Position numbers and translations under genes: made by a program
Part shown: one piece after another, positions 1-64,000 of the stretch
Position numbering within the stretch: the first letter of the stretch is position 1
Layout of the letters: each line of letters starts with the position of its first letter
Source of the DNA: a virus
IMG/VR virus record: IMGVR_UViG_3300020183_000008
Location: 32,001 to 96,000 of that record
DNA length: 64,000 nt
Direction: 5' to 3' (one strand)
Notes under the pieces: generated by a model
What the model was told of the DNA's origin: nothing
The model's database searches: none
Seen by the model: only the letters and a program-made list of their open reading frames with translations

Positions 1-245
1 GCACCACCATTACCACCTGCGCTACCATCGCTTCCCGTTCCTGCCGCTGATGCATCTGGATGTTTCGGACCAAAAGACCCATATAAACCAGCAGAACCGC
101 CGCCGCCACCACCGATACCCCAAACCTTGATATCGTGCCCCGCAAGATTTGCAGGAAAGATGAAACTCGTTGATGAAGCGAACCGCTGTTCAACTTCAAC
201 TGTCTTCTGAGTTACCAAAGCACCCATGATGGTTCCAACAAACAT
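1..245 (-). CDS. Glycine-rich tail/fibre-associated protein, runs off the window edge (3' partial)
   Basis: Translated by hand from ATG at 245: MFVGTIMGALVTQKTVEVEQRFASSTSFIFPANLAGHDIKVWGIGGGGGGSAG...GSDGSAGGNGG. The V-W-G-x-GGGGGG motif is typical of phage Gly-rich domains. Not in the ORF track. Confidence 0.65.
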   Translation of the reverse strand, partial: MFVGTIMGALVTQKTVEVEQRFASSTSFIFPANLAGHDIKVWGIGGGGGGSAGLYGSFGPKHPDASAAGTGSDGSAGGNGG

Positions 246-246
246 A

Positions 247-723
247 TTAAACTATCCCATGAATAGGTCCGATGATTGCGATACTTTGACTACCTACGTT
301 CAAGTCTTGTCCAATACAGAAAACAGTGAATAGAGATGTAGTTGAGGTCATCTGCCCGTTCTGACCAGCTCCGTATTTGATTGGAATAGATGTAACCCCT
401 GCATCACTAAAAGATGTAATGGTAATAACATCAGAAGATGCGCCAAAAACGAGAATCGAAATTGACTGACCATCACGAATATTATGCACTGCTATAGTGC
501 GACTACCAGAACGAGCATCTCGAAAAGATGCGCCGAGAGAGGCATCAACAACACCTGTGGTTGTTATCGTTGATCCCAAATCAATATGCCTGTATTTTAC
601 CGCTAAGTTTCTAATCATATCCGAGGTCACCGAGTTATCATTAAGATAACCTGTCGGTAATCGATCAGTAGGAGTCTTTCTTTTTATTGATGCTAAAGAT
701 GAAAGTTTTTTAATGATAGGCAT
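247..723 (-). CDS. Hypothetical protein, probably virion/tail-associated
   Basis: 158 aa, S/T/G-rich and beta-like; lies immediately upstream of the Gly-rich gene. Confidence 0.45.
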   Translation of the reverse strand: MPIIKKLSSLASIKRKTPTDRLPTGYLNDNSVTSDMIRNLAVKYRHIDLGSTITTTGVVDASLGASFRDARSGSRTIAVHNIRDGQSISILVFGASSDVITITSFSDAGVTSIPIKYGAGQNGQMTSTTSLFTVFCIGQDLNVGSQSIAIIGPIHGIV

Positions 724-975
724 TTAATTAGACCCCTCTTCCGTATCTTCATCTCCAAGAAGCTCCGCTTTCAGTGCATCAATTTCTTCCTGAGAAATTT
801 CGCGCTGACCCTCATCAAGGAGGGTGTCGATATTATCTAAAAGACTCATCAACTCCACAGGACTGATCGTTGCAGCTTCTTGTATACAAACCATAATGAG
901 TTTTAATTCATCTTGATTAAGCACACACCTGTCGGTTAAGGCTTTCACATTCTGTATGAACTTCTCAGCAACCAT
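724..975 (-). CDS. Hypothetical acidic protein
   Basis: 83 aa ORF with GAGG RBS, abutting the next gene. Confidence 0.55.
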   Translation of the reverse strand: MVAEKFIQNVKALTDRCVLNQDELKLIMVCIQEAATISPVELMSLLDNIDTLLDEGQREISQEEIDALKAELLGDEDTEEGSN

Positions 976-996
976 TAAGACCTCAATATAAACTGA

Positions 997-2685
997 TTAA
1001 CTTTTTTTCTTCGCAGCGAAACGAGGATTACCACCATCTTGCTCTGGTGCAGCTTGTTTTTTCAAACCGATATCTTGTAAATGTTTGATGAAAAGGTCTT
1101 CGATGTTTGTTCCATCAGCAATCTTGGTCGCGACAGATTGATGCAAATTACGAAGCATTTCATTGTACGTTGAATCTTTCGGTGTGAAAAGGTCATCCTT
1201 GAGTTCTTTGAACGCAGCCTTGTCATCGATATTGAATAGATCGAGAATATAAGAAACTGGAACGGCACCTTTTTGATACAAATCAAGAAGCTGCCCAAAC
1301 ACTTCCCCGTTGTCTTTCAGTGCTAGACGACTGAAATTCAACTTTGGATAGAGTAGTTTTTTGTTTCCAAAAACATCGATCTCATAAAAACCTTTGCGTT
1401 TAGCGACAGGAGCGAAAATATACTCTTCTACAAAATCAGAAATTATTTCACGTAACTGTAGAAACTCTGTGTTGATAATTTCAAGATTCAGACGATTTCC
1501 TGCGTAGGTACCTTCCCCGCGCAGAATTTCGCTCGTGAAACCCAAAGCAACCATCATCCGCTTTTCGGTTTCTTCGTACTCCGATGTCAAGTCAAGCAAA
1601 CGATCGCTTGAACCGAATTCTTGCCAGTTAATTTCATAGTTAGCGATGATGGAGTAATCAGGGTCTTGCAAAGCTAAGTCCACTTGGGCTCTCAACTCTT
1701 CAACGTGCATTTGGGAAAGATTTTCACCCCAGACCACTCGAATAGGTGTCATGTGACGTGATGCGATGCTGGTCTGCGCTTGACGTAATTTTTCTCGATA
1801 AACCAGAGTGCCTAAAATAGGGTCTAACAACGACTGACCGATATCATCGTAGTAACTACCACCCCGTTTTAAAACATGGATAAAAGAACCCGTATGCGGA
1901 TCAGTGTCGAGTAGAATTTTACCATCCTTCATTGATTCAATGATCGCATCTGGAATATCTGAATCGACTTCCTCAGTCGCGCCCACAGTGTGCTCATGAT
2001 TTTTTGCATGAGCTGGAGGTATGACCTTCACATCAACCTTATCTGAAAACGGATAGGTAGTGACCTCGACAGAATCCGGAGGTAGGATGATAATTCGACT
2101 CCAACCACCATATTGCTTATTTCTATCGTATCTATCAACTGACAAAGGTTTGTCCTTAGAGAGCTGTTTTTTCTGCTCTGAAAGGGCTTCTTCGATTTCT
2201 TTGTCTAATTCTTTTATACTATCTTCGATTTCGGAATCTTCTATGAAAGGGTACGCAACCCCATGAAGATAGTATTCATAAACGATTTGACAAAGGCGTT
2301 CAAATAACCTCACTTTTTTGCACATTTTTTCAAAAAAGTTAAGAATAAATTGACACTGTTCAACATCACGACCATCCGGAGCGGAAAGACGCGTTTTAGA
2401 TAAAGGGATAGAAACTTTTAACTCTAAAGCCCTAGAAATAAATTCATCAGAAGATGCCAAATAACGATAAACAGCTCTTTTTTCTTTGAGGTTCTGCGGC
2501 TTTTCAAGAAAGTCGGTGCCTAGCTGAAAAGAAAAAATATTATTAGCACCAGATGACATGACATCAGCAGCAACGCGTTTGTTCATGTTCTGCGATGCGG
2601 TAGCATATTTCACATATCGTTTAGAACGAGATGGGTGCGGGTTCTTATCGGTTTGAATCACACTTCTTTTTTTACGTTCCGCCAT
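997..2685 (-). CDS. Phage portal protein
   Basis: 562 aa, close downstream of the terminase. Has portal-like segments (YEYYLHGVAYPF, ILPPDSVEV, GQSLLDPIL, VALGFTSEILRGEGTYA). Confidence 0.8.
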   Translation of the reverse strand: MAERKKRSVIQTDKNPHPSRSKRYVKYATASQNMNKRVAADVMSSGANNIFSFQLGTDFLEKPQNLKEKRAVYRYLASSDEFISRALELKVSIPLSKTRLSAPDGRDVEQCQFILNFFEKMCKKVRLFERLCQIVYEYYLHGVAYPFIEDSEIEDSIKELDKEIEEALSEQKKQLSKDKPLSVDRYDRNKQYGGWSRIIILPPDSVEVTTYPFSDKVDVKVIPPAHAKNHEHTVGATEEVDSDIPDAIIESMKDGKILLDTDPHTGSFIHVLKRGGSYYDDIGQSLLDPILGTLVYREKLRQAQTSIASRHMTPIRVVWGENLSQMHVEELRAQVDLALQDPDYSIIANYEINWQEFGSSDRLLDLTSEYEETEKRMMVALGFTSEILRGEGTYAGNRLNLEIINTEFLQLREIISDFVEEYIFAPVAKRKGFYEIDVFGNKKLLYPKLNFSRLALKDNGEVFGQLLDLYQKGAVPVSYILDLFNIDDKAAFKELKDDLFTPKDSTYNEMLRNLHQSVATKIADGTNIEDLFIKHLQDIGLKKQAAPEQDGGNPRFAAKKKS

Positions 2686-3047
2686 TATTCCACCCCATCC
2701 TCTTCAGGTTTTAATTGGAGGATTTTATTTCTAACATTCTTATCAATCTTATTAGATGATTGATTACTTGAATTTTCCATTTTTAATTCAGGGAATCTTA
2801 CATTTGCAAGATGTTTAAGCACAACTTGTAAAGATGATATTTTTCTGTTCAAGCGAATCAATTCATTTTCGGCTGAACGAATCAGACTTTGATCTTGAAA
2901 ATTATCAGCGTACTGGTCACGATAAAACTTCTGAATATCAGAAACTTTTGCTGTCAGCTCATGCAAATCGCGCTCAATACGAGATGCATTTTCACAAACT
3001 TGCTTATGGTGATTTTTCGCTGAGGTTTGGTTAGACAACCTTTTCAT
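2685..3047 (-). CDS. Hypothetical coiled-coil protein
   Basis: 120 aa, translationally coupled between terminase and portal. Confidence 0.55.
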   Translation of the reverse strand: MKRLSNQTSAKNHHKQVCENASRIERDLHELTAKVSDIQKFYRDQYADNFQDQSLIRSAENELIRLNRKISSLQVVLKHLANVRFPELKMENSSNQSSNKIDKNVRNKILQLKPEEDGVE

Positions 3048-4894
3048 TTATACCTCTTATTGTAAAACACCGAATAAGGGCTTGAATTTTTACGCCGCAA
3101 ATTTCTTTTAGGATCGATATAACTCGTACCAAATGTTTGTTTACGGATTGTCTGAGATGCATTCGCTGAATCATACACGGCTGTCGAAGAAATATCCATA
3201 GACCCTTTCTGAACAGCCCATTGCGTAGCACACCACAACGCACGAACGAAACTATCAGATCGGTCATCGTGTTTACCCTCGATTTCAGGTGCAGCTACTA
3301 GAGTTATGTATTTTGATATGTACTCACTCTGAAGGTCAAGCACCTCAGAGATAAATTCACCGTTTTTATCTGATGTAGCCCCTTCATCAAATAACCTTAA
3401 TTTACCATCGATAACCTGTAACATGAAGTTGTTGTAAAGCTCTGAATTGATCCGACGGTCAAAATACATCATTTCGAATTGATTTAGACCTTTTTTATCA
3501 AGAGCCTGTTTTAAGGGCACCCCGTTATACTGGTCAAAAAGACCTTTTTGTATTGAAAACTCTCGACAGATGGATTCGATACGCTCGGAAATCATATCAA
3601 AATCAAGAAATTCCATGCCCGCGTAAGAACCTTTTCCTGCTTGCATGACTTCTTGATAATCCATTTCATATTTTGGAACGATCACTTCATCTATAAGATT
3701 ACCATTTAAATCAAAGACAGGCTCCTTGAAATGCTCGATATGTACCACTGAAAAAGCGGTCATGTCTTTTTTCAAACCGATGTCGACACCCATAAAGTGC
3801 AAGGTTCTTGGAGTACCCCGCATCTTAGGTTTCAAATCAGGCTCCACGCACCGCAAAAGTTGCTCCCTTGGCATCCAAGATTTCACGGTGTCTGAAAATT
3901 TAGCACCGATTTCACACCAATAGACATCAGGGTTTCTGCGGTACCGCTCTCTTAATTCTGATGAATCGATGTCGGGGTACATCTCCCAAGTAGGGACTTG
4001 AAACATGAGAATTTTTTCTGAACCAAAAGACTGGTTGTATAGCTCCCAGAGTTTCCCTTGTTTATTGAGAGGGGATGAAAGATTTAAAATCTTAGCATCT
4101 TTACCAAATGAAAGCGTCGATGGTGTCACGGCATCGTAGATCACTGTATCAGATGTATTCGCTGAACTATCCACGAAGTGCGCTTGCTCATCCATGATTA
4201 CCACCATGTTTGACATACCGCGCAAACCACGAGCAGAACACGGAGCGGCTTGAATGATTATTGAAGATGATTTGCTGTTTTGAGATTCAAGGTCTCTCAA
4301 GGTGCGCAAAGTCATGTATTGAAGAGTTGGAGGATTTTTGTACCGAGTAAAATAAGCACTGTGATCGATGTAGGCTGCGATATCGTTAAAAAGAAGTTGA
4401 GCTTGGTCTGTCGAGGTCGCTACGGTACTGATGTAAATTTCAGCATCATCAGTGATTCCATAGTGTTTTTGCGGGTGAGGCTTTTTGATTAACTTGTATG
4501 CTTCATAGGCAGAAACGATTGCACCAAGTTTGCTCTTTCCCGATCGTCTCCCACACACCAAAACTAATTCGTTTCTTCCAACAGAAAATACTTGTTCTCG
4601 AAGATTTGTACGACCTTCATTCCACAAATAGGAAAGGTATCCCTTCTCTGTAAAACGATACATCTCCTGTTCATTCAAATGATCTCGCACGATGATTATT
4701 TTTTCTTTATCATCGAGAGGTATGTTATCAAAGCATTTCAGAATTATCTTTTGAACAGGACGCAGGCAGGTGTTACCTGTCGTTTTATTCATGTTCAAAC
4801 CCCAAGGTGCTTCACAAAAAGTGATGATATCTACAGGTGGGGTATCCTGAGTGTTTTCTTTGCTAACTTGACCTACGATCTCTGAGAGATTCAT
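3044..4894 (-). CDS. terL: Terminase large subunit
   Basis: Walker A GRRSGKS, Walker B VVIMDEQAHF, motif III LSSP, nuclease FMGVDIG and C-terminal HDDRSDS. Confidence 0.93.
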   Translation of the reverse strand: MNLSEIVGQVSKENTQDTPPVDIITFCEAPWGLNMNKTTGNTCLRPVQKIILKCFDNIPLDDKEKIIIVRDHLNEQEMYRFTEKGYLSYLWNEGRTNLREQVFSVGRNELVLVCGRRSGKSKLGAIVSAYEAYKLIKKPHPQKHYGITDDAEIYISTVATSTDQAQLLFNDIAAYIDHSAYFTRYKNPPTLQYMTLRTLRDLESQNSKSSSIIIQAAPCSARGLRGMSNMVVIMDEQAHFVDSSANTSDTVIYDAVTPSTLSFGKDAKILNLSSPLNKQGKLWELYNQSFGSEKILMFQVPTWEMYPDIDSSELRERYRRNPDVYWCEIGAKFSDTVKSWMPREQLLRCVEPDLKPKMRGTPRTLHFMGVDIGLKKDMTAFSVVHIEHFKEPVFDLNGNLIDEVIVPKYEMDYQEVMQAGKGSYAGMEFLDFDMISERIESICREFSIQKGLFDQYNGVPLKQALDKKGLNQFEMMYFDRRINSELYNNFMLQVIDGKLRLFDEGATSDKNGEFISEVLDLQSEYISKYITLVAAPEIEGKHDDRSDSFVRALWCATQWAVQKGSMDISSTAVYDSANASQTIRKQTFGTSYIDPKRNLRRKNSSPYSVFYNKRYK

Positions 4895-5598
4895 TAGTCC
4901 GCCTCAATTTTATCAGCGATTTCCGTGGCTCTATCTTCGAAATTTACCAAATTTTTCTGTAATTTCATGAAAAAAAGTTCTTTTTGCTCGTCACTCACAC
5001 CTTCAACCTGAGCCAAAGAATCTCGGACAAGACCGATTAGAAACTTAAAAACAGCTTGCATTTTTTTACCCTTGAGGTTCAAAACCTCATTCTGAGCAAG
5101 CTCGCGTTTAGTGACAATAAGATCCGCAATACTTTTTAAAACTATTGATCTCTGTTTTGCAATTTTTACAGTGTCAGCGGTTTTACCCTCATTGAAGGTT
5201 CTATCGAATTTCATACTCGCTGTTTCTTCAGCTATTTCTTCAATAAGTTTGTCAAGAAGTTCAAAAGAATTGGAACCTCTTCTGACAATCTTCAAAAGAT
5301 TGTCATCAGCAATATAGTCTCTCTTTTGTTGTCGAATTTCATCAACAATTTCTGGAGGGGGAGCCGGTACGATCTCTTGAGGTTGAGAATTTAACTGAGT
5401 TTGAGATGATTTGAATTTACTTGGAACAGATTCGATTTTTATCGAAGTGGCTAAACCTTGATTGACAGTTTGCTGCCGCTTCAATTCTTGCTGAATAATT
5501 TCTTCAGCCCGAGATTTTAAATCAGCGATATCTTCACCTGACTCAATCTCGAACTCAGGATAATTTGGATCAATTTCAGGTTTTTTATTATCGGGCAT
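4894..5598 (-). CDS. Helical hypothetical protein, possible terminase small subunit
   Basis: 234 aa, overlaps the terL start. The terS call is positional only. Confidence 0.4.
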   Translation of the reverse strand: MPDNKKPEIDPNYPEFEIESGEDIADLKSRAEEIIQQELKRQQTVNQGLATSIKIESVPSKFKSSQTQLNSQPQEIVPAPPPEIVDEIRQQKRDYIADDNLLKIVRRGSNSFELLDKLIEEIAEETASMKFDRTFNEGKTADTVKIAKQRSIVLKSIADLIVTKRELAQNEVLNLKGKKMQAVFKFLIGLVRDSLAQVEGVSDEQKELFFMKLQKNLVNFEDRATEIADKIEAD

Positions 5599-5628
5599 AA
5601 AAATTCCTTTTAAAATGCCCGATCAGGT

Positions 5629-7278
5629 TCAGATGTATTTAGAAATACTATCGTCTAGCCCACTTTCCTCAAGCTCAACTTCAAGATTTTTGTCTACGGT
5701 TACCGCGACCTTATTATTGGTCACTTTAATTTCTGAAACCGTAGATGTGGAAGCCGATTTATTCGCATACACCGTGAAAGACCGATCAAGCCTTGTGCAA
5801 AGCACACCTTTATTATAGGGGCAGGATGAACATTCTTTTTTTGCTGCAATCTTCGCGTGTGTATTGATTTTATGGGGAGACTGGCACGGAGTATCAAACA
5901 AAGTTGCCTGAACAACAGATGTTGTTTCAAAATACGATTTAACAATCTGAGAGATTGTGGTGGAACTCACCCTCTCGTTATGCTTCAGGATAGAAGTCAA
6001 AGGGTGACCCATGCGTAATTGAGTTTCTATCTGATCTTTATTACGAACAGACTCCGATGCTAATTTAGGGTCAAAACCATCTAGGTCGAAATCAGATTCC
6101 ATTTCAAATTTATTTTCATGCAGAGCTTTTTTACTTTGATTAACATCAAGAAAAGCCTTTTTGGTTACCCCGACAGGATTCGAAGATAATTCTTTAGAGT
6201 CGTATTTTTTACCAGCTCTTTTTAGGTTTTTTTCCCATTCCGATACAGGAATTTGTGATAAATTTGAAATTATTTTTTTACCCAAAGTTTTTTCATCGAT
6301 CGGAGTATATTTTTTTCGAGAATCAGCAAGAACATATTTAACATTAGGGTTATGTTTAGCAAAAAACTTTCGTGCATCTTCGATGTTTGTAAAAGGTTCC
6401 ATCTCTACAAACACGCGACCGATACTTCCGACAAGATCTGCATATTTTCTAATTACACTGCTATAACTTTCAATCGATGACCCGTAACGCGATGTGACGT
6501 ACTCTTTGAAAAGAGAGGGCTCCATCCCCGCGCTAAGTCTTTTCGAAAGATCAGCAGCGATATCTCGCGCTTCTTTCGAAACAGTAGATTCAGATGTTTT
6601 ACTCTTTAAAACCACTCTCTTGGATTCATCATGGTAAACTACAGAGTTGGCTTGAGCTTTTTTGGATGAAACTGACAAAAATGCGTTTTGTAATTCAACC
6701 TTCGATGAAATCTCATACCCTGATGCAATTTTTCCTGAGGAAACAAGGTGTTGCTTGTAATGAGTTAAAGTTTTTTGATCAAAATTTACTTCAGATACGA
6801 GAGCCTTTTTATAAAGGCGACAGAACCCACCTTGATTCTGAGAACAACCTCCACAAGACGCCATCTTTTTAGCGAATGTCGCAACACGGTTGTTTCTGAG
6901 TAACTTAGAACCATCTTCGCATGAAGAAAAAGCGGCTGGATCAATGTAAACATTTCCCAACAACCCTTCCTCAGAAGATAATTTCTTTATCTCCCTTTCA
7001 GCCACAGCACGAATCTCAGGTGAAACATTTGCGAAGACTGTACGCTCAATATGTTCCATCGAACGACCTAACATCAGTTCACGCTTGGCGTTAGCGATGA
7101 TCGAAGTTACCTCTTCAAAGTTAGCTTTTCTTTTTTTCGGTGGTTCAAAGGAGAACGCATCTGCGAGAGCATCAAGCTGTTCATGAGATTGATTTTTTGA
7201 GAAAGGGGCGTTTTGTTTATCGTTAGCCTCAAGCCACTCGTGGTCTACCAAAAAGGAATCGATATTTTTATTGGACAT
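5629..7278 (-). CDS. Hypothetical protein with repeated Cys-rich modules, possibly head morphogenesis
   Basis: 549 aa. Repeated units GLLGNVYID/GSIGRVFVE and CGGCSQNQGGFC/CSSCPYNKGVLC; lies in the packaging operon. Confidence 0.5.
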   Translation of the reverse strand: MSNKNIDSFLVDHEWLEANDKQNAPFSKNQSHEQLDALADAFSFEPPKKRKANFEEVTSIIANAKRELMLGRSMEHIERTVFANVSPEIRAVAEREIKKLSSEEGLLGNVYIDPAAFSSCEDGSKLLRNNRVATFAKKMASCGGCSQNQGGFCRLYKKALVSEVNFDQKTLTHYKQHLVSSGKIASGYEISSKVELQNAFLSVSSKKAQANSVVYHDESKRVVLKSKTSESTVSKEARDIAADLSKRLSAGMEPSLFKEYVTSRYGSSIESYSSVIRKYADLVGSIGRVFVEMEPFTNIEDARKFFAKHNPNVKYVLADSRKKYTPIDEKTLGKKIISNLSQIPVSEWEKNLKRAGKKYDSKELSSNPVGVTKKAFLDVNQSKKALHENKFEMESDFDLDGFDPKLASESVRNKDQIETQLRMGHPLTSILKHNERVSSTTISQIVKSYFETTSVVQATLFDTPCQSPHKINTHAKIAAKKECSSCPYNKGVLCTRLDRSFTVYANKSASTSTVSEIKVTNNKVAVTVDKNLEVELEESGLDDSISKYI

Positions 7279-7283
7279 GATTA

Positions 7284-8072
7284 TTAGATAACCTCATTTT
7301 TGAACAGTCTGCTGATGACTATGTTACCATCTTCATCAGTTTCCATAGCCCACAAGTCACGCTCACTCTTATGAATGAGAACATTCTCACTGATCTTAGT
7401 AAAATTATGTAAATCAGCGACTTTTATTTTAGTTCTTTCACCTGATGCATTTTTCAAATAAACATCAACAGAGTCATCGGTTCCCCAAATGAAGTTATCA
7501 AAAAAACTCATGCGTAATCTCTCCTTTGTAGGACCATCTGTTGGATTCAATAAAGACCCGTTAGCCCATTCCGGATTTTCCGCATCCGGTTCAACTGGAA
7601 CACTAAATGGTTCCTTTATAGATGCAGGTAAATCAGTAGAATCTCCCGATAGGGATTCCAAGCTACTCGGCATAAAACCGAAACTTTCGAAACTAGGGTG
7701 CTGAGTTGTCTCGGCATCTTGATAATAGAACAAATTTCTATGCGGGTAAGCAACCTCAGCAAAACGCAAAGCTACCTTATCAGCAATATCCGAGAAATAA
7801 ATTTCATTCGGGAACGGTCTCATCGAATCTGAAAATTGACGAGACCATTCTTTTAGCGCGTGCCACATTAAATGTTTTTGTTTTATATCATCAGTACGGT
7901 CGTACAGTTTCCGAACGAAAGAGGGGTGTAGTTGCCTATACGGATTATCTACACGCTCTCCTGGAAGTTGGGAACGTGTATTTTCTTTAGATAAATCAAC
8001 AGGTGCCTTGTTTGGGCACGATGGATCTGTATCCGATTTTTTACGCATCAGAGACTCCTCAAATACACTCAT
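7284..8072 (-). CDS. Hypothetical protein
   Basis: 262 aa ORF in an operon-like arrangement. Confidence 0.55.
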   Translation of the reverse strand: MSVFEESLMRKKSDTDPSCPNKAPVDLSKENTRSQLPGERVDNPYRQLHPSFVRKLYDRTDDIKQKHLMWHALKEWSRQFSDSMRPFPNEIYFSDIADKVALRFAEVAYPHRNLFYYQDAETTQHPSFESFGFMPSSLESLSGDSTDLPASIKEPFSVPVEPDAENPEWANGSLLNPTDGPTKERLRMSFFDNFIWGTDDSVDVYLKNASGERTKIKVADLHNFTKISENVLIHKSERDLWAMETDEDGNIVISRLFKNEVI

Positions 8073-8075
8073 TAT

Positions 8076-8699
8076 TTATTTTTTATTGGAGTTAGGAATT
8101 CTGATGTCAACGTAATCTCTATTCTTATGTTCCCATTTCGGTAGAGATATCTCATGCAATATATTAAAATTATTAGAAATTTTTGTGAAAGCATCAAAAT
8201 ATCTATCAAGATCAGAATTTAATTTACATTTATCTTCTAAAATTTTCAGACATTTCATAAAACGGTGACGCACACGAGATTGGGTCATTCCGACGATACC
8301 TGCAACCTGTGACTGACAAGTCGTCCGATATAATTCCCACATAATAACAAGATCAACTTCCTCTTCAATCACTCCAGTGAGTTCCTCAAACATTTCGTTT
8401 CGAGTGAATTTTGGAATAGAAATCAAAAATTTAAGTCGTTCTCTTGCCCGAGCAATACGATGCGATACTCCACCCTGAGACAAATTGAGAATTTTAGCGA
8501 TCTCTTTTTGGTCTTTTTTAAGAATGTGGTACATCAAGATTAGATCAGCCTCTTTTTTTGGCAACATAGCCAAATAAGGCTTCAAATCATCGAGAGAGTA
8601 TTTCGAAGGTCCGAAAAAAGGGATTCGGTCTTCCGTTGAAAATCGCGACTCTAACTCAGTAGAGTCGATGCTTTGAACAAAGATAGAACCCCCCATCAC
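8076..8699 (-). CDS. Sigma-70 region-4-like protein with two HTH repeats
   Basis: LPKKEADLILMYHILKKDQKEIAKILNLSQGGVSHRIARARERLK, and a second unit CQSQVAGIVGMTQSRVRHRFMKCLKIL. Confidence 0.75.
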   Translation of the reverse strand: MMGGSIFVQSIDSTELESRFSTEDRIPFFGPSKYSLDDLKPYLAMLPKKEADLILMYHILKKDQKEIAKILNLSQGGVSHRIARARERLKFLISIPKFTRNEMFEELTGVIEEEVDLVIMWELYRTTCQSQVAGIVGMTQSRVRHRFMKCLKILEDKCKLNSDLDRYFDAFTKISNNFNILHEISLPKWEHKNRDYVDIRIPNSNKK

Positions 8700-8705
8700 A
8701 TCACC

Positions 8706-9362
8706 TCAAAAAAACGTCACAACGTCACTCTCATCGTCCTCCACTACGGTGACTGATAGGAATGAAGCAGATACGGTAATATTTCTGGACTTTAAGCTAG
8801 TAACATCGATTATGCACAAATTATCTTTTTTTACTACCTTAACGACCTTGCCTATTAAATTTTTGTAGAGACCATCAAGAATTCTTACCGTATCACCTAC
8901 TTTTACAAGGCTCGCATCTTTTGCAATTTTATTAAATTGGTCAAAAAGATTCTTGATCTGATCTTCAGGTACAATCTGAACGGCTTGCGTTGAAGGGTCA
9001 CAAACGACACCCTCAAAAAACTTACTGTCCTTTAATTTATAGTAGGGTAAACCAACTCTATGTTTAATAAAAAAATAACCGCTTAACAAAACGATATTCC
9101 GCTCAAAGAATTCTTCATCTTGGTAATGAATAGGAATAAAAACATCTACATCGGATTTACCTAAATTTTTAATCACAAGCTCTTTGAGCATACCGATGTT
9201 ACGTTCAGTTTCACCCCTTTGGGTGAGTTCCAAAGCAACCCAGCCTTCTTTGTAAACTTCAGGGGATCTTACTTTCTTGACCTTTTTGCTATGAGGGTTT
9301 TTTCTCACAGCTTTTAGTGGCTTTTTTGTTGCTTTAAATTTTTCGGATGTTTTATTCGCCAT
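8706..9362 (-). CDS. nusG: NusG-family transcription (anti)termination factor
   Basis: NGN-like segment (VFIP...LLSGYFFI) and KOW motif VKVGDTVRILDGLYKNLIGKVVKV. Confidence 0.85.
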   Translation of the reverse strand: MANKTSEKFKATKKPLKAVRKNPHSKKVKKVRSPEVYKEGWVALELTQRGETERNIGMLKELVIKNLGKSDVDVFIPIHYQDEEFFERNIVLLSGYFFIKHRVGLPYYKLKDSKFFEGVVCDPSTQAVQIVPEDQIKNLFDQFNKIAKDASLVKVGDTVRILDGLYKNLIGKVVKVVKKDNLCIIDVTSLKSRNITVSASFLSVTVVEDDESDVVTFF

Positions 9363-9389
9363 ATAGCCTAATTATAGGCGAATAGAAAT

Positions 9390-10811
9390 TTAACGATTTT
9401 TATCCTTGAGATATCGTTCAGCGGTGTCAAAAGACACAGGCTCCGAAAGAGGGTCGGAAGACTTCTGTTTCTTAGGCTTTACATTATTTTCTGTCGGTGC
9501 ATCTTTCTTCTTTCGAAGCAATTTATAGTTGTCATGATTTCTCAAATCTATGTTTGATTCGTGTTTAACTTGTACATCATCCGAACCTTCGTAATGGAAA
9601 CCTGATTTAGTCACTTTTTCTTTTGGTGGAGGTCTAATTTCAGGTGAAGAGTCGTTAATCGATGATCCGTTTAATACAATAGACTCAATCGTAGGCACTT
9701 CAATTTTGTCAAAAAGCGCATCTTCTGATATGTGAAAAGTTTCATGATGAATCTTTACCGGATTTATTTCAAAAGACAAACCGTTCACTAAACGAGATGC
9801 TTCAAGAATAAGATGTTTTAAGTAAATACCATCGACAGGTTTTTCAATTCGAAGCAAAAGATGGGAGATTGCCAAAAAATCTTTCCCAGAATGAGCCACT
9901 CTCTCCATATCTTCTGAAAATATAAAAGACTCTGAGTTTCTAGCTTTAATTCGGATAGCTTCTAAATCCAACAAAGTATTTAAAACTTTGTCGAATAACG
10001 ATGTGCTATCCATTTTTGAAACCAAACCATCCAAAATGCTAATCACCTTTGCAGGTTCATTTAAAGAGTCGATCAAAGTCAAAATATCTTTAACTTCAGA
10101 TAGATGGAAATAAATTTCGACATCTTCTTTATTGATATTTCTATTGAAGCTAAGGAATTCCATCACGTTCAAAGCATCGCGAATATGAGGAGCGGTAATC
10201 TGCGCTATCAAATGTAACGCATCCTCATCAGCGGTTAGATTTTCTGTCTCAGCTATCTTCTTTAAATGGTTTTTCAACTGATCAGCTCTGACGGGTGTAC
10301 TGTGGATTCTCCAACACCGACTTCGCACCGTTTCAAGCATTTTTTCAGGCTCGTTGGTGCAAAAAATAAAAACGTGGTGAGCTACACCCTCTTCAAGAAT
10401 TTTCAATAAAGCGTTGTAGCCTTGTTTTGTGATATTATGAGCTTCATCAATGTTAGTTACTTTGTAACGTGAGCCTACAGCTTGATAACTCACCTGCTCG
10501 CGAAGAGTTCGTATAGAATCAACATCGCCATTACTAGCTGCATCAATTTCTTGATAGTTGATGTTCTGGTCTTTTTCAAAATCAACGCAAGATGAGCATA
10601 CCCCACAAGGCTCTTGATCTTGTGTCCTATTTTTACAAAGCATCGCTTTAGCAAAAACACGGCTCGCTGAGGTCTTCCCTGAACCAAAAGAACCAGTGAA
10701 AATCAAAGGTACAACGGCACCCCTTTTTAGAATTTCTTTCAAAATGACTATGTTTGATTCTTGCCCAATCAAGTCTTTGAATGTACGGGGGCGGTATTTC
10801 TTCGAAAACAT
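9390..10811 (-). CDS. dnaX: DNA polymerase III gamma/tau-like clamp loader subunit
   Basis: KYRPRTFKDLIGQE, Walker A GSFGSGKT, Zn motif PCGVCSSC, EIDAAS, IDEAH, SRC. Confidence 0.93.
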   Translation of the reverse strand: MFSKKYRPRTFKDLIGQESNIVILKEILKRGAVVPLIFTGSFGSGKTSASRVFAKAMLCKNRTQDQEPCGVCSSCVDFEKDQNINYQEIDAASNGDVDSIRTLREQVSYQAVGSRYKVTNIDEAHNITKQGYNALLKILEEGVAHHVFIFCTNEPEKMLETVRSRCWRIHSTPVRADQLKNHLKKIAETENLTADEDALHLIAQITAPHIRDALNVMEFLSFNRNINKEDVEIYFHLSEVKDILTLIDSLNEPAKVISILDGLVSKMDSTSLFDKVLNTLLDLEAIRIKARNSESFIFSEDMERVAHSGKDFLAISHLLLRIEKPVDGIYLKHLILEASRLVNGLSFEINPVKIHHETFHISEDALFDKIEVPTIESIVLNGSSINDSSPEIRPPPKEKVTKSGFHYEGSDDVQVKHESNIDLRNHDNYKLLRKKKDAPTENNVKPKKQKSSDPLSEPVSFDTAERYLKDKNR

Positions 10812-11887
10812 TATGCTCCAAACACTGTCGTCACAAAGTGTAGGTTATCTTTCTTGTAAACGAAAATCTTACCCTCAGTTTTAAATTCCACAGAGTCTTC
10901 GGTGTCAAGAGAACCGAGGAGTTCAAGAATGAATTTAAAATTCAAAGAGATGTTAAAATTTTCAGGTGATTCACTTTTAACACTGACTCTGCTCCGACCC
11001 GTTTGTTCATTGTAGGCTGTGATTTCCGTTGAATCCGTAAAAATCGAAAACTTCGCCACCGAGTTTTGTTTGTCCGTTGATTTGATCATCTTCAGGGCTC
11101 TCAAAAGCTCAGCCCTCGGAAAATTGACTGATCTTGTCGCAGAGGCAGAAAACGCTGAATCAGGATTCATAAACGGGATATCTGAAAGAGGGGTTCTTAC
11201 CTCATAATTTTCGAAGCAAGCGATCAAGGTGTTTTTCTCAATCGAAAAACCTAGCATCTTCTCAGAAGCCATCATTTTTGCCAAAAAGCAAGGCACAACA
11301 ATTTTTTTACTGATTTTATCTACGCTTTCAAATCCCAACTCAATTTTTGAAGCTCGGTTAGGCTGGATGGCTTTAAAAGTAATCAACTTTTTTTCAGGAT
11401 CGGATGATGAAAGATCAACCGACAAGCCTAACATTTTCGGTTTACTAGGGTCATCACTCATCGTGTGCAAAATCTTCGGTATTTCTTTTGATGAATTAAA
11501 AAGAAACTTGATTTGAGGTGTGGTGGGAGAAATTACATCGATGTCGATGTCCGATGTTTTGATTTCTAACTGAACCTTATTCGATGATACCTTTAGAAGG
11601 TTATCTTCCAAACACATAGAAACTTCACCATTCAGATAATCAAGCGCCCCTAACAATTTTTCAGCCACTATTGTTACAGAACCTTCTTTATCCACTTGGA
11701 AATCGGAGTCTTCTTGTTTGGTATATGTCCAACGGTAATCTGTTTCTCCGTTCGTCGTGACTAAAGAAATAGAATTTTTAGTCGCAGCCAATTTAATGAC
11801 TTTACCGTACTCAGATTTCTCGATGAGACCTTTAGAAACTTTTGCGAGTCCATCTTTGATGATTTCAAACAATACAGTGAAATTCAT
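10811..11887 (-). CDS. dnaN: DNA polymerase III beta sliding clamp
   Basis: 358 aa (three-domain clamp size). N-terminal LVTTNGE...EGSVTIVAEKL and C-terminal ISLNFKFILELLGSL; coupled to dnaX. Confidence 0.8.
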   Translation of the reverse strand: MNFTVLFEIIKDGLAKVSKGLIEKSEYGKVIKLAATKNSISLVTTNGETDYRWTYTKQEDSDFQVDKEGSVTIVAEKLLGALDYLNGEVSMCLEDNLLKVSSNKVQLEIKTSDIDIDVISPTTPQIKFLFNSSKEIPKILHTMSDDPSKPKMLGLSVDLSSSDPEKKLITFKAIQPNRASKIELGFESVDKISKKIVVPCFLAKMMASEKMLGFSIEKNTLIACFENYEVRTPLSDIPFMNPDSAFSASATRSVNFPRAELLRALKMIKSTDKQNSVAKFSIFTDSTEITAYNEQTGRSRVSVKSESPENFNISLNFKFILELLGSLDTEDSVEFKTEGKIFVYKKDNLHFVTTVFGA

Positions 11888-12915
11888 ACTTCGACCTCCG
11901 ATTTAATCTTTTCCTTGGCATCTTCATGAGCTTGTTCCCAAAAGTCACTTTCTTTTTTAGTGCCTCGGATTTCGCTGAATTCATCCACCAATTTTTTAAC
12001 TTTGGTGACTATTTCTTGTAAAGAATTGTACCGTTCAAACAACGCTGATTCTACATCCTCGTGTACGATCTCAGGTTTAAATTTGACTTGCTTCAGAGAC
12101 CAATTTCCACGTGAGAGGGAAACATCCGTTTTTTTTTCATTATCCCTAATCGAAAAATAAAGAGCATCTACCACACGGTCTTTATAACTTGAGAACCATG
12201 CTTCGGTTGGAAGCTCTTGGTCACTTTTAATCGTGATCGTAGAAACACCATCATAAAATTTTGCACTTTGAGCGACCCAGCCGCGCTCAGGCTCGGAAAC
12301 AGACTTGTTCAAAATCCAAGTCAATAACGCGTTTTGATAATTCTCCTTAGTACCTTTTGTCGCAGTTTCGATAGCCTCAGGTGACCAAACAGATAGCTCC
12401 GGCTCAGAAATTGACCTCACGCACTCACAAAAGTGATAAATAAACCCATCAACCTCATGAGCGTTAGTGGCTCCAAGAAACACAAGACCTTCTTGGAAAT
12501 TGAATAGAACCTCGGATACTTTTTCGATGGGTTGAGATTCAGCGTACATGCGCGAAAGAACTTCTTCTTTCGCGTACCTTTTTTCATCTTTCGTAAGTCT
12601 CTTCTTCTTTTTTCCGCTCTCTTGATTCGAAACCATTTGACGTAATTCAGATTTATACAACTTCCTGAAGAGACCTTTAGAAATCTTCTTTTTGTCATGC
12701 CTCAAACCAAAACCTAAAACACCGTTGCTATACGCAACCGAGAAATCGAAGGGATCGTTTATTTTACAGAAGCCAAAAGCCTCCATATCACCTGATCCTT
12801 TGATGTCCTTGATTCTGCCTTTGGATAAGGCGTTTTCAATCTCGACGGGCTTACATTTTTTTAAACCTTCTACTGAAATTACAGTAAAATTTGCTGCTTT
12901 TTTAATCAAACCCAT
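11884..12915 (-). CDS. RdgC-like recombination-associated protein
   Basis: The MGLIK N-terminus, EAFGF, LRHDKKKI, AKEEVLSRM and final EDVESALFER resemble RdgC-family features. Confidence 0.55.
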   Translation of the reverse strand: MGLIKKAANFTVISVEGLKKCKPVEIENALSKGRIKDIKGSGDMEAFGFCKINDPFDFSVAYSNGVLGFGLRHDKKKISKGLFRKLYKSELRQMVSNQESGKKKKRLTKDEKRYAKEEVLSRMYAESQPIEKVSEVLFNFQEGLVFLGATNAHEVDGFIYHFCECVRSISEPELSVWSPEAIETATKGTKENYQNALLTWILNKSVSEPERGWVAQSAKFYDGVSTITIKSDQELPTEAWFSSYKDRVVDALYFSIRDNEKKTDVSLSRGNWSLKQVKFKPEIVHEDVESALFERYNSLQEIVTKVKKLVDEFSEIRGTKKESDFWEQAHEDAKEKIKSEVEV

Positions 12916-13595
12916 CAGAAAATCCCCTTAAAACCAGAGTCATAGCGTTGTGATAAAGTCCGGATAAATCGTTCTCGCCCAACCTTTTTCAATAAGTCGT
13001 TGGCATCTTTTACCCCATCAGAAAAAACGATAGCTTCCATCGAACCTATGTTCATTCCCTTGGATCGCAATTCGGCGGACATTTTATCTTGCATTATCAT
13101 CCCCCACTTGTCTTTGTCTAGGCAGAACCATACAGTTTTTGCATACCTTTTAAGAAACCGTATGTGACCGGATGAAAGTTTGTTGCCCATCAAACTCAAG
13201 ACATTAGGCTTGAAAAGAGAAAAAGAAACAGCATCGAAGGTACCCTCAACGAGAAAGACCTCTTCTGTTTCCCAGATTGATTCGAGCGAGCACCTATTCA
13301 ACCCAAAAAATTGATATCTAGCGTCAGGCATAAACCACTTGTGGTGCCTTTTTTGTTGAAGACTGCGCAATTCAAAACCAACGGGTTGTAGCAAGTCATC
13401 AAATATCGGAAGCAAGATAGCTGTTTCAATCGACCTAGGGATCCCAAAGTCGTTACAATCCTTAAAATTCTTTTTATAGAGCCCGATTTGAAACGGGTCG
13501 CTGTCCGCTACTGTCAATCCTCGCGATGATATGTAATCGCGAAACAGAGCATCATTTTTATTAGAGTGCTTTTCTAAAAATTTATTGAGAGTCAC
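12915..13595 (-). CDS. dnaG: DNA primase catalytic/TOPRIM core lacking the Zn-binding domain
   Basis: YISSRGL, LLPIFD...VGFELR, VFLVEGTFDAVS, CLDKDKWG (DxD) and KDAND. Confidence 0.85.
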   Translation of the reverse strand: MTLNKFLEKHSNKNDALFRDYISSRGLTVADSDPFQIGLYKKNFKDCNDFGIPRSIETAILLPIFDDLLQPVGFELRSLQQKRHHKWFMPDARYQFFGLNRCSLESIWETEEVFLVEGTFDAVSFSLFKPNVLSLMGNKLSSGHIRFLKRYAKTVWFCLDKDKWGMIMQDKMSAELRSKGMNIGSMEAIVFSDGVKDANDLLKKVGRERFIRTLSQRYDSGFKGIF

Positions 13596-13602
13596 AGAAC
13601 CA

Positions 13603-13905
13603 TTATTGACTCATGTAGGGCATCATGGCAACCCCCAACCGCACTAATTCTGTATTTAGTCGATGAGTGATTTCACGGATGACAACATTTTCATCAACGG
13701 CATCTCCGCACAGGATTTTTGCGGAGATACTATCCACAACGTCCGAAACTATTTCAGGAAACACATCTTTTTTGAAGCGATCGGCAACATCCGTGCCTTT
13801 TTTTGGATTCTTCGGATAAGATCTTATGATATGATTCTCTAATCTGAGAAAACCAGACAGCTTGAGAAGACAAGTTTCAACTCTTTTTTCATTCCAACCC
13901 GACAT
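13603..13905 (-). CDS. Hypothetical protein
   Basis: About 100 aa. The ORF track starts at 13911; ATG at 13905 fits a -10 box 6 nt upstream. Confidence 0.55.
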   Translation of the reverse strand: MSGWNEKRVETCLLKLSGFLRLENHIIRSYPKNPKKGTDVADRFKKDVFPEIVSDVVDSISAKILCGDAVDENVVIREITHRLNTELVRLGVAMMPYMSQ

Positions 13906-13910
13906 CTTCA

Positions 13911-13920
13911 TATAATAGCA
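13911..13920. promoter_or_regulatory. Overlapping divergent -10 elements (bidirectional promoter)
   Basis: Plus strand TATAAT at 13911-13916, 6 nt before GTG 13923. Minus strand TGcTATTAT at 13920-13912, 6 nt before ATG 13905. Confidence 0.55.
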
Positions 13921-13922
13921 AC

Positions 13923-14216
13923 GTGTTGGTTTATACTTGTAAAAATAAAGATTGTAAAAAGTACCTGATTAACGGTGATGCACTTTGCAAAGTGATTTCC
14001 GAAAAAGGAGAGGCGTCTCTTGACTTAGAGACAGGTCTCTACACATCCAACGAAAATGAACCTATTTCAGGTCAGGTGCGATGTTTTCACTGTAACAAGC
14101 ACGCCTTGAAAAAAGAAATGTTGTCGCTCGACTGTGAAAAAAGCGAATTGCTGAGGGATCTAGATAACATAGAATCAGAAATTGATAATTTGATGAAGAT
14201 CATGGGGGGTGCATGA
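13923..14216 (+). CDS. Small Zn-ribbon protein
   Basis: CKNKDC ... CFHC; coupled to dnaJ by ATGA overlap. Confidence 0.6.
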   Translation: MLVYTCKNKDCKKYLINGDALCKVISEKGEASLDLETGLYTSNENEPISGQVRCFHCNKHALKKEMLSLDCEKSELLRDLDNIESEIDNLMKIMGGA

Positions 14217-15073
14217 ACCCCTTCGAAATTCTAGGTTTATCCGATGATGTGACACTGGAGCAAATAAAAAAACGCTACAGACAACTGAGTCTGGAACATC
14301 ACCCCGACAGAGGGGGTGACATCGAAAAATTCAGATCAATCACGGATGCTTACTCTTTAATCAACAGTGAGCAAAACTTAAAAAATTACCGTTCTCGAAA
14401 AAATTCTATTTTTTCTTGGGACTCCGATCTTGAATCCTTTTTCGGTGACATGTTCAACGCAAAAAAACCACCTGCTCGCCGCACGATTTACACAGATGTT
14501 TACATTTCTTTCGAAGAATCTTTCACAGGATGCACCAAACATGTTTTTTATCAGGAAGTTAAAACTTGTCGAGCTTGCGGGGGTGTAGGGGCATCATCTT
14601 TTGATCCTCAAGGAAACGTAGTAAAAACATGCAACGATTGTTTAGGAGCCGGGTTTACTAACCAAACTCATCAAGCAGAGTTAAATATACCGCGCAGTGT
14701 CGCGGATGGTCATCAACTTGTAGCCGCTGATGATGTTGTAGCCACAATCCACATCGTTCCTCACGGGGACATGACCCGAAAAGGATTGGATGTGCTATCG
14801 ATGCTAAAGGTTTCTTTAAGAGATGTATTTAATGGAAGCAGGCTGCACCTTCAAACTTTGCATGGTGAAGTCGCATTTGACTTGCCACGGTGTCTCCAAC
14901 CTGACAAGATAATCAGATTAAAGAAAAAGGGATTTTTTGATGTGCGTCGGAACACCTACGGTGACCATTTGTTGACTATAAAACTTGTTATCCCTGAGTT
15001 TTCTGATGAAAATTGTGAAAAGATTGTGAGGTGCTTGGATGAAATCCAAACGAGAGAATCAAAAACTAGCTGA
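14213..15073 (+). CDS. dnaJ: DnaJ-class co-chaperone
   Basis: J-domain with HPD (HHPDRGG), two CxxCxGxG repeats (CRACGGVG, CNDCLGAG) and a C-terminal domain. Confidence 0.92.
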   Translation: MNPFEILGLSDDVTLEQIKKRYRQLSLEHHPDRGGDIEKFRSITDAYSLINSEQNLKNYRSRKNSIFSWDSDLESFFGDMFNAKKPPARRTIYTDVYISFEESFTGCTKHVFYQEVKTCRACGGVGASSFDPQGNVVKTCNDCLGAGFTNQTHQAELNIPRSVADGHQLVAADDVVATIHIVPHGDMTRKGLDVLSMLKVSLRDVFNGSRLHLQTLHGEVAFDLPRCLQPDKIIRLKKKGFFDVRRNTYGDHLLTIKLVIPEFSDENCEKIVRCLDEIQTRESKTS

Positions 15074-15596
15074 AGAGCCTCTTTTCGTACAGTTCCTCAA
15101 TTCTAAAATCGACTACAACGCAGTGGATTCTTTTTTACTGCGGCTTGAATCAATATTCCCAGAACACGAAGACAAGAAGATTGTCAAGGAGCATCGTGAA
15201 TCTTTGAAGGATCATCATTTGGAAGGTTACAAACTTGTCCAAACAAAATTCAAGGATCACATCGATTACATTCTCTCGTACAAAAACTTCGATTCAGGAT
15301 TCTCATCATGGGCTAACTTTTATCTGTCTAGCTTGCGAGAAAACAAAAGCGAGGATAAAAAAGGTAACTTAGAACGCAGGGTAAGAATTGGAGACAAGAA
15401 CGGTGATTGGTTTTCAGGCATCTTGCTCTACAACTTTAGTCTTTTTTGCCGTTACTATGGAACAGATTTGATTCGCAGATGTGACTCGAAAGTGTATTTC
15501 GTTACTCGTTCGAAATGGGATAAATATTGTTCAGATGAATGCAAAAAAGCGAAGTCATGTAAATACTCAACATCTTCTGTTAAGGTAGAAACATGA
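15039..15596 (+). CDS. Hypothetical protein with a C-terminal CGNR-like Zn-finger remnant
   Basis: IRRC...YFV...KYCSDEC. Confidence 0.5.
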   Translation: MKSKRENQKLAEEPLFVQFLNSKIDYNAVDSFLLRLESIFPEHEDKKIVKEHRESLKDHHLEGYKLVQTKFKDHIDYILSYKNFDSGFSSWANFYLSSLRENKSEDKKGNLERRVRIGDKNGDWFSGILLYNFSLFCRYYGTDLIRRCDSKVYFVTRSKWDKYCSDECKKAKSCKYSTSSVKVET

Positions 15597-16696
15597 AAGA
15601 ACTGATGATCTATCTAAAAACAACAGAAACCTGCCAATTAAATTGTAACCACTGTTTTACTAGCGGCTCAAAGGGTCGAAAGATATTCTTCGATCCAGAC
15701 AAGGTGATATCTTTTTTACAAAGATTAAACAAAACTTTCCCGTGCATTGAAAACGGAGGTACGATATCTTTTCACGGAGGTGAGCCTCTAATCGCACCTT
15801 TGGAAGATATCAAAAAAGTTTATCGAACTTGTAAAGATTTATGGAACGATCCAAAAAAACCACAATCCAAAGTCGCTTGGACTTTTCAGTCTAACCTTGT
15901 TTTTCCTTTGACGGATGAAAAGATAGAACTTATCGATGAAGTTACAGAGAAAAGACAATTTGGAACATCATGGGATTCAAAGATCCGTTTCCCAACGCTG
16001 AAAGCAGAACAGTTATGGGAAAAAAATGTTCGCACCCTTGTGGACAGAGGTTACCCTGTCACGGTGATGGTTTCTTTATCAAAACATGCGCTTGAAAAAG
16101 AACCAAAAGAAATCATACAAAAAATGATAGACCTAGGTATCAAATTTATAGCTTTTGAAAGAATAACAAACAACGGCAATGCAAAAATAAATGATGGATT
16201 GACCCCATCGAACAGAGATTTAGATGCCTACATGTTAAAAATGTGGGAACAAACACTCAAGTACAACTACCAAGAAAAAATCCACAACATTCTTTTAGAT
16301 GGTGTGGTCACATCTTTTTTAAACTCCGCTCACACAGGAGAAAGATGTCGAAACTGTGAGCAAAAAATATTTACCTTGAACGCTGATGGAACAATATCAG
16401 GATGTCCAAATTCAGCGGTAGAAAAGCCCTACGCTCAAATCGACTGGAAGATTTACGACATAATCTTTAGCAAAGGTCGGATGAAAGAAATCGCATGTGA
16501 AGCTGTGAGAAACCCGTTGTGCGCAACGTGCGAAGTAAGGGACATCTGTAACGGGGATTGTCATCAGCTCGCGTGGGAAGGTGATATTTGTGCAGCACCT
16601 AAAAGTCTGATGAAAAAAATAAAAACAAATTTACATTCAAACGATTATTATCATCAGTACGATGATTTGCAGAGATTTAAGGAGGCATCTTTATGA
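15593..16696 (+). CDS. Radical SAM/SPASM protein 1
   Basis: CQLNCNHC (CxxxCxxC), FHGGEP, and SPASM cysteines RNC...GCP...CATCEVRDICNGDC...C. Confidence 0.93.
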   Translation: MKELMIYLKTTETCQLNCNHCFTSGSKGRKIFFDPDKVISFLQRLNKTFPCIENGGTISFHGGEPLIAPLEDIKKVYRTCKDLWNDPKKPQSKVAWTFQSNLVFPLTDEKIELIDEVTEKRQFGTSWDSKIRFPTLKAEQLWEKNVRTLVDRGYPVTVMVSLSKHALEKEPKEIIQKMIDLGIKFIAFERITNNGNAKINDGLTPSNRDLDAYMLKMWEQTLKYNYQEKIHNILLDGVVTSFLNSAHTGERCRNCEQKIFTLNADGTISGCPNSAVEKPYAQIDWKIYDIIFSKGRMKEIACEAVRNPLCATCEVRDICNGDCHQLAWEGDICAAPKSLMKKIKTNLHSNDYYHQYDDLQRFKEASL

Positions 16697-17469
16697 GCGA
16701 AGTAATTACAAAAAGAGTGAAAGCTCCTCTGAGTGTTGATGAAATGAAGGATGCTTTTCTTAATAAAGCCGACAGAGACGCAGGTAAAATCAAATATATC
16801 GTTGATTACGTAAACAGCACTATCAAAGGTGATATTCTCCTTCAATATCTATCAAACCTCGAAATTCAAGCGGATTTTGATTTTACAGGAACATCTAAGC
16901 AAGAGAGATTCGACTTTCTTTTGACTTACTTCAAGATGAAAACAATCATCAAGAATAAAGATCTTAATTATGCTGCGAGTGCAGTCGTACTTCGAAGTAA
17001 AGATTTTTCAGGTGAATTCCTGAAGCAAGACTTTCTGACCAATGAAGAGGTCGATGAATTTTATACTTTGCACAAAAATTTAGTGGATAAATGGTCTTTG
17101 ATTGTTGATTCAAGTCTATTGCTATTGATTAGAGTTTCATCACCTCAAACAAGTTTGGATGCATACGAAGATATTTTGGATCCAAATTACTGCGGTGTTA
17201 ATTTTGTCAATCTTTACAATATTTCAGGTTTCTTCAATATTTTTACATCACGCCCTGCAATAAGTGAATTGAAATGGTTCACACACCAGTTCGAAAATTT
17301 TGCTTTTAATAATCAACTCCTATTCAAAATAATCAGCGATTCTGATGAGAGTTTCTTATCATCTTTTAATATGATGCGAGCGACTTTAAATGAGACTTTC
17401 TCAAAAGAATTTTTAGACCAACTAGATCAAGAATTTGATAAATTAGGAAAAGAAAATGCTATTACCTAA
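16693..17469 (+). CDS. Hypothetical accessory protein of the radical SAM locus
   Basis: 258 aa, ATGA-coupled to rSAM1, with GGAGG RBS. Confidence 0.65.
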   Translation: MSEVITKRVKAPLSVDEMKDAFLNKADRDAGKIKYIVDYVNSTIKGDILLQYLSNLEIQADFDFTGTSKQERFDFLLTYFKMKTIIKNKDLNYAASAVVLRSKDFSGEFLKQDFLTNEEVDEFYTLHKNLVDKWSLIVDSSLLLLIRVSSPQTSLDAYEDILDPNYCGVNFVNLYNISGFFNIFTSRPAISELKWFTHQFENFAFNNQLLFKIISDSDESFLSSFNMMRATLNETFSKEFLDQLDQEFDKLGKENAIT

Positions 17470-17635
17470 AAAACAATATGACGATCGCCTTAAAATATGC
17501 GCATCTTGCCCAAATTACATAAAAGTGCTTGGCATTGGTAGGTGTAAAATTTGCGGTTGCATTATGGCTGTTAAGGCTAAAATATCAGCTACAAAATGCC
17601 CTATCGAAAAATGGGACAAAAAGGGAGAGATGTAA
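17456..17635 (+). CDS. Small Cys-rich protein (DUF6171-like), missed by the ORF track
   Basis: Hand translation, 59 aa: MLLPKKQYDDRLKICASCPNYIKVLGIGRCKICGCIMAVKAKISATKCPIEKWDKKGEM. Its TAA overlaps the next ATG (TAATG). Confidence 0.8.
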   Translation: MLLPKKQYDDRLKICASCPNYIKVLGIGRCKICGCIMAVKAKISATKCPIEKWDKKGEM

Positions 17636-18225
17636 TGGCTACAGTAGGTGCAACCATCACAAGAACTACAATGAAAGATGATGGTAATTCTATACCGAAT
17701 GATCGCAACCCTCGCGCAGTGTGGTTTAGAGAGTCGAATGGAGTTCCTGTCGCTAACCCCCAAGGTGCTTGGAACTATTTCACGCCTGCGACCAACACAG
17801 AAAGATGCGCAGTTTATTTAGGTTATAAAGTAGCTACTTATAGCGAGGCTAACTACGGAGCCGCACAATCCCTCATTACAGCATCCACGATTGTAACAAA
17901 TTTCAGAGAATTAGCTAAAAGATGCACACGGTTTCAATATTTACAACATGGCGCTCAAACCAGGTCTTGTACGACTCGTTTTGACATAAATTTCGGTAAC
18001 CGTATCATAGCTAGAGATGTAGAAAATGCTAGTTTGAATTCCCAGATAGATACAATCACAGGTCCGGCGACCGGATCTATTATTTCAGCATCAGCCTTGA
18101 ATGCTTTTGTGACAAACTTGAATAACAAAGCAGCGGAATCTCTAAATATACAAAATTACTGTGACCACACTTTTTGCCACTGCTCATGTCACTCTAGTTG
18201 TCACGCTAGTCGAGCTCGACGATAG
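17635..18225 (+). CDS. Candidate radical SAM substrate: 196-aa protein with C-terminal (C-H-x-S)3-RARR tail
   Basis: Ends CDHTFCHCSCHSSCHASRARR. Start reassigned from 17596 to 17635 (AGGGAG RBS, TAATG coupling). Confidence 0.75.
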   Translation: MATVGATITRTTMKDDGNSIPNDRNPRAVWFRESNGVPVANPQGAWNYFTPATNTERCAVYLGYKVATYSEANYGAAQSLITASTIVTNFRELAKRCTRFQYLQHGAQTRSCTTRFDINFGNRIIARDVENASLNSQIDTITGPATGSIISASALNAFVTNLNNKAAESLNIQNYCDHTFCHCSCHSSCHASRARR

Positions 18226-18231
18226 GAATTT

Positions 18232-19383
18232 GTGATGAGAAAACCTTCAATTCCCACAATAAAAGATGGGTCGAACAACTATTCGGATTTTCTCGAAGCA
18301 AAATATCAGAGTCCAGTTGATGAAAACTATATCAAAAATCTTTTGAAAAAAAAGATCCCTGATGAAGCTGAAATTGAAGTCAGTCTTTTTCAGATCTGTG
18401 GTTTGAAGTGCGCTTTTTGTTGGCAAGACCACGATGATGCAACGGGTTTAAACTCTATTGTTGATAAATTTGATCCCATCTCCGCATTCGTTCAAAAAAA
18501 CCCATCGAAAAAATTCAATGTCCCTTTGATGGGCGGTGAATTGTTCGAAGATTCCAGAACATCTCAGCATTATGAAGACTACTTTACGCTCATAACAAGG
18601 GTAGATGATTTTGCTAGATCTATTGGCAAAAGAATGAAATGGATTCTGGTATCCAACTTATCTTTCAAAAACGCACAACCGGTTTTAGATTTCACAAATC
18701 GCTTAACAGAAGCAAAAAGTGATTGGTGCCTCAGTAGTTCTTTAGACTTCCACGGTAGACCCGTCGCACATTCGATCGAGACTCTCTGGCATAAAAACAT
18801 CATGCTATTCGAAAATAAAATAGCAACAATCAACATGGTTCTAACAGGACCAACCATCCGACGCTTTTTAAATCATGAAACTGATAGATCCTATTTTGAT
18901 CATCTTTATAATTCAGGTTTTCCTCTATCTTTCGACTACTACACACCGGAATCAAATGCAGCGTTGTTGATCCCATCAGATGAAGAATTACTAAATTTCT
19001 TCATCGAAATAGCGGAAAAATACCCGAAAATGGAACCGATGAGTGACTGGTTGAATAATGAACATAACACCATGAGTTGCCTGAGTCTTAACAAACTCAC
19101 TATTTTACCTAACAATCGCATGGTTACTTGTCGACAGTTGGCTTACAAGCCTGAAGATTTCCAAAATAAAATCCACTACGAAAGTAACGCCAACATAATC
19201 GAATCTTTCATCACAAAAAAAGAATGCTTATCCTGCCCTTACTTCAGTAGATGCGGGTTTTCTTGTTTTGTTTTAGATGACCATGTATATTTTTCCAGAA
19301 AACAAAAACTCAAAGAGTGCCTTTACAAAATGATGTTCAGACATATAGAGGCGAAAAATGGATTTAATAATCAAACCAACTGA
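18232..19383 (+). CDS. Radical SAM/SPASM protein 2
   Basis: CGLKCAFC, MGGEL, and SPASM SC...VTC...CLSCPYFSRCGFSC...EC. Confidence 0.92.
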   Translation: MMRKPSIPTIKDGSNNYSDFLEAKYQSPVDENYIKNLLKKKIPDEAEIEVSLFQICGLKCAFCWQDHDDATGLNSIVDKFDPISAFVQKNPSKKFNVPLMGGELFEDSRTSQHYEDYFTLITRVDDFARSIGKRMKWILVSNLSFKNAQPVLDFTNRLTEAKSDWCLSSSLDFHGRPVAHSIETLWHKNIMLFENKIATINMVLTGPTIRRFLNHETDRSYFDHLYNSGFPLSFDYYTPESNAALLIPSDEELLNFFIEIAEKYPKMEPMSDWLNNEHNTMSCLSLNKLTILPNNRMVTCRQLAYKPEDFQNKIHYESNANIIESFITKKECLSCPYFSRCGFSCFVLDDHVYFSRKQKLKECLYKMMFRHIEAKNGFNNQTN

Positions 19384-20413
19384 GGTTTGCAATTTCGCTT
19401 GCACTTTTTGCAGCTCGACAAAAATAGCAGATCGTAAAAATCAAGTTTTAGACTTAAATCTCATTTTTGATTTTCTCAAGAGATTCCCTCAAACCAACAC
19501 AATCATCGTGAACGGAGGGGATCCCTTAGTTATAAATCCAAGTTATTATTGGAAAATAATCGAATACCTTGACCAAAACGACCTTCCTGCAATTATTAGT
19601 TTTACGACAAACCTTTGGGATTTTTACAAAAAACCTGAAAAATGGCTAGATTTGTTTAGAAACTACAGACGGCTACAAGTCGCCACATCATTCAATTACG
19701 GTGATACCCGAAGAATTTCAAAAAACAGGGTTTTCACAGAAGATGATTTTTGGAAAATTAGTGACTTGATGAAAGAACTCGTTGGGTATCGACCTGGTTT
19801 CATTTCAGTCATCACTGAAGAAAACGAGGATACAGCGATTGATAATGTTCGACTCGCCAAAAAAATGGGTGTTGAGTGTAAACTAAATTACGCTATGGCT
19901 TCAGGTGCCCAAAACAAGCCTTTTTTACTTTCCAAAATTTATAAAATTTACCTTCAAATTTACAGGCAAGGTTTAGCACCTTGGGAATTCAATACCAAAC
20001 AAATGACTGCACGTTTGAAAGATGTCCCAACTGTATGCCCACTAAATAGAAATTGCGATTCAGGGATTCGATGCCTTCAACCGAACGGAGCGTACCATTC
20101 TTGCGGAGCGTTCGGAGATGACAATTTCGAAGACAACAAAAAATACGAGATCGATTTCAAGAAAGAAGTTTATGAAAAGCAATTTTTCTTACCGTTGAAA
20201 CAGGACTATACGATTCAAAGAATGAAAGACGAATGCCTCACTTGCCCCATGTTTAAGATATGTAACGGTTGCCATAAGACAATCAAGGACTACAAAAATC
20301 TAAATCTCGTGGAAGAGCATTGCTCTTTGATGAAAGAAATAGCACCTGAGATTATAGAAACTAAACTTTTTGCACCAGATATTGTTAAACAAATAGCTGA
20401 ATTACCATTATGA
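19358..20413 (+). CDS. Radical SAM/SPASM protein 3
   Basis: CNFACTFC, NGGDP, and CPLNRNC...HSC...CLTCPMFKICNGC...HC. Confidence 0.93.
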   Translation: MDLIIKPTEVCNFACTFCSSTKIADRKNQVLDLNLIFDFLKRFPQTNTIIVNGGDPLVINPSYYWKIIEYLDQNDLPAIISFTTNLWDFYKKPEKWLDLFRNYRRLQVATSFNYGDTRRISKNRVFTEDDFWKISDLMKELVGYRPGFISVITEENEDTAIDNVRLAKKMGVECKLNYAMASGAQNKPFLLSKIYKIYLQIYRQGLAPWEFNTKQMTARLKDVPTVCPLNRNCDSGIRCLQPNGAYHSCGAFGDDNFEDNKKYEIDFKKEVYEKQFFLPLKQDYTIQRMKDECLTCPMFKICNGCHKTIKDYKNLNLVEEHCSLMKEIAPEIIETKLFAPDIVKQIAELPL

Positions 20414-21333
20414 ACATATCATTAAACCCTAGCTACCTTTGTAATTTGCGATGTGAATTCTGCTATCTAGGTGAAAAATTAGGTGACCCTAAGCGCATCG
20501 ACCTTCAGGTGTTGGATCAGAGACTCGCGGCTGTTAACGAAATTTCAAAAATCGAACAAATTGACCTGTACGGTGGTGAAATTCTTATACTACCCGATGA
20601 TTACTTGAGACAGCTTATGAATGTGATAAAAAATCACTATCAAGGGTCAATAAATTTAATAACAAATCTTACAAAAATGAAAAGATGGTTTATCGAGAGA
20701 GATGATATTGAATTATCAGTTTCTTTTGATTTCGAAGCTAGATCCGCTTTTCAAAATACTTTAAATAATTTGATGACACTCAAAAAGCCTGTGTCGATAT
20801 TGATGCTCGCATCACCTAAATTGATGAGTTTAGATTTTGAAGAAATGCTAAATATTCTAAATCGAATACCTTGCATCCAATCCGTAGAGATAAAGCCTTA
20901 CTCATCGAATCAATACAACCAACTCGAAACAAAATTCTCTGAATACGAAAGTTTTGTAAAGAAATTTGTTGTTGCTTTCGAAACAGAGAAACTCAAGCCT
21001 TTCTTAACGAACGTGCAGTATATCCAAGATTCCATCAGCCTTGAAAGAAATGCTTTTTCCGACAATCATATCTACATAACACCATCTGGAAAATTCGGTG
21101 TATTAGAATTCGATGATAAAGACCATGAATTTTTCTTAGAATTAGATTCTCTCGATGACTATTACGCTTGGGCAACAAAAGAAAAAATGAAAATCAAAAA
21201 CAATTATTTTTGTTCTGAATGCAAATGGCAAGGGCATTGCCTTACAGAGCACTACAGAGAAGTCAAAGATATTACCCATTCATGCAATGGATTCAAACAC
21301 CTGTTGGAGTGGTATGAAAATGCGGGAACATAA
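20410..21333 (+). CDS. Radical SAM protein 4 with a reduced SPASM-like C-terminus
   Basis: CNLRCEFC, YGGEI and C-terminal CSECKWQGHCLTEH...SCNG. Confidence 0.9.
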   Translation: MNISLNPSYLCNLRCEFCYLGEKLGDPKRIDLQVLDQRLAAVNEISKIEQIDLYGGEILILPDDYLRQLMNVIKNHYQGSINLITNLTKMKRWFIERDDIELSVSFDFEARSAFQNTLNNLMTLKKPVSILMLASPKLMSLDFEEMLNILNRIPCIQSVEIKPYSSNQYNQLETKFSEYESFVKKFVVAFETEKLKPFLTNVQYIQDSISLERNAFSDNHIYITPSGKFGVLEFDDKDHEFFLELDSLDDYYAWATKEKMKIKNNYFCSECKWQGHCLTEHYREVKDITHSCNGFKHLLEWYENAGT

Positions 21334-21853
21334 AATTAGACAAGCGTTGTATCACAAAATAGCAAATCTCGATGACATACTCGATGATGTAGAAAAGCTA
21401 GAGCCTGTCGTATATCGAGAGAATGAGTCCGACAGAGATACAGCCCTCACCATCATCAGATATTTCCGTGAGGAAATCAGAGAACTTATCTACCCAGCTA
21501 AACCGTTCGTAGTGGCTCTCGTTTACGCGTGTCTTTTAGAAAGACACTTTTGTGAGCCTTTTTATGAATCGATATCCGACCCTGATTTGCTACATGGAAA
21601 TGATAAATGGTTCAAACCGTATTGTGATGAAACCAAAGACATTTACGACCATGCAATTTTTCATCTAGGGGCTGAATTGGATTTCATCGTTAGTGATGAA
21701 TTACAATACATACCTTCACAAATCAGGTCGACTATTGAATATTTCAAAAAAGAATTTTTAATTGAAACTAACTACTTACCTGTGCTGCCGAATCCACCTT
21801 CACCTCTGTCCGACTCATCTAATTCAGACACAACGGTGAAATCTAAATCATAG
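21314..21853 (+). CDS. Hypothetical accessory protein of the radical SAM locus
   Basis: Overlaps the rSAM4 end. GGAG at 21306 favours a start at 21314 or 21320 rather than 21287. Its 3' end overlaps dut on the opposite strand. Confidence 0.6.
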   Translation: MKMREHKIRQALYHKIANLDDILDDVEKLEPVVYRENESDRDTALTIIRYFREEIRELIYPAKPFVVALVYACLLERHFCEPFYESISDPDLLHGNDKWFKPYCDETKDIYDHAIFHLGAELDFIVSDELQYIPSQIRSTIEYFKKEFLIETNYLPVLPNPPSPLSDSSNSDTTVKSKS

Positions 21854-22203
21854 TCTTTGACAAGTTTGATCTGACCAATTCTTTCACCGATATAAAATGG
21901 TTGCGCATCTTCTCTCACACGGCGAAATCTGTATTCAATTTCACCCCGATATGAATGGTCGATTACACCCACTGAATTTGCAAGAATCCAGCCAGTTTTT
22001 GAAATAGATGAGCGAGGGAAAGCCAGAAAGCTATAACCCTCAGGTGGTTGAACAGCGATTCCTGTTTTGACTCTTAAAAATTCAGGAGTCTCTTCTACGA
22101 TATCTGCAAAAACATCCCACGCAGCATCATCGCTATGAGCACGTTTAGGAGGCAGAGAACTACCCCGAAGCAATTTTACTTTGACTTGAAATTTTGAAGA
22201 CAT
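21772..22203 (-). CDS. dut: Trimeric dUTPase
   Basis: AAWDV, TGIA, PRSS, NSVGVIDHSYRGEI, RIGQ and RGEGGFGSTG. Confidence 0.96.
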   Translation of the reverse strand: MSSKFQVKVKLLRGSSLPPKRAHSDDAAWDVFADIVEETPEFLRVKTGIAVQPPEGYSFLAFPRSSISKTGWILANSVGVIDHSYRGEIEYRFRRVREDAQPFYIGERIGQIKLVKDYDLDFTVVSELDESDRGEGGFGSTGK

Positions 22204-22221
22204 CTGTAACCCCCTCTGATG

Positions 22222-22230
22222 TGCTAGAAT
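22222..22230 (+). promoter_or_regulatory. Extended -10 promoter, leaderless-type
   Basis: TGcTAGAAT 5 nt upstream of ATG 22236, with no Shine-Dalgarno in between. Confidence 0.5.
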
Positions 22231-22235
22231 AACTT

Positions 22236-22841
22236 ATGCTAAACGATTTTTTCCGTAAAGGCTTTTACACAAATTGTTTAGAAAAAACACATTGTGATGA
22301 AATGCTACACATAGTCCAGTCCATAAATTTTATAGAAAGCCTAGATTACAGAGATGTTGGTTACAAACCACCTCTTATTGCTGAATGGGATGATATCGAT
22401 GATCCCATCGTGTCTGCTCATAACTGCCAAGAAAACTTGAAAAAGTATTGGTTAAAATTCAAAGAATACCTAAAACCTTTAGAAAATATAGCGGGTAGAT
22501 TCGACTCCGGTTCTGTAATTGTCAATAACTTCCCAAAAGGTCACGGTATGAATTGGCATTCAGACACGGTTGACACAGCGTTTGTGCAAATGCTCATATA
22601 TTTGTCAAAAGATTATTTTGACAAAGATGATGGGGGTTATTTGCAAATAGGTGATAGTTTTATCCTACCTAATCATGCTACGATGGTCATTATGAACAAT
22701 ATCTCACCTACAATGTTACATAGGGTAGAGCCGCTCATCACAGAAAAAGAGCGATTGACCGTTGTCTTTCGATACGGGTACATGAACAACACCCTTACAA
22801 AAAAAAGGCTTCTCACCATGAAAGGTGAAATCCGTGATTGA
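22236..22841 (+). CDS. 2OG-Fe(II) oxygenase (prolyl-hydroxylase-like fold)
   Basis: WHSD (HxD), DGGYL, LHRV distal His and RLT 2OG-binding Arg. Confidence 0.85.
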   Translation: MLNDFFRKGFYTNCLEKTHCDEMLHIVQSINFIESLDYRDVGYKPPLIAEWDDIDDPIVSAHNCQENLKKYWLKFKEYLKPLENIAGRFDSGSVIVNNFPKGHGMNWHSDTVDTAFVQMLIYLSKDYFDKDDGGYLQIGDSFILPNHATMVIMNNISPTMLHRVEPLITEKERLTVVFRYGYMNNTLTKKRLLTMKGEIRD

Positions 22842-23439
22842 ATTGGATCTCACAAGTTACTTTCACAAAGGCTACACCGTTACCGATTTAGGATCGGATG
22901 TCGATGGAATCCTAGCTGATATGAGAAATCAAAATTGGGTTGAAAAAGATGACCTTTTGAAACCGGATTGGGACAATCATTCACATCTCAATAAAGCTAC
23001 TGATTATCTTTATGATGCTGTCAGAGATTTCTCTCAGTCCGGCTATTATTCGTGGTTCACGAAAATTTACGGTGGATTTACGCAGCGAACCATCATGGCG
23101 AGAAAATGGACAGGTCAAAGCACGAACTGGTTCAACGAATCTCGTCTAGGGGCATTCAACGCAAATATTCTCTTTCTCGGTAAAGGTGACCCGACCGTAA
23201 GCCTTCAAATCGGACAAGCCGATTGTGATGAAAATGGTCGAATCGAAGGTGTGATTGAGAATGTTTCAACAATTCACCCTAAACACGGAACACTGGTTAC
23301 CTTGTACAACATAAACCCTTGCGTTGTTCGAAGATTTTTGAACGAAGAAAACACAGGGGAATGGTATACTCTGCATTTCTATCTTGGATTTATTGAAAAC
23401 ACTCTGTTGAGAGAGGTTTCAGGTGTTCCACTTATTTAA
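22825..23439 (+). CDS. Degenerate 2OG-Fe(II) oxygenase paralogue
   Basis: Aligns by eye with 48888..49547 (FHKGYT, PDWD, YGGFTQRT, HGTLV..N..P), but HxD is replaced by FNE and the distal His and Arg are lost. Confidence 0.65.
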   Translation: MKSVIELDLTSYFHKGYTVTDLGSDVDGILADMRNQNWVEKDDLLKPDWDNHSHLNKATDYLYDAVRDFSQSGYYSWFTKIYGGFTQRTIMARKWTGQSTNWFNESRLGAFNANILFLGKGDPTVSLQIGQADCDENGRIEGVIENVSTIHPKHGTLVTLYNINPCVVRRFLNEENTGEWYTLHFYLGFIENTLLREVSGVPLI

Positions 23440-24364
23440 AAATACCTATCTCGACATTCAGGGTACATCCAATCCGACCGGTTTTAAGGCACTCTCAACT
23501 GATAATTTCACGATCAAAGATGTAGCTGCTTTAAAAAGTAACGAAAAAATAATTTATTCTGTACCGAAATTTACTTTCACAAAAATTGTGATCGAATACA
23601 TTAAAGAATTGTTCCCTAGTGCATACCCACCGTTGATCATGGAAATTTACGGGATTGTTATGGCGAGAATGACCTATCAGCTCGCCTACCTCACGGATAA
23701 TCAAACAAGAAACACTTATATTGATTGTAATCTTCCATCGGATTCAATAAAAGTTCTGTTGGAAATAACAAAATATAAAGGTTTATTTGAAGGTGATTTC
23801 AAAAGACATGTTGGTATAGAATGGTTACTTTGTGATTATTTCAATGATGGGATTTATTCAGATGAATTTCAAAAAAGATTTCGAGAACTTTTGGTAAAAA
23901 ATATTGTTTACTCGGTTCAAGAGATAAAACATGAAATGTTGTATAAAGTTTTTAATCTTCCGAAAATGTACTTGAACTATAACAACGTAGAAGAATTGTT
24001 TTCAAAAGATATCGGAGTCCAATTCTTATTCGACCCTAGCCTAAACAACGCGACTCACCTTATGACTCGATATAAGATCGAAGACATAGCGGATTTGTTT
24101 CATACATTTACCAAAATGTATAACAAGGGGTACGACAAAGCCAAATACCAAGAAATGACTCTTTTAAGTCTTTTCCTACTCAAAGCGATCTCTTGTTTAA
24201 AATCAGGGAATTGCGATGCGATGATGAAAGAAGAAATACAAAGAGATTTCTCTATTATTTTTGGACATCATCGATTCATGAGAAAAATCAATTGTCTTTT
24301 GATAGATTGGATTTACCAACAAAAAAGGCAAAAAAATAAAGAACTTGAAGTATTAATTCTTTAA
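23423..24364 (+). CDS. Hypothetical protein, last gene of the radical SAM/oxygenase locus
   Basis: 313 aa, GTG start with GAGG RBS, overlapping the upstream gene. Confidence 0.65.
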   Translation: MFHLFKNTYLDIQGTSNPTGFKALSTDNFTIKDVAALKSNEKIIYSVPKFTFTKIVIEYIKELFPSAYPPLIMEIYGIVMARMTYQLAYLTDNQTRNTYIDCNLPSDSIKVLLEITKYKGLFEGDFKRHVGIEWLLCDYFNDGIYSDEFQKRFRELLVKNIVYSVQEIKHEMLYKVFNLPKMYLNYNNVEELFSKDIGVQFLFDPSLNNATHLMTRYKIEDIADLFHTFTKMYNKGYDKAKYQEMTLLSLFLLKAISCLKSGNCDAMMKEEIQRDFSIIFGHHRFMRKINCLLIDWIYQQKRQKNKELEVLIL

Positions 24365-24979
24365 CTTTAATAATTTCGCAGGCACACCCACATAAACACC
24401 TGCTTGTGATAAGTCGGAAACGACTGCGCTTTGTGCACCTGTCGATACATCATCCGCGATCACGATTTCCTCGCGGATCGCCGTCCCTGTACCTAAAGTC
24501 ACATTCTTGCCAACAATTACATTACCTGAAACATGAGTGCCAGGATTAACGGTAACAAAATCACGCAAAACAGAATCATGCCCTACAGTGCAACTGATGT
24601 TTAAAACAACGTAGTCACCTATCGAGACATTTGTCGTTACGATGCAATTTGGAGCAATTATACCACCCACACCCAAAATAGCATCCTGAACTAAAGATTT
24701 GGGGTGGACATAGGTAGGTGCCGGTTTCAAACCAACTGAAAGAGCCTTTTCCACCATAACTCTTTTAGCGTTAGGACTTCCTATTCCGATGATAAATAAA
24801 TGCACACCGTATTCAGTAAAATCCCAATTTTTAACCACAGGATAAACTCTATTATTGAGTTTTAGTTCAGAGGTATCTGTAACATCATCTACAAAAATAA
24901 AGTCGGTGTATTGACCTTGTAAATGCCAATACACCTCTCGCGCTAAACCACCTGCACCTAGTATTACAATCTTGCTCAT
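24353..24979 (-). CDS. NeuD/PglD-type sugar acetyltransferase (hexapeptide repeat)
   Basis: IVILGAGGLARE, IGIGSP, HP, VGHD and left-handed beta-helix repeats, ending VGVPAK. Confidence 0.9.
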   Translation of the reverse strand: MSKIVILGAGGLAREVYWHLQGQYTDFIFVDDVTDTSELKLNNRVYPVVKNWDFTEYGVHLFIIGIGSPNAKRVMVEKALSVGLKPAPTYVHPKSLVQDAILGVGGIIAPNCIVTTNVSIGDYVVLNISCTVGHDSVLRDFVTVNPGTHVSGNVIVGKNVTLGTGTAIREEIVIADDVSTGAQSAVVSDLSQAGVYVGVPAKLLKLKN

Positions 24980-25014
24980 GAGACTAAGCTACCACGAGAA
25001 TAAACCACTGTCTA

Positions 25015-26370
25015 TCAGGCGTACCTTGCGGTGTTCGCAAGTTGAGCAACATCTGAAAAGAGGGCATAACGAGCGAAATTCAAACTATAAAGAGAAAAAT
25101 TGTCAAACCAGACCGTACCGGGATTCACATCCACAGCAATAACAGCGCGAACGAATCTAGCGTTTGCGGGGAATTGGTTGACGCTTCCCCCTTCATTACG
25201 GCAAAGATTTTGCGAATAACCATCAGCAAAAGTTGTCGCCGTAAAAGTAGTGCTGTTTAGCAACCAATATTCCTGATTCGCCGCAGGAGTGATATAATTC
25301 AAATCCTTATCATAAAAACGGCACCCTACACGAATGGTGCCTGTGCCACCGTTCACGCGAGTTTGAACTACACCACCAATCCCTTGAGTGGGGGATGCTG
25401 GGAAATGAGACCTAGCGTGAACATTCGAAAGAGAACCATCGCTAACATTTAAGGTATCTACTGTCGCTTCCCAAATGCCTGTGCCAGTAATCGAATACGT
25501 TCCAAAACCCATTGCAGAAGTAGATGAACTATCAAATGAAAGAGTTCCTGAACCTGAAACTCTTCTCCAAAAATTCACGCACGCTTGCTTGTTCGCCCAA
25601 TTTATTGGAGTGAGCGTAAAAGGGGTATTTGTTACGACTTGAGTGAAATTTAAATAAATAGTTGTTGTAGAAATCGCATGACCTACTGTGACAACATAAC
25701 CGTTCAAAGGACGCACGTTTGTAATCGCACCGGCTGTCGTGCTTAAAAAATAATTTTGACCTGCGTTCAAACCAGTCGTAGGAGCAAGACCTGAGAAATA
25801 AACATCCCCTGTGCTACCTGAAACATTCTGAATCATACCGAGAGCGAATTGGTTTACACTCGTAGCACCTACAGGAACGTATGCACCTGCTCCAGACAAA
25901 GCAGTGGGATCCCATCTTACGATTTGTCCATTGGAACAACCCGATTGAGATTGAGAACGACGAATATCAGGATTTGCTTCTTCAGTACGAAGATTTACAA
26001 GAAGGGTCGTCTCGTTCAAAGCAACACCAACGGTAATTACCAATCCATGCTCAGGTCTTGTTGATGTGATAGATCCAGCGGAAGACTGACTGAGATAATA
26101 AATAGTTCCCGCTACAAGTCCGGAATACCCCGTAATTCGACCATCTTGTACGATCAAATCACCCGTACCACCATTTACGTTGACAACAACACCTGCGGCT
26201 TGCGCGTTCGTGAAATTGTTAGCTTGCGCAGGTACATAGGCAGAACCATTAAATCGAACAACTTGCCCGCTAGTCACACCAGAAATGGGTACATCCAACA
26301 AGTACGCTGTATTTACGCGCTCGTCATCACCTCTAACCCAGTATATTGTACTTCTCGGAATCCGTGGCAT
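25015..26370 (-). CDS. Tail fibre / virion appendage protein
   Basis: Two approximately 95-aa repeats (GQVVRF...GLVAGTIYYLS...RP...VGVAL and GQIVRW...GLNAGQNYFLS...RP...VGHAI) plus a C-terminal beta-sandwich-like domain; next to baseplate genes. Confidence 0.7.
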   Translation of the reverse strand: MPRIPRSTIYWVRGDDERVNTAYLLDVPISGVTSGQVVRFNGSAYVPAQANNFTNAQAAGVVVNVNGGTGDLIVQDGRITGYSGLVAGTIYYLSQSSAGSITSTRPEHGLVITVGVALNETTLLVNLRTEEANPDIRRSQSQSGCSNGQIVRWDPTALSGAGAYVPVGATSVNQFALGMIQNVSGSTGDVYFSGLAPTTGLNAGQNYFLSTTAGAITNVRPLNGYVVTVGHAISTTTIYLNFTQVVTNTPFTLTPINWANKQACVNFWRRVSGSGTLSFDSSSTSAMGFGTYSITGTGIWEATVDTLNVSDGSLSNVHARSHFPASPTQGIGGVVQTRVNGGTGTIRVGCRFYDKDLNYITPAANQEYWLLNSTTFTATTFADGYSQNLCRNEGGSVNQFPANARFVRAVIAVDVNPGTVWFDNFSLYSLNFARYALFSDVAQLANTARYA

Positions 26371-26395
26371 AAAAACCTCAATTATTAGGCATTTA

Positions 26396-28432
26396 TCAAA
26401 TTGTATTGCAGGTCACAGAAACGGATCCCAAAAGAGGTAACCCTGTCATATAATCTTTGTGCCCCGCTGGACCGTTATTCACAACACCCCCTTGAGCCAA
26501 ACTTCCAATTTTAACCAAAGGAGCATTCAACTCAATTTGTAATGCTTTCAAACTCAATCTTAATGCAGATAAGTTCATTACCCCAGCGAGAGTCGAAATC
26601 GTTACATTTCCAACCAAAGTTTTCAAATCTATGTTCCCTACACCCACCTGAACTTTGAAATTACCCACACCAATTTTAGTTTCTCGCTTACCGAGAAGAA
26701 TATCTTCGGTGATGGTACCTGCTAACATTTTCGTTTTTTTACTACCTAAGAGCATTTCTAGTTCTTTATTACCTAATAGAATTCTCTCGAAATCAGCAGT
26801 CGTACTACCTTTCGTTACGTTCGGGCTTGCAATCACCACCCTCCTACCAAAACCGATGTTGGTCTGTTGGTCGAGAGTGATGTTTTCACGCAACCCACCA
26901 CCGTAATTGTTGCTTTTATCTTCAACAAAGTTGTCTACTTTTTTACCCAAGACACGATGCTCTAGTTTACCATTTACTTGAACAATTTCATCGCCTCGTA
27001 TTTCAGTATACCGACTACCCTCGATGACCATATCTACGTTGCCCGCTAAACGTATTCTAGCTGCATTTCTTTGTGTATCTGTACCTGCAACCTCAAGATT
27101 CAAACCTTTTTCTAACAACAAGTCGAGAGATCTACTGCGGGTACTTTCCGCACCGAAACGCATCCGTACACCACCCTCGGTATCCAACAACAGGCTCCGA
27201 CCATCTGATGATTGTTTTCCGATAACCATCTTCAGTGAACCGAGTAAACCTATGTTCGCTGATCTTCCTGAGCCCATAGGATAGATCGCGGAAGACCTGT
27301 CTAATGAAAACTCTAGTACGCCCTCTTTGTTAAACGACAAACTTGTTTTTGTGTTCGGTAGTTTTACTTGAAAAGCAGTTGCTTGTTTTTCATCACCGTT
27401 GATACCGTTTGAAGTTTCGACAGGTATATCATCGGTGATTATGTCTTTTCTATTGTCAGAAGAAAACACAACGGATCTTAAAATTTTTCCGTATTTGTAT
27501 TTCCCTTCTTTGGAAATGGGATCGTTCCCTACCAAAGTACCGAGAGAAAAAGATACTAAAGGTTTTTTTACAATTCCATCTTTGTCGGATCCTGAACCTG
27601 AAATCAAAGGATCTTGGTTTGAATAAACAGATTCTTCAGGCGCACCTACGCTATCATCAGCGGTTTCTAATAAATCAAGTCTAAACTCAGTGAATGATTT
27701 TACTCCCGCAGCTCCGTATGGAGACTCACCATAAGGAAAGTTGAGATGCTTCGGTGAATTTGTAACTCTGAAAAACTTTCTTCCATCTGCAAGATATCGA
27801 ACAGCAGGGTTAAATTGATTTGAGAACTCAGGATGATCGATCAACTCATTTCTATGGATTAAACCAAAATTTAAGCGCCCTGCTTTTGAATTCAAAGTTT
27901 GATTTACAGCAAGAAACGACATCACGTTTGAAAAACTGTCGAGATTTATTTCATTAAAACTAGAATCTTGGAGGAAAATAGACCTGTCTATGCGAACATC
28001 AGAACCATGTTTAGATGAAATCAGAAACTCACCTGGATATAGCTTCCACTGCTTTAATCGTGAAAGAAGCCGCAAATTATCAGCATCCGAGATATTCGTG
28101 CTGCGTAACCTAAAAGGGTCAAAAAGATAAGAAAAATAAGGAGAAACGGGCAGGAATCCCTCAACAATCGGCAGACCCTCACCAACCGTATTATGCATGT
28201 AAGAAACAATCGCGATTGAACCTTCAGTAGGCATACCTCCCATAAAGGAACCTACAAAAGAATTCATGTTCGAGAAAGGCACGGCTGTGCTGAAAGCATC
28301 CGCATCCAAAAAACGAATATCAACGGTCATCCTAAAATAGTCTACCCGAATGACCTCAGCGTATCTTTTTCTTTGTGAATCTACTTTATTTTTGAAATTG
28401 GAATAAGGTTTTCTATCAAACTTAGACATCAA
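26396..28432 (-). CDS. Baseplate central spike (gp5/VgrG-like)
   Basis: N-terminal OB-fold-like region (VIRVDY...MP.EGS) and C-terminal beta-helix repeats (LLGNKE, LLGSKK, LAGTIT, GVGNFK). Confidence 0.7.
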   Translation of the reverse strand: MMSKFDRKPYSNFKNKVDSQRKRYAEVIRVDYFRMTVDIRFLDADAFSTAVPFSNMNSFVGSFMGGMPTEGSIAIVSYMHNTVGEGLPIVEGFLPVSPYFSYLFDPFRLRSTNISDADNLRLLSRLKQWKLYPGEFLISSKHGSDVRIDRSIFLQDSSFNEINLDSFSNVMSFLAVNQTLNSKAGRLNFGLIHRNELIDHPEFSNQFNPAVRYLADGRKFFRVTNSPKHLNFPYGESPYGAAGVKSFTEFRLDLLETADDSVGAPEESVYSNQDPLISGSGSDKDGIVKKPLVSFSLGTLVGNDPISKEGKYKYGKILRSVVFSSDNRKDIITDDIPVETSNGINGDEKQATAFQVKLPNTKTSLSFNKEGVLEFSLDRSSAIYPMGSGRSANIGLLGSLKMVIGKQSSDGRSLLLDTEGGVRMRFGAESTRSRSLDLLLEKGLNLEVAGTDTQRNAARIRLAGNVDMVIEGSRYTEIRGDEIVQVNGKLEHRVLGKKVDNFVEDKSNNYGGGLRENITLDQQTNIGFGRRVVIASPNVTKGSTTADFERILLGNKELEMLLGSKKTKMLAGTITEDILLGKRETKIGVGNFKVQVGVGNIDLKTLVGNVTISTLAGVMNLSALRLSLKALQIELNAPLVKIGSLAQGGVVNNGPAGHKDYMTGLPLLGSVSVTCNTI

Positions 28433-30618
28433 TTTTTACCTTTTCCAGAAGTATTGTTCTTCGCAGATGAGGGGGATGCGTTAGCTATTGTACCTGATTT
28501 GTCTCTACTAGATTTATTTTTAGTCTTCGTTGGAGATGGTACATCTTTTCTTTCCGCAGTCGGAGTCATGTTAGAGAGTTTTCTTGTAATTGTTAATCTT
28601 TGATTTGATGTATCTAAATTCAAAGAAGTTTTCTTAGGCTGAATCTGACCTTTTGAATCTAGTAGAAGATTTGATCCATAAGATATAACACCAACTAAAT
28701 CATAACCATCGGTGTCAGTGATGGGTTGAACCCCTGAGTTGAAAAAATCTCCATCAGAAGTTCTAGCTTTAGTCACTTGTCTTCTTTGGTTCATTTTCGT
28801 GCCTGTGCCCTTGATTTTATTGGCACTTTCTAAGGACTGCTTTTCGTTTGATAACTCATCATAATCTAGCTTATTTAACTGCGCTTGATTTGATGTCGTG
28901 CTCGGTCTCATGACCATGTTAGGACCGTACGGGCTTTTATATCGGAACGCTTCTAATGTAAGAGTCGTTCTCGCTGAACTACCGAAAGATAAGCTATGGC
29001 TAATTCCAGTGACATACGCGAAACAATTTTTCTCTTCGAAATAAATAGGGTAACCCAATTTTATCTCTGGAGTCAGAGGAATAGTAATTGAACCTGTCAT
29101 TCTTCTTGCATTGTGTCTATCCATTTCGTTCTGAGCGTATATTGCAAGAAGTTTTGATTGGTCAGACTCTTTAAATGAACCCACCATCTGTAAATCAGTT
29201 GTTTGCGCTCGAATACCGTATTTTTCAGCTAGTCGAGCATCAAAAGCGACACCGACATGTTGAATCTCTCCCGCTGTAGAAAATTCTTGCGTCAAAGATC
29301 CACGTACCGAAAAAAGCGTGAAAACATCATCCGATTCATCAATAGAGAAATCAAATATATCTTCATCTTTAATAACAAAAGGTCTATATGCTCGAACATC
29401 GATGTTGAAAAAAGGAGGCTTAAATACTATTTGACCATCGAGAGACATATAAAATTCATAGCCGATGTAATCTTTACAGGTTGTCGCGATGTCAAATAAT
29501 GAACTGAAAGATGAATTATCGACGGTATCAATATCAGCTATTTGACCATAAGGTGCAGCATTATCGATGAGTTGCTGCATCATCCTATCCAACCCAGAGT
29601 TATCAAAAGATGTTGATACTGATGCATCGACCGCATCATCGACATCTCTTAAACTCTGTGAAATAGATGATGCACCTTCAGTGCCTAGAACAACTGATTG
29701 AGACTTACTGTCTTTTCTGCTTTCAAGCTGAATGTTTGCCGATCGAAACTCAGATGCGTTTACTTTATCCTGAGGGTCTAAACGATTTTTTTGTTTGTTT
29801 AATTGTTCACCTCGGCTACCCTTATAACCAAAAATGATCAAATCAATAAAATTCGTATCATTGTTTTGGTCTAACCCAAACCTCTTAGTCCAATAATCAG
29901 CCAAAATATCATTCTGAAGATTTACCAAATCTTTTTTTGAAATTGGTTCATAGGTAGTAGACCTAAGAGCGCCGGTAAAAGATATTGTATTGAATGTTTC
30001 TGGGACGAAAGCTGCATTTATTGGAGTACCATCAGGAGATTTTCTTTGACCCCCGAACGCAAAATTGACTATCTCTTTGATAATTTCTTTTGGATTTTTT
30101 TTCTTAAAAACACCCACATACGGAACTGATGCAGCCCCCGTGTTTTCCATAGCCAAAACACTAGGACGTAAATTCATTTTTGTTATCTGCATCCAATAAA
30201 GCATATCAACACACTGAATTGAAAGAGTGTGTGTTTCACCTGAATAACTTTCATTGACAGACCTAACTATACCATGAAACTGCTGATAAGGTGGGGGTAA
30301 TTCAAGAACACCAGAAGAATTGACCGTGTGGAATCGACCTTTTAAGAAAATCTTAACTTCCATCATAGGTTTTATGATCGTTTGACCATCGGAAAAATAC
30401 TTTGAATACTCGCTTCTAGGCACTGATATTTCAAAAGACGCTGATGCAGGTGGAGCATCCACGTTTCCATTGATAGATAAGTTTGTTATATCATCGTTGA
30501 AATTTACACGCTCACCTTTTGAAGACTCAATATAACTTAACTGATTGATTAAAATGAAACCATCTGGCGCATATCTTTGCACTATCTTATGGGTATAAGT
30601 TTGCTTCAGATGTTTCAT
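28429..30618 (-). CDS. Baseplate hub protein (gp27-like)
   Basis: YEFYMSLDGQIVFKPPF, KYGIR, GSITIPLTPEIKLG and YVTGISHS...TTLTL. Confidence 0.72.
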   Translation of the reverse strand: MKHLKQTYTHKIVQRYAPDGFILINQLSYIESSKGERVNFNDDITNLSINGNVDAPPASASFEISVPRSEYSKYFSDGQTIIKPMMEVKIFLKGRFHTVNSSGVLELPPPYQQFHGIVRSVNESYSGETHTLSIQCVDMLYWMQITKMNLRPSVLAMENTGAASVPYVGVFKKKNPKEIIKEIVNFAFGGQRKSPDGTPINAAFVPETFNTISFTGALRSTTYEPISKKDLVNLQNDILADYWTKRFGLDQNNDTNFIDLIIFGYKGSRGEQLNKQKNRLDPQDKVNASEFRSANIQLESRKDSKSQSVVLGTEGASSISQSLRDVDDAVDASVSTSFDNSGLDRMMQQLIDNAAPYGQIADIDTVDNSSFSSLFDIATTCKDYIGYEFYMSLDGQIVFKPPFFNIDVRAYRPFVIKDEDIFDFSIDESDDVFTLFSVRGSLTQEFSTAGEIQHVGVAFDARLAEKYGIRAQTTDLQMVGSFKESDQSKLLAIYAQNEMDRHNARRMTGSITIPLTPEIKLGYPIYFEEKNCFAYVTGISHSLSFGSSARTTLTLEAFRYKSPYGPNMVMRPSTTSNQAQLNKLDYDELSNEKQSLESANKIKGTGTKMNQRRQVTKARTSDGDFFNSGVQPITDTDGYDLVGVISYGSNLLLDSKGQIQPKKTSLNLDTSNQRLTITRKLSNMTPTAERKDVPSPTKTKNKSSRDKSGTIANASPSSAKNNTSGKGKN

Positions 30619-31937
30619 CCGTTTGACCTGCTCTTCTGTTTAGAGACAAAATCCAAAATGTAGCTCATCTTTGCGTTTTCATTTGAAGGAAGATTCGCGT
30701 AAAACTGTTCGGCTTCTTCAGCATCACGAAAATCCACCTTGAGACTCGCTCTTGCGTTATTAGAACCACCAGCTTGATATATAAAAGGTTTGGTTGAATC
30801 TCTTTTGCCTAAAGCTGAAACTAGAGTAGGAAACAGAGTCTCTTTTGGATTCTCGAAAACAGTTTTATTAGGTTCAGTGAATAGTGCATTTTGACTCGAT
30901 TTTGGAGATTCCCCTGAAGCTCTGAGAGCGGCTTCTATCGCACTAAACTCATCGGCAACGTAATTTGATTGATCTGTCAAATTATTCGCTGATATTCCTG
31001 TATCTACTTCACGATGATTACTCGATGACACACCCATTAAATCAAAAAGACTTACAATCGAGCTACAGTTAAAAGTAAAGCTGTAGTTCAATGTAAAAGG
31101 ATTTTCAGCATCTTCTGTTATTTCAAAAGATTCAAAATTACCGATGAAAATATCCTCAGCGTAAATTATGATTATATGACCTACATCAAGTATTCTGTTT
31201 CTACTTGAGGGAACCACATCTTCACCGTAAGATGTACCTACAACACATCCGTTGTTTTTGTATATTTGGACAAGGTTCATGAAGTTTGTGTATGATGCGG
31301 CTTGCCATCGTTCTAATCGAGTCAAACCTGTCTCAGCAGTGTAAAAACCGCTAATAACACCGCTCGCTGAAATCTGCTCAAGGTCATCGCCCCAACGCTC
31401 GGTCTTTATACCATTTCTCGTCCAAATGTTTTGCTGAACTTTTGATACGCTTCGTGACCAAGAAGAGGGGTTAACGAAAAGCATCAAATCTTGTGGAGGT
31501 GTTTTTTTAGCTGTTGCTGGGAGCGCGACCTTAAAAACCATAGGGAAAATAGGTGCTTTTGATGCAAATACAGGGGTGAGTGATTTTGCTTTTCTGTCAG
31601 CCTGCCAAACATCTAAGGTGTCTAGCTGTGTAAAAATAGCATCATTAGAAAGAACTACAGGGATAGAATCTGTATTTCCATCGAAATTAGGATCGTAGGT
31701 TTTAGGTGGTTTGTTTCTTGGGTCTAAGTTATTTTTGTATTGGTTTATCAAATCACCATAATTACTTACAGTATCATTCGTGTAAATATCAGAAGCAAAA
31801 CTTTTTGCTTCACCGATTACATCCGAATTGAATTTACTTAACGACCCTTTTCGGTCATCTAAATATTTTTGAAGTTTGTTCGTTGAAGATTGAAGGTCAC
31901 TCGCTGAACTGACTAAAGATTGACTGATTTTACTCAT
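30615..31937 (-). CDS. Baseplate/tail-tube initiator-like protein
   Basis: VNPSSW...ERWGDDL...G.FESFEITEDAENPF..NYSF; paralogous to the neighbouring gene. Confidence 0.6.
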   Translation of the reverse strand: MSKISQSLVSSASDLQSSTNKLQKYLDDRKGSLSKFNSDVIGEAKSFASDIYTNDTVSNYGDLINQYKNNLDPRNKPPKTYDPNFDGNTDSIPVVLSNDAIFTQLDTLDVWQADRKAKSLTPVFASKAPIFPMVFKVALPATAKKTPPQDLMLFVNPSSWSRSVSKVQQNIWTRNGIKTERWGDDLEQISASGVISGFYTAETGLTRLERWQAASYTNFMNLVQIYKNNGCVVGTSYGEDVVPSSRNRILDVGHIIIIYAEDIFIGNFESFEITEDAENPFTLNYSFTFNCSSIVSLFDLMGVSSSNHREVDTGISANNLTDQSNYVADEFSAIEAALRASGESPKSSQNALFTEPNKTVFENPKETLFPTLVSALGKRDSTKPFIYQAGGSNNARASLKVDFRDAEEAEQFYANLPSNENAKMSYILDFVSKQKSRSNG

Positions 31938-32464
31938 ACCTCAACCGTCGTCCTATGAACTTCGAAGTTAAAATTAAAGTTATAATTAAAAGGTTTTTCA
32001 GCTACTTCTTCCCAACTGAAATTTACAAATTGTCCAGTGAAAACATATTTATCCCAACTTATGCTTATAAAACCTTGAGAAATAACGATACCTTTGTCGT
32101 TGTAGACACAGGCGTTGTTTCTATAAAGAGACAGTATCTCTTGAAAATTTATCATCGCAAGAGTTTTGCTTCTTTGAGATATGTTGACTCCATTTATTAA
32201 ACTGAAAAAACCTCCAGTAGATGCATTTACCTGTAAAGTATCCAACTCATCTCCAAAATGCTCTTCTACAAAACCACCTCTAGTCCTAGAACGGGTGATG
32301 TTTTTTCTGTACGAAAAAGTCAAAGATGTAGGGCTAATATGAAGTTCTATCGTCGGTACGATAACTTCTTTACGGTCTAAAGGATTTATTACACCAGTCA
32401 TGCTGATCCGCATGGTAATCAATTTTGTTTGTGATGAAGGTCTCGCTGGTGTTCTTACCCTCAT
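31934..32464 (-). CDS. Baseplate/tail-tube initiator-like protein
   Basis: ISPTSL...EEHFGDEL...GQFVNFSWEEVAEKPF.YNFNF; directly follows the tape measure gene. Confidence 0.6.
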   Translation of the reverse strand: MRVRTPARPSSQTKLITMRISMTGVINPLDRKEVIVPTIELHISPTSLTFSYRKNITRSRTRGGFVEEHFGDELDTLQVNASTGGFFSLINGVNISQRSKTLAMINFQEILSLYRNNACVYNDKGIVISQGFISISWDKYVFTGQFVNFSWEEVAEKPFNYNFNFNFEVHRTTVEV

Positions 32465-34995
32465 AATTTCTTACCTTGCTCATAAATGACTTTCTTAACT
32501 ATGAGCTCAAGCGGTTGATTGTTCGGAAGTTGTAAAACGGCACTCATATTTATTGTGGGTGAGGAAGTATTTTGAGCTGAGGGTTGATTGTCGGTAGCGG
32601 TCACTTTAGGTAATGTCGGTGCTCCACCTGCCATCGGTGAAGCAACGGGTGTCTGAGCACCCGCATTTGCTGTAGCGACCGGAGTAATTGTTTTATTTTT
32701 TGCTGTAACTTTTGCTCTTTTAGATGTTAATGTAGAACCTGTAATCTGAGCCATGTTTTTAGTCAGATTAGAGTATTGTTTCTCAGTGACAGCGCCGCTT
32801 AAATAATCTGATGCTCCTTTGGCTTCGGGATTCATCTGGGCTATTTCTTTTTTGAGCTCCTCTTGGGCAATCAAAGGTCCTTCATCCTTAAACCAATTCG
32901 CTGGGTTCACCGTGTTAACTAGCTTCTTACCAATTTCAACGAGAACATTGTAAGCCTTCTGCATCAAGTCAGCGATTTTATACAGAATCGAATTACCGAT
33001 GTCGGACATACCGCTCAATTTAGTAATTGTATTCGATGCTATTTCTTCTGCTTCTCTGCGGGCTTGTTCGGCTCCAACACGTTGCTGCAATTCTTTTCTG
33101 CTGTTTTGCAGAAGTTCAGCGAAATTCTGGTTGGTGCTCTCCATCATCGTGGATGTAGCTTCGAGAAAATCTCTGACATCGTTATCAGACATTCCTGTTT
33201 TTGCAGCAAGTAATTTTATCTTTTCAGCATCATTTCTCGCTGTACGCATATCTTTGAAAGTTTTGATGCCTTCTTTTTCTAGTACAGCACCGATCATCCC
33301 AAAGGAACCGAGAGCATCTTGAACAGCCGCACCTGCGTTCAAGCCGCCTTTCTTAACAACCTGTAGACTTTCCAGACGCCTTTGATCCTGATACCTCTCA
33401 GCTTCTGTGCCATAATTTCCCGCAGCTAATCTTTTTTGTATAATATCTTGCTCAATAGCAGCTTGTTTTTTTAACTCTGGACCGTACAAAGCCATCGCTT
33501 TGATACCTTCATCGACAGTCTTAGGTCCGAAATTAGCTAAAGCACTCGTCATCTTGTTCAACTGCTTGGTGGTTAAAGCACCACCTTGAGACATTTTTCT
33601 CAACGCACCTGAAAAATCTTTAGTTTGATCCATGAAAATATTGAATTGAGCAGAGACGGATTGAATAGTCGACAAAAATTGCGTTGTAGTCATACCTGAC
33701 ATTTTTATGTCTTTATTCAAAGTCGCAAAAACATCTTTGATGGTTTCAGACCCAGCCCCAAACGCTTGGAAATATTCTGCGACCATCGAACCAGCTTCGC
33801 TCATTTCAATACCGAAATTCCTGCTTGCCACTGCGGTGGTATCGATGATGCTTTGTAAACCATCAAACCCATTAGAAAGGGTTTTTAAACTTACCCCTCC
33901 GCTCATCAAAGCATTTGTGGATTCGATGATTTGGTCGCTTGTTAAGCGGAGTGTGCCTGACCCAAGAGAGCTTTCTCTCGTAGCCATGTTAACAATAGCA
34001 TTACCTATCTTTTGCATATCTCCTGATTTCATTCCGGCACTACCAAGATTCCGCGATAGTGCTTTGTTTACCTCTTTTTGACGCTCATCAGCTTCGATCG
34101 CCACCATGACAGCGGAAGCAAACCAACCTAGAAATCTCGTAGCGGTAGACACAGCAGCAGATAACTTACCGAAAATACTGGTCAATTTACCAGCAGCTTG
34201 AAGTATAGGCGAATTCGTGCTTGAAAGAGCTTTCCCTGCATCTTTCATAGCCCCACCGAATTTATTATTCGCTCCACGCAAGCCCTTTACCAACCCCTCG
34301 ACAGCATCACGGCTGTACCCACCTTTGAGAGTATCTACTGTCTTTAGAATACCCCTGCCACCAGCGGAAACAGCTCGACCCGCTTGATTCGCGAAGCGAA
34401 CCCCTTTTGTAGATGATGCAATATCCGAACTGTTTGCTCTTATCGCAGCGGTCTCTTTAGTCATTTCTTTTAGAGCTTTTAGATTTCCTCTGAGAGCTAC
34501 GGCTTCTTTTTTTCTAAGAACAACTGTATCCTCAATTTTTTCTAGCTCTTTCTGCAAAAAATCTTCACGCTCTTGATCATCTGAAATCAAATCTGATTTT
34601 ATTTTGACTTGTTGTCGTAAAGCATCACCGATAGCATCAGCGGCTATAACCAAATCACGAGTGCGTTTTATCTCGGATTCATTTTTTTGCAGTCTCTTAT
34701 ATTGCAATTTTAAGGCTGTTTTTTCACCATTGAGAGTATCATCCATCGCTGATTGAGTGGATTTCAAAGCATCTCGGTAACGGTTGGAATTTTTTCCGTA
34801 CTCATCGCCGATTTTTTTAACGCTCCGAATCAAAGAATCAACTACTTTTTTAGTTTCGCGATTTCCAAGAATAGAAGTTTTGGTTAATTCTTCGGATGTT
34901 TTTATCACATTCCTTAAAGAACGTGTGGCATCCTGCTCTTTGACTTGAAGCTCAAGTTCTAAAATTTCCTGAGTTTTTCTTTTATTATCAGCCAT
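32461..34995 (-). CDS. Tail tape measure protein
   Basis: 844 aa, A/G/K-rich and helical with a hydrophobic segment; directly upstream of baseplate genes. Confidence 0.75.
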   Translation of the reverse strand: MADNKRKTQEILELELQVKEQDATRSLRNVIKTSEELTKTSILGNRETKKVVDSLIRSVKKIGDEYGKNSNRYRDALKSTQSAMDDTLNGEKTALKLQYKRLQKNESEIKRTRDLVIAADAIGDALRQQVKIKSDLISDDQEREDFLQKELEKIEDTVVLRKKEAVALRGNLKALKEMTKETAAIRANSSDIASSTKGVRFANQAGRAVSAGGRGILKTVDTLKGGYSRDAVEGLVKGLRGANNKFGGAMKDAGKALSSTNSPILQAAGKLTSIFGKLSAAVSTATRFLGWFASAVMVAIEADERQKEVNKALSRNLGSAGMKSGDMQKIGNAIVNMATRESSLGSGTLRLTSDQIIESTNALMSGGVSLKTLSNGFDGLQSIIDTTAVASRNFGIEMSEAGSMVAEYFQAFGAGSETIKDVFATLNKDIKMSGMTTTQFLSTIQSVSAQFNIFMDQTKDFSGALRKMSQGGALTTKQLNKMTSALANFGPKTVDEGIKAMALYGPELKKQAAIEQDIIQKRLAAGNYGTEAERYQDQRRLESLQVVKKGGLNAGAAVQDALGSFGMIGAVLEKEGIKTFKDMRTARNDAEKIKLLAAKTGMSDNDVRDFLEATSTMMESTNQNFAELLQNSRKELQQRVGAEQARREAEEIASNTITKLSGMSDIGNSILYKIADLMQKAYNVLVEIGKKLVNTVNPANWFKDEGPLIAQEELKKEIAQMNPEAKGASDYLSGAVTEKQYSNLTKNMAQITGSTLTSKRAKVTAKNKTITPVATANAGAQTPVASPMAGGAPTLPKVTATDNQPSAQNTSSPTINMSAVLQLPNNQPLELIVKKVIYEQGKKL

Positions 34996-35099
34996 TCAAC
35001 CACCGATTCTTGGAGTTCAAATGATAAATAAATTAGCCTTTTATAATCAAATCATTTTTTGAGCCATTCGAGAGAATCCACTCTCAAAGGAGTATTTAT

Positions 35100-36215
35100 A
35101 TGCGGTTGCTTTCAGTTTTATCCATGATCCTAATTACAGGATGCGCTACACCACCGCTGTCTATGAAACCAGTTGATGCGCAAGTCCCTGAGTTGAAATT
35201 TTCTTATTACAAAAATGGTTTGTTCAAATCTGCATACGGGCATGCTGGAAATCATTTTAAAGAAGGTGAACCTAAGATTTTCAAAGTCAAAGTCAACAAA
35301 TTTGGAGGTTCCTGTAAATTAAGGTACATCGATGGTAACGATGATGTTACTAAAGATTGCACAGGTATGTCTGAAGTTACTTTAGACATGGGTACCCATT
35401 ACCAAGATCAACCTGAAGTGATTGGAATTTCTGTATCTCAAGAAAAATTAGGTATTCAACAAGGTTATTTCTACAGTTTGATGAGAAAAGAGCGTGAGGC
35501 TCTCCCCGTTGATTTTCGATGCCCGTACTCCGAGTCTTTAGGAGATTTAGCTGTTTGCACGAGACCATCTTCCTACGCGTTCAAAGTTAAAACAATCATA
35601 ACAAATGACTTGCAAGGTGATTTGTTACAGACGTTCGTTTGTAACGATGGTTCTAAATTCGAATCAATCACTCCGATTACAGGTGTAGGAGAAAAAAGTC
35701 TCGAATTTACTGTTAAAAACCCAACCTTTTGCACGGTTGGTTTAGGACTGAGGCAAGGTAAAAAACCCGATGGTTCACACACCATTCTTCAAGCAAAATC
35801 TATTTTTGTAAGATTCTATGACCCTCTTTACATTCCTCTAGGAGTACCCAATCTAATCATGGATGGTGGGGTTAGAAAAGTATGCACAGGAGATACCTAC
35901 GCAGCGTATACACTGTTCAACCAAGATGGTGCCTACGTGGAACCACAAACGTGTTTCAATGCACCGGGTTTTTTTGAATTTTTTGCGTGGGATTCGATAG
36001 GTAGATTTTCGTTTAAATCTAGTGATTCTTTTTCCTTATCTTTACAGAGACAAGAAGGCTGGGACTTTTACGAAAAAGCTAAACCTTGGATTAAAAAAAA
36101 TATGCCTAAATGCAAAACAGATGAATGCACCAAAAAAGAATATGCTAAACTCATAAAAAATCCCAAAATGGTCACAGCTATCGAAAACTGGGATTCTTCA
36201 GTTCTCTATAAATAA
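35100..36215 (+). CDS. Cys-rich lipoprotein
   Basis: Signal peptide MRLLSVLSMILITG-C (lipobox), AAGGAG RBS, many Cys. Confidence 0.75.
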   Translation: MRLLSVLSMILITGCATPPLSMKPVDAQVPELKFSYYKNGLFKSAYGHAGNHFKEGEPKIFKVKVNKFGGSCKLRYIDGNDDVTKDCTGMSEVTLDMGTHYQDQPEVIGISVSQEKLGIQQGYFYSLMRKEREALPVDFRCPYSESLGDLAVCTRPSSYAFKVKTIITNDLQGDLLQTFVCNDGSKFESITPITGVGEKSLEFTVKNPTFCTVGLGLRQGKKPDGSHTILQAKSIFVRFYDPLYIPLGVPNLIMDGGVRKVCTGDTYAAYTLFNQDGAYVEPQTCFNAPGFFEFFAWDSIGRFSFKSSDSFSLSLQRQEGWDFYEKAKPWIKKNMPKCKTDECTKKEYAKLIKNPKMVTAIENWDSSVLYK

Positions 36216-36224
36216 GGATATCTT

Positions 36225-36482
36225 ATGTCAGAAACTATGCTCGAAATTCTTCAGAGATATGCAGCTCAGTTGATAACTGTATTTGGTGGTATCAGCCCTG
36301 CACTCGGGGGTATCGCTACTTTAGTTATAGCGGCACTTATCGCATATTTCTCAGTGAAAGCCAAAAAAGAAAAGACTGAAGAGCAAAATAAAAAATCAGG
36401 TGAGACTATAGGGGATAGGACTGGTAAAGATCAAGATACTGTAGGGCAAGTTCAAGATAAACTCGATGACTTTTTAAAGTAG
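36225..36482 (+). CDS. Small membrane protein (holin/spanin-like topology)
   Basis: Hydrophobic stretch LITVFGGISPALGGIATLVIAALIAYFSV followed by a charged tail. Confidence 0.55.
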   Translation: MSETMLEILQRYAAQLITVFGGISPALGGIATLVIAALIAYFSVKAKKEKTEEQNKKSGETIGDRTGKDQDTVGQVQDKLDDFLK

Positions 36483-36503
36483 GATCGAATATTCGATCCT
36501 ACT
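36478..36503. repeat. Perfect 26-bp palindrome between convergent genes, possibly a bidirectional terminator
   Basis: AGTAGGATCGAATATTCGATCCTACT equals its own reverse complement and contains both TAG stops. Confidence 0.85.
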
Positions 36504-36834
36504 GTATTTCTACCTTCCGACCTATTTTTTTGAGTACCAAAGGAATAAAAATACTCAAAACACCATTCTCTAAAGTTGCTTTCAATTCATCTATCGAAAG
36601 TTTATTAGAGTCAAGATGATAGGTTTTAGTAAATTTAGTTTTTCTTAGACTTGGTTTGTTGTCTGATTTTCTTTCTGCTACAACAGTTAAAAAACTACCA
36701 TTCACCTCAATATTGATATCATCTTTACGGAAGCCCGCCATTTCAATTAAAATATGGCAACCATCCACAGCTTCAAAAATTTCATCTTGAGAAACAGGTC
36801 TATCAAAATTAAATTTTACAGCATCGTAAAACAT
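36499..36834 (-). CDS. Hsp20/alpha-crystallin small heat shock protein
   Basis: EMAGFRKDDINIEV...LTVVAER...ATLENGVLSIFIP. Confidence 0.9.
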   Translation of the reverse strand: MFYDAVKFNFDRPVSQDEIFEAVDGCHILIEMAGFRKDDINIEVNGSFLTVVAERKSDNKPSLRKTKFTKTYHLDSNKLSIDELKATLENGVLSIFIPLVLKKIGRKVEIQ

Positions 36835-36879
36835 AAACTTCCCTCCCTGTTTTTTAACATGGGTCTGAAATTTAAATTG

Positions 36880-37161
36880 TCAAATTACTTCTATTAAAAA
36901 AACCGAAGATACAGTGAATACCTGATAGTCCTTGTTTACTTGTTTAACTACCTGAACGGTATCTGCTGCAAATTGAAAAGGTTTTTCTGAGAATTTAGTC
37001 CCGCTTACTTTCAGTTGTAAACCTTTATATTTAACTTCATCGATTGTAATCTCTTTTCCGCTTGTATCAACAAGGATACCAGAAACCTTAAACCCAACTG
37101 GGATTAAACCTTGCTTATTTGGATTTAACGATTTTAATTTTGTAACTAAAACTTCAGGCAT
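36880..37161 (-). CDS. Hypothetical protein
   Basis: 93 aa, overlapping the upstream gene. Confidence 0.55.
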   Translation of the reverse strand: MPEVLVTKLKSLNPNKQGLIPVGFKVSGILVDTSGKEITIDEVKYKGLQLKVSGTKFSEKPFQFAADTVQVVKQVNKDYQVFTVSSVFLIEVI

Positions 37162-37486
37162 TCCGACCTCGAAGATGTCTTACTATGTTGATGAGATTTG
37201 TTTGTAATTCTTCTTCTGTCGCAAAACCCCGTTGAACTAAAAGACCCTCTAACACAAGAATTGAACCCCGAATCACTTCAGATTCAGACATATTCATTTC
37301 TCTGATAGTTTCCTTCAAAATGTTTCTACGCTCTTCCCCTAGAATCACTTTGATGGTTTCTATACGTTCTTTTAGTTTGATTATTTTGACAGTATCATCA
37401 CCTGATGGGTTGGTCTTTGATTCCAATTCCGTCAGTTCTTTTTTCGTTTCGGATAAAACCGTTTTGATTCGAGTTTCTGTTAGCAC
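37154..37486 (-). CDS. Hypothetical protein
   Basis: 110 aa; GTG start lies 5 nt after TGaTATAAT. Confidence 0.55.
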   Translation of the reverse strand: MLTETRIKTVLSETKKELTELESKTNPSGDDTVKIIKLKERIETIKVILGEERRNILKETIREMNMSESEVIRGSILVLEGLLVQRGFATEEELQTNLINIVRHLRGRNA

Positions 37487-37491
37487 ATAGT

Positions 37492-37500
37492 ATTATATCA
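37492..37500 (-). promoter_or_regulatory. Extended -10 promoter, leaderless-type
   Basis: Perfect TGnTATAAT, overlapping the phoH stop codon, 5 nt before GTG 37486. Confidence 0.55.
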
Positions 37501-38364
37501 CTCTTCTTCAAAAATCCGAGTGAACAATTCAGCGACAGGTCCTCTTTCTACTTTCAACAAATGAATGTGACCAGTGATGGGTGATTTTTTGAAGAAATCG
37601 TTTTCAATCACCCGTAATAAACCAGGCTGAAATCCTTTGGTTTTCACATCAACCTGATTGTAGTCACCTGTGATAATCAAACGGCAACCTTCACCAACAC
37701 GCGTACCGAGAGTTTTCATAACGTGATCATCGATATTTTGAGCTTCATCAAGATAAACGATAGTGCGTTCACCAAAACTCACACCTCTCATGAGTTCGAG
37801 AGGCATAAATTCGATAACGCCTTTGGATTGCATGATCTCAAAATAACTTTTTCCTTTTTCTCCAGTCAATTTGTCAAAAAGATATTTGAAATTGATCAAG
37901 AAAGGTGAAAATTTTTGGTTTTCATCCCCAGGAACAGTGCCAAAATATTTTGAATTACCTACGATTTCCATCGGTTTTGATATAACAACCTTATCGACGT
38001 AGCCACCTGTAATAAGCTCTGTCAAATAAGCACCGATAATCAAGGATTTACCTGTACCTGCTTTCCCTGTTACAGTGACAACTTGAATACCTTCATCATT
38101 TAACAGATCAAACAACATGACCTGTTCTTTATTTTTAGGTCTGATGTCGAAAAAATTGGGATTTTGGTCTCTTAAAATTACGATACGGGAATTATCCGTT
38201 GAAACCTTAGCGAGGGCAGATGAATGAGAATCCGATTTTATAACTAAATATTGGTTTGGAAAAAATCCTTCTTTATCTTTTAAATCTACAAAACCATCCT
38301 GATACAATTTATCTAATTCAGGGAAATTCTCGACTACTCTAACTCCAGTATAGCGTTGACGCAT
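37498..38364 (-). CDS. phoH: PhoH-family ATPase
   Basis: PKNKEQ, GKAGTGKS, G.VPG, MRGVSF, LDEAQN, TRVGEG and GDYNQVD. Confidence 0.93.
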   Translation of the reverse strand: MRQRYTGVRVVENFPELDKLYQDGFVDLKDKEGFFPNQYLVIKSDSHSSALAKVSTDNSRIVILRDQNPNFFDIRPKNKEQVMLFDLLNDEGIQVVTVTGKAGTGKSLIIGAYLTELITGGYVDKVVISKPMEIVGNSKYFGTVPGDENQKFSPFLINFKYLFDKLTGEKGKSYFEIMQSKGVIEFMPLELMRGVSFGERTIVYLDEAQNIDDHVMKTLGTRVGEGCRLIITGDYNQVDVKTKGFQPGLLRVIENDFFKKSPITGHIHLLKVERGPVAELFTRIFEEE

Positions 38365-38420
38365 TTAATCCCTTCCTGACCGAAGATTGTTGATAGCTTC
38401 GATCTTCCAAGAAGAGCTTT

Positions 38421-39563
38421 TCAAAGGTCAATTATTTTCCTAATATCTTTGAGCATGGAATCACGTGCTTCATTCAGAACACCTGAGCTTATATTCAGGG
38501 TGGTTGTAATCTGTTTTTTCGTTTTTCCATTCAGTAACATTTGAAGCACCTTGTAATTTATATCTGATTTGGTGTTCAAATAATATGTACCTCGGTCAAA
38601 TTCAATAAACTCAGGATGCTGTTCACGCATCAAATGAATCATGTACCAAGCCAAATTTCTAGCAAAATTAAAACTCAAGTAGCTTTTTGTTATTGCGATG
38701 TAGTATTGATTATTTTTTCTACGTTCTTGATGAATAATTTCTTCGATGTACCCTTTTTCCAACAAAGAATTTATAACTTGATGGCTGAAGCCCTGAGATA
38801 TCATCTCCATATAAGACGGCTTCTCTTGCTTCAAAAAATTGTAAAGATTTAATTCATCTTTTGTCAGACTTTTTGTTTCAATCGTGACTTTTCTTACACC
38901 AGCCACGTTTGCCCAATTCGTAGTTTCTGAGCAGATAGGCAATTTAGTTTGCCAATTTTTCCAAAAACTATTCCACACGATGTGTTTGATGTCTTCTTTT
39001 TTAGCGTGGTACGGATTTTCCATCGAAAAAGAAAAATGCTGAGAAACGTACCTCTCAACATCATCTATAGTCCGAGGTTCAGAAAGCAATACCCACGCTT
39101 GATGTTCAAGTGTACCTAACTTATGTGGGTTGCTAACTTTGAAAACAAATTTATCTTTAACAAGATCCCTGATTTTATCATCTAGTTGAACATCACAAAA
39201 TGCATCAGTGGGTTTTTGATCATCAGAAGTGAAATCTTTGATTTCGATCAAACTAGCATCTGAGTCATCAAACATAGGTGTGTCGATACACATCGCGTAG
39301 GTCGTTGGATCTTTATCGTTCTTAACTTTTTTAGATTTCAGAAATTTGAACAGATATGTGTAGAGGTAAGTGGAGAATTTAGCTTTTGAAGGATCGTAGG
39401 TATCAAAAAATTTCTTTTCCAAAAGATGGGCGTAGACATCATTTTTGACTTCAGGTAGATCTTCGATGTTGATGTACTTACGAAAGGATTTACAGAGAAT
39501 CCTTTCCAAATCTTTGTCGTATTTTTTAACAAACTCTTCCAAAGTTTTACACGGTTTTAACAT
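38421..39563 (-). CDS. Sigma-factor-like protein (region 2 N-terminus, HTH C-terminus, large insertion)
   Basis: YDPSKAKFSTYLY (sigma region 2) and C-terminal VLQMLLNGKTKKQITTTLNIS. Confidence 0.65.
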   Translation of the reverse strand: MLKPCKTLEEFVKKYDKDLERILCKSFRKYINIEDLPEVKNDVYAHLLEKKFFDTYDPSKAKFSTYLYTYLFKFLKSKKVKNDKDPTTYAMCIDTPMFDDSDASLIEIKDFTSDDQKPTDAFCDVQLDDKIRDLVKDKFVFKVSNPHKLGTLEHQAWVLLSEPRTIDDVERYVSQHFSFSMENPYHAKKEDIKHIVWNSFWKNWQTKLPICSETTNWANVAGVRKVTIETKSLTKDELNLYNFLKQEKPSYMEMISQGFSHQVINSLLEKGYIEEIIHQERRKNNQYYIAITKSYLSFNFARNLAWYMIHLMREQHPEFIEFDRGTYYLNTKSDINYKVLQMLLNGKTKKQITTTLNISSGVLNEARDSMLKDIRKIIDL

Positions 39564-39623
39564 CCTTGTCCCTCGCTAAAACCTCGACCTTGAGGTTTGA
39601 TTTTGATGCCCTACTAAATTTTG

Positions 39624-42299
39624 CTATAGTTTGTAGTGTCTTGCAAGTATGTCAAAACGGATAGCATCAAGTTTTTTTCTAACGAGAGGTACACCATCAG
39701 GCTTGAGGATTACAGCCTCATTGTTTCCACCGGCAGATTCCTCTAAAATCATATTCAATAAAATAAGGTCTCGTTTAGTGATGACACGATTCAAAGTGTA
39801 CGAATAGGGTTTCCAACTCAAAGGAATCTTGGACAACTCGGAGAGCAGTTCCTCGGAATTTAGACTTTGAATCCCTTTTTCCGTGTAAACTTTAGGAGGA
39901 GAAAGTTTTAAATAAGTTTCTATAGCTTGTTTAATTGCATCTTCGCCACTGATACCGCTTTCAGATGCTATTTTAAAAACATCGTAAGCCTTGGAAACAC
40001 TAGCTTGCTCCGTGGTTACAAGCGGTGCAATATCATCAACTGAAACTTCAGAGATGGGGTCATCTTCAACGGGTTCAAATTTTTCAGTTTCGATGATTTT
40101 CGTATCTTCTTTTACCGATTCACTCTTTTGTTCATCTGATTTTGTCAGATTTTCAGGGTCTAACCCAAACTGACGCGCTTTCATTTTGCGCAAACTTGTA
40201 TTTAATTTTGAAAGAAGATGCGGATTTTTTTCAAAAAACTCATAGTCAACATCCCAAGAGTCACCCACCTCACAGTCCATAGACAGCGGAACTTGCCACT
40301 TCAGAGTCGATTGAAGAACTCCGGAAAGGGACATGATGTTCATCAAATTTGGAAGATGCACATCTAGTTTACTTTCAAGAACTTCAAAGACTACTTCATC
40401 GTGTACCGTGAGCAAAAGGCGGACTTCATCGTTCACCTGATCGGCATACTCTTGAGTCTTAATCATGGCGAGTTTCATAATATCACCACCCGATCCTTGA
40501 ATCGGAGTGTTCGTCGCTAATCTCTCTGCTTTAGCGATTTCAATTCTATTGTCTAGATCCTTGAAAAATCTCTCTACAGACCTGCGTCGACCAAAAGGGG
40601 TTTCACAATATTTATTCTTCTTAACTTCCTTTTTTACCTTGTCGATCCACTTTTGCAGGTTTTTTAACCCACCCATCATTTTTTGTTGGTATTCGCGTGC
40701 TTGATCACGCGAACACCCAACGGCACCTGCAATCGCTGAAGGTCCCCCGCCGTACAAGGTCTGGAAATTCAGGGATTTACTGATATCTCTTTGTTCAGGT
40801 TCAACTTTTTTGGTATTAAAAACCAGAGATGCTGTTTCAGTGTGAAGGTCTCCATCACCTTCATTGAATGATTTAATCCACACAGGTTCTTGGGATACGT
40901 TCGCAGCCACGCGCAATTCTTCACCTGAATAGTCTATCGCAACCATTTTATAACCAGATCGAGCTACGAAACATGACCTCAAAAAATAACCAGAACCATA
41001 GATGTCCATGATTTGTTCATCAGTCATCCCTTTAATTTTCTTTTTCTTGGCGGGTTTCGTCATCGCCTGAATATTAACACCAGCGAAACCCACATCAGGA
41101 TCTCCACCAGAACAAGAAAATCTACCTGTTTCTGTACCTAGCTGTCTAAAATCAAATTTCGTACAACTGTCTTTATCAACATTTTTGATCAAGTTATCAA
41201 CGTAGGTTCCAAGTGTTTTAACGATATCCCGTTGTTTTAAAATCAACGGAATTAAAGGACACCTGTCTTTAAACTTTGATAATGTTTTTTCGTCCGTGTG
41301 GATGGTCTCTCTACCATCTTCATCCACACCTTGCAGAGGAAGATGGTAATCTTCGATCAATATTTTTGCTACAGCTTTAGGGGAACTTAAATTTATAGGC
41401 TCACCAACTAAATCATTAGCCTCGGTTTCAACCTTTAAAAGAGCGTTAGCGAGAAAAGACCTTTTTTCCTGTAACAGCTCTGTGTTGACGGAAACTCTAT
41501 TCTTAGCCATCTCACGCACAACACGGATAGTTCTGCGCTCCATCCAATAAATAACCGGCTGTTCTTGCTCGATGTATTTCAATCTCTCAAACACATGCCA
41601 TGTGCACACGGCATCTGAACAGCCATAGTAAAGAGTATCTTTTTTATTGGGATCGAGAAGATAAAACTTGACCTCTGAACCGTGAAATAGGTCACGAATT
41701 TCTATCATCTCCATTCCAAGAAGATTCTTAGAAAGATCTTTTAAGCCGTGACCATGACTCGATGCATCCTTCAACTTCGAAAGAATAAAAGTATCGTGCC
41801 AAGGAATAGTTGGAGCATCAATTTTCTGACCAGTAGGAAAGGCTAAAGGTGATTTAGTTTCACCTATCTGGCGAATATTGAAACCCCAATTTTCAAGAAT
41901 CGCATGGTCGTACCCGCAGTTATGATAAATCGTAACACAGCTATCAAGTATTTCTTGAATTCGGATTTTTACATCATCAAAATTTAAATTCCACGTATCG
42001 GAACGGATGAATTCACCTTCATCTTCCATGCCGTGGTTTACGGGCACATAATAACCTGCAACTCCATCGTAGGACAAACAAAACCCTGCGATGAAAGTCT
42101 GAGGTTTGCCATCGATGACTCGAACATCTAAACCAGATGTTTCCAAGTCGATGACACAACAGCCTGATTTTTTGCTACCCTCAACAATTTCATCAAGTAC
42201 AGAGATATCCTTGACACACAAGAATTTCTTAGTGCGCATCCAAGGATACTTTTCCTCAAGAGGGCGATCCATCGTTTCCGAATCAAATAGTGAGTTCAT
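39624..42299 (-). CDS. polA: Family A DNA polymerase with 3'-5' exonuclease and C-terminal extension
   Basis: ExoI DLETSG, ExoII HNCGYD, ExoIII YGCSDA, TETGRFS, motif A DYSGEELR, motif B RDISKSLNFQTLYG and motif C VHDE. Confidence 0.95.
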   Translation of the reverse strand: MNSLFDSETMDRPLEEKYPWMRTKKFLCVKDISVLDEIVEGSKKSGCCVIDLETSGLDVRVIDGKPQTFIAGFCLSYDGVAGYYVPVNHGMEDEGEFIRSDTWNLNFDDVKIRIQEILDSCVTIYHNCGYDHAILENWGFNIRQIGETKSPLAFPTGQKIDAPTIPWHDTFILSKLKDASSHGHGLKDLSKNLLGMEMIEIRDLFHGSEVKFYLLDPNKKDTLYYGCSDAVCTWHVFERLKYIEQEQPVIYWMERRTIRVVREMAKNRVSVNTELLQEKRSFLANALLKVETEANDLVGEPINLSSPKAVAKILIEDYHLPLQGVDEDGRETIHTDEKTLSKFKDRCPLIPLILKQRDIVKTLGTYVDNLIKNVDKDSCTKFDFRQLGTETGRFSCSGGDPDVGFAGVNIQAMTKPAKKKKIKGMTDEQIMDIYGSGYFLRSCFVARSGYKMVAIDYSGEELRVAANVSQEPVWIKSFNEGDGDLHTETASLVFNTKKVEPEQRDISKSLNFQTLYGGGPSAIAGAVGCSRDQAREYQQKMMGGLKNLQKWIDKVKKEVKKNKYCETPFGRRRSVERFFKDLDNRIEIAKAERLATNTPIQGSGGDIMKLAMIKTQEYADQVNDEVRLLLTVHDEVVFEVLESKLDVHLPNLMNIMSLSGVLQSTLKWQVPLSMDCEVGDSWDVDYEFFEKNPHLLSKLNTSLRKMKARQFGLDPENLTKSDEQKSESVKEDTKIIETEKFEPVEDDPISEVSVDDIAPLVTTEQASVSKAYDVFKIASESGISGEDAIKQAIETYLKLSPPKVYTEKGIQSLNSEELLSELSKIPLSWKPYSYTLNRVITKRDLILLNMILEESAGGNNEAVILKPDGVPLVRKKLDAIRFDILARHYKL

Positions 42300-42305
42300 C
42301 CAAAC

Positions 42306-42334
42306 AAGATAAATTCAAAAGTTGGAAAAATCAA
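42306..42334 (-). promoter_or_regulatory. Sigma70-type promoter for the polymerase, leaderless-type
   Basis: TTGATT-17 nt-TATCTT, ending 6 nt before ATG 42299. Confidence 0.5.
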
Positions 42335-43014
42335 AGCGTTTCAAAACAACAAACCAAATCCGATTTTGTTTGATTTATGAGCATCGAGTGTTCAGACAGT
42401 CCTTGGTGAGCTACCCAAGTTGGGTTATCCCCTACGAGGTGCTTAATGTGAAAAGAAACAGCGAATTTCTTTCGAGCCTTAAATATCGGGTTAGGTATCT
42501 TGAAAGAATACCAACCATCAAGAAACTCGGAAAGATGGATATCGTACGTTCTCAGTAACTTACCACCAAAGTCGACATCAAAAATCGTCAAGGTAGCTAA
42601 ACCAGCACCACCTTTTTTCACGCGCATTCGCCATTCTGAAAAGGTATCTTGCTCATGCTTGAAAAGTATTGTAAACTTATGATTTTCTTGCATTTTAACA
42701 TCGGAAAAACCAACTGACTGGAAAGCTCCGAGAGATGATGACCTATGCAAAGAGTGCAGTATTTCAGCCGCTCTACCGTGACTATCATCCACCCATTCAA
42801 ATAACTTTGAATATTTTGCAGACAAAATAGTTATCTTATCAACCGTAGTTTTCGCGAATAAATTTTTTTGACCTACAAGCAGAACCTTGTCGTATCGATA
42901 GGCATCAATAGCAGAAGGATTTATGAATTTCTCGACTTGTATTCGAGAAGAGAGTTGCTTCTCAATCTCGCTCTCTTGGTCATACGGATAAATGACTGCA
43001 ACGAGTTTATTCAT
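42331..43014 (-). CDS. Hypothetical protein of the glycosylation cluster
   Basis: 227 aa, overlapping the upstream gene. Confidence 0.6.
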   Translation of the reverse strand: MNKLVAVIYPYDQESEIEKQLSSRIQVEKFINPSAIDAYRYDKVLLVGQKNLFAKTTVDKITILSAKYSKLFEWVDDSHGRAAEILHSLHRSSSLGAFQSVGFSDVKMQENHKFTILFKHEQDTFSEWRMRVKKGGAGLATLTIFDVDFGGKLLRTYDIHLSEFLDGWYSFKIPNPIFKARKKFAVSFHIKHLVGDNPTWVAHQGLSEHSMLINQTKSDLVCCFETL

Positions 43015-43714
43015 AAAGGGCTTTCAACCAAATATGTAAATTATTGTAATGAAGACGCTGAGATAAACAACGCAGCCTAGATCTTTCTAAGTCCCCAGAG
43101 ATGTCCATACCCATCCTCAAGATGTCTAAGCGGGTCAAAGCATCTGAAATCGTGGAAAAGGGTAACATCCAAGGACTGAGGCAATGTAAAGATCTAAGGA
43201 TTTCAGCGACACCATCGAAATCATGTACGAGAAAAGGCTGTTTTCTGATGATTGCATTTAAGAGTTGTTTTTTGCCAACATAGCCCGACTCCAGAATAAT
43301 ATGAATGCCTTGAGAGGGTGCTCGAATTTGCTCGACCGGAATCGATGGGTGAATAGCTTGTCTAACTTCGAGATAGGTCTCATCAAATACAGATAACATA
43401 CCTATTTCATTGAATAAACTTTCCCACCTTCGAATCAATCGAGATGGGGCTTCACAGATTGCGCGATCTAATCTGTAATTCTCTTCAGCCTTTTGATAGT
43501 CAACCGTGATTGGGTAGCTAAAACCAACTAATTTCTCTTTCTCAGGTTCAAATTCTATGTGTTTAACCCCTTTGATTTCAAAACCAACGGTCGCATCGTA
43601 GGGGACGAAAGGCTGTCTAAACTCAGCATCAACATCATGTAAACTGTTGAGAAAAGACAAAAAACTCTTATTGAAATGTGGAGCAACCCCGAGTTTCATA
43701 GAATCGACCTCCAT
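43007..43714 (-). CDS. Hypothetical protein, possibly a degenerate glycosyltransferase
   Basis: The C-terminus (LLNAIIRKQPFLVHDFDGVAEIL) resembles the GT-B 'EAMA.G.PV..D.GG..EI' motif. Confidence 0.45.
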   Translation of the reverse strand: MEVDSMKLGVAPHFNKSFLSFLNSLHDVDAEFRQPFVPYDATVGFEIKGVKHIEFEPEKEKLVGFSYPITVDYQKAEENYRLDRAICEAPSRLIRRWESLFNEIGMLSVFDETYLEVRQAIHPSIPVEQIRAPSQGIHIILESGYVGKKQLLNAIIRKQPFLVHDFDGVAEILRSLHCLSPWMLPFSTISDALTRLDILRMGMDISGDLERSRLRCLSQRLHYNNLHIWLKALYE

Positions 43715-44700
43715 TTTTTTACAAAAGTTGAGAAAGGTCTTTTTTCCTCTACAGATCTTCTAGCTCTTTTCCCTAATCTTATTGAAACTTCTGGGTTTTT
43801 TATAAGAAACAAGAGATAATTTCGCACTTCCAAAAGATTCAGGGCACTGTAACCGGTGATTCCGTGAAGAATAAGGTCGCTATTCCAGATTCCATTCCCA
43901 ACAACAGGCACACCGCAACTCATCGATGTCAGAGTTGACAGTGATGTAGGGTAACCATCCTGCAAATCTAAACAAGCGTTGTATTGAGAAATGGTATCTA
44001 GTCCAGAATACCAAAAATGGTAGGCTGTCTTGTTTTCATCAGCTTGAATGTTCGGAAGAACACTTCGAAACTGATTTAATGAATCTTGCCCGTAGAGGTC
44101 TACAGGTAGATCCAAAGAAACTAAAGCGGAATAATGATAGCCACTCCCATGTGGATCAGATGGAGGTGCAGGGTGAATAATCAGAGATCTGTTTATTTTA
44201 TTTACGCTGAAAGGGAAATTTACTAATTCAAAAGAAGGCTCAATGACTACAGAATTTTCAAATCCCCACGCCTTTTGGCATGAGACCGATGGGACAACCA
44301 CTAAGCGATCACCGATGATCGTTTTTATGTTGGTAAATAGTTCATCGTCGAGCGGTAAGTCTTTTTGAAAAAAACTTTGCACGTTGAATCGGTCTTTCCG
44401 AGGGGGAGCACCGTGACAAACAAAAATGATTTTTTTAAATTTAGACTTAGCCAAATTTAAAAACTCAGCAGACATTTTGTCTTTAGCTTCACGGCTCAAA
44501 TGACCTAAGCCTAAACAATTATCATCAAAATGAAGAATGAGCGTTTCTTTACTCAATTCGCAGTCTTCGAAGTCTACGCTTCCTGCAAAATTATTAGGTC
44601 GCGCTTGATAGTCCCAATCTATCGATTTACAGAGAATCCAAAATTTGTCGATTTTATTTAATTCATATTGATATATCGGGTCGAATAGGTTTGTAAGCAT
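43696..44700 (-). CDS. GT-B fold (GT4-like) glycosyltransferase
   Basis: LTSMSCGVPVV...LILHGITGY...RLGKRARR. Confidence 0.75.
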   Translation of the reverse strand: MLTNLFDPIYQYELNKIDKFWILCKSIDWDYQARPNNFAGSVDFEDCELSKETLILHFDDNCLGLGHLSREAKDKMSAEFLNLAKSKFKKIIFVCHGAPPRKDRFNVQSFFQKDLPLDDELFTNIKTIIGDRLVVVPSVSCQKAWGFENSVVIEPSFELVNFPFSVNKINRSLIIHPAPPSDPHGSGYHYSALVSLDLPVDLYGQDSLNQFRSVLPNIQADENKTAYHFWYSGLDTISQYNACLDLQDGYPTSLSTLTSMSCGVPVVGNGIWNSDLILHGITGYSALNLLEVRNYLLFLIKNPEVSIRLGKRARRSVEEKRPFSTFVKKWRSIL

Positions 44701-44703
44701 GAT

Positions 44704-45531
44704 TTATTTTAGATATTCGTGCAGATGATCTTGCCAAGGATACAATCTCACACCATTTTGGATACTTTTATCGACATTCAGGACGCTGTTCTTAGGTCTC
44801 TTCGCAGGACGCACGAAGTCTTCTGATGAACAAGGCACCACTTTAACAGGATGATTTTTTAAAATATCTTTAGCAAAGTCGTACCAAGAGCAAAAATTAC
44901 TTGAAGCCACGTGCCATTTCCCTTCGGCACCTTGATCTAATAACCAAGAGACAGCTCGCGATACCATTTTCGTACTCGTAGGTCTTCCAAATTGGTCACT
45001 GACGACCTTAATCTCTTTATTATTCGCAGCAATATTTAACATCGTTTTAACAAAATTCGGACCATTGCGACCAAAAAGCCACTGTACTCGAATCAACAAA
45101 GATTTAGCTGAACAAGATTCAATAGCTGTTTCACCGAAAAGTTTACTTTTCCCGTAATTGTTAATCGGATTTCTTTCATCATCTTCTCGATAGAGTGATG
45201 TGGTATTTCCATCAAAAACATAATCTGTGGAAAAATGAACGATCTTTGAATTAACTTTTTCGCAGGCTGATGCGAGATGATAAACACCTAAACCATTAAC
45301 ATCATAACAAAGCGAGTTAATTTCACACTCATCAACTTTTGTAAAAGCGGCGCAATTCAAAACAATTTCAGGGCGAATGTTGAAAAGAGCGGATTCGACT
45401 TCTTTTTTATTTGTAATATCTAATTGTTTTTTTGAAAGGCTATAAGTTTGATATTTACCATTCAAAACAGGCAGCAAATCGAAAGCCAACATTCCATCTG
45501 CACCTGTGAGTAGTAGTTTAGGCTTACTCAT
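44704..45531 (-). CDS. rmlD: dTDP-4-dehydrorhamnose reductase
   Basis: TGADGML, NCAAFTKVD, STDYVFDG, YGKSK, DQFGRPT and PAKRP. Confidence 0.95.
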   Translation of the reverse strand: MSKPKLLLTGADGMLAFDLLPVLNGKYQTYSLSKKQLDITNKKEVESALFNIRPEIVLNCAAFTKVDECEINSLCYDVNGLGVYHLASACEKVNSKIVHFSTDYVFDGNTTSLYREDDERNPINNYGKSKLFGETAIESCSAKSLLIRVQWLFGRNGPNFVKTMLNIAANNKEIKVVSDQFGRPTSTKMVSRAVSWLLDQGAEGKWHVASSNFCSWYDFAKDILKNHPVKVVPCSSEDFVRPAKRPKNSVLNVDKSIQNGVRLYPWQDHLHEYLK

Positions 45532-46495
45532 TTCTGCCCCAAAAATTTTCGTAGGTTTTTTCTAACCAATTTCGATTATCTTTGTACCAATTCAAGGTTT
45601 TTGATAACGCTTCATCAAGATCTGTACGCGGTGCCCAACCCAATTTTTTTAATTTTGTGCAATCGACTGAATATCGAAAATCATGTCCTTTTCGGTCTTC
45701 GATAAAATTAAGATGCAAATACAAACCAGATAATCTCTGAACAGCGTGCAAAATATCTAAGTTGGATCTCTCGTTATCTGAGCCGATGTTATAGGTTTCG
45801 CCTATTTCACCTTTTTCAGACAATAAAATAATTGCATCAGCTAAATCTTCAACAAAAAGCCATTCGCGAACATTCAACCCATTTCCATAAACAGGGACAG
45901 GTTTGCTGTTCATCATCAAATAAAGTGCTCGGGGTAAAAGTTTTTCAGGGAGCTGCCTCGGACCAAAACAATTCGAAGGGCACACGTTAATTACAGGTAG
46001 CTTGTGCGTTTCCCTAAAAGCATTAGCGAACAATAATTGAGATGCTTTACTCGCTGAATACAAATTCCTAGGTGCGATCGGAGTAGTTTCTGTGAAACAC
46101 CCATCATGAGTTGGGAGATGCCCAAAAATCTCATCGGTAGCAAAGTTGATGACCTTAGGTACTTCGGTCTCCCTACAAGCCTCAAATAGATAAGATGAAC
46201 CTAAAACATTTGTTGTAATAAAATCTTCAAAATTAGATATGGATTTATCCACTGAAGACTCAGCCGCAATGTGTACGACTAATTCATAAGGACCGAAGTT
46301 TGAAAAAACGTGTTCAATGTTGTCTTTTCTTCTAAGGTCAGCCTTAAAAAATTTTACATCTAACCCAGAAATATGCTCTTTGAACCCGCTGTAAGATAGA
46401 GTATCAAAAACATGAACTTCATACCCTTGATCCAAAAATCTTCGCACCACGGTGGAACCAATAAATCCGCAACCACCTGTAATCAAAACTTTCAT
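45524..46495 (-). CDS. rmlB: dTDP-glucose 4,6-dehydratase
   Basis: TGGCGFIG, AAESSVD, TDE, YSASK, PEKLLP, REWLFVED and DRKGHDFRY. Confidence 0.95.
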   Translation of the reverse strand: MKVLITGGCGFIGSTVVRRFLDQGYEVHVFDTLSYSGFKEHISGLDVKFFKADLRRKDNIEHVFSNFGPYELVVHIAAESSVDKSISNFEDFITTNVLGSSYLFEACRETEVPKVINFATDEIFGHLPTHDGCFTETTPIAPRNLYSASKASQLLFANAFRETHKLPVINVCPSNCFGPRQLPEKLLPRALYLMMNSKPVPVYGNGLNVREWLFVEDLADAIILLSEKGEIGETYNIGSDNERSNLDILHAVQRLSGLYLHLNFIEDRKGHDFRYSVDCTKLKKLGWAPRTDLDEALSKTLNWYKDNRNWLEKTYENFWGRNE

Positions 46496-46849
46496 TCAAT
46501 CACCATCCCACACACCATCAGGTCTAATTTGAGCTAAAGCTAGCAAACCGTAAAGGGACTGTTTTGCATTACCTTCTGTCGGTTTCCAATAATCGACATC
46601 AGTATCATCTTTTAGTTGGGCTATAGCTTTTTTTATAACAGGCAAGCTCTCTGCCCCAGTCATCCCATAAATTGCTCTTATCCCTTTTTCTCCAAAAATT
46701 TTGTAAAAAAATGGCGCATAATTATAAGTGATGTTGAGATGAAGCCTGTCATTATTGATAGCATAGGCGCCACCTCTAATTTGATGAGGACTCTCTGAAT
46801 GTAAAACTTCTTTTGTCACAGGGTCTATGAGAGACAAGTCATAGCTCAT
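46496..46849 (-). CDS. Hypothetical phage protein
   Basis: 117 aa (NITYNY...YWKPTEGNA...PDGVW), inserted between rmlA and rmlB. Confidence 0.65.
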   Translation of the reverse strand: MSYDLSLIDPVTKEVLHSESPHQIRGGAYAINNDRLHLNITYNYAPFFYKIFGEKGIRAIYGMTGAESLPVIKKAIAQLKDDTDVDYWKPTEGNAKQSLYGLLALAQIRPDGVWDGD

Positions 46850-46852
46850 AAA

Positions 46853-47761
46853 TTACCTTTGCCATTTTCTGAGAGTTTTTGAGTAGTAGCTCATTTCATG
46901 TAGAACCTGATCTTTGTTATTTCCGCTTTCTACACAATTTTGCCACTTCTCTATTGAACTAAGAGGAATTGAAAGACCATTATCGATAGAAAACAACTTC
47001 AATCGAGGTGGAGGGTTGTTTTTGATAAAATTAGCCGCTTCTAACAACGATTCTGGAGAACCCATGTCCGTCCAATACCCATGAACAGTTGTAGATTCGA
47101 GGCGACCTTGCTCAAGATAGGCTTGAATAATATCTGTTACTTCTAGCTCACCTCGACCTGAAGGCTTGATCTTCTCAATAATATCAAAAACATCAGAGTC
47201 AAAAATATAAGCACCGACGACTGCGAGATTTGACTCAGGTTGTTTTGGTTTTTCGATGACTTTTAAAACTTTTCCAGATTCGTCCACAGTCGCAACTCCG
47301 AACGCTTTTGGGTCATCCACAGGTTTTAAAAGAATCTTTCCACCACCTCGATAGGTAGAGACGAACTCTGCTAAAGAATCTTCAAAAAAGTTGTCGGCAA
47401 GAATAACGCAAACAGGACTATTACCAACGAAAGGTCGGGCACAGCGTAAAGCATCTGCGATACCACCCTCACGATGTTGATACCCGAAATTGACGCTGTT
47501 CAATCCAAATTCTTTACCATTACCAATATACTCAATGACTTTCCCTGAATTTCTTGATCCTACAACGGCAACGACATCTTTGATCCCAGCTTCAACTAAA
47601 TTAGATAGAGGATATTCAATCATGGCGCGATCAAAAACATAAATCATGTGTTTGTTTACAACACGGTGAGTGTAATACGACATTCGTGTACCTAATCCAC
47701 CTGCGAGAATAACACCTTTCATTTTTGACCCCCTAAAATTTCGGTATAAGTCTGTTCCCAA
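46853..47761 (-). CDS. rmlA: Glucose-1-phosphate thymidylyltransferase
   Basis: GVILAGGLGTR, NKH, GIADAL, EKP, SGRGELEVTD and WTDMG. The true start is probably the internal MKGVIL near 47722. Confidence 0.93.
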   Translation of the reverse strand: MGTDLYRNFRGSKMKGVILAGGLGTRMSYYTHRVVNKHMIYVFDRAMIEYPLSNLVEAGIKDVVAVVGSRNSGKVIEYIGNGKEFGLNSVNFGYQHREGGIADALRCARPFVGNSPVCVILADNFFEDSLAEFVSTYRGGGKILLKPVDDPKAFGVATVDESGKVLKVIEKPKQPESNLAVVGAYIFDSDVFDIIEKIKPSGRGELEVTDIIQAYLEQGRLESTTVHGYWTDMGSPESLLEAANFIKNNPPPRLKLFSIDNGLSIPLSSIEKWQNCVESGNNKDQVLHEMSYYSKTLRKWQR

Positions 47762-48852
47762 AGTTTGTAGTTTTTACTGATATCGTAATCAGCTTCAGCG
47801 GTTCTTCTACCGTTTTCAGAGATCATATTGTGAAGCAAAGGATCTCGAATTAAATCTTGGATATATTGATACCATTCAACGGCGATACCTCTCGAATCTT
47901 TTTCATCTGAAGCCAAAAATCCGTTCACACCATGAGTGATGGTTTTTGTATAGTTCTCAATATTGGATGCTACACAGGCAGCACCAAAGGAAAAAGACTC
48001 GATTACCTTCAAATTACTTTTTGCATAATTGAACGGCAAATTGACGATAGGGCAGACAGAAATCGTCGGTCCTAAACGGATAAGATATTGCAGACAGGCA
48101 TGAAAATAATGAACAGGTATAGGATCCAAAACATAAAGCTGATTTGGATAAGGCTTCATCATTTTGAGAAAGTCAGCGGTACAACAACCGACCTTAACGA
48201 AAGCCACATCAGGGTTTTTTTCAGCTAACTCGGCTAAAGTTTGATCGATAATCGCAAGGTCTTTACTATGCGTGGGAGACCCCCACCAAATCACTTTCGT
48301 TTTCCCTTTTAGTCGAGCGAACATGGATTCTTGTGAAAGCACCTGTTGATGAACAGAGCGTGAAATAGAATTAGGATCCTTGAAAACTAAGTATTGTAAC
48401 CAGCGATTATCAGGTTGCCTCATAGCTTCAAGAGCTTTTAAGTCCATCGAATTCGGCAAAACATAAATGTTCTTATTGATACCTAAATGAACTTTTCTCA
48501 AATAATCAGTAGAAACTGTACAAGCATCAACTAGACCAATAAAGTTTAAAATCTTTTGTTTTTTATCTTTATAAAAATCATGTGCTGCGTTCCATTCAGG
48601 GATTTCAGTCATAAGGTCATCGCACTCGAAAAAAACAGGCTTACCTAGAGATTGAGCGAGCTGAACATAAGGAACAACGGCATCTTGATATTGCTTCTGT
48701 ACAATAACCACATCAGCCCATCGGATTTCATCTTCATCGTAACGATGAGAAACCCTGACGAGGTGACCTGCTTTTGCTAGGTACTTAAATGGTAACTGGA
48801 TACGAAAAAGACCGCACCCATCGAATCCTGAAATATAAGCAAGAATTTTCAT
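47719..48852 (-). CDS. GT-B fold glycosyltransferase
   Basis: DGCGLFRIQLP, ECDDL, TVST..L, VLPNS, FNYAKSNLKVIE and HGVNGFL. Start set at MKILAY. Confidence 0.85.
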   Translation of the reverse strand: MKILAYISGFDGCGLFRIQLPFKYLAKAGHLVRVSHRYDEDEIRWADVVIVQKQYQDAVVPYVQLAQSLGKPVFFECDDLMTEIPEWNAAHDFYKDKKQKILNFIGLVDACTVSTDYLRKVHLGINKNIYVLPNSMDLKALEAMRQPDNRWLQYLVFKDPNSISRSVHQQVLSQESMFARLKGKTKVIWWGSPTHSKDLAIIDQTLAELAEKNPDVAFVKVGCCTADFLKMMKPYPNQLYVLDPIPVHYFHACLQYLIRLGPTISVCPIVNLPFNYAKSNLKVIESFSFGAACVASNIENYTKTITHGVNGFLASDEKDSRGIAVEWYQYIQDLIRDPLLHNMISENGRRTAEADYDISKNYKLWEQTYTEILGGQK

Positions 48853-48887
48853 AATCACCACTATAACATGAGTTTTTCTGGATTCAA

Positions 48888-49547
48888 TCAGAACAGGACG
48901 CTTAACTTGTTGCCTCTTATATTTTCAACATAACCGCATCGGGAAATCAAAGTATAACGGGTCTTTTCGACCACCAAAGGACTTACTGAATGACAAAACG
49001 TAGGAACCACATTACAGATTGATACAAGCACTCCGTGTTCAGCTACAATCTCTTGCACTCTATCAATACTATCTTTGATTCCCCACCACGTTTTGTCTAG
49101 TTTCCACGAGCCACACAAAAGATTACCACCGTACTCAGAAATCCACTTTTCCGAAGTCAAAAATAAACAATTCGTGACGTGAAGACCCTCATGTACATCA
49201 TTGTGAAAGGGAAGGTGTACACCTTGTTTATGCTGGTGAAGTAGCGTGGTACGCTGCGAAAAGTCACCGTATAACAAACGCCAATAATCAAAATAAGGCT
49301 GTGAAAGTATTGAATCCCATATAGAAGTAATCTCAGATGGGGGTTTGTTATCCGATGTTTTTTTGCTGAAAGCACTGTCCCAGTCAGGTATTTGAGGATT
49401 AGACTTCTTAGTCTTCGACTCTTCTCTGAAATTTTGGCTTTCTGCAATTTTTAGAAATTCATCTGCAAAAGACTTTTTTAAACGGGTTGCAGTCCAACCT
49501 TTTGAAAAGAAATGGTCTGCATCAAATAATTCGTCTTGCAACATCAC
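48888..49547 (-). CDS. 2OG-Fe(II) oxygenase
   Basis: PFHND (HxD), YGGNL, FCHSV and RYT. Confidence 0.85.
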   Translation of the reverse strand: MMLQDELFDADHFFSKGWTATRLKKSFADEFLKIAESQNFREESKTKKSNPQIPDWDSAFSKKTSDNKPPSEITSIWDSILSQPYFDYWRLLYGDFSQRTTLLHQHKQGVHLPFHNDVHEGLHVTNCLFLTSEKWISEYGGNLLCGSWKLDKTWWGIKDSIDRVQEIVAEHGVLVSICNVVPTFCHSVSPLVVEKTRYTLISRCGYVENIRGNKLSVLF

Positions 49548-50055
49548 TTAAACCGATCTTAGACCGCAGCGTTTTTACCATATCCATGTTTTCAGTCTCT
49601 TCTGCTTTGTCCAGAACGTAAAAAGATTTCGCGTATTTCTCTAAGCCAAGGTCTTTCTTTTTTTCAATCAACTGCTTTTCAGTAATTCGCAAAAGATCAG
49701 CCAAAGATAAATCACGAATAGAAGGGGTTTGCTGCGGTCGAGATTCTCGGCTTACAGGAGAATCTTCGACACCATCCCACTTAACACCAAATTGTTTTTC
49801 TAACAGATAACAAGAATCTCTGAAATTTACTTTTTTGTATTCTGAATAAAAACCAATGATATCGTAGGCAACCCCGCAAGCAAAACATTTAAACAATTCG
49901 TTGCGGTAAATGCGAGCAGATGGTTTTGAATCTTGCCCGTGAAAAGGGCACCTCATTTGAAAATCACCATCCGCGCTCGATGGTAATAAATTCAATAAAG
50001 ATAAAACATCAGTCATGTGAACGTGATTTTTGATGTTCTTAACTCTATTTTTCAA
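49522..50055 (-). CDS. Stand-alone CHC2 zinc finger (primase Zn-binding domain)
   Basis: CPFHGQDSKPSA...FKCFACG...DII. Confidence 0.88.
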   Translation of the reverse strand: MKNRVKNIKNHVHMTDVLSLLNLLPSSADGDFQMRCPFHGQDSKPSARIYRNELFKCFACGVAYDIIGFYSEYKKVNFRDSCYLLEKQFGVKWDGVEDSPVSRESRPQQTPSIRDLSLADLLRITEKQLIEKKKDLGLEKYAKSFYVLDKAEETENMDMVKTLRSKIGLSDVARRII

Positions 50056-50091
50056 GGATGTTATCCCTATTCTAAAGAATATTTAAAAACT

Positions 50092-51627
50092 TCAAAGAGA
50101 TATCTCTTGCACTCCGGATGACAGAGGTATCTCATCTCCTTGATCACGATACATAATCTGACGACAAGCGAGTTTTGTATCACTAATGAAAGGTGAAAAA
50201 ATCTCACCATGACGGTTTTTGATACAACCTATGTGAATCTGGTTATTCTGCCTTAAATCATGATTCAAATAGGTATACAAAACAGCATCAGCCGAGCGTT
50301 CAGCTTCATTGGCATAAGAAAGGTGATACGTTGAATAAATAGGTCTATCGGTTTGAGCAACATCAATCCGAGCAGAGTCCGATTCCGATTTTTTAACGGC
50401 TTCTTTTTTACCTTCGCGGTTGATCTGAAAAGGGCTTATGATCGCTATCCCTCTATTGTCATCGAAGGTTTGAGCCACTCTTTTTAGTTTTTTCATGATT
50501 GAGTTCAAGTTATGACTTTCACTCATACCAGGTTTCCAGTCATCAGCGAACATCAAGCCTGGGTAGTCGATAACCATCAAATCGATGGGATCTTTTCTAT
50601 GAATAGCCATAGCTTTGGATGCCAATAAATTGGGTGTACAGTCCTGATTCGGTTCCCAGATATGAAGTTTTCCGTACAAATTATCCGGATCACGTCCCGA
50701 TTCTAAGCCGCGAGAGGACCAATCGCGGAGAGCAAACTTGTAAAGAGCCTCTCTTTGACCCCAAAGCATAGCCGATTTAATTTGATCATAGACAACATCA
50801 ACCTTCTTTTCACAATTCGCCTGAAGCTCAGGATTGTTCGCATGTAGGCAATAAAAAATATCCTGTACGTTTTCTTTACTCATTTCCAGAGAAACAAACA
50901 TACAAGAATAACCAGATGTTACAGCGTGATAAACCCAATTCATAGCAAGGGTTGTTTTACATTCACCTACGGCACCAGCGATAACCACTAATTGTTTTCG
51001 GTGTATGCCTTTAAGAGCATTGTCGAGGGGGGATAGACCTGAAACAATCCCCCACTGAGCCATTTTATTTTTATTCGCTAACTCGTAGCGTTTAATAGCC
51101 GATTCGACGCCTTCAGTCATCTCAACGTGAGTTATCTCATCACTCTCTGTTTGAAAAAACTGATCTGTACTATGAAGCAAAAACTCGACTGCATCTTTGA
51201 CACCTTTACGGGTTTTTTGACCTTTAGGTGCAACGTATTTGTCGTTTGCAATCTCAACAGCTTCTTGAATAGTTTTATTGAATATTCTTTGATGACATTC
51301 TTTTTGAACAACATCATGTAAATATCGAAAACCAGCGCCAATCTGAGCAGAATATTCATGGATGAGATTTAATTCATCCATCAATTCAATCGAAGTGCTC
51401 CCGCGAGTTTCGAAAGCTAAATTTAGAATTGAGAACGTCGGTAAATCGTTATTCTCTTGAACATAGTCAATTACAAATTTTAAAATCTGACCGTAATCTG
51501 GATTCAATACTTCTAATTTGGGAGTTGGGTATTCCAGAAGTTTTACATGATTTTCACCAAGATCTTCACGGTCATCTTTTTTGATGAGGCAGCGCAAGTA
51601 TTTACGCGATGAATCACTGATGCTCAT
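50092..51627 (-). CDS. dnaB: DnaB-like replicative helicase
   Basis: SGLSPLD, Walker A GAVGECKT, SLEM, VIDYPGLM, QINR and KNRHG. Confidence 0.9.
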   Translation of the reverse strand: MSISDSSRKYLRCLIKKDDREDLGENHVKLLEYPTPKLEVLNPDYGQILKFVIDYVQENNDLPTFSILNLAFETRGSTSIELMDELNLIHEYSAQIGAGFRYLHDVVQKECHQRIFNKTIQEAVEIANDKYVAPKGQKTRKGVKDAVEFLLHSTDQFFQTESDEITHVEMTEGVESAIKRYELANKNKMAQWGIVSGLSPLDNALKGIHRKQLVVIAGAVGECKTTLAMNWVYHAVTSGYSCMFVSLEMSKENVQDIFYCLHANNPELQANCEKKVDVVYDQIKSAMLWGQREALYKFALRDWSSRGLESGRDPDNLYGKLHIWEPNQDCTPNLLASKAMAIHRKDPIDLMVIDYPGLMFADDWKPGMSESHNLNSIMKKLKRVAQTFDDNRGIAIISPFQINREGKKEAVKKSESDSARIDVAQTDRPIYSTYHLSYANEAERSADAVLYTYLNHDLRQNNQIHIGCIKNRHGEIFSPFISDTKLACRQIMYRDQGDEIPLSSGVQEISL

Positions 51628-52472
51628 GTTCGCGCTCCACTTCTCAACTGCTTACCACCCACCTGTTTCGCATTTCGAGCAGGTTTCTGCTTATCTAGAT
51701 TAGGTTCATCTTGTTTGTCTTCCGCAGGAACAATACAAGATACATCGCCAATCGTGATAGTTACAAAATTATCACTACCTATTTCTTTTATATTTTTGTC
51801 CCCGACGTTTGGATTTGTAACCCATCGAGTTGGATTCCAAAACCAAATGGGCAGCGATTTAGATTTTCTATGTAAAATCAATTCTTCGACGTGGGATTCA
51901 TCGGCTATGTTCGAATAGCCTTTTTTAGACAAGTCAAAAACAAGAAGATGCTTATCATCGAACATTCCAAAATCAGAACGACCGCTTTTTTCATCGAATT
52001 TTTTAGACCTCAACATGAGAACATCAATAAATTGTATGTTAAATTTTCGGACTTTGTTCTTAAAAACCAAAAACTCAGTAAACGCCTGTAAATGCGACAG
52101 AAACAACGCGTATTCTGCCACAATAAAAGCATTCTTTATTTTCCCTTTTTTCAAATGACCAAATTCATAAACTGAAAATAGTTTAGAAAGTTCAGTTTCA
52201 TCAGGTCTCTGAAAAATACAGGAGTTCATTTCAATCGTGAAATACTTTCTCAGATAGTATTCACGCTCTTCTTGGCAAGGTTGGTATTTCCCTTCGTAAG
52301 GATTACCGGAAACGTAGTCAAAATGCTCATACCTGTGTTTACCGCAATGTGGGCACAAAGACTGAGGTGATATAAGACTTTTCTCATCAGGAACGAAATC
52401 CGGATTGCTCTTGCGCTTTTCCGCAATCGCTCTCTCTTCATCTTTGGGTGTCCAAACGAAACCACGTTTCAT
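51624..52472 (-). CDS. Possible degenerate DnaC/DnaI-like helicase loader
   Basis: CPHC N-terminus and LLVFDL...EELILHR....PIW; coupled to dnaB; no Walker A visible. Confidence 0.45.
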   Translation of the reverse strand: MKRGFVWTPKDEERAIAEKRKSNPDFVPDEKSLISPQSLCPHCGKHRYEHFDYVSGNPYEGKYQPCQEEREYYLRKYFTIEMNSCIFQRPDETELSKLFSVYEFGHLKKGKIKNAFIVAEYALFLSHLQAFTEFLVFKNKVRKFNIQFIDVLMLRSKKFDEKSGRSDFGMFDDKHLLVFDLSKKGYSNIADESHVEELILHRKSKSLPIWFWNPTRWVTNPNVGDKNIKEIGSDNFVTITIGDVSCIVPAEDKQDEPNLDKQKPARNAKQVGGKQLRSGART

Positions 52473-54214
52473 AGTTTTTGCCTCGCAGCTTGAACCATCT
52501 CAGTAAACAAGCTGTCCGTAACATCGCCTTCAAAAGCTAGTTCACCTGTTTGAGTTTCCCCAAATACTGAAGCGACTAGCCCTTGCTTCTTTTTCAAAGT
52601 CTTCAAAACATATTCATCGATCGTTTTTCGATTGATCAAGTGTAAAACAAGAATGGATGTATGCCTAGAGCCGATACGTTGGGCTCGACCGACGAGCTGC
52701 AAGTAATCACCGTAAGACCACGGATTGTCGTAAAAAATGAAAGTTGAAGCGATCTGTAGATTTATCGACTCAGAACCAGCGCGGTTGATGAAAATAACAT
52801 TTACACCGCTATTTTCATCTTGAAAAATCTCTTTGTTTTTATTTCTTTGTTCCGCGCTTTCATCCCCTGTGATACGAGTCATCTTCAATTTTTTCTTAGC
52901 GAACAACTCTTCAAAACGGTCAATCATTTTTTTGAAGTTCGTGAAAACAATAACTTTTTCATCTATTAAGTCTTCTTCCAAAAGTCGAAATATCTCTTCT
53001 TCTTTCGAACTATCACCTGATATGCCAACAAGATTGGGTGAATTAGATATTTGCTGACAATAAATCAAAGCAGCGACTTTCTCGACTTTCTTCTCTTCAC
53101 CTGTATCTAGTACAAGTAGCCCCTCTAAAGCATCTTTGTAGGCTTTTACTTGACTTTCAGTCATGTCCAGAAGGACTTCTTTAGAAATCAGAACAGGTAA
53201 TTCTTTTGCAACATCTTCTTTTTTTCTACCCAAAAAATAAGGGTCAATTACTTGCCTGAATTGCACAAGATTCTTGTACCCTACAACTTTGGGGATTTTT
53301 CTACGTACACCACCTATGACCATAGGGAGCAAAACGACTTTGCAGTAGTCATCCTTGAATTTTGTAGCATTACCGAAAAGTTGGGGGATGATTGCCTTAT
53401 AAATTGCGTAGGCTTCTTCGAGACGATTTTTGATGATTGTTGCCGACAGTCCGTATGACCGCGAAGCCCTCTTACTCGTTTCAGCGACCGCTCTAAAAGT
53501 GAGCGTGTTTGTGCTCTTAAAATAGCTCGCTTCATCGAACACAACCATAAAATTACCAAGAGCAGCACTTAAATCATCAAACTCTTCAATCAGGGTGTTG
53601 TAATTTACAACAAACATATCGCAGTTTTTTTCAACCAAACGGTTAAGCTGAAACAGACGACTTGCTTTACCAGTTAAAGCGACGCATCTGAGATTACCAT
53701 CGCTATCTTTACCTTTCTTGAAGAAAGGCACGTTCGCTGATGCAGAGAAGTCTTTACTGAGGGCTGTCAAAGAAAGGTCTACAAGAACCTTGATGGGCTT
53801 CCCACCCTTGTCTCGTTTTTCAACCCCACCTGTTTTTATTTTGCTCCATTCATCGGAGTCCGCAGAAATCTGGATTTCCCCTGATGCGATCACACCTGTA
53901 TTTATATTTTGCAAGAATTTATCGCATTCGCTTGCCCACTGGTAGAGTGCGGATTTTGACGCCACAACAAGCAGCTTTAAATTTGGGTCTTTTTCTTTAA
54001 GGTAAGCGTAACCACTCAATATCTGTAAAGTTTTTCCAAGACCAGTTCCATCTCCGATCACCATACGAGGTAAGGAGAGAAGATGATAAACACCGATCGC
54101 TTGATAATTTCGCAGCTTCACTTCATCTTTAATGTAAATGCACGGCTTTAGCTGCAAGTTATCAGCTTGTCGAACCTGTTTAAGTCTGTCATAGTAATTC
54201 GGCGGAGGAATCAT
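52469..54214 (-). CDS. SNF2-family helicase
   Basis: LRNYQ, GDGTGLGKT, DEAS, LSATIIKN, KVIVFT, SINLQ and QLVGRAQRIG. Confidence 0.92.
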   Translation of the reverse strand: MIPPPNYYDRLKQVRQADNLQLKPCIYIKDEVKLRNYQAIGVYHLLSLPRMVIGDGTGLGKTLQILSGYAYLKEKDPNLKLLVVASKSALYQWASECDKFLQNINTGVIASGEIQISADSDEWSKIKTGGVEKRDKGGKPIKVLVDLSLTALSKDFSASANVPFFKKGKDSDGNLRCVALTGKASRLFQLNRLVEKNCDMFVVNYNTLIEEFDDLSAALGNFMVVFDEASYFKSTNTLTFRAVAETSKRASRSYGLSATIIKNRLEEAYAIYKAIIPQLFGNATKFKDDYCKVVLLPMVIGGVRRKIPKVVGYKNLVQFRQVIDPYFLGRKKEDVAKELPVLISKEVLLDMTESQVKAYKDALEGLLVLDTGEEKKVEKVAALIYCQQISNSPNLVGISGDSSKEEEIFRLLEEDLIDEKVIVFTNFKKMIDRFEELFAKKKLKMTRITGDESAEQRNKNKEIFQDENSGVNVIFINRAGSESINLQIASTFIFYDNPWSYGDYLQLVGRAQRIGSRHTSILVLHLINRKTIDEYVLKTLKKKQGLVASVFGETQTGELAFEGDVTDSLFTEMVQAARQKL

Positions 54215-54219
54215 AAGTC

Positions 54220-55188
54220 ATGAATAACGGAAGCGACAACAACTTACAAGAAGCTAATGTGGACAATCTTTACGATGGTAATGAAATCAGGGCTGTACAA
54301 AAAATAGCACAAGAATCCGTAAATAAAATTTCGGTAGATAAAAATCTGATTGGGGATAACCTTTACGAATTCTGGTTCTCCCCTGACTCTGAAAAAGATG
54401 TGCGTGAAATCTTAGCTGACTGTATCAGTAGAACAAAATGGGATTCGCTTCTTTCAAAATATAAAGATGGTTCGGTGAGTTCAGATGAGGTGATCGATGC
54501 CCTTTTGCTTTCACACCTGACCGTTTTAAATGAAGAGACTCAAAACCCGTTTGCGACCACAGAGGAAATCGTAGATCGGGCTTTAGAATCAAAAATCAAG
54601 GGCAAATTAGGCAGAAAATTGATCGCAAACACGATTGATACTCTAGCTGAGTCTAATCTGCTAAATGCGAATCCTGAGGCATTAAAGCTACTGGTAGACC
54701 AATCTCTGACAAAATCAGATGCACGTGTTGAAGAAAAACAGCTTTTAATTCCTGAGTTGAAAGAAGCGATGCCTGCTCTTGTGGACAACAGCTTCAATAA
54801 ATACTTAAACAGTATTGCTGTGGCTGATGTTATCAGAGATATCACATCGGAAGAACTAATCAGCCGCCTTTCGGATCAAGACGATTCATACTTTTCACCC
54901 GTGCACCATCTAGTTTTTGATTTAGGCTGGGAAGCACCATCTCGACTCAAAGCGGATGAAAAATGCCTATCTTTGTACGTTGCTGAATTAGACAGAGCTT
55001 GGGTAGATGAATCAGCATCAAACATCAAAACTTCGGACAGAAGAATCACAAGATACCTTGTAAGAGATGTGAAGCGTGGTGATGTAGATGTGTTAGGGAA
55101 AATAACAGATGCTCTAAACGAGGCTTACAGAAATCGATTGCTTGAAAAATCAAATTTTACAAAAGTTCTGTGGGAAAGAGGGCTTTAA
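54220..55188 (+). CDS. Hypothetical acidic helical protein
   Basis: 322 aa ORF divergent from the SNF2 gene. Confidence 0.65.
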   Translation: MNNGSDNNLQEANVDNLYDGNEIRAVQKIAQESVNKISVDKNLIGDNLYEFWFSPDSEKDVREILADCISRTKWDSLLSKYKDGSVSSDEVIDALLLSHLTVLNEETQNPFATTEEIVDRALESKIKGKLGRKLIANTIDTLAESNLLNANPEALKLLVDQSLTKSDARVEEKQLLIPELKEAMPALVDNSFNKYLNSIAVADVIRDITSEELISRLSDQDDSYFSPVHHLVFDLGWEAPSRLKADEKCLSLYVAELDRAWVDESASNIKTSDRRITRYLVRDVKRGDVDVLGKITDALNEAYRNRLLEKSNFTKVLWERGL

Positions 55189-55519
55189 GTCGAGGATCCT
55201 TACGGATTCGATCTTGCACAGTAAGAAGAGTTTGATGAAGTTCGGGGTAATGAACCCGAACTTTTTCCATATAGGGATCCTGATGCTGCGATTGAATTTC
55301 ACCTAACTTATTTTTTAAATCCTGAATTTCAGAATCAAGATCGCTCTGAACTTTCACTTTAGATGCTGTAGCTTTCTTGAGCCGCTTCTGATGATGTTTT
55401 ATATTTTCCAGAATTTGATAAAATTCGTGGTAAGAATCATGAACTTTGATGATGAAACTTTGAATGTTAGCAATACTCAATCGAAGAGGGCTTGAAATTA
55501 GCTCACAGCAAGCTAACAT
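55157..55519 (-). CDS. Hypothetical protein
   Basis: 120 aa, overlaps both neighbours; start uncertain. Confidence 0.45.
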   Translation of the reverse strand: MLACCELISSPLRLSIANIQSFIIKVHDSYHEFYQILENIKHHQKRLKKATASKVKVQSDLDSEIQDLKNKLGEIQSQHQDPYMEKVRVHYPELHQTLLTVQDRIRKDPRLKALFPTELL

Positions 55520-56483
55520 TCATAATTCTCCTAACAATAGACCTTGCAATCTTTGCCCTGAAAACTCTTCTCAAATCATCAGAATCTAATTCAAGATTCA
55601 AAACGATTCTTCTAAGTTCAGCGGTATATTTTTCCAAAAACTTTTTGGCAGCGTAACTTTCAAGTTTTAAATTTGTTTTTAAATTTTCCATGATTTCCGA
55701 TGATGAATCGGACTCTTTAATTATGTCAAATACTTTAACATAACGAGGATCTTCATTTTCTAGTTTTTCTAAAATTTGATTTTTCAAAAACTTATCATCA
55801 ACGGTAACATCATCAACAACATCTTGAATATGATGAGAATCACTTACGGTAGAACTTTGCTCATCACCTTTATCAAAGTTTCCGAATGACTTTGCATGGT
55901 CGATAAACTTATCTTTGTTTTCTTTGATAAAATTCTTTGCTTTATTTACAACAGAAGTTGTCCAGAAACTAATAAATTCAGGTTCATCTTTACCTTTAAA
56001 TTTATTAAAGATATTTGGACGAGGTTTATCACTAAGCATCTTGTCCAAATCGATGTCTTTTTTCATAGTTTTGAAAGGTTTTTTCTCACCTGTGAAACAC
56101 ATCTCGATGAATTTTGAATCAAAATCAAAATGATCTAAAATTTTTAGGATATTTTTATCTTGTTGAATTTTATCTAATGAAAAACCCTTAGATTTCATCT
56201 GAAGAACAATATTAGGAATCAGAGTCTCAGCAAGATATTTTCGATGATAATTTTCTAAAGGCTTGCCCGGTGATTTAACAATAAGTTGTTGAATCACACC
56301 TAGAACAAGGTCATCGATTGTCATACCACCTTTAAGGTTGGACAAATCAAATTTTTTCCTGATGGCACCAATCGCTAACTTGTATAGATCCGTAGAATCA
56401 GAAATCGGCAGCCCTAAACTTTGAGCTTCATTTTTCAAAGTTTCCGCGATTTTTTCCGCTTGAATTATGGCTGTCTTTTTCAT
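55503..56483 (-). CDS. Hypothetical protein with a possible sigma-like C-terminal half
   Basis: FISFWTTSVVNKAKNFIKE resembles ECF sigma region 2.3-2.4. It is followed by an acidic linker and LEKLENEDPRYVKVF. Confidence 0.45.
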   Translation of the reverse strand: MKKTAIIQAEKIAETLKNEAQSLGLPISDSTDLYKLAIGAIRKKFDLSNLKGGMTIDDLVLGVIQQLIVKSPGKPLENYHRKYLAETLIPNIVLQMKSKGFSLDKIQQDKNILKILDHFDFDSKFIEMCFTGEKKPFKTMKKDIDLDKMLSDKPRPNIFNKFKGKDEPEFISFWTTSVVNKAKNFIKENKDKFIDHAKSFGNFDKGDEQSSTVSDSHHIQDVVDDVTVDDKFLKNQILEKLENEDPRYVKVFDIIKESDSSSEIMENLKTNLKLESYAAKKFLEKYTAELRRIVLNLELDSDDLRRVFRAKIARSIVRRIMNVSLL

Positions 56484-59400
56484 AATTTTCCTAACAACCG
56501 ACCTCTGATTTTGAAAACATCAAACGAATTGTCAGCGGAGAAGTTTGAATTAGTAACTTCAACACTTTGACCTTCGCAGAATTTTGTTTCCACTTTCAAC
56601 AGATACTCACCTTTACGGAAATGACCTGTAGGATCTTCGATCACTTGCTCTAAGAAATATAAAACGGCTTGTTTTTTGGTCTCAGCGATGACATCAGCAC
56701 CCACCGAATAATAGTTAGACCCTTTAAAGGTACCCCTATCATTATTTACGTTATCTTTAGAAATATAATTCTCTCGACCCATAACGTGAGGCATACCAAA
56801 CTCAGGATCAAGATTAGATCCGGAAACGATAGAGATGTCAAAAGCATAAGCGCGGTCTTTAAGGAAATGAATGCCGAAACCATCGCTTATTGGTGCCATG
56901 CCTGAATTTGAAGTGAATCGCATCAGAAGTTTAGTGAATTCAGAATACCAAATATCGTTGTTAGAAATCTCTAAAGATGAATTAACATCTTCTAGGTAAG
57001 GATTAACAAACCCGACCCCTCTCAAAACATCAGAAGAACTTTGAAAGTTTAACTGTAAGTTAACTGAGTTTACAGTAGTTGATGTGGCTGTACCTGTCGT
57101 ACGTTGAGTGAATACAAGTCTGTTCCAACCCGTTGAGAGCTCATCACTCACTCTGTACACATGATCACCACCGCTAGTTTTGAGCAATAAAGACACGTTC
57201 AAAACTTTAGTCGGATCTGGCATATAGACCCAAAACACAAGTTGCTTGTTATTCAACAATGTACCTGATGAATCGATGACATCAGAGAAATCAGAAGATG
57301 CCAAAGACCCTCTTGTGATTTCACCGACAGCACTCGATGTTCCTGTTTTGCTGAATCGAATAGTGTCCGAATCGAACATCCTTCGAGTATTATCATTCAG
57401 GACTACGTTTGTCGTATTTGCGTTATCAGCCGTCCAGTTTTGACGAGATTCAAAACTACTTAGAGCAATATTCTGACTTAGTGTAAAGTCGGCGTTTAGG
57501 CTGATACCTTTATGCCAAGTGTAACTTTTCGCTCCAAGCGGATCATTTTTAAGATCTGAATCTTTATCAGCGAAGGCTTTTGGTAGTTTTGTGATAATAG
57601 GAGCGAATTTTTTCGGTATTGTTTCATTCGTACCGCTCGTGCCACTTGTATGCACAAAAAATCCATCGCAACGACTGACGATCTTAGTTTTGATGTAGCT
57701 ATTTGCGTTATTACCGAACGAAGTCAGGCTTGTAATACCTTGATACGGGTTGTAATCATAAAAAATCTGAAGTCTTTGGTTTATGGCTAGAGGGTAGGCA
57801 CGATTTACTACAACTTCAACCTTTGAGTTAGCACTGCTTCCAACGGGTGTACTCAAACTCAAAAGGACTGTCGAACCTTTGATTTCAGAAACACACTCCG
57901 TCTGAACACCATCGATAAAACAAACACTCGAAAAAAGATTCAACCCTGCTACTTCAGACTGTGTTGAAAAAACGATGTTCCCAGCGTTAAATCCAACCTG
58001 AGTTAAATTTGAACCCGCAACCACAGTTTTGCTTAAAATTTCTACAGTTGAAAACTCATCGATAGATTTATTTAATTCTTGAAATCTAACCGCGCTAGTA
58101 GCAAGACCTACTCCGATTAAAGCGGATGATCCTAAAGCGATAGCGTTGTTAAAAGTAATCGTAAACGTGTTATCAAAATTCCGTCTAATTTCGTTGATTG
58201 CTAGAGGAGAAGATGTGCGAGTGATCTGGACGTTGTTCACTTTCACCCAATGAACGTGGGTGATGGGTGTACCGCCATGTGTAGCGGAAATTGTGTAACT
58301 CTGAGAACCATCCCCTGACACTGTGATGAAGCCTAAAGTCGTAAAGGCATAATCCTCGCTGAACCCGATGATGTAATCATGCGCGGATGCAGAAGTAGTC
58401 AAAGATGAAGTCTTAATACCATCAGCATCATTCTTAGATACGAAGCTGAAATTTGTATTATCTCGGACTTCATAAACTTTATGAACTTCTTCTGGGACAA
58501 AAGATAATCCGTAACCCGCAGGGAAAGATATATCAAATTCAGCTACTAATTCTTGTGTTGTAACACCAGATGGAATCGATGAAACAGAACAAATCAAAGT
58601 TGAGTTGCCTAGAGGAACCGTAGAAACTGGAACCTCGACACGAGATTCTAAAGCACCTGAACGAACTAAAGCATAAAGTTTTAGGTCACGTCCACCAAAC
58701 ACGGTGCCCGCAGGGTTAGATGCGACTACGTTGATTACGAATTGGTCATTGACTGCCCAAGAATTCAATGAATTTACAACGGTTCGGTCGCTTAAATTGA
58801 TTTTTTGAGATGTAAATTGAAGATTTTCTGAATCAGAAATGATGCGACGTTGAGCGTTAGGTTGAGCTACATCCAAAACACCTGTCTGATCTACGGCTGA
58901 CATACCATCAATATGAAGACCTAACCCGTTGTAGTTCAAATCCGAACTCAAAGGGCTTTGAATCAAAGCAGTGTTGAGAGTACCTTCCAAAAGAGCCGTA
59001 AAATTGTTTTCGAGAAATTCATCAAATACTGGTTTAGTGACGATAAAATTTCTCATGTCCTGTAGGTCACGAGGCTCGATTTTATCACTAAAAAGATGGT
59101 CAGGGCGATCAGATGTTACATCTGCGATAACTCGACCTGCACCATTTAAATTCAAAAGGCTGAAAGGTGCAGCGTTTCTGCGATGGATTCTGAATAAAGG
59201 AACAGCGTAAACGTAACCATCAACTGTCCCTAGGGTGTTGCGGGATGCACTCGTCCCATCACCTGAAACAAAAATACCTGAATCTTCATCGTGCCGAGAA
59301 AATGCATAAGCCGTGGGATAAGCCATCGACCCTTGAGCAAACACGGTAGATGAATCAGTCACACCATCAGGGTGCGCTCCGAAATTGACCCCCTGAACTG

Positions 59401-59989
59401 TGCGAATTCTGTACTGAAGCTGAACACGCGAAGTTGTAGATGTGCCGATAGGAGAAAAATAAATATCATCTTCGAGGGGTGTGATGCCACTCTGTACATT
59501 ACCATAAGGATAAATTGTGTTCGTGCTAGGTTTACCTTGAGAAACTAAGGGTTCTAACTGCATGTACCACAATTCGAGAATAACCAAATCTTGCCGAGCA
59601 CCCGTGCCTGGAGCAGGTGGTAAGGTGATCACTAATTTCGAGGGATCATTGGTATTTGTCCCACCAATCTCAACAAAGTCACCGAGAAGATTGAACCTAA
59701 AAGGTTTATCCAAACTATTTTTAACGATGAATGTATTAGGTGTATTTGTAAAGTTCACCCCGTACTGCTCACCACTTTGGTCATAGCCAACACTAAAAGG
59801 ATTATTAGCTGGTAGGAACCCTGAAGGGTAAATAGAACTAAATGCATCTCTCGAAAGAGATGATGAGAGGTCCCCGAGGAAATTCAGTTCTGAGTCGAGC
59901 GGTGGTTTACTCGGTTTGAATATAACACTCCGATAGCTCGAATCGCCTTTTTCAAGTGTTCTTGTTGTTCCGTTGTAGTTTCTCATCAA
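56480..59989 (-). CDS. Large virion structural protein (baseplate/fibre-like), paralogue B
   Basis: 1169 aa, S/T/N-rich. Shares FKPSKPPLDSELN, GTVDGYVYAVP..IHRRN and SDRPD with the upstream gene. Confidence 0.7.
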   Translation of the reverse strand: MMRNYNGTTRTLEKGDSSYRSVIFKPSKPPLDSELNFLGDLSSSLSRDAFSSIYPSGFLPANNPFSVGYDQSGEQYGVNFTNTPNTFIVKNSLDKPFRFNLLGDFVEIGGTNTNDPSKLVITLPPAPGTGARQDLVILELWYMQLEPLVSQGKPSTNTIYPYGNVQSGITPLEDDIYFSPIGTSTTSRVQLQYRIRTVQGVNFGAHPDGVTDSSTVFAQGSMAYPTAYAFSRHDEDSGIFVSGDGTSASRNTLGTVDGYVYAVPLFRIHRRNAAPFSLLNLNGAGRVIADVTSDRPDHLFSDKIEPRDLQDMRNFIVTKPVFDEFLENNFTALLEGTLNTALIQSPLSSDLNYNGLGLHIDGMSAVDQTGVLDVAQPNAQRRIISDSENLQFTSQKINLSDRTVVNSLNSWAVNDQFVINVVASNPAGTVFGGRDLKLYALVRSGALESRVEVPVSTVPLGNSTLICSVSSIPSGVTTQELVAEFDISFPAGYGLSFVPEEVHKVYEVRDNTNFSFVSKNDADGIKTSSLTTSASAHDYIIGFSEDYAFTTLGFITVSGDGSQSYTISATHGGTPITHVHWVKVNNVQITRTSSPLAINEIRRNFDNTFTITFNNAIALGSSALIGVGLATSAVRFQELNKSIDEFSTVEILSKTVVAGSNLTQVGFNAGNIVFSTQSEVAGLNLFSSVCFIDGVQTECVSEIKGSTVLLSLSTPVGSSANSKVEVVVNRAYPLAINQRLQIFYDYNPYQGITSLTSFGNNANSYIKTKIVSRCDGFFVHTSGTSGTNETIPKKFAPIITKLPKAFADKDSDLKNDPLGAKSYTWHKGISLNADFTLSQNIALSSFESRQNWTADNANTTNVVLNDNTRRMFDSDTIRFSKTGTSSAVGEITRGSLASSDFSDVIDSSGTLLNNKQLVFWVYMPDPTKVLNVSLLLKTSGGDHVYRVSDELSTGWNRLVFTQRTTGTATSTTVNSVNLQLNFQSSSDVLRGVGFVNPYLEDVNSSLEISNNDIWYSEFTKLLMRFTSNSGMAPISDGFGIHFLKDRAYAFDISIVSGSNLDPEFGMPHVMGRENYISKDNVNNDRGTFKGSNYYSVGADVIAETKKQAVLYFLEQVIEDPTGHFRKGEYLLKVETKFCEGQSVEVTNSNFSADNSFDVFKIRGRLLGKL

Positions 59990-62900
59990 TCAACCTTCGT
60001 TCTGACTTTGATAATACGATCAGTTGGATAAAAGAGTTCAGCCGCACCTAAAATTCGGTTCGCTTCATTCTTCTGCCCTGTAGTCGATACAACCACCGCA
60101 TTGTTGTTAATTATTAGGGAATTAGCTTTACCTTGTTTTAATAAATTAAATTCAGGGGTTGAAACCCACTCTGCGGATGCAGTGGATGTCAGGGTGAATA
60201 ACAACAATTCGTTTTTGTAAATCCCGCGACCTACTGCGATGCCATAAACTATGTTCATAGTATTTTGACCTGTGCGGTACATGATCTTCACTTCAGAAGA
60301 CACAGCAGGTGCGTTTTTCAAAATGATCGTGTTATCCCTACCTCTAATTTCATCAATACTCTCAGGATCTAATTCTACCCCATCAACAAATACTTTAAGG
60401 TCGGGCATGTATATTTCATAGCAATCAGTGATATTTGTTCCTGAAAAAGCTGTTTTCAAATTCAAAAAGCTATCACTCTGAACAGTATGAACAGTGTACC
60501 AAGTCGTTGTCCCGAAAGGTCTGATTTTCATCCCAGGTACAAGAACTCGCGTGAAAAAACTACCGACCCCATTCACGGTTCTTTGTCCATTTTGAAAAGT
60601 AGCCACTTCATCAGGAATAAAAAGTCTACTTAGACAATAAGTACCGTAAATGTTCAGTATAGGCTCGCGAGTAGTAAATATCTTATTTGTCCCTGTGGTC
60701 TGAACGCTAAGATCCTCTTCGATCAGATCTGAAAATTTTCCACCTTGAATACTTATTTTCGGTGAAATTAAAGCTAAACCACGTCTTGGATAATTAGGAG
60801 ATGAAGAACTTGAAATCTTTTTGAAAACAAGACGGTCACCTTCCTCCAAGGGTTTAGTTTCGGGAAAATAAGAAAACGTGTAGTGAAATTTATTGGTAGC
60901 ACCTTTGTTTTCGACAGCGAAAGATGACACGTTTCTACTTGTGAATTCATAATCGTAGTCGGTGGAATTGATTGGAAGGCGTATTGTTTTTCCAACCTCG
61001 TGGTCGTTTCGAACAACACCCCCTGTGCCATTCGATGTTACGATCACATCATTTGATAAATACACCAAGTCAGCTTCCAACTCTTCATCATCAGATAAGG
61101 TATTCGAAAGACCTTGGTAAGGAATTGATGAATAAAGAATTGAGTAAAGGTCTGTGCCTAAAGGAGCGTAACTGCCTAGAACAGGAATTCGAACGGTCTT
61201 TCCTGCGGGAGGGGCAGTTAGAAAACTAACCGTTAAACTTATTGTATTTAAACCTGTGATAGTATCGATTTCTAACCAGGCACCATCTGTAGTCAAAGAA
61301 TCAGAAATGAAACAACCATACTTATAGGTGTTTGGTGTATCCTGATAACCAGCCAAGGCGTATACATACTCCATCCTGTTACCAGTCGAGGTCGCTTGCC
61401 TGATTGTGTAGTTTTTTTGATCAGCTACGGTGGTGATAGTCAAATAAGTCGTTCGGACAAAGTTTACCAAACCTCTATTTGGTGTGATGACCTCACAGCC
61501 CGTACCACCTAGCAACAGAGTAATTTTTATTACATCCGTGCTCGCCGGAAAGTAGGATGCGAAATTCACCTCGTAACTACCATCTGATTTTCTGGTTATT
61601 TTTGCATTTTGACCGAAGCCGAGAGGCAAATCAGCAGCGGTGTCAGCCTTCTGTACTCGCATGACAGTCAACACAGCCATGTTATCGATGGTAGCAGGGA
61701 CGGTCACTTTTGAAGTCCCGTTACCTACAGTATGCCAAACCCGTTCTACCAAACCACCTTTAATATCTTCTCTTGCTGTAGTCGGATTGATGAAATTAGA
61801 GGCAGGTCGAATGAAAGCACTGTCCAAGTATCCGTTAATGGTTCTTGTTACAGCGAGATTTCTGATTTTTTGATCCCGAGACCATAAGACTTCTTTTGAG
61901 GTCAAATCATCACGAACAGAATAAAAATCCGTAGGTAAATAGGATAGACCAGAACCCGCAGGTAACACTAAATCATACTCAACAAGAAGGGGTTTGCCTA
62001 GAATATCGTTGTTGTTAAGTGGTTTAAACGTAACTTTATTTTTCTTTAGCCTATCCCCAAGATTAACCCAACCAGAAATGCCCACCGATGTGTCAGCCGA
62101 TATTTCCGAACCCGTCGTAGCGTTGGTTACTTTAGGAATCTTCTTTAACCCGATGAAGGGGTTGTAATCTTGGTAGTCATCTGAGTCAGCACTCGTATAA
62201 AAAACAGGAGGTTCAATCTCTAACCTACCGTTCACTAAACTACCCGCTGTAATGTACTGAACTACACGCTCAGTCATTTCGTTATCAGTGAAGGATCTAC
62301 GAATTCCATTTGGTTTTCGTAGCATATTGTCCGCAATACCTGATCTTTCAGTTGTGGAAATACCATCGACCTGAAGATTTTTTGCGGAAAATAATTCAGA
62401 TGTGCCACCAAGAGAAAGACGATTAGGTAACCCATCCAAGATATCTCTTAGAGATTTGTCAGCGAGTGAGGGGTAATTTATATTGAAGTCGACCACATGA
62501 CGAAGGTCCTCAATTTCATGGTCTGCGATTTCATCTACGAAAAGACCATCAGGACGATCGCTTACAAGGTCTTCAATTTTTTTATTTCCACCGTTCAAAT
62601 TTGTTGAACTGTACGCTAAACGATTTCTACGGTGAATCGCACAAACAGGTAATGCATAGACATACCCATCAACGGTACCTAATGCACTCGTATCTGTATT
62701 TGTGCCACCTCCAGCAATAAAATGACCTTGAGGTGTTTTAACAAAATTTTTACCGATGATAGGACTTGTTTTTGCTCCTTGCGCAAAAACAGCGGGATGG
62801 TCTACACCTTCTCGAAATGATAGAAAATCCACACCTTCGACTACACGGTAACGATACTTGATTTGAGTACGTTTCGTCGTTTCGCGACCGATGTTAGAAT

Positions 62901-63417
62901 CAACTAAATCATTTGCGATCGGAGTACCTGCGTACTGCGAGTTTCCATATTTTGGAATGTAGGAATCACTTGAAATAACCTCTTCCCACACCTCAAGGAA
63001 AACCAAATCTTCTCGACTGCCGATGGATGGACCATCACCGATGATGAAGAAACTTGAGTTCTCATCACCATTGCCCAACATCTGCCAAACATTCTGCGTC
63101 GCATTAGCTTGGAACTGATTAGTTCCCCCGCCAACGTGAAACACATGCCCGTTTATCAACACAGTAGGGTTAGGAATGGAAATCGTATGTTTCCACACAT
63201 TCGTTCCACTCGAAGGACGACCTGTAATTGGACCTTTGATAACGAAACCACTCGTCGTTATCGCGGATACCAAGTTTCGGAGATTTTCCACACCGATCGC
63301 CTGAACAAGGTTCCACTCACTGTCGAGAGGAGGACGAAGAGGTTGAAAAACGACTCCTGTAAAGGATCTGTCTTCCGCTGGAAGCACTCTACTGGTTTTG
63401 TTTCCTAAATTCCTCAA
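59986..63417 (-). CDS. Large virion structural protein (baseplate/fibre-like), paralogue A
   Basis: 1143 aa. FQPLRPPLDSEWN, GTVDGYVYALP..IHRRN and SDRPD; fibre-like segment VNGVGSFFTRVLVPGMKI. Confidence 0.7.
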   Translation of the reverse strand: MRNLGNKTSRVLPAEDRSFTGVVFQPLRPPLDSEWNLVQAIGVENLRNLVSAITTSGFVIKGPITGRPSSGTNVWKHTISIPNPTVLINGHVFHVGGGTNQFQANATQNVWQMLGNGDENSSFFIIGDGPSIGSREDLVFLEVWEEVISSDSYIPKYGNSQYAGTPIANDLVDSNIGRETTKRTQIKYRYRVVEGVDFLSFREGVDHPAVFAQGAKTSPIIGKNFVKTPQGHFIAGGGTNTDTSALGTVDGYVYALPVCAIHRRNRLAYSSTNLNGGNKKIEDLVSDRPDGLFVDEIADHEIEDLRHVVDFNINYPSLADKSLRDILDGLPNRLSLGGTSELFSAKNLQVDGISTTERSGIADNMLRKPNGIRRSFTDNEMTERVVQYITAGSLVNGRLEIEPPVFYTSADSDDYQDYNPFIGLKKIPKVTNATTGSEISADTSVGISGWVNLGDRLKKNKVTFKPLNNNDILGKPLLVEYDLVLPAGSGLSYLPTDFYSVRDDLTSKEVLWSRDQKIRNLAVTRTINGYLDSAFIRPASNFINPTTAREDIKGGLVERVWHTVGNGTSKVTVPATIDNMAVLTVMRVQKADTAADLPLGFGQNAKITRKSDGSYEVNFASYFPASTDVIKITLLLGGTGCEVITPNRGLVNFVRTTYLTITTVADQKNYTIRQATSTGNRMEYVYALAGYQDTPNTYKYGCFISDSLTTDGAWLEIDTITGLNTISLTVSFLTAPPAGKTVRIPVLGSYAPLGTDLYSILYSSIPYQGLSNTLSDDEELEADLVYLSNDVIVTSNGTGGVVRNDHEVGKTIRLPINSTDYDYEFTSRNVSSFAVENKGATNKFHYTFSYFPETKPLEEGDRLVFKKISSSSSPNYPRRGLALISPKISIQGGKFSDLIEEDLSVQTTGTNKIFTTREPILNIYGTYCLSRLFIPDEVATFQNGQRTVNGVGSFFTRVLVPGMKIRPFGTTTWYTVHTVQSDSFLNLKTAFSGTNITDCYEIYMPDLKVFVDGVELDPESIDEIRGRDNTIILKNAPAVSSEVKIMYRTGQNTMNIVYGIAVGRGIYKNELLLFTLTSTASAEWVSTPEFNLLKQGKANSLIINNNAVVVSTTGQKNEANRILGAAELFYPTDRIIKVRTKVD

Positions 63418-63517
63418 ACTCTTTCTCCCTTTACACTCTTACGCGATGCAATTATCAAAACTTTACGAGTTCAGGATTTCTGATCAACTAAGCATAGTTC
63501 TTAGAATTATTGCTTAA

Positions 63518-63796
63518 TTAGCAGAACACAGCTCCCGAATACCTTCCGTTCGATATATAAAGCGTAACTCCATAAAGGGTGAAATCCATTTTTTGCACAC
63601 ACTCAGGGCAAAGAAAAGCATCGAAATGCTCGAAGTCCCCAACGATGCCTTCACCGATAGGATCTCCATCTTTATAGACGTTCCCAACAACACCTAACCC
63701 CAAAGTATGTACTTCCACATCACCTTGGTAGGAGCATCTTGAGCACGACCATCCCTTACACACAAATACACTTGTTTTTATCTTCGGAAGTTCCAT
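63518..63796 (-). CDS. Small Zn-finger-like hypothetical protein
   Basis: CSRC ... CPEC; TGcTATCAT lies 6 nt upstream of the ATG. Confidence 0.6.
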   Translation of the reverse strand: MELPKIKTSVFVCKGWSCSRCSYQGDVEVHTLGLGVVGNVYKDGDPIGEGIVGDFEHFDAFLCPECVQKMDFTLYGVTLYISNGRYSGAVFC

Positions 63797-63903
63797 CCTA
63801 AGATGATAGCAAATTTAATACAAACACAATTCTCATTTCAAAAACATCCACAAAGATGTCTGAAATAAATTTATGCTCATAAGAAACTACTCACTCTGGT
63901 CGC

Positions 63904-64000
63904 TCATATCAGAGAATTTCGACTCACCTCGTATCCCTTTTGGAGCTTGGCATCGAGTCTACAGTTAAGAGGGTTTTCTAGCTTCAGGAGCTCAAGCATC
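63904..64000 (-). CDS. Probable 3' end of a gene entering from beyond the window
   Basis: Open frame ...MLELLKLENPLNCRLDAKLQKGYEVSRNSLI-stop at the window edge. Confidence 0.3.
   Translation of the reverse strand, partial: MLELLKLENPLNCRLDAKLQKGYEVSRNSLI

What the first reader, a model, noticed from the sequence alone, without database searches (positions are those of the whole stretch)
15593..24364. Phage-encoded four-radical-SAM protein modification system
Seen: a co-oriented, largely overlapping gene run. Order: rSAM1, a 258-aa unknown, a 59-aa Cys-rich mini-protein, a 196-aa protein with a Cys/His repeat tail, rSAM2, rSAM3, rSAM4, an unknown, (dut on the other strand), a 2OG oxygenase, a degenerate oxygenase and a 313-aa unknown. 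All four enzymes have CxxxCxxC and SPASM-type cysteines. Established: SPASM radical SAM enzymes mostly act on peptides or proteins (anaerobic sulfatase maturases, ranthipeptide, sactipeptide and triceptide maturases, the HxsB/HxsC His-Xaa-Ser system). Inference: this is a phage RiPP-like pathway that installs crosslinks, and perhaps hydroxylations, on the central protein. No transporter or protease was recognised, so the product is more likely a modified virion or effector protein than a secreted antibiotic.
Basis: partly seen in the sequence, partly recalled or inferred. Interest (0 to 1): 0.92.

Follow-up and report, generated by a model that had tools for sequence, protein, structure and literature searches.

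The report
Radical-SAM kit maturing a virion protein
A large lake phage carries a widespread but unstudied gene set in which four iron-sulfur radical enzymes and two oxygenase-type proteins most likely modify the unchanging Cys-His tail of one fast-evolving virus-particle protein; this would be a new way of finishing a phage particle.

Summary
Observation largely confirmed. Four SPASM-type radical SAM genes surround a 196-aa protein ending (CHxx)3-RARR. rSAM4 lacks the first auxiliary-cluster cysteines, and the 59-aa gene is lineage-specific.

The cassette recurs in over 100 phage loci, in cultured jumbo phages (Atu_ph07, Phosso, RSF1/RSL2, DT01) and in 11 of 301 genomes of the Bacteriovorax phylum. 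Enzyme and tailed protein are tightly linked: 49/49 rSAM1 loci carry it.

The Atu_ph07 homologue gp170 was found in purified virions, peaking in the top gel band; the enzymes were not found. The tailed protein is the most divergent of 23 neighbouring genes (53% to a close relative), yet its last 16 residues are identical. Position 4 of the repeat is never Gly (0/732), as beta-carbon chemistry needs. One lineage lost the RxRR end together with rSAM2, rSAM4 and a helper gene.

Best reading: post-translational modification of a virion (probably fibre-associated) protein's tail. No chemistry is shown. It works like the bacterial HXS system but is not a member. I found no paper on it. This scan already reported the same cassette many times on other DNA.

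The parts
15593..16696 (+). rSAM1, radical SAM/SPASM enzyme with 8 C-terminal Cys (two fully ligated Aux clusters predicted). Core gene, kept in the short-tail lineage.
16693..17469 (+). u258, core helper of unknown function (PHROG 20767), normally right after the tailed protein. Confident AF2 model with no clear fold match; weak likeness to the C-terminal half of SPASM enzymes.
17456..17635 (+). 59-aa Cys-rich DUF6171 mini-protein. Accessory: seen in the cassette only in this lineage.
17635..18225 (+). Tailed protein (196 aa), the presumed substrate. Folded, variable body (three helices plus beta-hairpin); homologue of the Atu_ph07 virion protein gp170.
18175..18225 (+). Conserved C-terminal motif, residues 181-196: three Cys-His-x-Ser/Asn repeats followed by RARR.
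18232..19383 (+). rSAM2, SPASM enzyme with 7 C-terminal Cys (open Aux I site predicted, as in CteB). Present with RxRR-ended tails, not found with short tails.
19358..20413 (+). rSAM3, the most conserved enzyme; 8 C-terminal Cys. Core gene, kept in the short-tail lineage.
20410..21333 (+). rSAM4, radical SAM enzyme with only Aux II-type Cys plus invariant His281. Goes with RxRR-ended tails.
21287..21853 (+). u188 (likely start 21314 or 21320; PHROG 20737), helper of unknown function that goes with rSAM2 and rSAM4.
21772..22203 (-). dUTPase inserted in the cluster. Not part of the system.
22236..22841 (+). 2OG-Fe(II) oxygenase with intact HxD...H. Common, variable accessory.
22825..23439 (+). 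2OG-fold paralogue lacking HxD, probably non-catalytic.
23423..24364 (+). u313, core helper of unknown function; its family is in 63 of the loci searched (window included) and in 6 bacterial loci.

Best explanation
The cluster is a dedicated post-translational modification kit for the C-terminal tail of the 196-aa protein, which then becomes part of the virion, most likely on or beside a host-binding fibre. SHOWN: gene linkage, motif conservation, enzyme class, and virion presence of one homologue. INFERRED, step 1: rSAM1 and rSAM3, with u258 and u313, act on the three C-H-x-S/N repeats. They would abstract H from the beta-carbon of the Ser/Asn and link it to His two residues back (triceptide-like cyclophane) and/or to a Cys sulfur (thioether). 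INFERRED, step 2: rSAM2, rSAM4 and u188 form a second module that needs or modifies the RxRR end. INFERRED, step 3: the 2OG oxygenases add optional hydroxylations. The rigidified tail probably locks the protein into a stable oligomer or onto a fibre, or forms a metal or receptor-binding element, while the variable body faces the host.
For: Linkage: 49/49 rSAM1-selected loci have the tailed protein, and 72/76 tail-selected loci have rSAM1 nearby; 3 of 5 contigs checked for the exceptions carry it further away. Tail: C/H invariant; body almost Cys-free family-wide (0.16%); position 3 is Gly 241/732 times but position 4 never, being S, N or A in 99%. Enzymes: best matches are DarE, anSME, PapB, GrrM, DynA, ChlB and CteB. 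Virion: gp170 (31.89 kDa, matching) had 8 peptides and 35% coverage in Atu_ph07 particles. It peaked in band 1, whereas other 29-35 kDa proteins peak in bands 6-13 apart from one single-peptide hit. None of gp164-169 or gp171-172 was detected (PMC6102473 Table S5). Fold homology to gp170: Foldseek E 1.1e-3. The tailed protein is the most divergent of 23 genes against a close relative (53% vs 64-91%), with an identical last 16 aa. Modularity: RxRR tails have rSAM2 81/81, rSAM4 78/81 and u188 72/81; short tails 0/9 for all three. Fibre context: a Peptidase_G2 chaperone-type fibre domain lies within the locus for 63 of 90 tails with full flanks. In bacteria, 10 of 11 cassette genomes but only 5 of the other 290 carry a related gene, and 7 of 11 have a prepilin/S74 fibre alongside.
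Against: No modification has been observed in any member. Virion evidence is one phage, PEG-purified. The band-1 shift could be plain disulfides or an SDS-resistant oligomer, since no reductant is listed in the loading buffer. Absence of Gly at position 4 also fits a side-chain or metal-site role, and the sequences are related. The RxRR co-loss is a single lineage, seen in contigs only 22-41% complete. No G2 or S74 fibre was found in this phage (35% complete), and no G2-type domain in its closest complete relative, so the fibre partner is not universal. One bacterial cassette had no detectable tailed protein.
Confidence: 0.7

Rival explanations
1. The tail is a metal- or cofactor-binding site (Fe, Fe-S, Zn or Cu through the Cys/His pairs). 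The enzymes build or insert a metallocofactor on it rather than crosslinking residues, for example an iron-bearing receptor-binding tip.
For: Three invariant Cys-His pairs on a Cys-free body. rSAM2 has a predicted open Aux I site. Bacterial cassettes lie beside a small protein with a twin-arginine-like N-terminus (read by eye).
Against: The closest enzymes are peptide crosslinkers or anSME, not cofactor maturases. No scaffold or sulfur-transfer gene is recognised in the cassette.
Confidence: 0.12
2. The tail is modified and then cut off, or the protein is ejected into the cell. The active product is a RiPP-like peptide or an HXS-like effector (superinfection exclusion, anti-defence, DNA binding), and the virion detection is incidental or only delivery.
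For: HxsA has rSAM-matured HxS repeats with basic residues and binds DNA (PMC13128918). The tail ends in RxRR. The cassette also sits in bacterial chromosomes.
Against: No protease, transporter or signal peptide is recognised. The body is well folded (pLDDT 87) and diversifying, unlike a leader. RxRR is absent in 80 of 242 tails. The cassette is repeatedly next to fibre genes.
Confidence: 0.1
3. The enzymes make a small molecule or modified nucleotide (DNA hypermodification, viperin-like product, auxiliary metabolism), and the tailed protein is only a neighbour.
For: dUTPase lies inside this cluster and DHFR genes inside that of RSF1. There are weak viperin, MoaA and QueE profile hits. Phage rSAM enzymes are known in thymidine hypermodification (PMC8989533, listed; detail from my own knowledge).
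Against: Those hits cover only the N-terminal CxxxCxxC region and are far below cut-off. dut is not conserved in the cassette. Near-perfect linkage to the tail and joint loss of RxRR with three genes are hard to explain this way.
Confidence: 0.05

Closest known systems
HXS antiphage system (HxsA/B/C/D; TIGR03976-03979; Li et al. 2026, PMC13128918)
   Same: Radical SAM enzymes with extra Fe-S clusters plus a small helper mature a folded protein that carries His-x-Ser repeats (+8 Da on SHRSS).
   Different: HxsA has a signal peptide, N-proximal HxS repeats without Cys and a peptidoglycan-binding domain; it is periplasmic and defends bacteria. Here the repeats are C-terminal C-H-x-S/N, there are four or more unrelated enzymes, no HxsD is found, and the substrate homologue is in phage particles.
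Triceptide cyclophane synthases (HaaB, HtkB, YhhB with YhhC, FxsB, GrrM; PMC11499958) and DynA/DarE
   Same: SPASM enzymes linking His (position 1) to the beta-carbon of position 3 in repeated three-residue motifs, sometimes with a 2OG oxygenase. The H-x-S/N motif here fits.
   Different: Known substrates are short leader-core peptides with one maturase. All family scores here are below 50 bits against cut-offs of 310-650. No RRE, protease or exporter was recognised.
Ranthipeptide/sactipeptide maturases CteB and PapB; anaerobic sulfatase maturase anSME
   Same: Best PDB and NCBIfam matches. rSAM2 has the CteB-like 7-Cys pattern; rSAM1 and rSAM3 have anSME-like 8 Cys.
   Different: Far below cut-offs; different substrate motif; no sulfatase in the cluster.
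Phage and Bdellovibrio fibres with intramolecular chaperones (Peptidase_S74 and G2; MAT fibres, PMC10769870)
   Same: These are the genes that most often flank the cassette in phages and in the Bacteriovorax phylum.
   Different: No radical-SAM modification is described for them in the papers found. The bacterial neighbours are about 350-430 aa with a prepilin-type leader, unlike the ~1,000-aa MATs.

Membership tests
Radical SAM superfamily | CxxxCxxC motif and GGE-type motif on a radical SAM core | tested here: met
   All four enzymes. PF04055 above cut-off for rSAM3 and rSAM4, below for rSAM1, no hit for rSAM2. All four hit PHROG 1802 at E<=1e-32.
SPASM subclass | Seven or eight C-terminal Cys for two auxiliary clusters | tested here: met
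   Met by Cys pattern for rSAM1 (8), rSAM2 (7) and rSAM3 (8); TIGR04085 scores 26.8, 16.4 and 19.7 against a cut-off of 27.
SPASM subclass | Aux I cysteines in rSAM4 | tested here: not met
   Only C268, C271, C277, C292 and H281 are conserved.
HXS system | HxsB/HxsC/HxsD/HxsA family scores above cut-off | tested here: not met
   HxsC 24.6 and 19.1 bits against 267.9; no HxsA, HxsB or HxsD hit listed.
HXS system | Substrate with signal peptide and peptidoglycan-binding domain | tested here: not met
   No Pfam or NCBIfam hit; the sequence has no hydrophobic leader.
HXS system | His-x-Ser repeats in the substrate | tested here: met
   Three H-x-S/N units, but C-terminal and each preceded by Cys.
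HXS system | Blocks phage DNA entry | not testable with these tools
   Needs experiment.
Triceptides | Aromatic-X2-X3 motif with a beta-carbon at X3 | tested here: met
   X3 is Gly 0/732, X2 is Gly 241/732.
Triceptides | Maturase of a known cyclophane-synthase family | tested here: not met
   GrrM 36, YhhB 32, XyeB 24 and FxsB 19 bits against cut-offs of 310-450.
Triceptides | Aromatic-to-beta-carbon crosslink (-2 Da) | not testable with these tools
   Needs MS/NMR.
Ranthipeptide/sactipeptide maturases | Family score (PapB, CXXX-repeat maturase) | tested here: not met
   PapB 37 against 340; TIGR04115 26 against 350.
Classical RiPP cluster | RRE, protease and exporter | tested here: inconclusive
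   None recognised by Pfam or NCBIfam. The u258 fold search was unclear; u188 and u313 were not folded.
Virion protein | Found in purified particles | tested here: met
   Met for the homologue Atu_ph07 gp170 only; not testable for this uncultured phage.
2OG-Fe(II) oxygenase | HxD...H iron triad | tested here: met
   Present in 22236-22841; absent in 22825-23439.

The most novel reading that the evidence does not exclude
Large phages and predatory bacteria share an undescribed, modular radical-SAM assembly line. One module acts on (CHxS)3 and another on RxRR. Together they chemically rebuild the tail of a fibre-associated adhesion protein, making radical crosslinking a step of virion morphogenesis and of host or prey recognition, probably with new His/Cys/Arg chemistry.
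Probability: 0.4. Interest if true: 0.93.

Novelty: new variant of a known kind. Interest (0 to 1): 0.8.

Why it matters
I found no description of radical-SAM maturation of a phage particle protein; papers on phages that carry the cassette only list the genes (PMC11898562). The kit offers four distinct, uncharacterised SPASM-type enzymes with an obvious 16-residue substrate. It is present in cultured phages (Atu_ph07, Phosso, RSL2, RSF1, S13, DT01), so one proteomics run could test it. It links phage fibres to fibre loci of predatory bacteria, and it may clarify the unresolved chemistry of His-x-Ser repeats in the HXS system.

Tried and rejected
tblastn of the tailed protein against cultured phages found nothing because the body is too divergent; homologues were found through synteny.

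PDB fold searches gave no clear match for the tailed protein (best Z 4.5) or for u258 (best Z 4.6). The idea that u258 is a cluster-less SPASM remnant rests on three weak hits (ChlB, anSME, CteB; Z 3.3-4.0). Profile comparison did not support it, so it stays a lead.

ESM Atlas gave nothing usable for u258 or u188. The complex prediction for u258 plus the tailed protein gave no answer.

No RNA holder was listed. The promoter/terminator scan was at chance level.

No S74 or G2 domain was found in this contig, no G2-type domain in the complete relative, and the 451-aa neighbour does not match the G2-type domain. The one-clade tree test did not finish, so no donor or direction is claimed.

Rejected: 'the last 16 residues never change' (RxRR is missing in 80 of 242 tails), 'virus-only', and the 59-aa gene as a precursor peptide (lineage-specific). 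I could not obtain RSL2/RSF1 virion proteomes. About nine literature searches found no paper on this cassette's function; the library lacks most subscription journals.
Full report
OBSERVATION. The ORFs are as described: rSAM1 15593-16696, u258 16693-17469, a 59-aa gene 17456-17635, the 196-aa tailed protein 17635-18225, rSAM2 18232-19383, rSAM3 19358-20413, rSAM4 20410-21333, u188 21287-21853, dut on the minus strand, a 2OG oxygenase 22236-22841, a 2OG-fold paralogue 22825-23439 and u313 23423-24364. The window lies in a 155-kb linear phage record, about 35% complete, with terminase and portal genes. The stretch is held by lake-water metagenomes.

ENZYMES. All four hit PHROG 1802. None reaches any NCBIfam family cut-off. 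The top hits for rSAM1 and rSAM3 are peptide or protein maturases (DarE, anSME, PapB, GrrM, DynA); those for rSAM2 and rSAM4 are weaker. PDB profile hits are anSME, ChlB, 8VPO and CteB. Conserved cysteines differ between the four. rSAM1 and rSAM3 have eight, fitting two fully ligated auxiliary clusters as in anSME. rSAM2 has seven, the pattern that leaves an open Aux I site in CteB (PMC6231123). rSAM4 has four plus an invariant His and lacks the Aux I cysteines. These are four separate orthologous groups, which suggests four different jobs (inference).

DISTRIBUTION. rSAM1 and rSAM3 each find the same 15 records of cultured jumbo phages: Atu_ph07, Phosso, the RSL2/RSF1 group and pPa_SNUABM_DT01. 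The four I opened have the same core with a protein ending (CHxS)3-RxRR. Eighty IMG/VR loci show the order rSAM1, tail, u258, rSAM2/3/4, u188 with variable 2OG oxygenases. Further scans had 366 rSAM1 matches. Linkage holds in both directions: 49/49 rSAM1-selected loci have the tailed protein and 72/76 tail-selected loci have rSAM1; rSAM1 lies further off in 3 of 5 contigs checked for the exceptions. u258, u188 and u313 are core genes. A cupin usually precedes rSAM1 (68/81) but is missing here. The 59-aa DUF6171 gene is confined to this lineage's cassettes.

BACTERIA. The cassette is also chromosomal. It is in a Bacteriovorax genome and in 11 of 301 genomes of its phylum (Bdellovibrionota, by my knowledge), among housekeeping genes. 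Ten of the 11 have the tailed protein. In rSAM1+rSAM3 trees, this phage and a complete 356-kb relative fall on the same side of a supported branch as 9 of the 10 bacterial cassettes in the tree (FastTree 1.0; SH-aLRT 95). The one-clade test did not finish, so no direction of transfer is claimed.

THE TAILED PROTEIN. AlphaFold gives a confident fold (pLDDT 87): three long helices plus a beta-hairpin, with a low-confidence, exposed tail. It has no PDB match but matches viral models including Atu_ph07 gp170 (E 1.1e-3). Cys and His of the three repeats are invariant, while the body is nearly Cys-free across the family. In 242 distinct tails, position 3 is Gly 241 of 732 times; position 4 is never Gly and is S, N or A in 99%. 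Triceptide synthases link His to the beta-carbon of exactly this position (PMC11499958), and a Cys-to-beta-carbon thioether would need the same carbon. This fits but does not prove such chemistry. Against a close relative, this gene is the most divergent of 23 (53% vs 64-91%), yet the last 16 residues are identical. That pattern suggests a host-facing body with an enzyme-read tail.

VIRION EVIDENCE. The Atu_ph07 particle proteome (PMC6102473, Table S5) lists gp170 at 31.89 kDa, the mass I compute for the tailed homologue, with 8 peptides and 35% coverage. None of the cassette's enzymes or helpers is listed. gp170 peaks in the top gel band, while other 29-35 kDa proteins peak in bands 6-13 (one single-peptide exception). 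The buffer lists no reductant, so disulfides, an SDS-resistant oligomer or enzymatic crosslinks could each explain this. It is one phage and a PEG preparation.

MODULARITY. Tails ending in RxRR come with rSAM2 (81/81), rSAM4 (78/81) and u188 (72/81). A freshwater T4-like lineage whose tail stops right after the third repeat has none of the three (0/9; not found in five whole contigs). It keeps rSAM1, rSAM3, u258 and u313 and has a B12-binding radical SAM gene instead. This is one evolutionary event in incomplete contigs, but it assigns rSAM1/3 to the repeats and rSAM2/4 with u188 to the RxRR end as a testable hypothesis.

FIBRE CONTEXT. A Peptidase_G2 chaperone-type domain ends a fibre-like protein near the cassette for 63 of 90 tails with full flanks, including the Atu_ph07 virion protein gp176. 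In bacteria a related gene (profile E 2.7e-4) occurs in 10 of 11 cassette genomes but in only 5 of the other 290 (nine model rows came from cassette genomes). A prepilin-leader S74 fibre sits alongside in 7 of 11. However, neither domain was found in this contig, and no G2-type domain in the complete relative. The partner in this lineage is therefore unknown.

MECHANISM AND COMPARISON. The most likely reading (0.7) is radical-SAM modification of the C-terminal tail of a virion protein, as laid out under Best explanation. Rivals are a metallocofactor site (0.12), a released peptide or HXS-like effector (0.10), and small-molecule or nucleotide chemistry (0.05). It works like the HXS system (PMC13128918) and like His-triceptide pathways, but it fails their family tests. 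No paper found describes the cassette's function.

EARLIER SCAN NOTES. This scan reported the same cassette many times on other DNA with the same reading. One note says part of that claim fell on checking; I could not see which part. I had the reading and the gp170 lead before opening those notes. The Bdellovibrio lead came from them and was retested here. My data contradict the notes' 'tail never changes' and 'virus-only' wordings.

VERDICT. Real, conserved and uncharacterised. It is a new variant of radical-SAM protein maturation with a probable new role in virion building. Interest 0.8.

Noticed in passing
G000:C1:1-19780, minus strand (12-32 kb left of the window start): Collagen-like ORF of at least 6,593 aa (about 2,040 Gly-x-x triplets) that runs off the contig end; a probable giant fibre.
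   Followed up: partly
window 48888-49547 (-): A third 2OG-fold paralogue of the cassette oxygenases, far from the cluster and lacking HxD.
   Followed up: partly
window 14213-15596 (+): DnaJ and a 185-aa gene run directly into rSAM1 and are kept in relatives L005 and L109; possibly a chaperone co-opted in this lineage, where the usual cupin is missing.
   Followed up: partly
window 24353-24979 (-), 44704-47761 (-); G000 19.9-28 kb: PglD-like acetyltransferase, plus genes that look by eye like nucleotide-sugar enzymes and glycosyltransferases: a possible virion or fibre glycosylation set.
   Followed up: no
window 17635-18225: This lineage's tailed proteins carry extra Cys (C56, C98, C115, C176 and a CHC first repeat), unlike most of the family; possible disulfides in the variable body.
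   Followed up: partly
L085, L099-L108: Bacterial cassettes sit beside a prepilin/S74 fibre, a G2-like ~200-aa gene ending HWVKVK and a ~125-aa protein with a twin-arginine-like N-terminus: an undescribed adhesion locus of predatory bacteria.
   Followed up: partly
L016, L045, L114-L116: Short-tail lineage with a 625-aa B12-binding radical SAM gene in place of rSAM2, rSAM4 and u188.
   Followed up: partly
L060, L067, L183, L195: Marine T4-like versions with up to nine radical SAM genes; in L183 and L195 two tailed proteins lie directly behind a fibre of more than 3,200 aa.
   Followed up: partly
BFVD A0A8S5USJ7, A0A8S5USJ8, A0A8S5USV2 (Myoviridae sp. ctijX18): 500-660-aa phage proteins that seem to contain the tailed protein's fold.
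   Followed up: no
L001 13080-13994: Atu_ph07 rSAM4 (gp164) is annotated with a late start that omits its N-terminal part; a longer ORF begins near 13080.
   Followed up: no

Follow-up and report, generated by a model that had tools for sequence, protein, structure and literature searches.

Radical-SAM maturases and their substrates

Small secreted peptides, a few cofactors and sulfatases are the known settings of radical-SAM/SPASM maturases, joined since 2026 by a single bacterial defence effector. In freyrasin, six C-x3-D units stand in a row and each is closed by the SPASM radical-SAM enzyme PapB. QhpD, likewise a SPASM radical-SAM enzyme, introduces several Cys thioethers into QhpC, the gamma subunit of quinohemoprotein amine dehydrogenase and as such a subunit of a larger assembly. 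anSME, which has a SPASM domain without an N-terminal recognition domain, modifies a Cys in a whole protein of folded size. The families TIGR04117 and TIGR04115 combine C-x-x-x repeats at a C-terminus with an adjacent SPASM radical-SAM enzyme; to our knowledge, the Cys-Xaa-Xaa-Xaa target family TIGR04117 is itself uncharacterised. In the HXS antiphage system, HxsA is matured by the radical-SAM enzymes HxsB and HxsC with HxsD (Li et al. 2026, PMC13128918). HxsA contains five H-x-S repeats, of which the last, beside basic residues, is the site to which a change of +8 Da was mapped, and the system blocks DNA entry (PMC13128918).

Here we analyse a phage locus, lying in a stretch of 64,000 nucleotides (the window), where four radical-SAM genes adjoin a gene whose product ends in tandem Cys-His-x-Ser units. 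We consider it probable that this product is a protein-sized substrate of a dedicated multi-radical-SAM cassette, modified on its tail. Like HXS, the locus combines a whole protein carrying tandem H-x-S repeats with more than one radical-SAM enzyme and small helpers, radical-SAM maturation being presumed here; unlike HXS, it has an invariant Cys in each repeat, places the repeats at the extreme C-terminus followed by R-x-R-R, and comes with four to eight radical-SAM genes. Furthermore, HXS is a bacterial defence, whereas the cassette described here is encoded by phages and predatory bacteria. Jumbo-phage papers merely list radical-SAM genes, a 2026 jumbo-phage review does not mention them, and a search of full-text literature, with subscription journals largely outside it, found no description of what the tail or the cassette is for.

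A tail protein within a run of radical-SAM genes

The source record, 155,270 bases long, is a virus contig in IMG/VR and belongs to a lake phage; since CheckV estimates its completeness at 35%, the phage genome should be very large. In the window, rSAM1, phrog_20767, DUF6171, the tail protein, rSAM2, rSAM3, rSAM4 and phrog_20737 form one co-oriented, overlapping run, and a 2OG oxygenase, an ORF of no known family and an 'MFHLFK' protein lie downstream of phrog_20737. The features are as follows (positions in the window, all on the plus strand):

15039..15596, +: 185-aa protein upstream of rSAM1, common to the syntenic 355-kb phage contig L001
15593..16696, +: rSAM1, with the full SPASM Cys set and without an N-terminal extension; directly upstream of the tail gene in most relatives
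16693..17469, +: phrog_20767 protein, 258 aa, constantly found with the tail gene
17456..17635, +: 59-aa Cys-rich protein, with family matches to DUF6171 and phrog_13558
17635..18225, +: tail protein, the presumed substrate, 196 aa; globular alpha/beta body (residues 1-180) and C-terminal tail
18175..18210, +: three C-H-x-S units, CHCS CHSS CHAS (residues 181-192); Cys and His invariant in the family
18211..18222, +: C-terminal R-A-R-R (residues 193-196; the family consensus has R-G-R-R), with the stop codon next at 18223-18225
18232..19383, +: rSAM2, with CGLKCAFC, and C-x2-C-x5-C-x3-C near the C-terminus
19358..20413, +: rSAM3, the best conserved cassette enzyme, with 52-73% identity to most orthologues and 42% to one
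20410..21333, +: rSAM4, with CNLRCEFC and a shorter C-terminal Cys motif
21287..21853, +: phrog_20737 protein, usually the last gene of the core cassette
22236..22841, +: 2OG-Fe(II) oxygenase, homologues of which are interspersed in many cassette copies
22825..23439, +: 204-aa ORF overlapping the oxygenase gene, with no family match
23423..24364, +: 'MFHLFK' family protein, which recurs beside tail genes (RSL2 ORF069, contigs L002 and L003, and the island on G001)

The ATG of the tail gene overlaps the stop codon of the upstream 59-aa gene (TAATG). We place the start at 17635 and not at the upstream ATG at 17596 because homologues begin at the same Met-Ala. The protein ends in C-D-H-T-F followed by CHCS, CHSS, CHAS and RARR, and the ORF reading bears out the repeat that the first-pass annotation had described at this position. 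Its remark that synonymous codons vary between units was equally accurate: the units read TGC CAC TGC TCA, TGT CAC TCT AGT and TGT CAC GCT AGT, so that Cys is written with both of its codons and Ser with both of its codon boxes.

A model of the phrog_20767 protein (pLDDT 84) had no Foldseek match and no VIA match at Z >= 5; VIA also aligned it, too weakly to be of use, with the C-terminal half of ChlB (Z 4.0) and with that of anSME (Z 3.5). Pfam and NCBIfam detected no RiPP recognition element (RRE/PqqD-like) in the cassette. In both the window and the syntenic 355-kb contig, the cassette borders replication genes and not only tail genes. A weak minor-tail- or tape-measure-like gene lies on the opposite strand of the window, about 8 kb downstream.

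Conservation in the family is highest in the tail

A word-indexed search returned three relatives of the tail protein, and an exhaustive HMMER search returned 37 cluster representatives, two of which were spurious; the other 35, whose bodies are 21-58% identical to that of the window protein, make up the alignment used below (A2). Its invariant columns are solely Met1 and C-H-x-x-C-H-x-x-C-H. At least 90% of rows keep the last Ser; R-x-R-R closes 31 of the 35 sequences, and the other four stop right after the last unit. The first-pass annotation had asked whether homologues conserve the tail; among these 35 it is the most conserved part of the protein.

Over 129 distinct tails the consensus is [VILY]-C-H-[SAT]-S-C-H-[ST]-S-C-H-[GST]-S-R-G-R-R. 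Position 4 of a unit is Ser in about 77-92% of tails and mostly Asn in the others, and the third position of the last unit is G in 53 tails, S in 41, T in 22, N in 8 and A in 4, and never P. All synonymous codon choices occur among these tails (both Cys codons, both His codons and both Ser-box codons), a freedom that points to selection at the protein level. Judged from these alignments, the tail is evidently real and far beyond chance; selection acts on it strongly at the protein level and constrains it far more than its carrier domain.

Cys-His pairs of this invariant kind typically serve as metal ligands, and such strict invariance would suit a cofactor site. The tail could accordingly be an unmodified metal site (Zn, Fe or Fe-S, held by CX3CX3C plus His) in a protein that is an accessory of the radical-SAM enzymes (a cluster donor, electron carrier or scaffold), with the enzymes modifying a fibre protein, DNA or a small molecule instead. 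We regard this as unlikely. The number of C-H units per family member varies from 3 to 6, and neither the Ser or Asn at position 4 nor the terminal R-x-R-R has an obvious role in a metal site. The small Cys-rich protein of the cassette would, moreover, suit a carrier role better.

Pfam and NCBIfam hold no family for the window tail protein, and the ESM Atlas returned viral hypothetical clusters only, with sub-threshold scores. A tblastn search with the window protein against 50,697 phage records gave no match, although homologues are present there; the homologues in cultured phages surfaced solely through rSAM1 and a PHROG match of the tail.

Tail genes are linked to radical-SAM genes

We scanned a degenerate DNA pattern for the tail over viral contigs and a collection of bacterial and archaeal genomes. 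It matched at least 120 viral loci, as well as 32 contigs in the bacterial and archaeal collection, all of them labelled MAG or bin. BLAST-detectable orthologues of rSAM1-4 accompany the tail ORF at 99 of 122 loci, and the usual gene order is rSAM1, tail, phrog_20767, rSAM2, rSAM3, rSAM4, phrog_20737. More broadly, an ORF with a CxxxCxxC motif lies within 8 kb at 136 of 151 tail loci. Among loci with adequate flanking sequence the count is 60 of 61, and the lone exception ends 1.6 kb downstream; the homologues without radical-SAM neighbours that the first-pass annotation had thought of are thus not seen where the flank is adequate. Genomic linkage between the presumed substrate and the enzymes is near-obligate.

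The 355-kb contig carries the same genes, with a tail protein 33% identical to that of the window and its gene directly after rSAM1. In cultured phages, an rSAM1 orthologue has a tail protein encoded directly downstream in 11 of 11 distinct phages. The carriers are Atu_ph07, Phosso, RSL2, RSF1, FLC6, FLC8, three FLC4 isolates, RsoM3USA, SURPRISE13 and pPa_SNUABM_DT01, and they infect Agrobacterium, Sinorhizobium, Ralstonia, Burkholderia and Pseudomonas.

Family members range from 125 to 365 residues. The loci without detectable orthologues mostly encode a short form of 125-140 aa, usually as a tandem pair. The short form directly follows giant fibre-like or collagen-like ORFs and immediately precedes 3-7 divergent CxxxCxxC ORFs. 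These arrangements bear on the metal-site alternative in both directions. Co-occurrence alone cannot separate a partner of the enzymes from their substrate, and the giant fibre genes found directly upstream in many loci might be the true substrates; on the other hand, tandem paralogues with divergent bodies and the same tail look like multiple substrates.

The cassette enzymes resemble peptide and protein maturases

All four radical-SAM proteins match phrog_1802, and the Pfam radical-SAM model (PF04055) matches rSAM1, rSAM3 and rSAM4; rSAM2 has no Pfam match, and its CxxxCxxC motif is present as CGLKCAFC. Among NCBIfam models, rSAM1, rSAM3 and rSAM4 are best matched mostly by maturases of peptides or proteins (DarE, anSME, PapB, DynA, GrrM), with YfkAB as the top match of rSAM4. 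For rSAM2 there are two weak matches only, to a ryptide maturase and a SPASM domain, at E about 0.005-0.01. The SPASM model TIGR04085 scores 26.8 bits against rSAM1, with a cut-off of 27. Since the scores against the named families lie far below their cut-offs, the cassette enzymes belong to no named family.

The radical-SAM triad of rSAM1 (C14/C18/C21) and its C-terminal SPASM cysteines are invariant among 36 orthologues; the C-terminal Cys motifs of rSAM2, rSAM3 and rSAM4 were read by eye. The closest solved relative of rSAM1 is anSME (4K36-4K39; E 3e-8), with the profile aligned end to end, including the SPASM motif. Its likeness to anSME, which extends to the missing N-terminal recognition domain, is accompanied by a score of 44.5 bits for the anSME model TIGR03942 (cut-off 349.45). 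The sulfatase motif acted on by anSME is C/S-x-P/A-x-R, and C-H-A-S-R, formed in the window tail by the last unit and the first Arg, fits C-x-A-x-R, whereas the third position in the family is mostly G, S or T. We treat this apparent fit as a lead only. Unlike an anSME substrate, the body here is not a sulfatase, and the three units and the invariant His have no counterpart.

Other maturation systems offer partial parallels. Short repeated Cys units recall PapB and freyrasin as well as ranthipeptides and sactipeptides (the PapB model scores 37 bits against rSAM1, cut-off 340), but here there is no Asp or Glu acceptor, the substrate would be a protein of 125-365 residues, and four or more enzymes stand in place of one. 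In the comparison with QhpD and QhpC, TIGR03906 gives a weak match (E 0.0013); there is no real sequence relationship, the motif is another, and dehydrogenase partners are missing here. TIGR04117 touches only the five-unit homologue on the 355-kb contig (13.7 bits, cut-off 50), TIGR04115 scores 25.8 bits against rSAM1 (cut-off 350), and TIGR04135 weakly matches the five-unit homologue (15.9 bits). With scores below the cut-offs, we do not assign the locus to TIGR04117/TIGR04115.

The first-pass annotation had connected the tail to HxsA precursors through its H-x-S triplets. The tandem H-x-S within each unit is a literal match to HXS only, with Cys as an extra invariant residue. Even at E up to 10, the HxsA model of NCBIfam matched neither the window protein nor any of three relatives; the HxsC model TIGR03977 scores 24.6 bits against rSAM3 and 19.1 bits against rSAM4, with a cut-off of 267.9; and HxsB is absent from the matches listed among the NCBIfam results for the cassette enzymes. 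Because no Hxs family model matched, the resemblance to HXS, the nearest system described so far, is functional only, an analogy, and we reject membership of the tail protein in HXS on the unmatched HxsA model and an HxsC score far below cut-off.

A related proposal would make the tail protein an HxsA-like effector: a basic, His/Arg-rich protein matured by radical-SAM enzymes that binds DNA at entry, either for superinfection exclusion or as a decoy against an HXS-type defence of the host. The H-x-S triplets and the basic R-x-R-R end speak for such a role, as does the precedent of HXS, in which two radical-SAM enzymes mature an effector that blocks DNA entry (PMC13128918). We see little chance of it being correct. 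Besides the unmatched Hxs models, the tail protein has no Pfam peptidoglycan-binding domain, and by eye no obvious signal peptide in its N-terminus (MATVGATITR). The Cys residues that are invariant here fall outside the H-x-S motif that defines HXS, and a homologue was detected in virion preparations (see below).

The body is predicted to be a compact domain that stays attached

AlphaFold2, run with the A2 alignment, predicts the body as a compact alpha/beta domain (monomer, pLDDT 84, pTM 0.81). The tail leaves the last beta-strand directly, without a linker, and is itself modelled with low confidence. In a Foldseek search of the PDB the body model had no match at E <= 0.001; the best hit of a wide VIA-align search was a designed protein (Z 5.9), and matches in BFVD were uncharacterised family members only, including that of Atu_ph07.

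The first-pass annotation had thought the body reminiscent of virion fibre proteins, with a duplicated motif. Both strings of that motif are present, and a long predicted helix begins with each; BLASTP between the two body halves gave no alignment, so that internal duplication of the body is not supported. The fibre likeness itself is not supported: on a monomer model that forms a globular alpha/beta domain without a solved-structure match, we set aside a fibre identity for the tail protein as unlikely.

RiPP-like gene logic, together with weak touches to the Cys-rich radical-SAM target families TIGR04135 and TIGR04117, might suggest that the tail of about 16 residues is cut off as a small modified peptide (a toxin, signal or chelator), which would turn the 180-residue body into a giant leader. 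We find this very improbable. Family searches of the named cassette genes recognised no protease or exporter, and there is no linker or cleavage motif, the tail following directly on the last beta-strand. An invariant 'core' behind a variable 'leader' is also the reverse of most RiPPs. The idea of an unusually long leader, put forward in the first-pass annotation, is thus probably wrong; given the missing linker and the lack of any recognised protease or exporter in those searches, it is most likely that body and tail remain joined. By analogy, an invariant 'core' on a variable carrier would resemble protein-derived cofactors or cross-linked subunits more than antibiotic RiPPs.

A homologue is found in virion preparations

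Atu_ph07 gp170 is given as 31.89 kDa in Table S5 of a published study (PMC6102473). This mass fits the 296-aa homologue encoded directly after the radical-SAM gene gp171, and neighbouring gp numbers and masses agree. In virion preparations gp170 was identified by 8 unique peptides (35% coverage) in gel slices 1-9, with its top abundance in slice 1; in the same gel, slices 1-3 hold the peaks of proteins above 75 kDa, and slice 8 holds the peaks at about 30 kDa (PMC6102473). It is the sole well-supported protein below 40 kDa in Table S5 that peaks at the top of the gel, and none of gp164, 165, 168, 169 and 171 appears in that table (PMC6102473). The preparation was purified by PEG only and also contained proteins that are plainly not structural, namely ribonucleotide reductase, topoisomerase, SSB and terminase (PMC6102473).

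The gp170 protein was therefore recovered from PEG-purified particle preparations in a high-mass form stable to SDS and heat. As the loading buffer lists no reductant (PMC6102473), this species could consist of plain disulfides or aggregates. The suggestion that the tail is carried on a virion protein gains published support from the presence of gp170 in these preparations. The same result tells against two of the alternatives: peptides covering 35% of full-length gp170 do not suit the release of a small peptide, and finding gp170 in a table that lists none of the cassette enzymes does not suit an accessory of those enzymes.

A proposed maturation route

Taken as a modified protein, the product of the tail gene could be matured as follows. 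The first ~180 residues would fold into a compact domain, from whose final beta-strand the last 16 residues, (Cys-His-small-Ser)x3 plus Arg-x-Arg-Arg, would hang flexibly. The four adjoining radical-SAM enzymes would probably act on this tail post-translationally, with the phrog_20767 and phrog_20737 proteins, the small Cys-rich protein and the 2OG oxygenases as putative helpers. The likeliest reactions would be cross-linking through Cys-derived thioethers, conversion of Cys to formylglycine by oxidation, or formation of carbon links between His and the beta-carbon of Ser. The body would remain attached, making the product a modified protein and not a released peptide, and in at least one cultured phage this product may be what enters virion preparations and runs far above monomer size. 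A complex prediction for rSAM1 (A3) and the tail protein (A2) with three 4Fe-4S clusters and SAM gave an ipSAE of 0.01 in both runs and is used neither way.

The tail as a radical-SAM substrate, the central proposal of the first-pass annotation, is thus favoured by conservation and radical-SAM linkage; of its other elements, the fibre-like body is not supported, the HxsA link is an analogy, and the long leader is probably wrong. Four to eight radical-SAM genes appear to be invested in one protein tail, on at least 120 viral contigs of varied phage types and in predatory bacteria. Should the tail be modified as proposed, phage proteins would carry a widespread post-translational chemistry that has gone undescribed and that appears to be tied to particles and fibres. 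It would also provide a function for four or more genes annotated 'radical SAM protein' and for phrog_35144, phrog_20767, phrog_20737 and DUF6171. Modification of the tail is directly testable in cultured phages.

Chromosomal copies in Bdellovibrionota

The rSAM1 profile matched 18 of 401 sampled Bdellovibrionota genomes at E <= 1e-107. On two Bdellovibrionota contigs, of 1.29 Mb and 2.45 Mb, the cassette forms an island of roughly 8-11 kb. The neighbours of the island on the 1.29-Mb contig, read from their N-termini, are presumably housekeeping genes (pth, prs, ychF, def, fmt and lgt); near the island on the 2.45-Mb contig lie unassigned ORFs together with CRISPR-associated genes. Around either island, the 40 kb examined contained no gene recognised as phage structural, so that the tail protein does not require a virion for its function. 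One bacterial copy has the variant tail CHSS-CHAD-CHYA-RGRR.

Two additional genes occur beside the bacterial copies only, encoding a 413-aa fibre-like protein and a 200-aa protein. The 413-aa protein is pilin-like at its N-terminus and ends in a Peptidase_S74 intramolecular-chaperone domain, which is a hallmark of trimeric fibres. Fibre-type neighbours recur at short-form phage loci, in Atu_ph07 and RSL2, in the bacterial islands and, weakly, in the window.

A bolder and rather doubtful proposal sees in the matured tail a new kind of centre, reactive or metal-binding and derived from the protein itself, that several radical-SAM enzymes and oxygenases would make from Cys, His and Ser. Phages and predatory Bdellovibrionota would mount it beside their fibres, where it would either join the protein to the attack apparatus by covalent cross-links or attack the envelope of the prey. 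Were this true, radical-SAM peptide chemistry would be part of infection machinery, and not of antibiotics or cofactors.

Two further observations concern the surroundings of the tail gene in cultured phages. In Atu_ph07, a giant structural gene lies six genes upstream of the tail-protein gene. In RSL2, nearby genes bear the labels 'virion structural' and 'baseplate', which are RefSeq annotations only.

Unit number and C-terminus of the tail protein

The C-terminus of the tail protein varies within its family, both in its last residues and in the number of repeat units. Four cluster representatives from the HMMER search (P0016, P0024, P0027 and P0035) end in CHGS followed by L or I and lack R-x-R-R, so one subfamily can do without the basic terminus. 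Five or six C-H-x-x units are present in P0010, P0011 and the tail protein of the syntenic 355-kb viral contig L001 (L001:8001-8558). The L001 protein has five units, yet its cassette holds only four radical-SAM genes; the number of enzymes therefore does not track the number of units.

A short form of 125-140 aa, carrying an 'LRTFDKT' motif and usually encoded as a tandem pair, occurs on viral contigs L028, L054, L083, L085, L036 and L119. Immediately upstream of its gene are fibre-like or collagen-like ORFs, from several hundred to about 2,800 aa long, and 3-7 divergent radical-SAM ORFs follow it.

Copies in bacterial genomes

All 32 tail matches in the species-representative genome collection (L126-L157) bear a MAG or bin label, and about 20 of these records are labelled Bdellovibrionota. 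Some of these matches represent genuine islands in a chromosome; others may come from phage contigs that were binned with bacteria. Two genes that are absent from the phage loci examined adjoin the Bdellovibrionota chromosomal cassette copies:

L169:3163-5006 (about 299.2-301.0 kb of the chromosomal contig G001:C1), two extra genes beside the bacterial cassette

The first encodes a 413-aa product whose N-terminus is pilin-like and whose C-terminal part is a Peptidase_S74 intramolecular-chaperone domain (PF13884, E 9e-14); the second encodes a 200-aa 'MGxLSxKLxxITFG' protein. The same observation also covers L167, L128, L132, L142 and L156.

Other genes in and around the cassette

16693-17469, (+), phrog_20767 protein
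22825-23439, (+), 204-aa ORF overlapping the 2OG oxygenase gene
24353-24979, (-), PglD-like hexapeptide acetyltransferase
25015-34995, (-), large ORFs of unassigned family, one with a weak minor-tail/tape-measure match

No clear structural match to the phrog_20767 model (pLDDT 84) was found. It gave only two long alignments, both weak, one with ChlB (Z 4.0, 129 residues) and one with anSME (Z 3.5, 138 residues). In each of these radical-SAM enzymes the aligned part is the C-terminal half, hinting that the phrog_20767 protein may be a degenerate enzyme remnant. The 204-aa ORF gave no match in Pfam or PHROG. The PglD-like gene and the large minus-strand ORFs that follow it are probably parts of one tail module, which faces the cassette.
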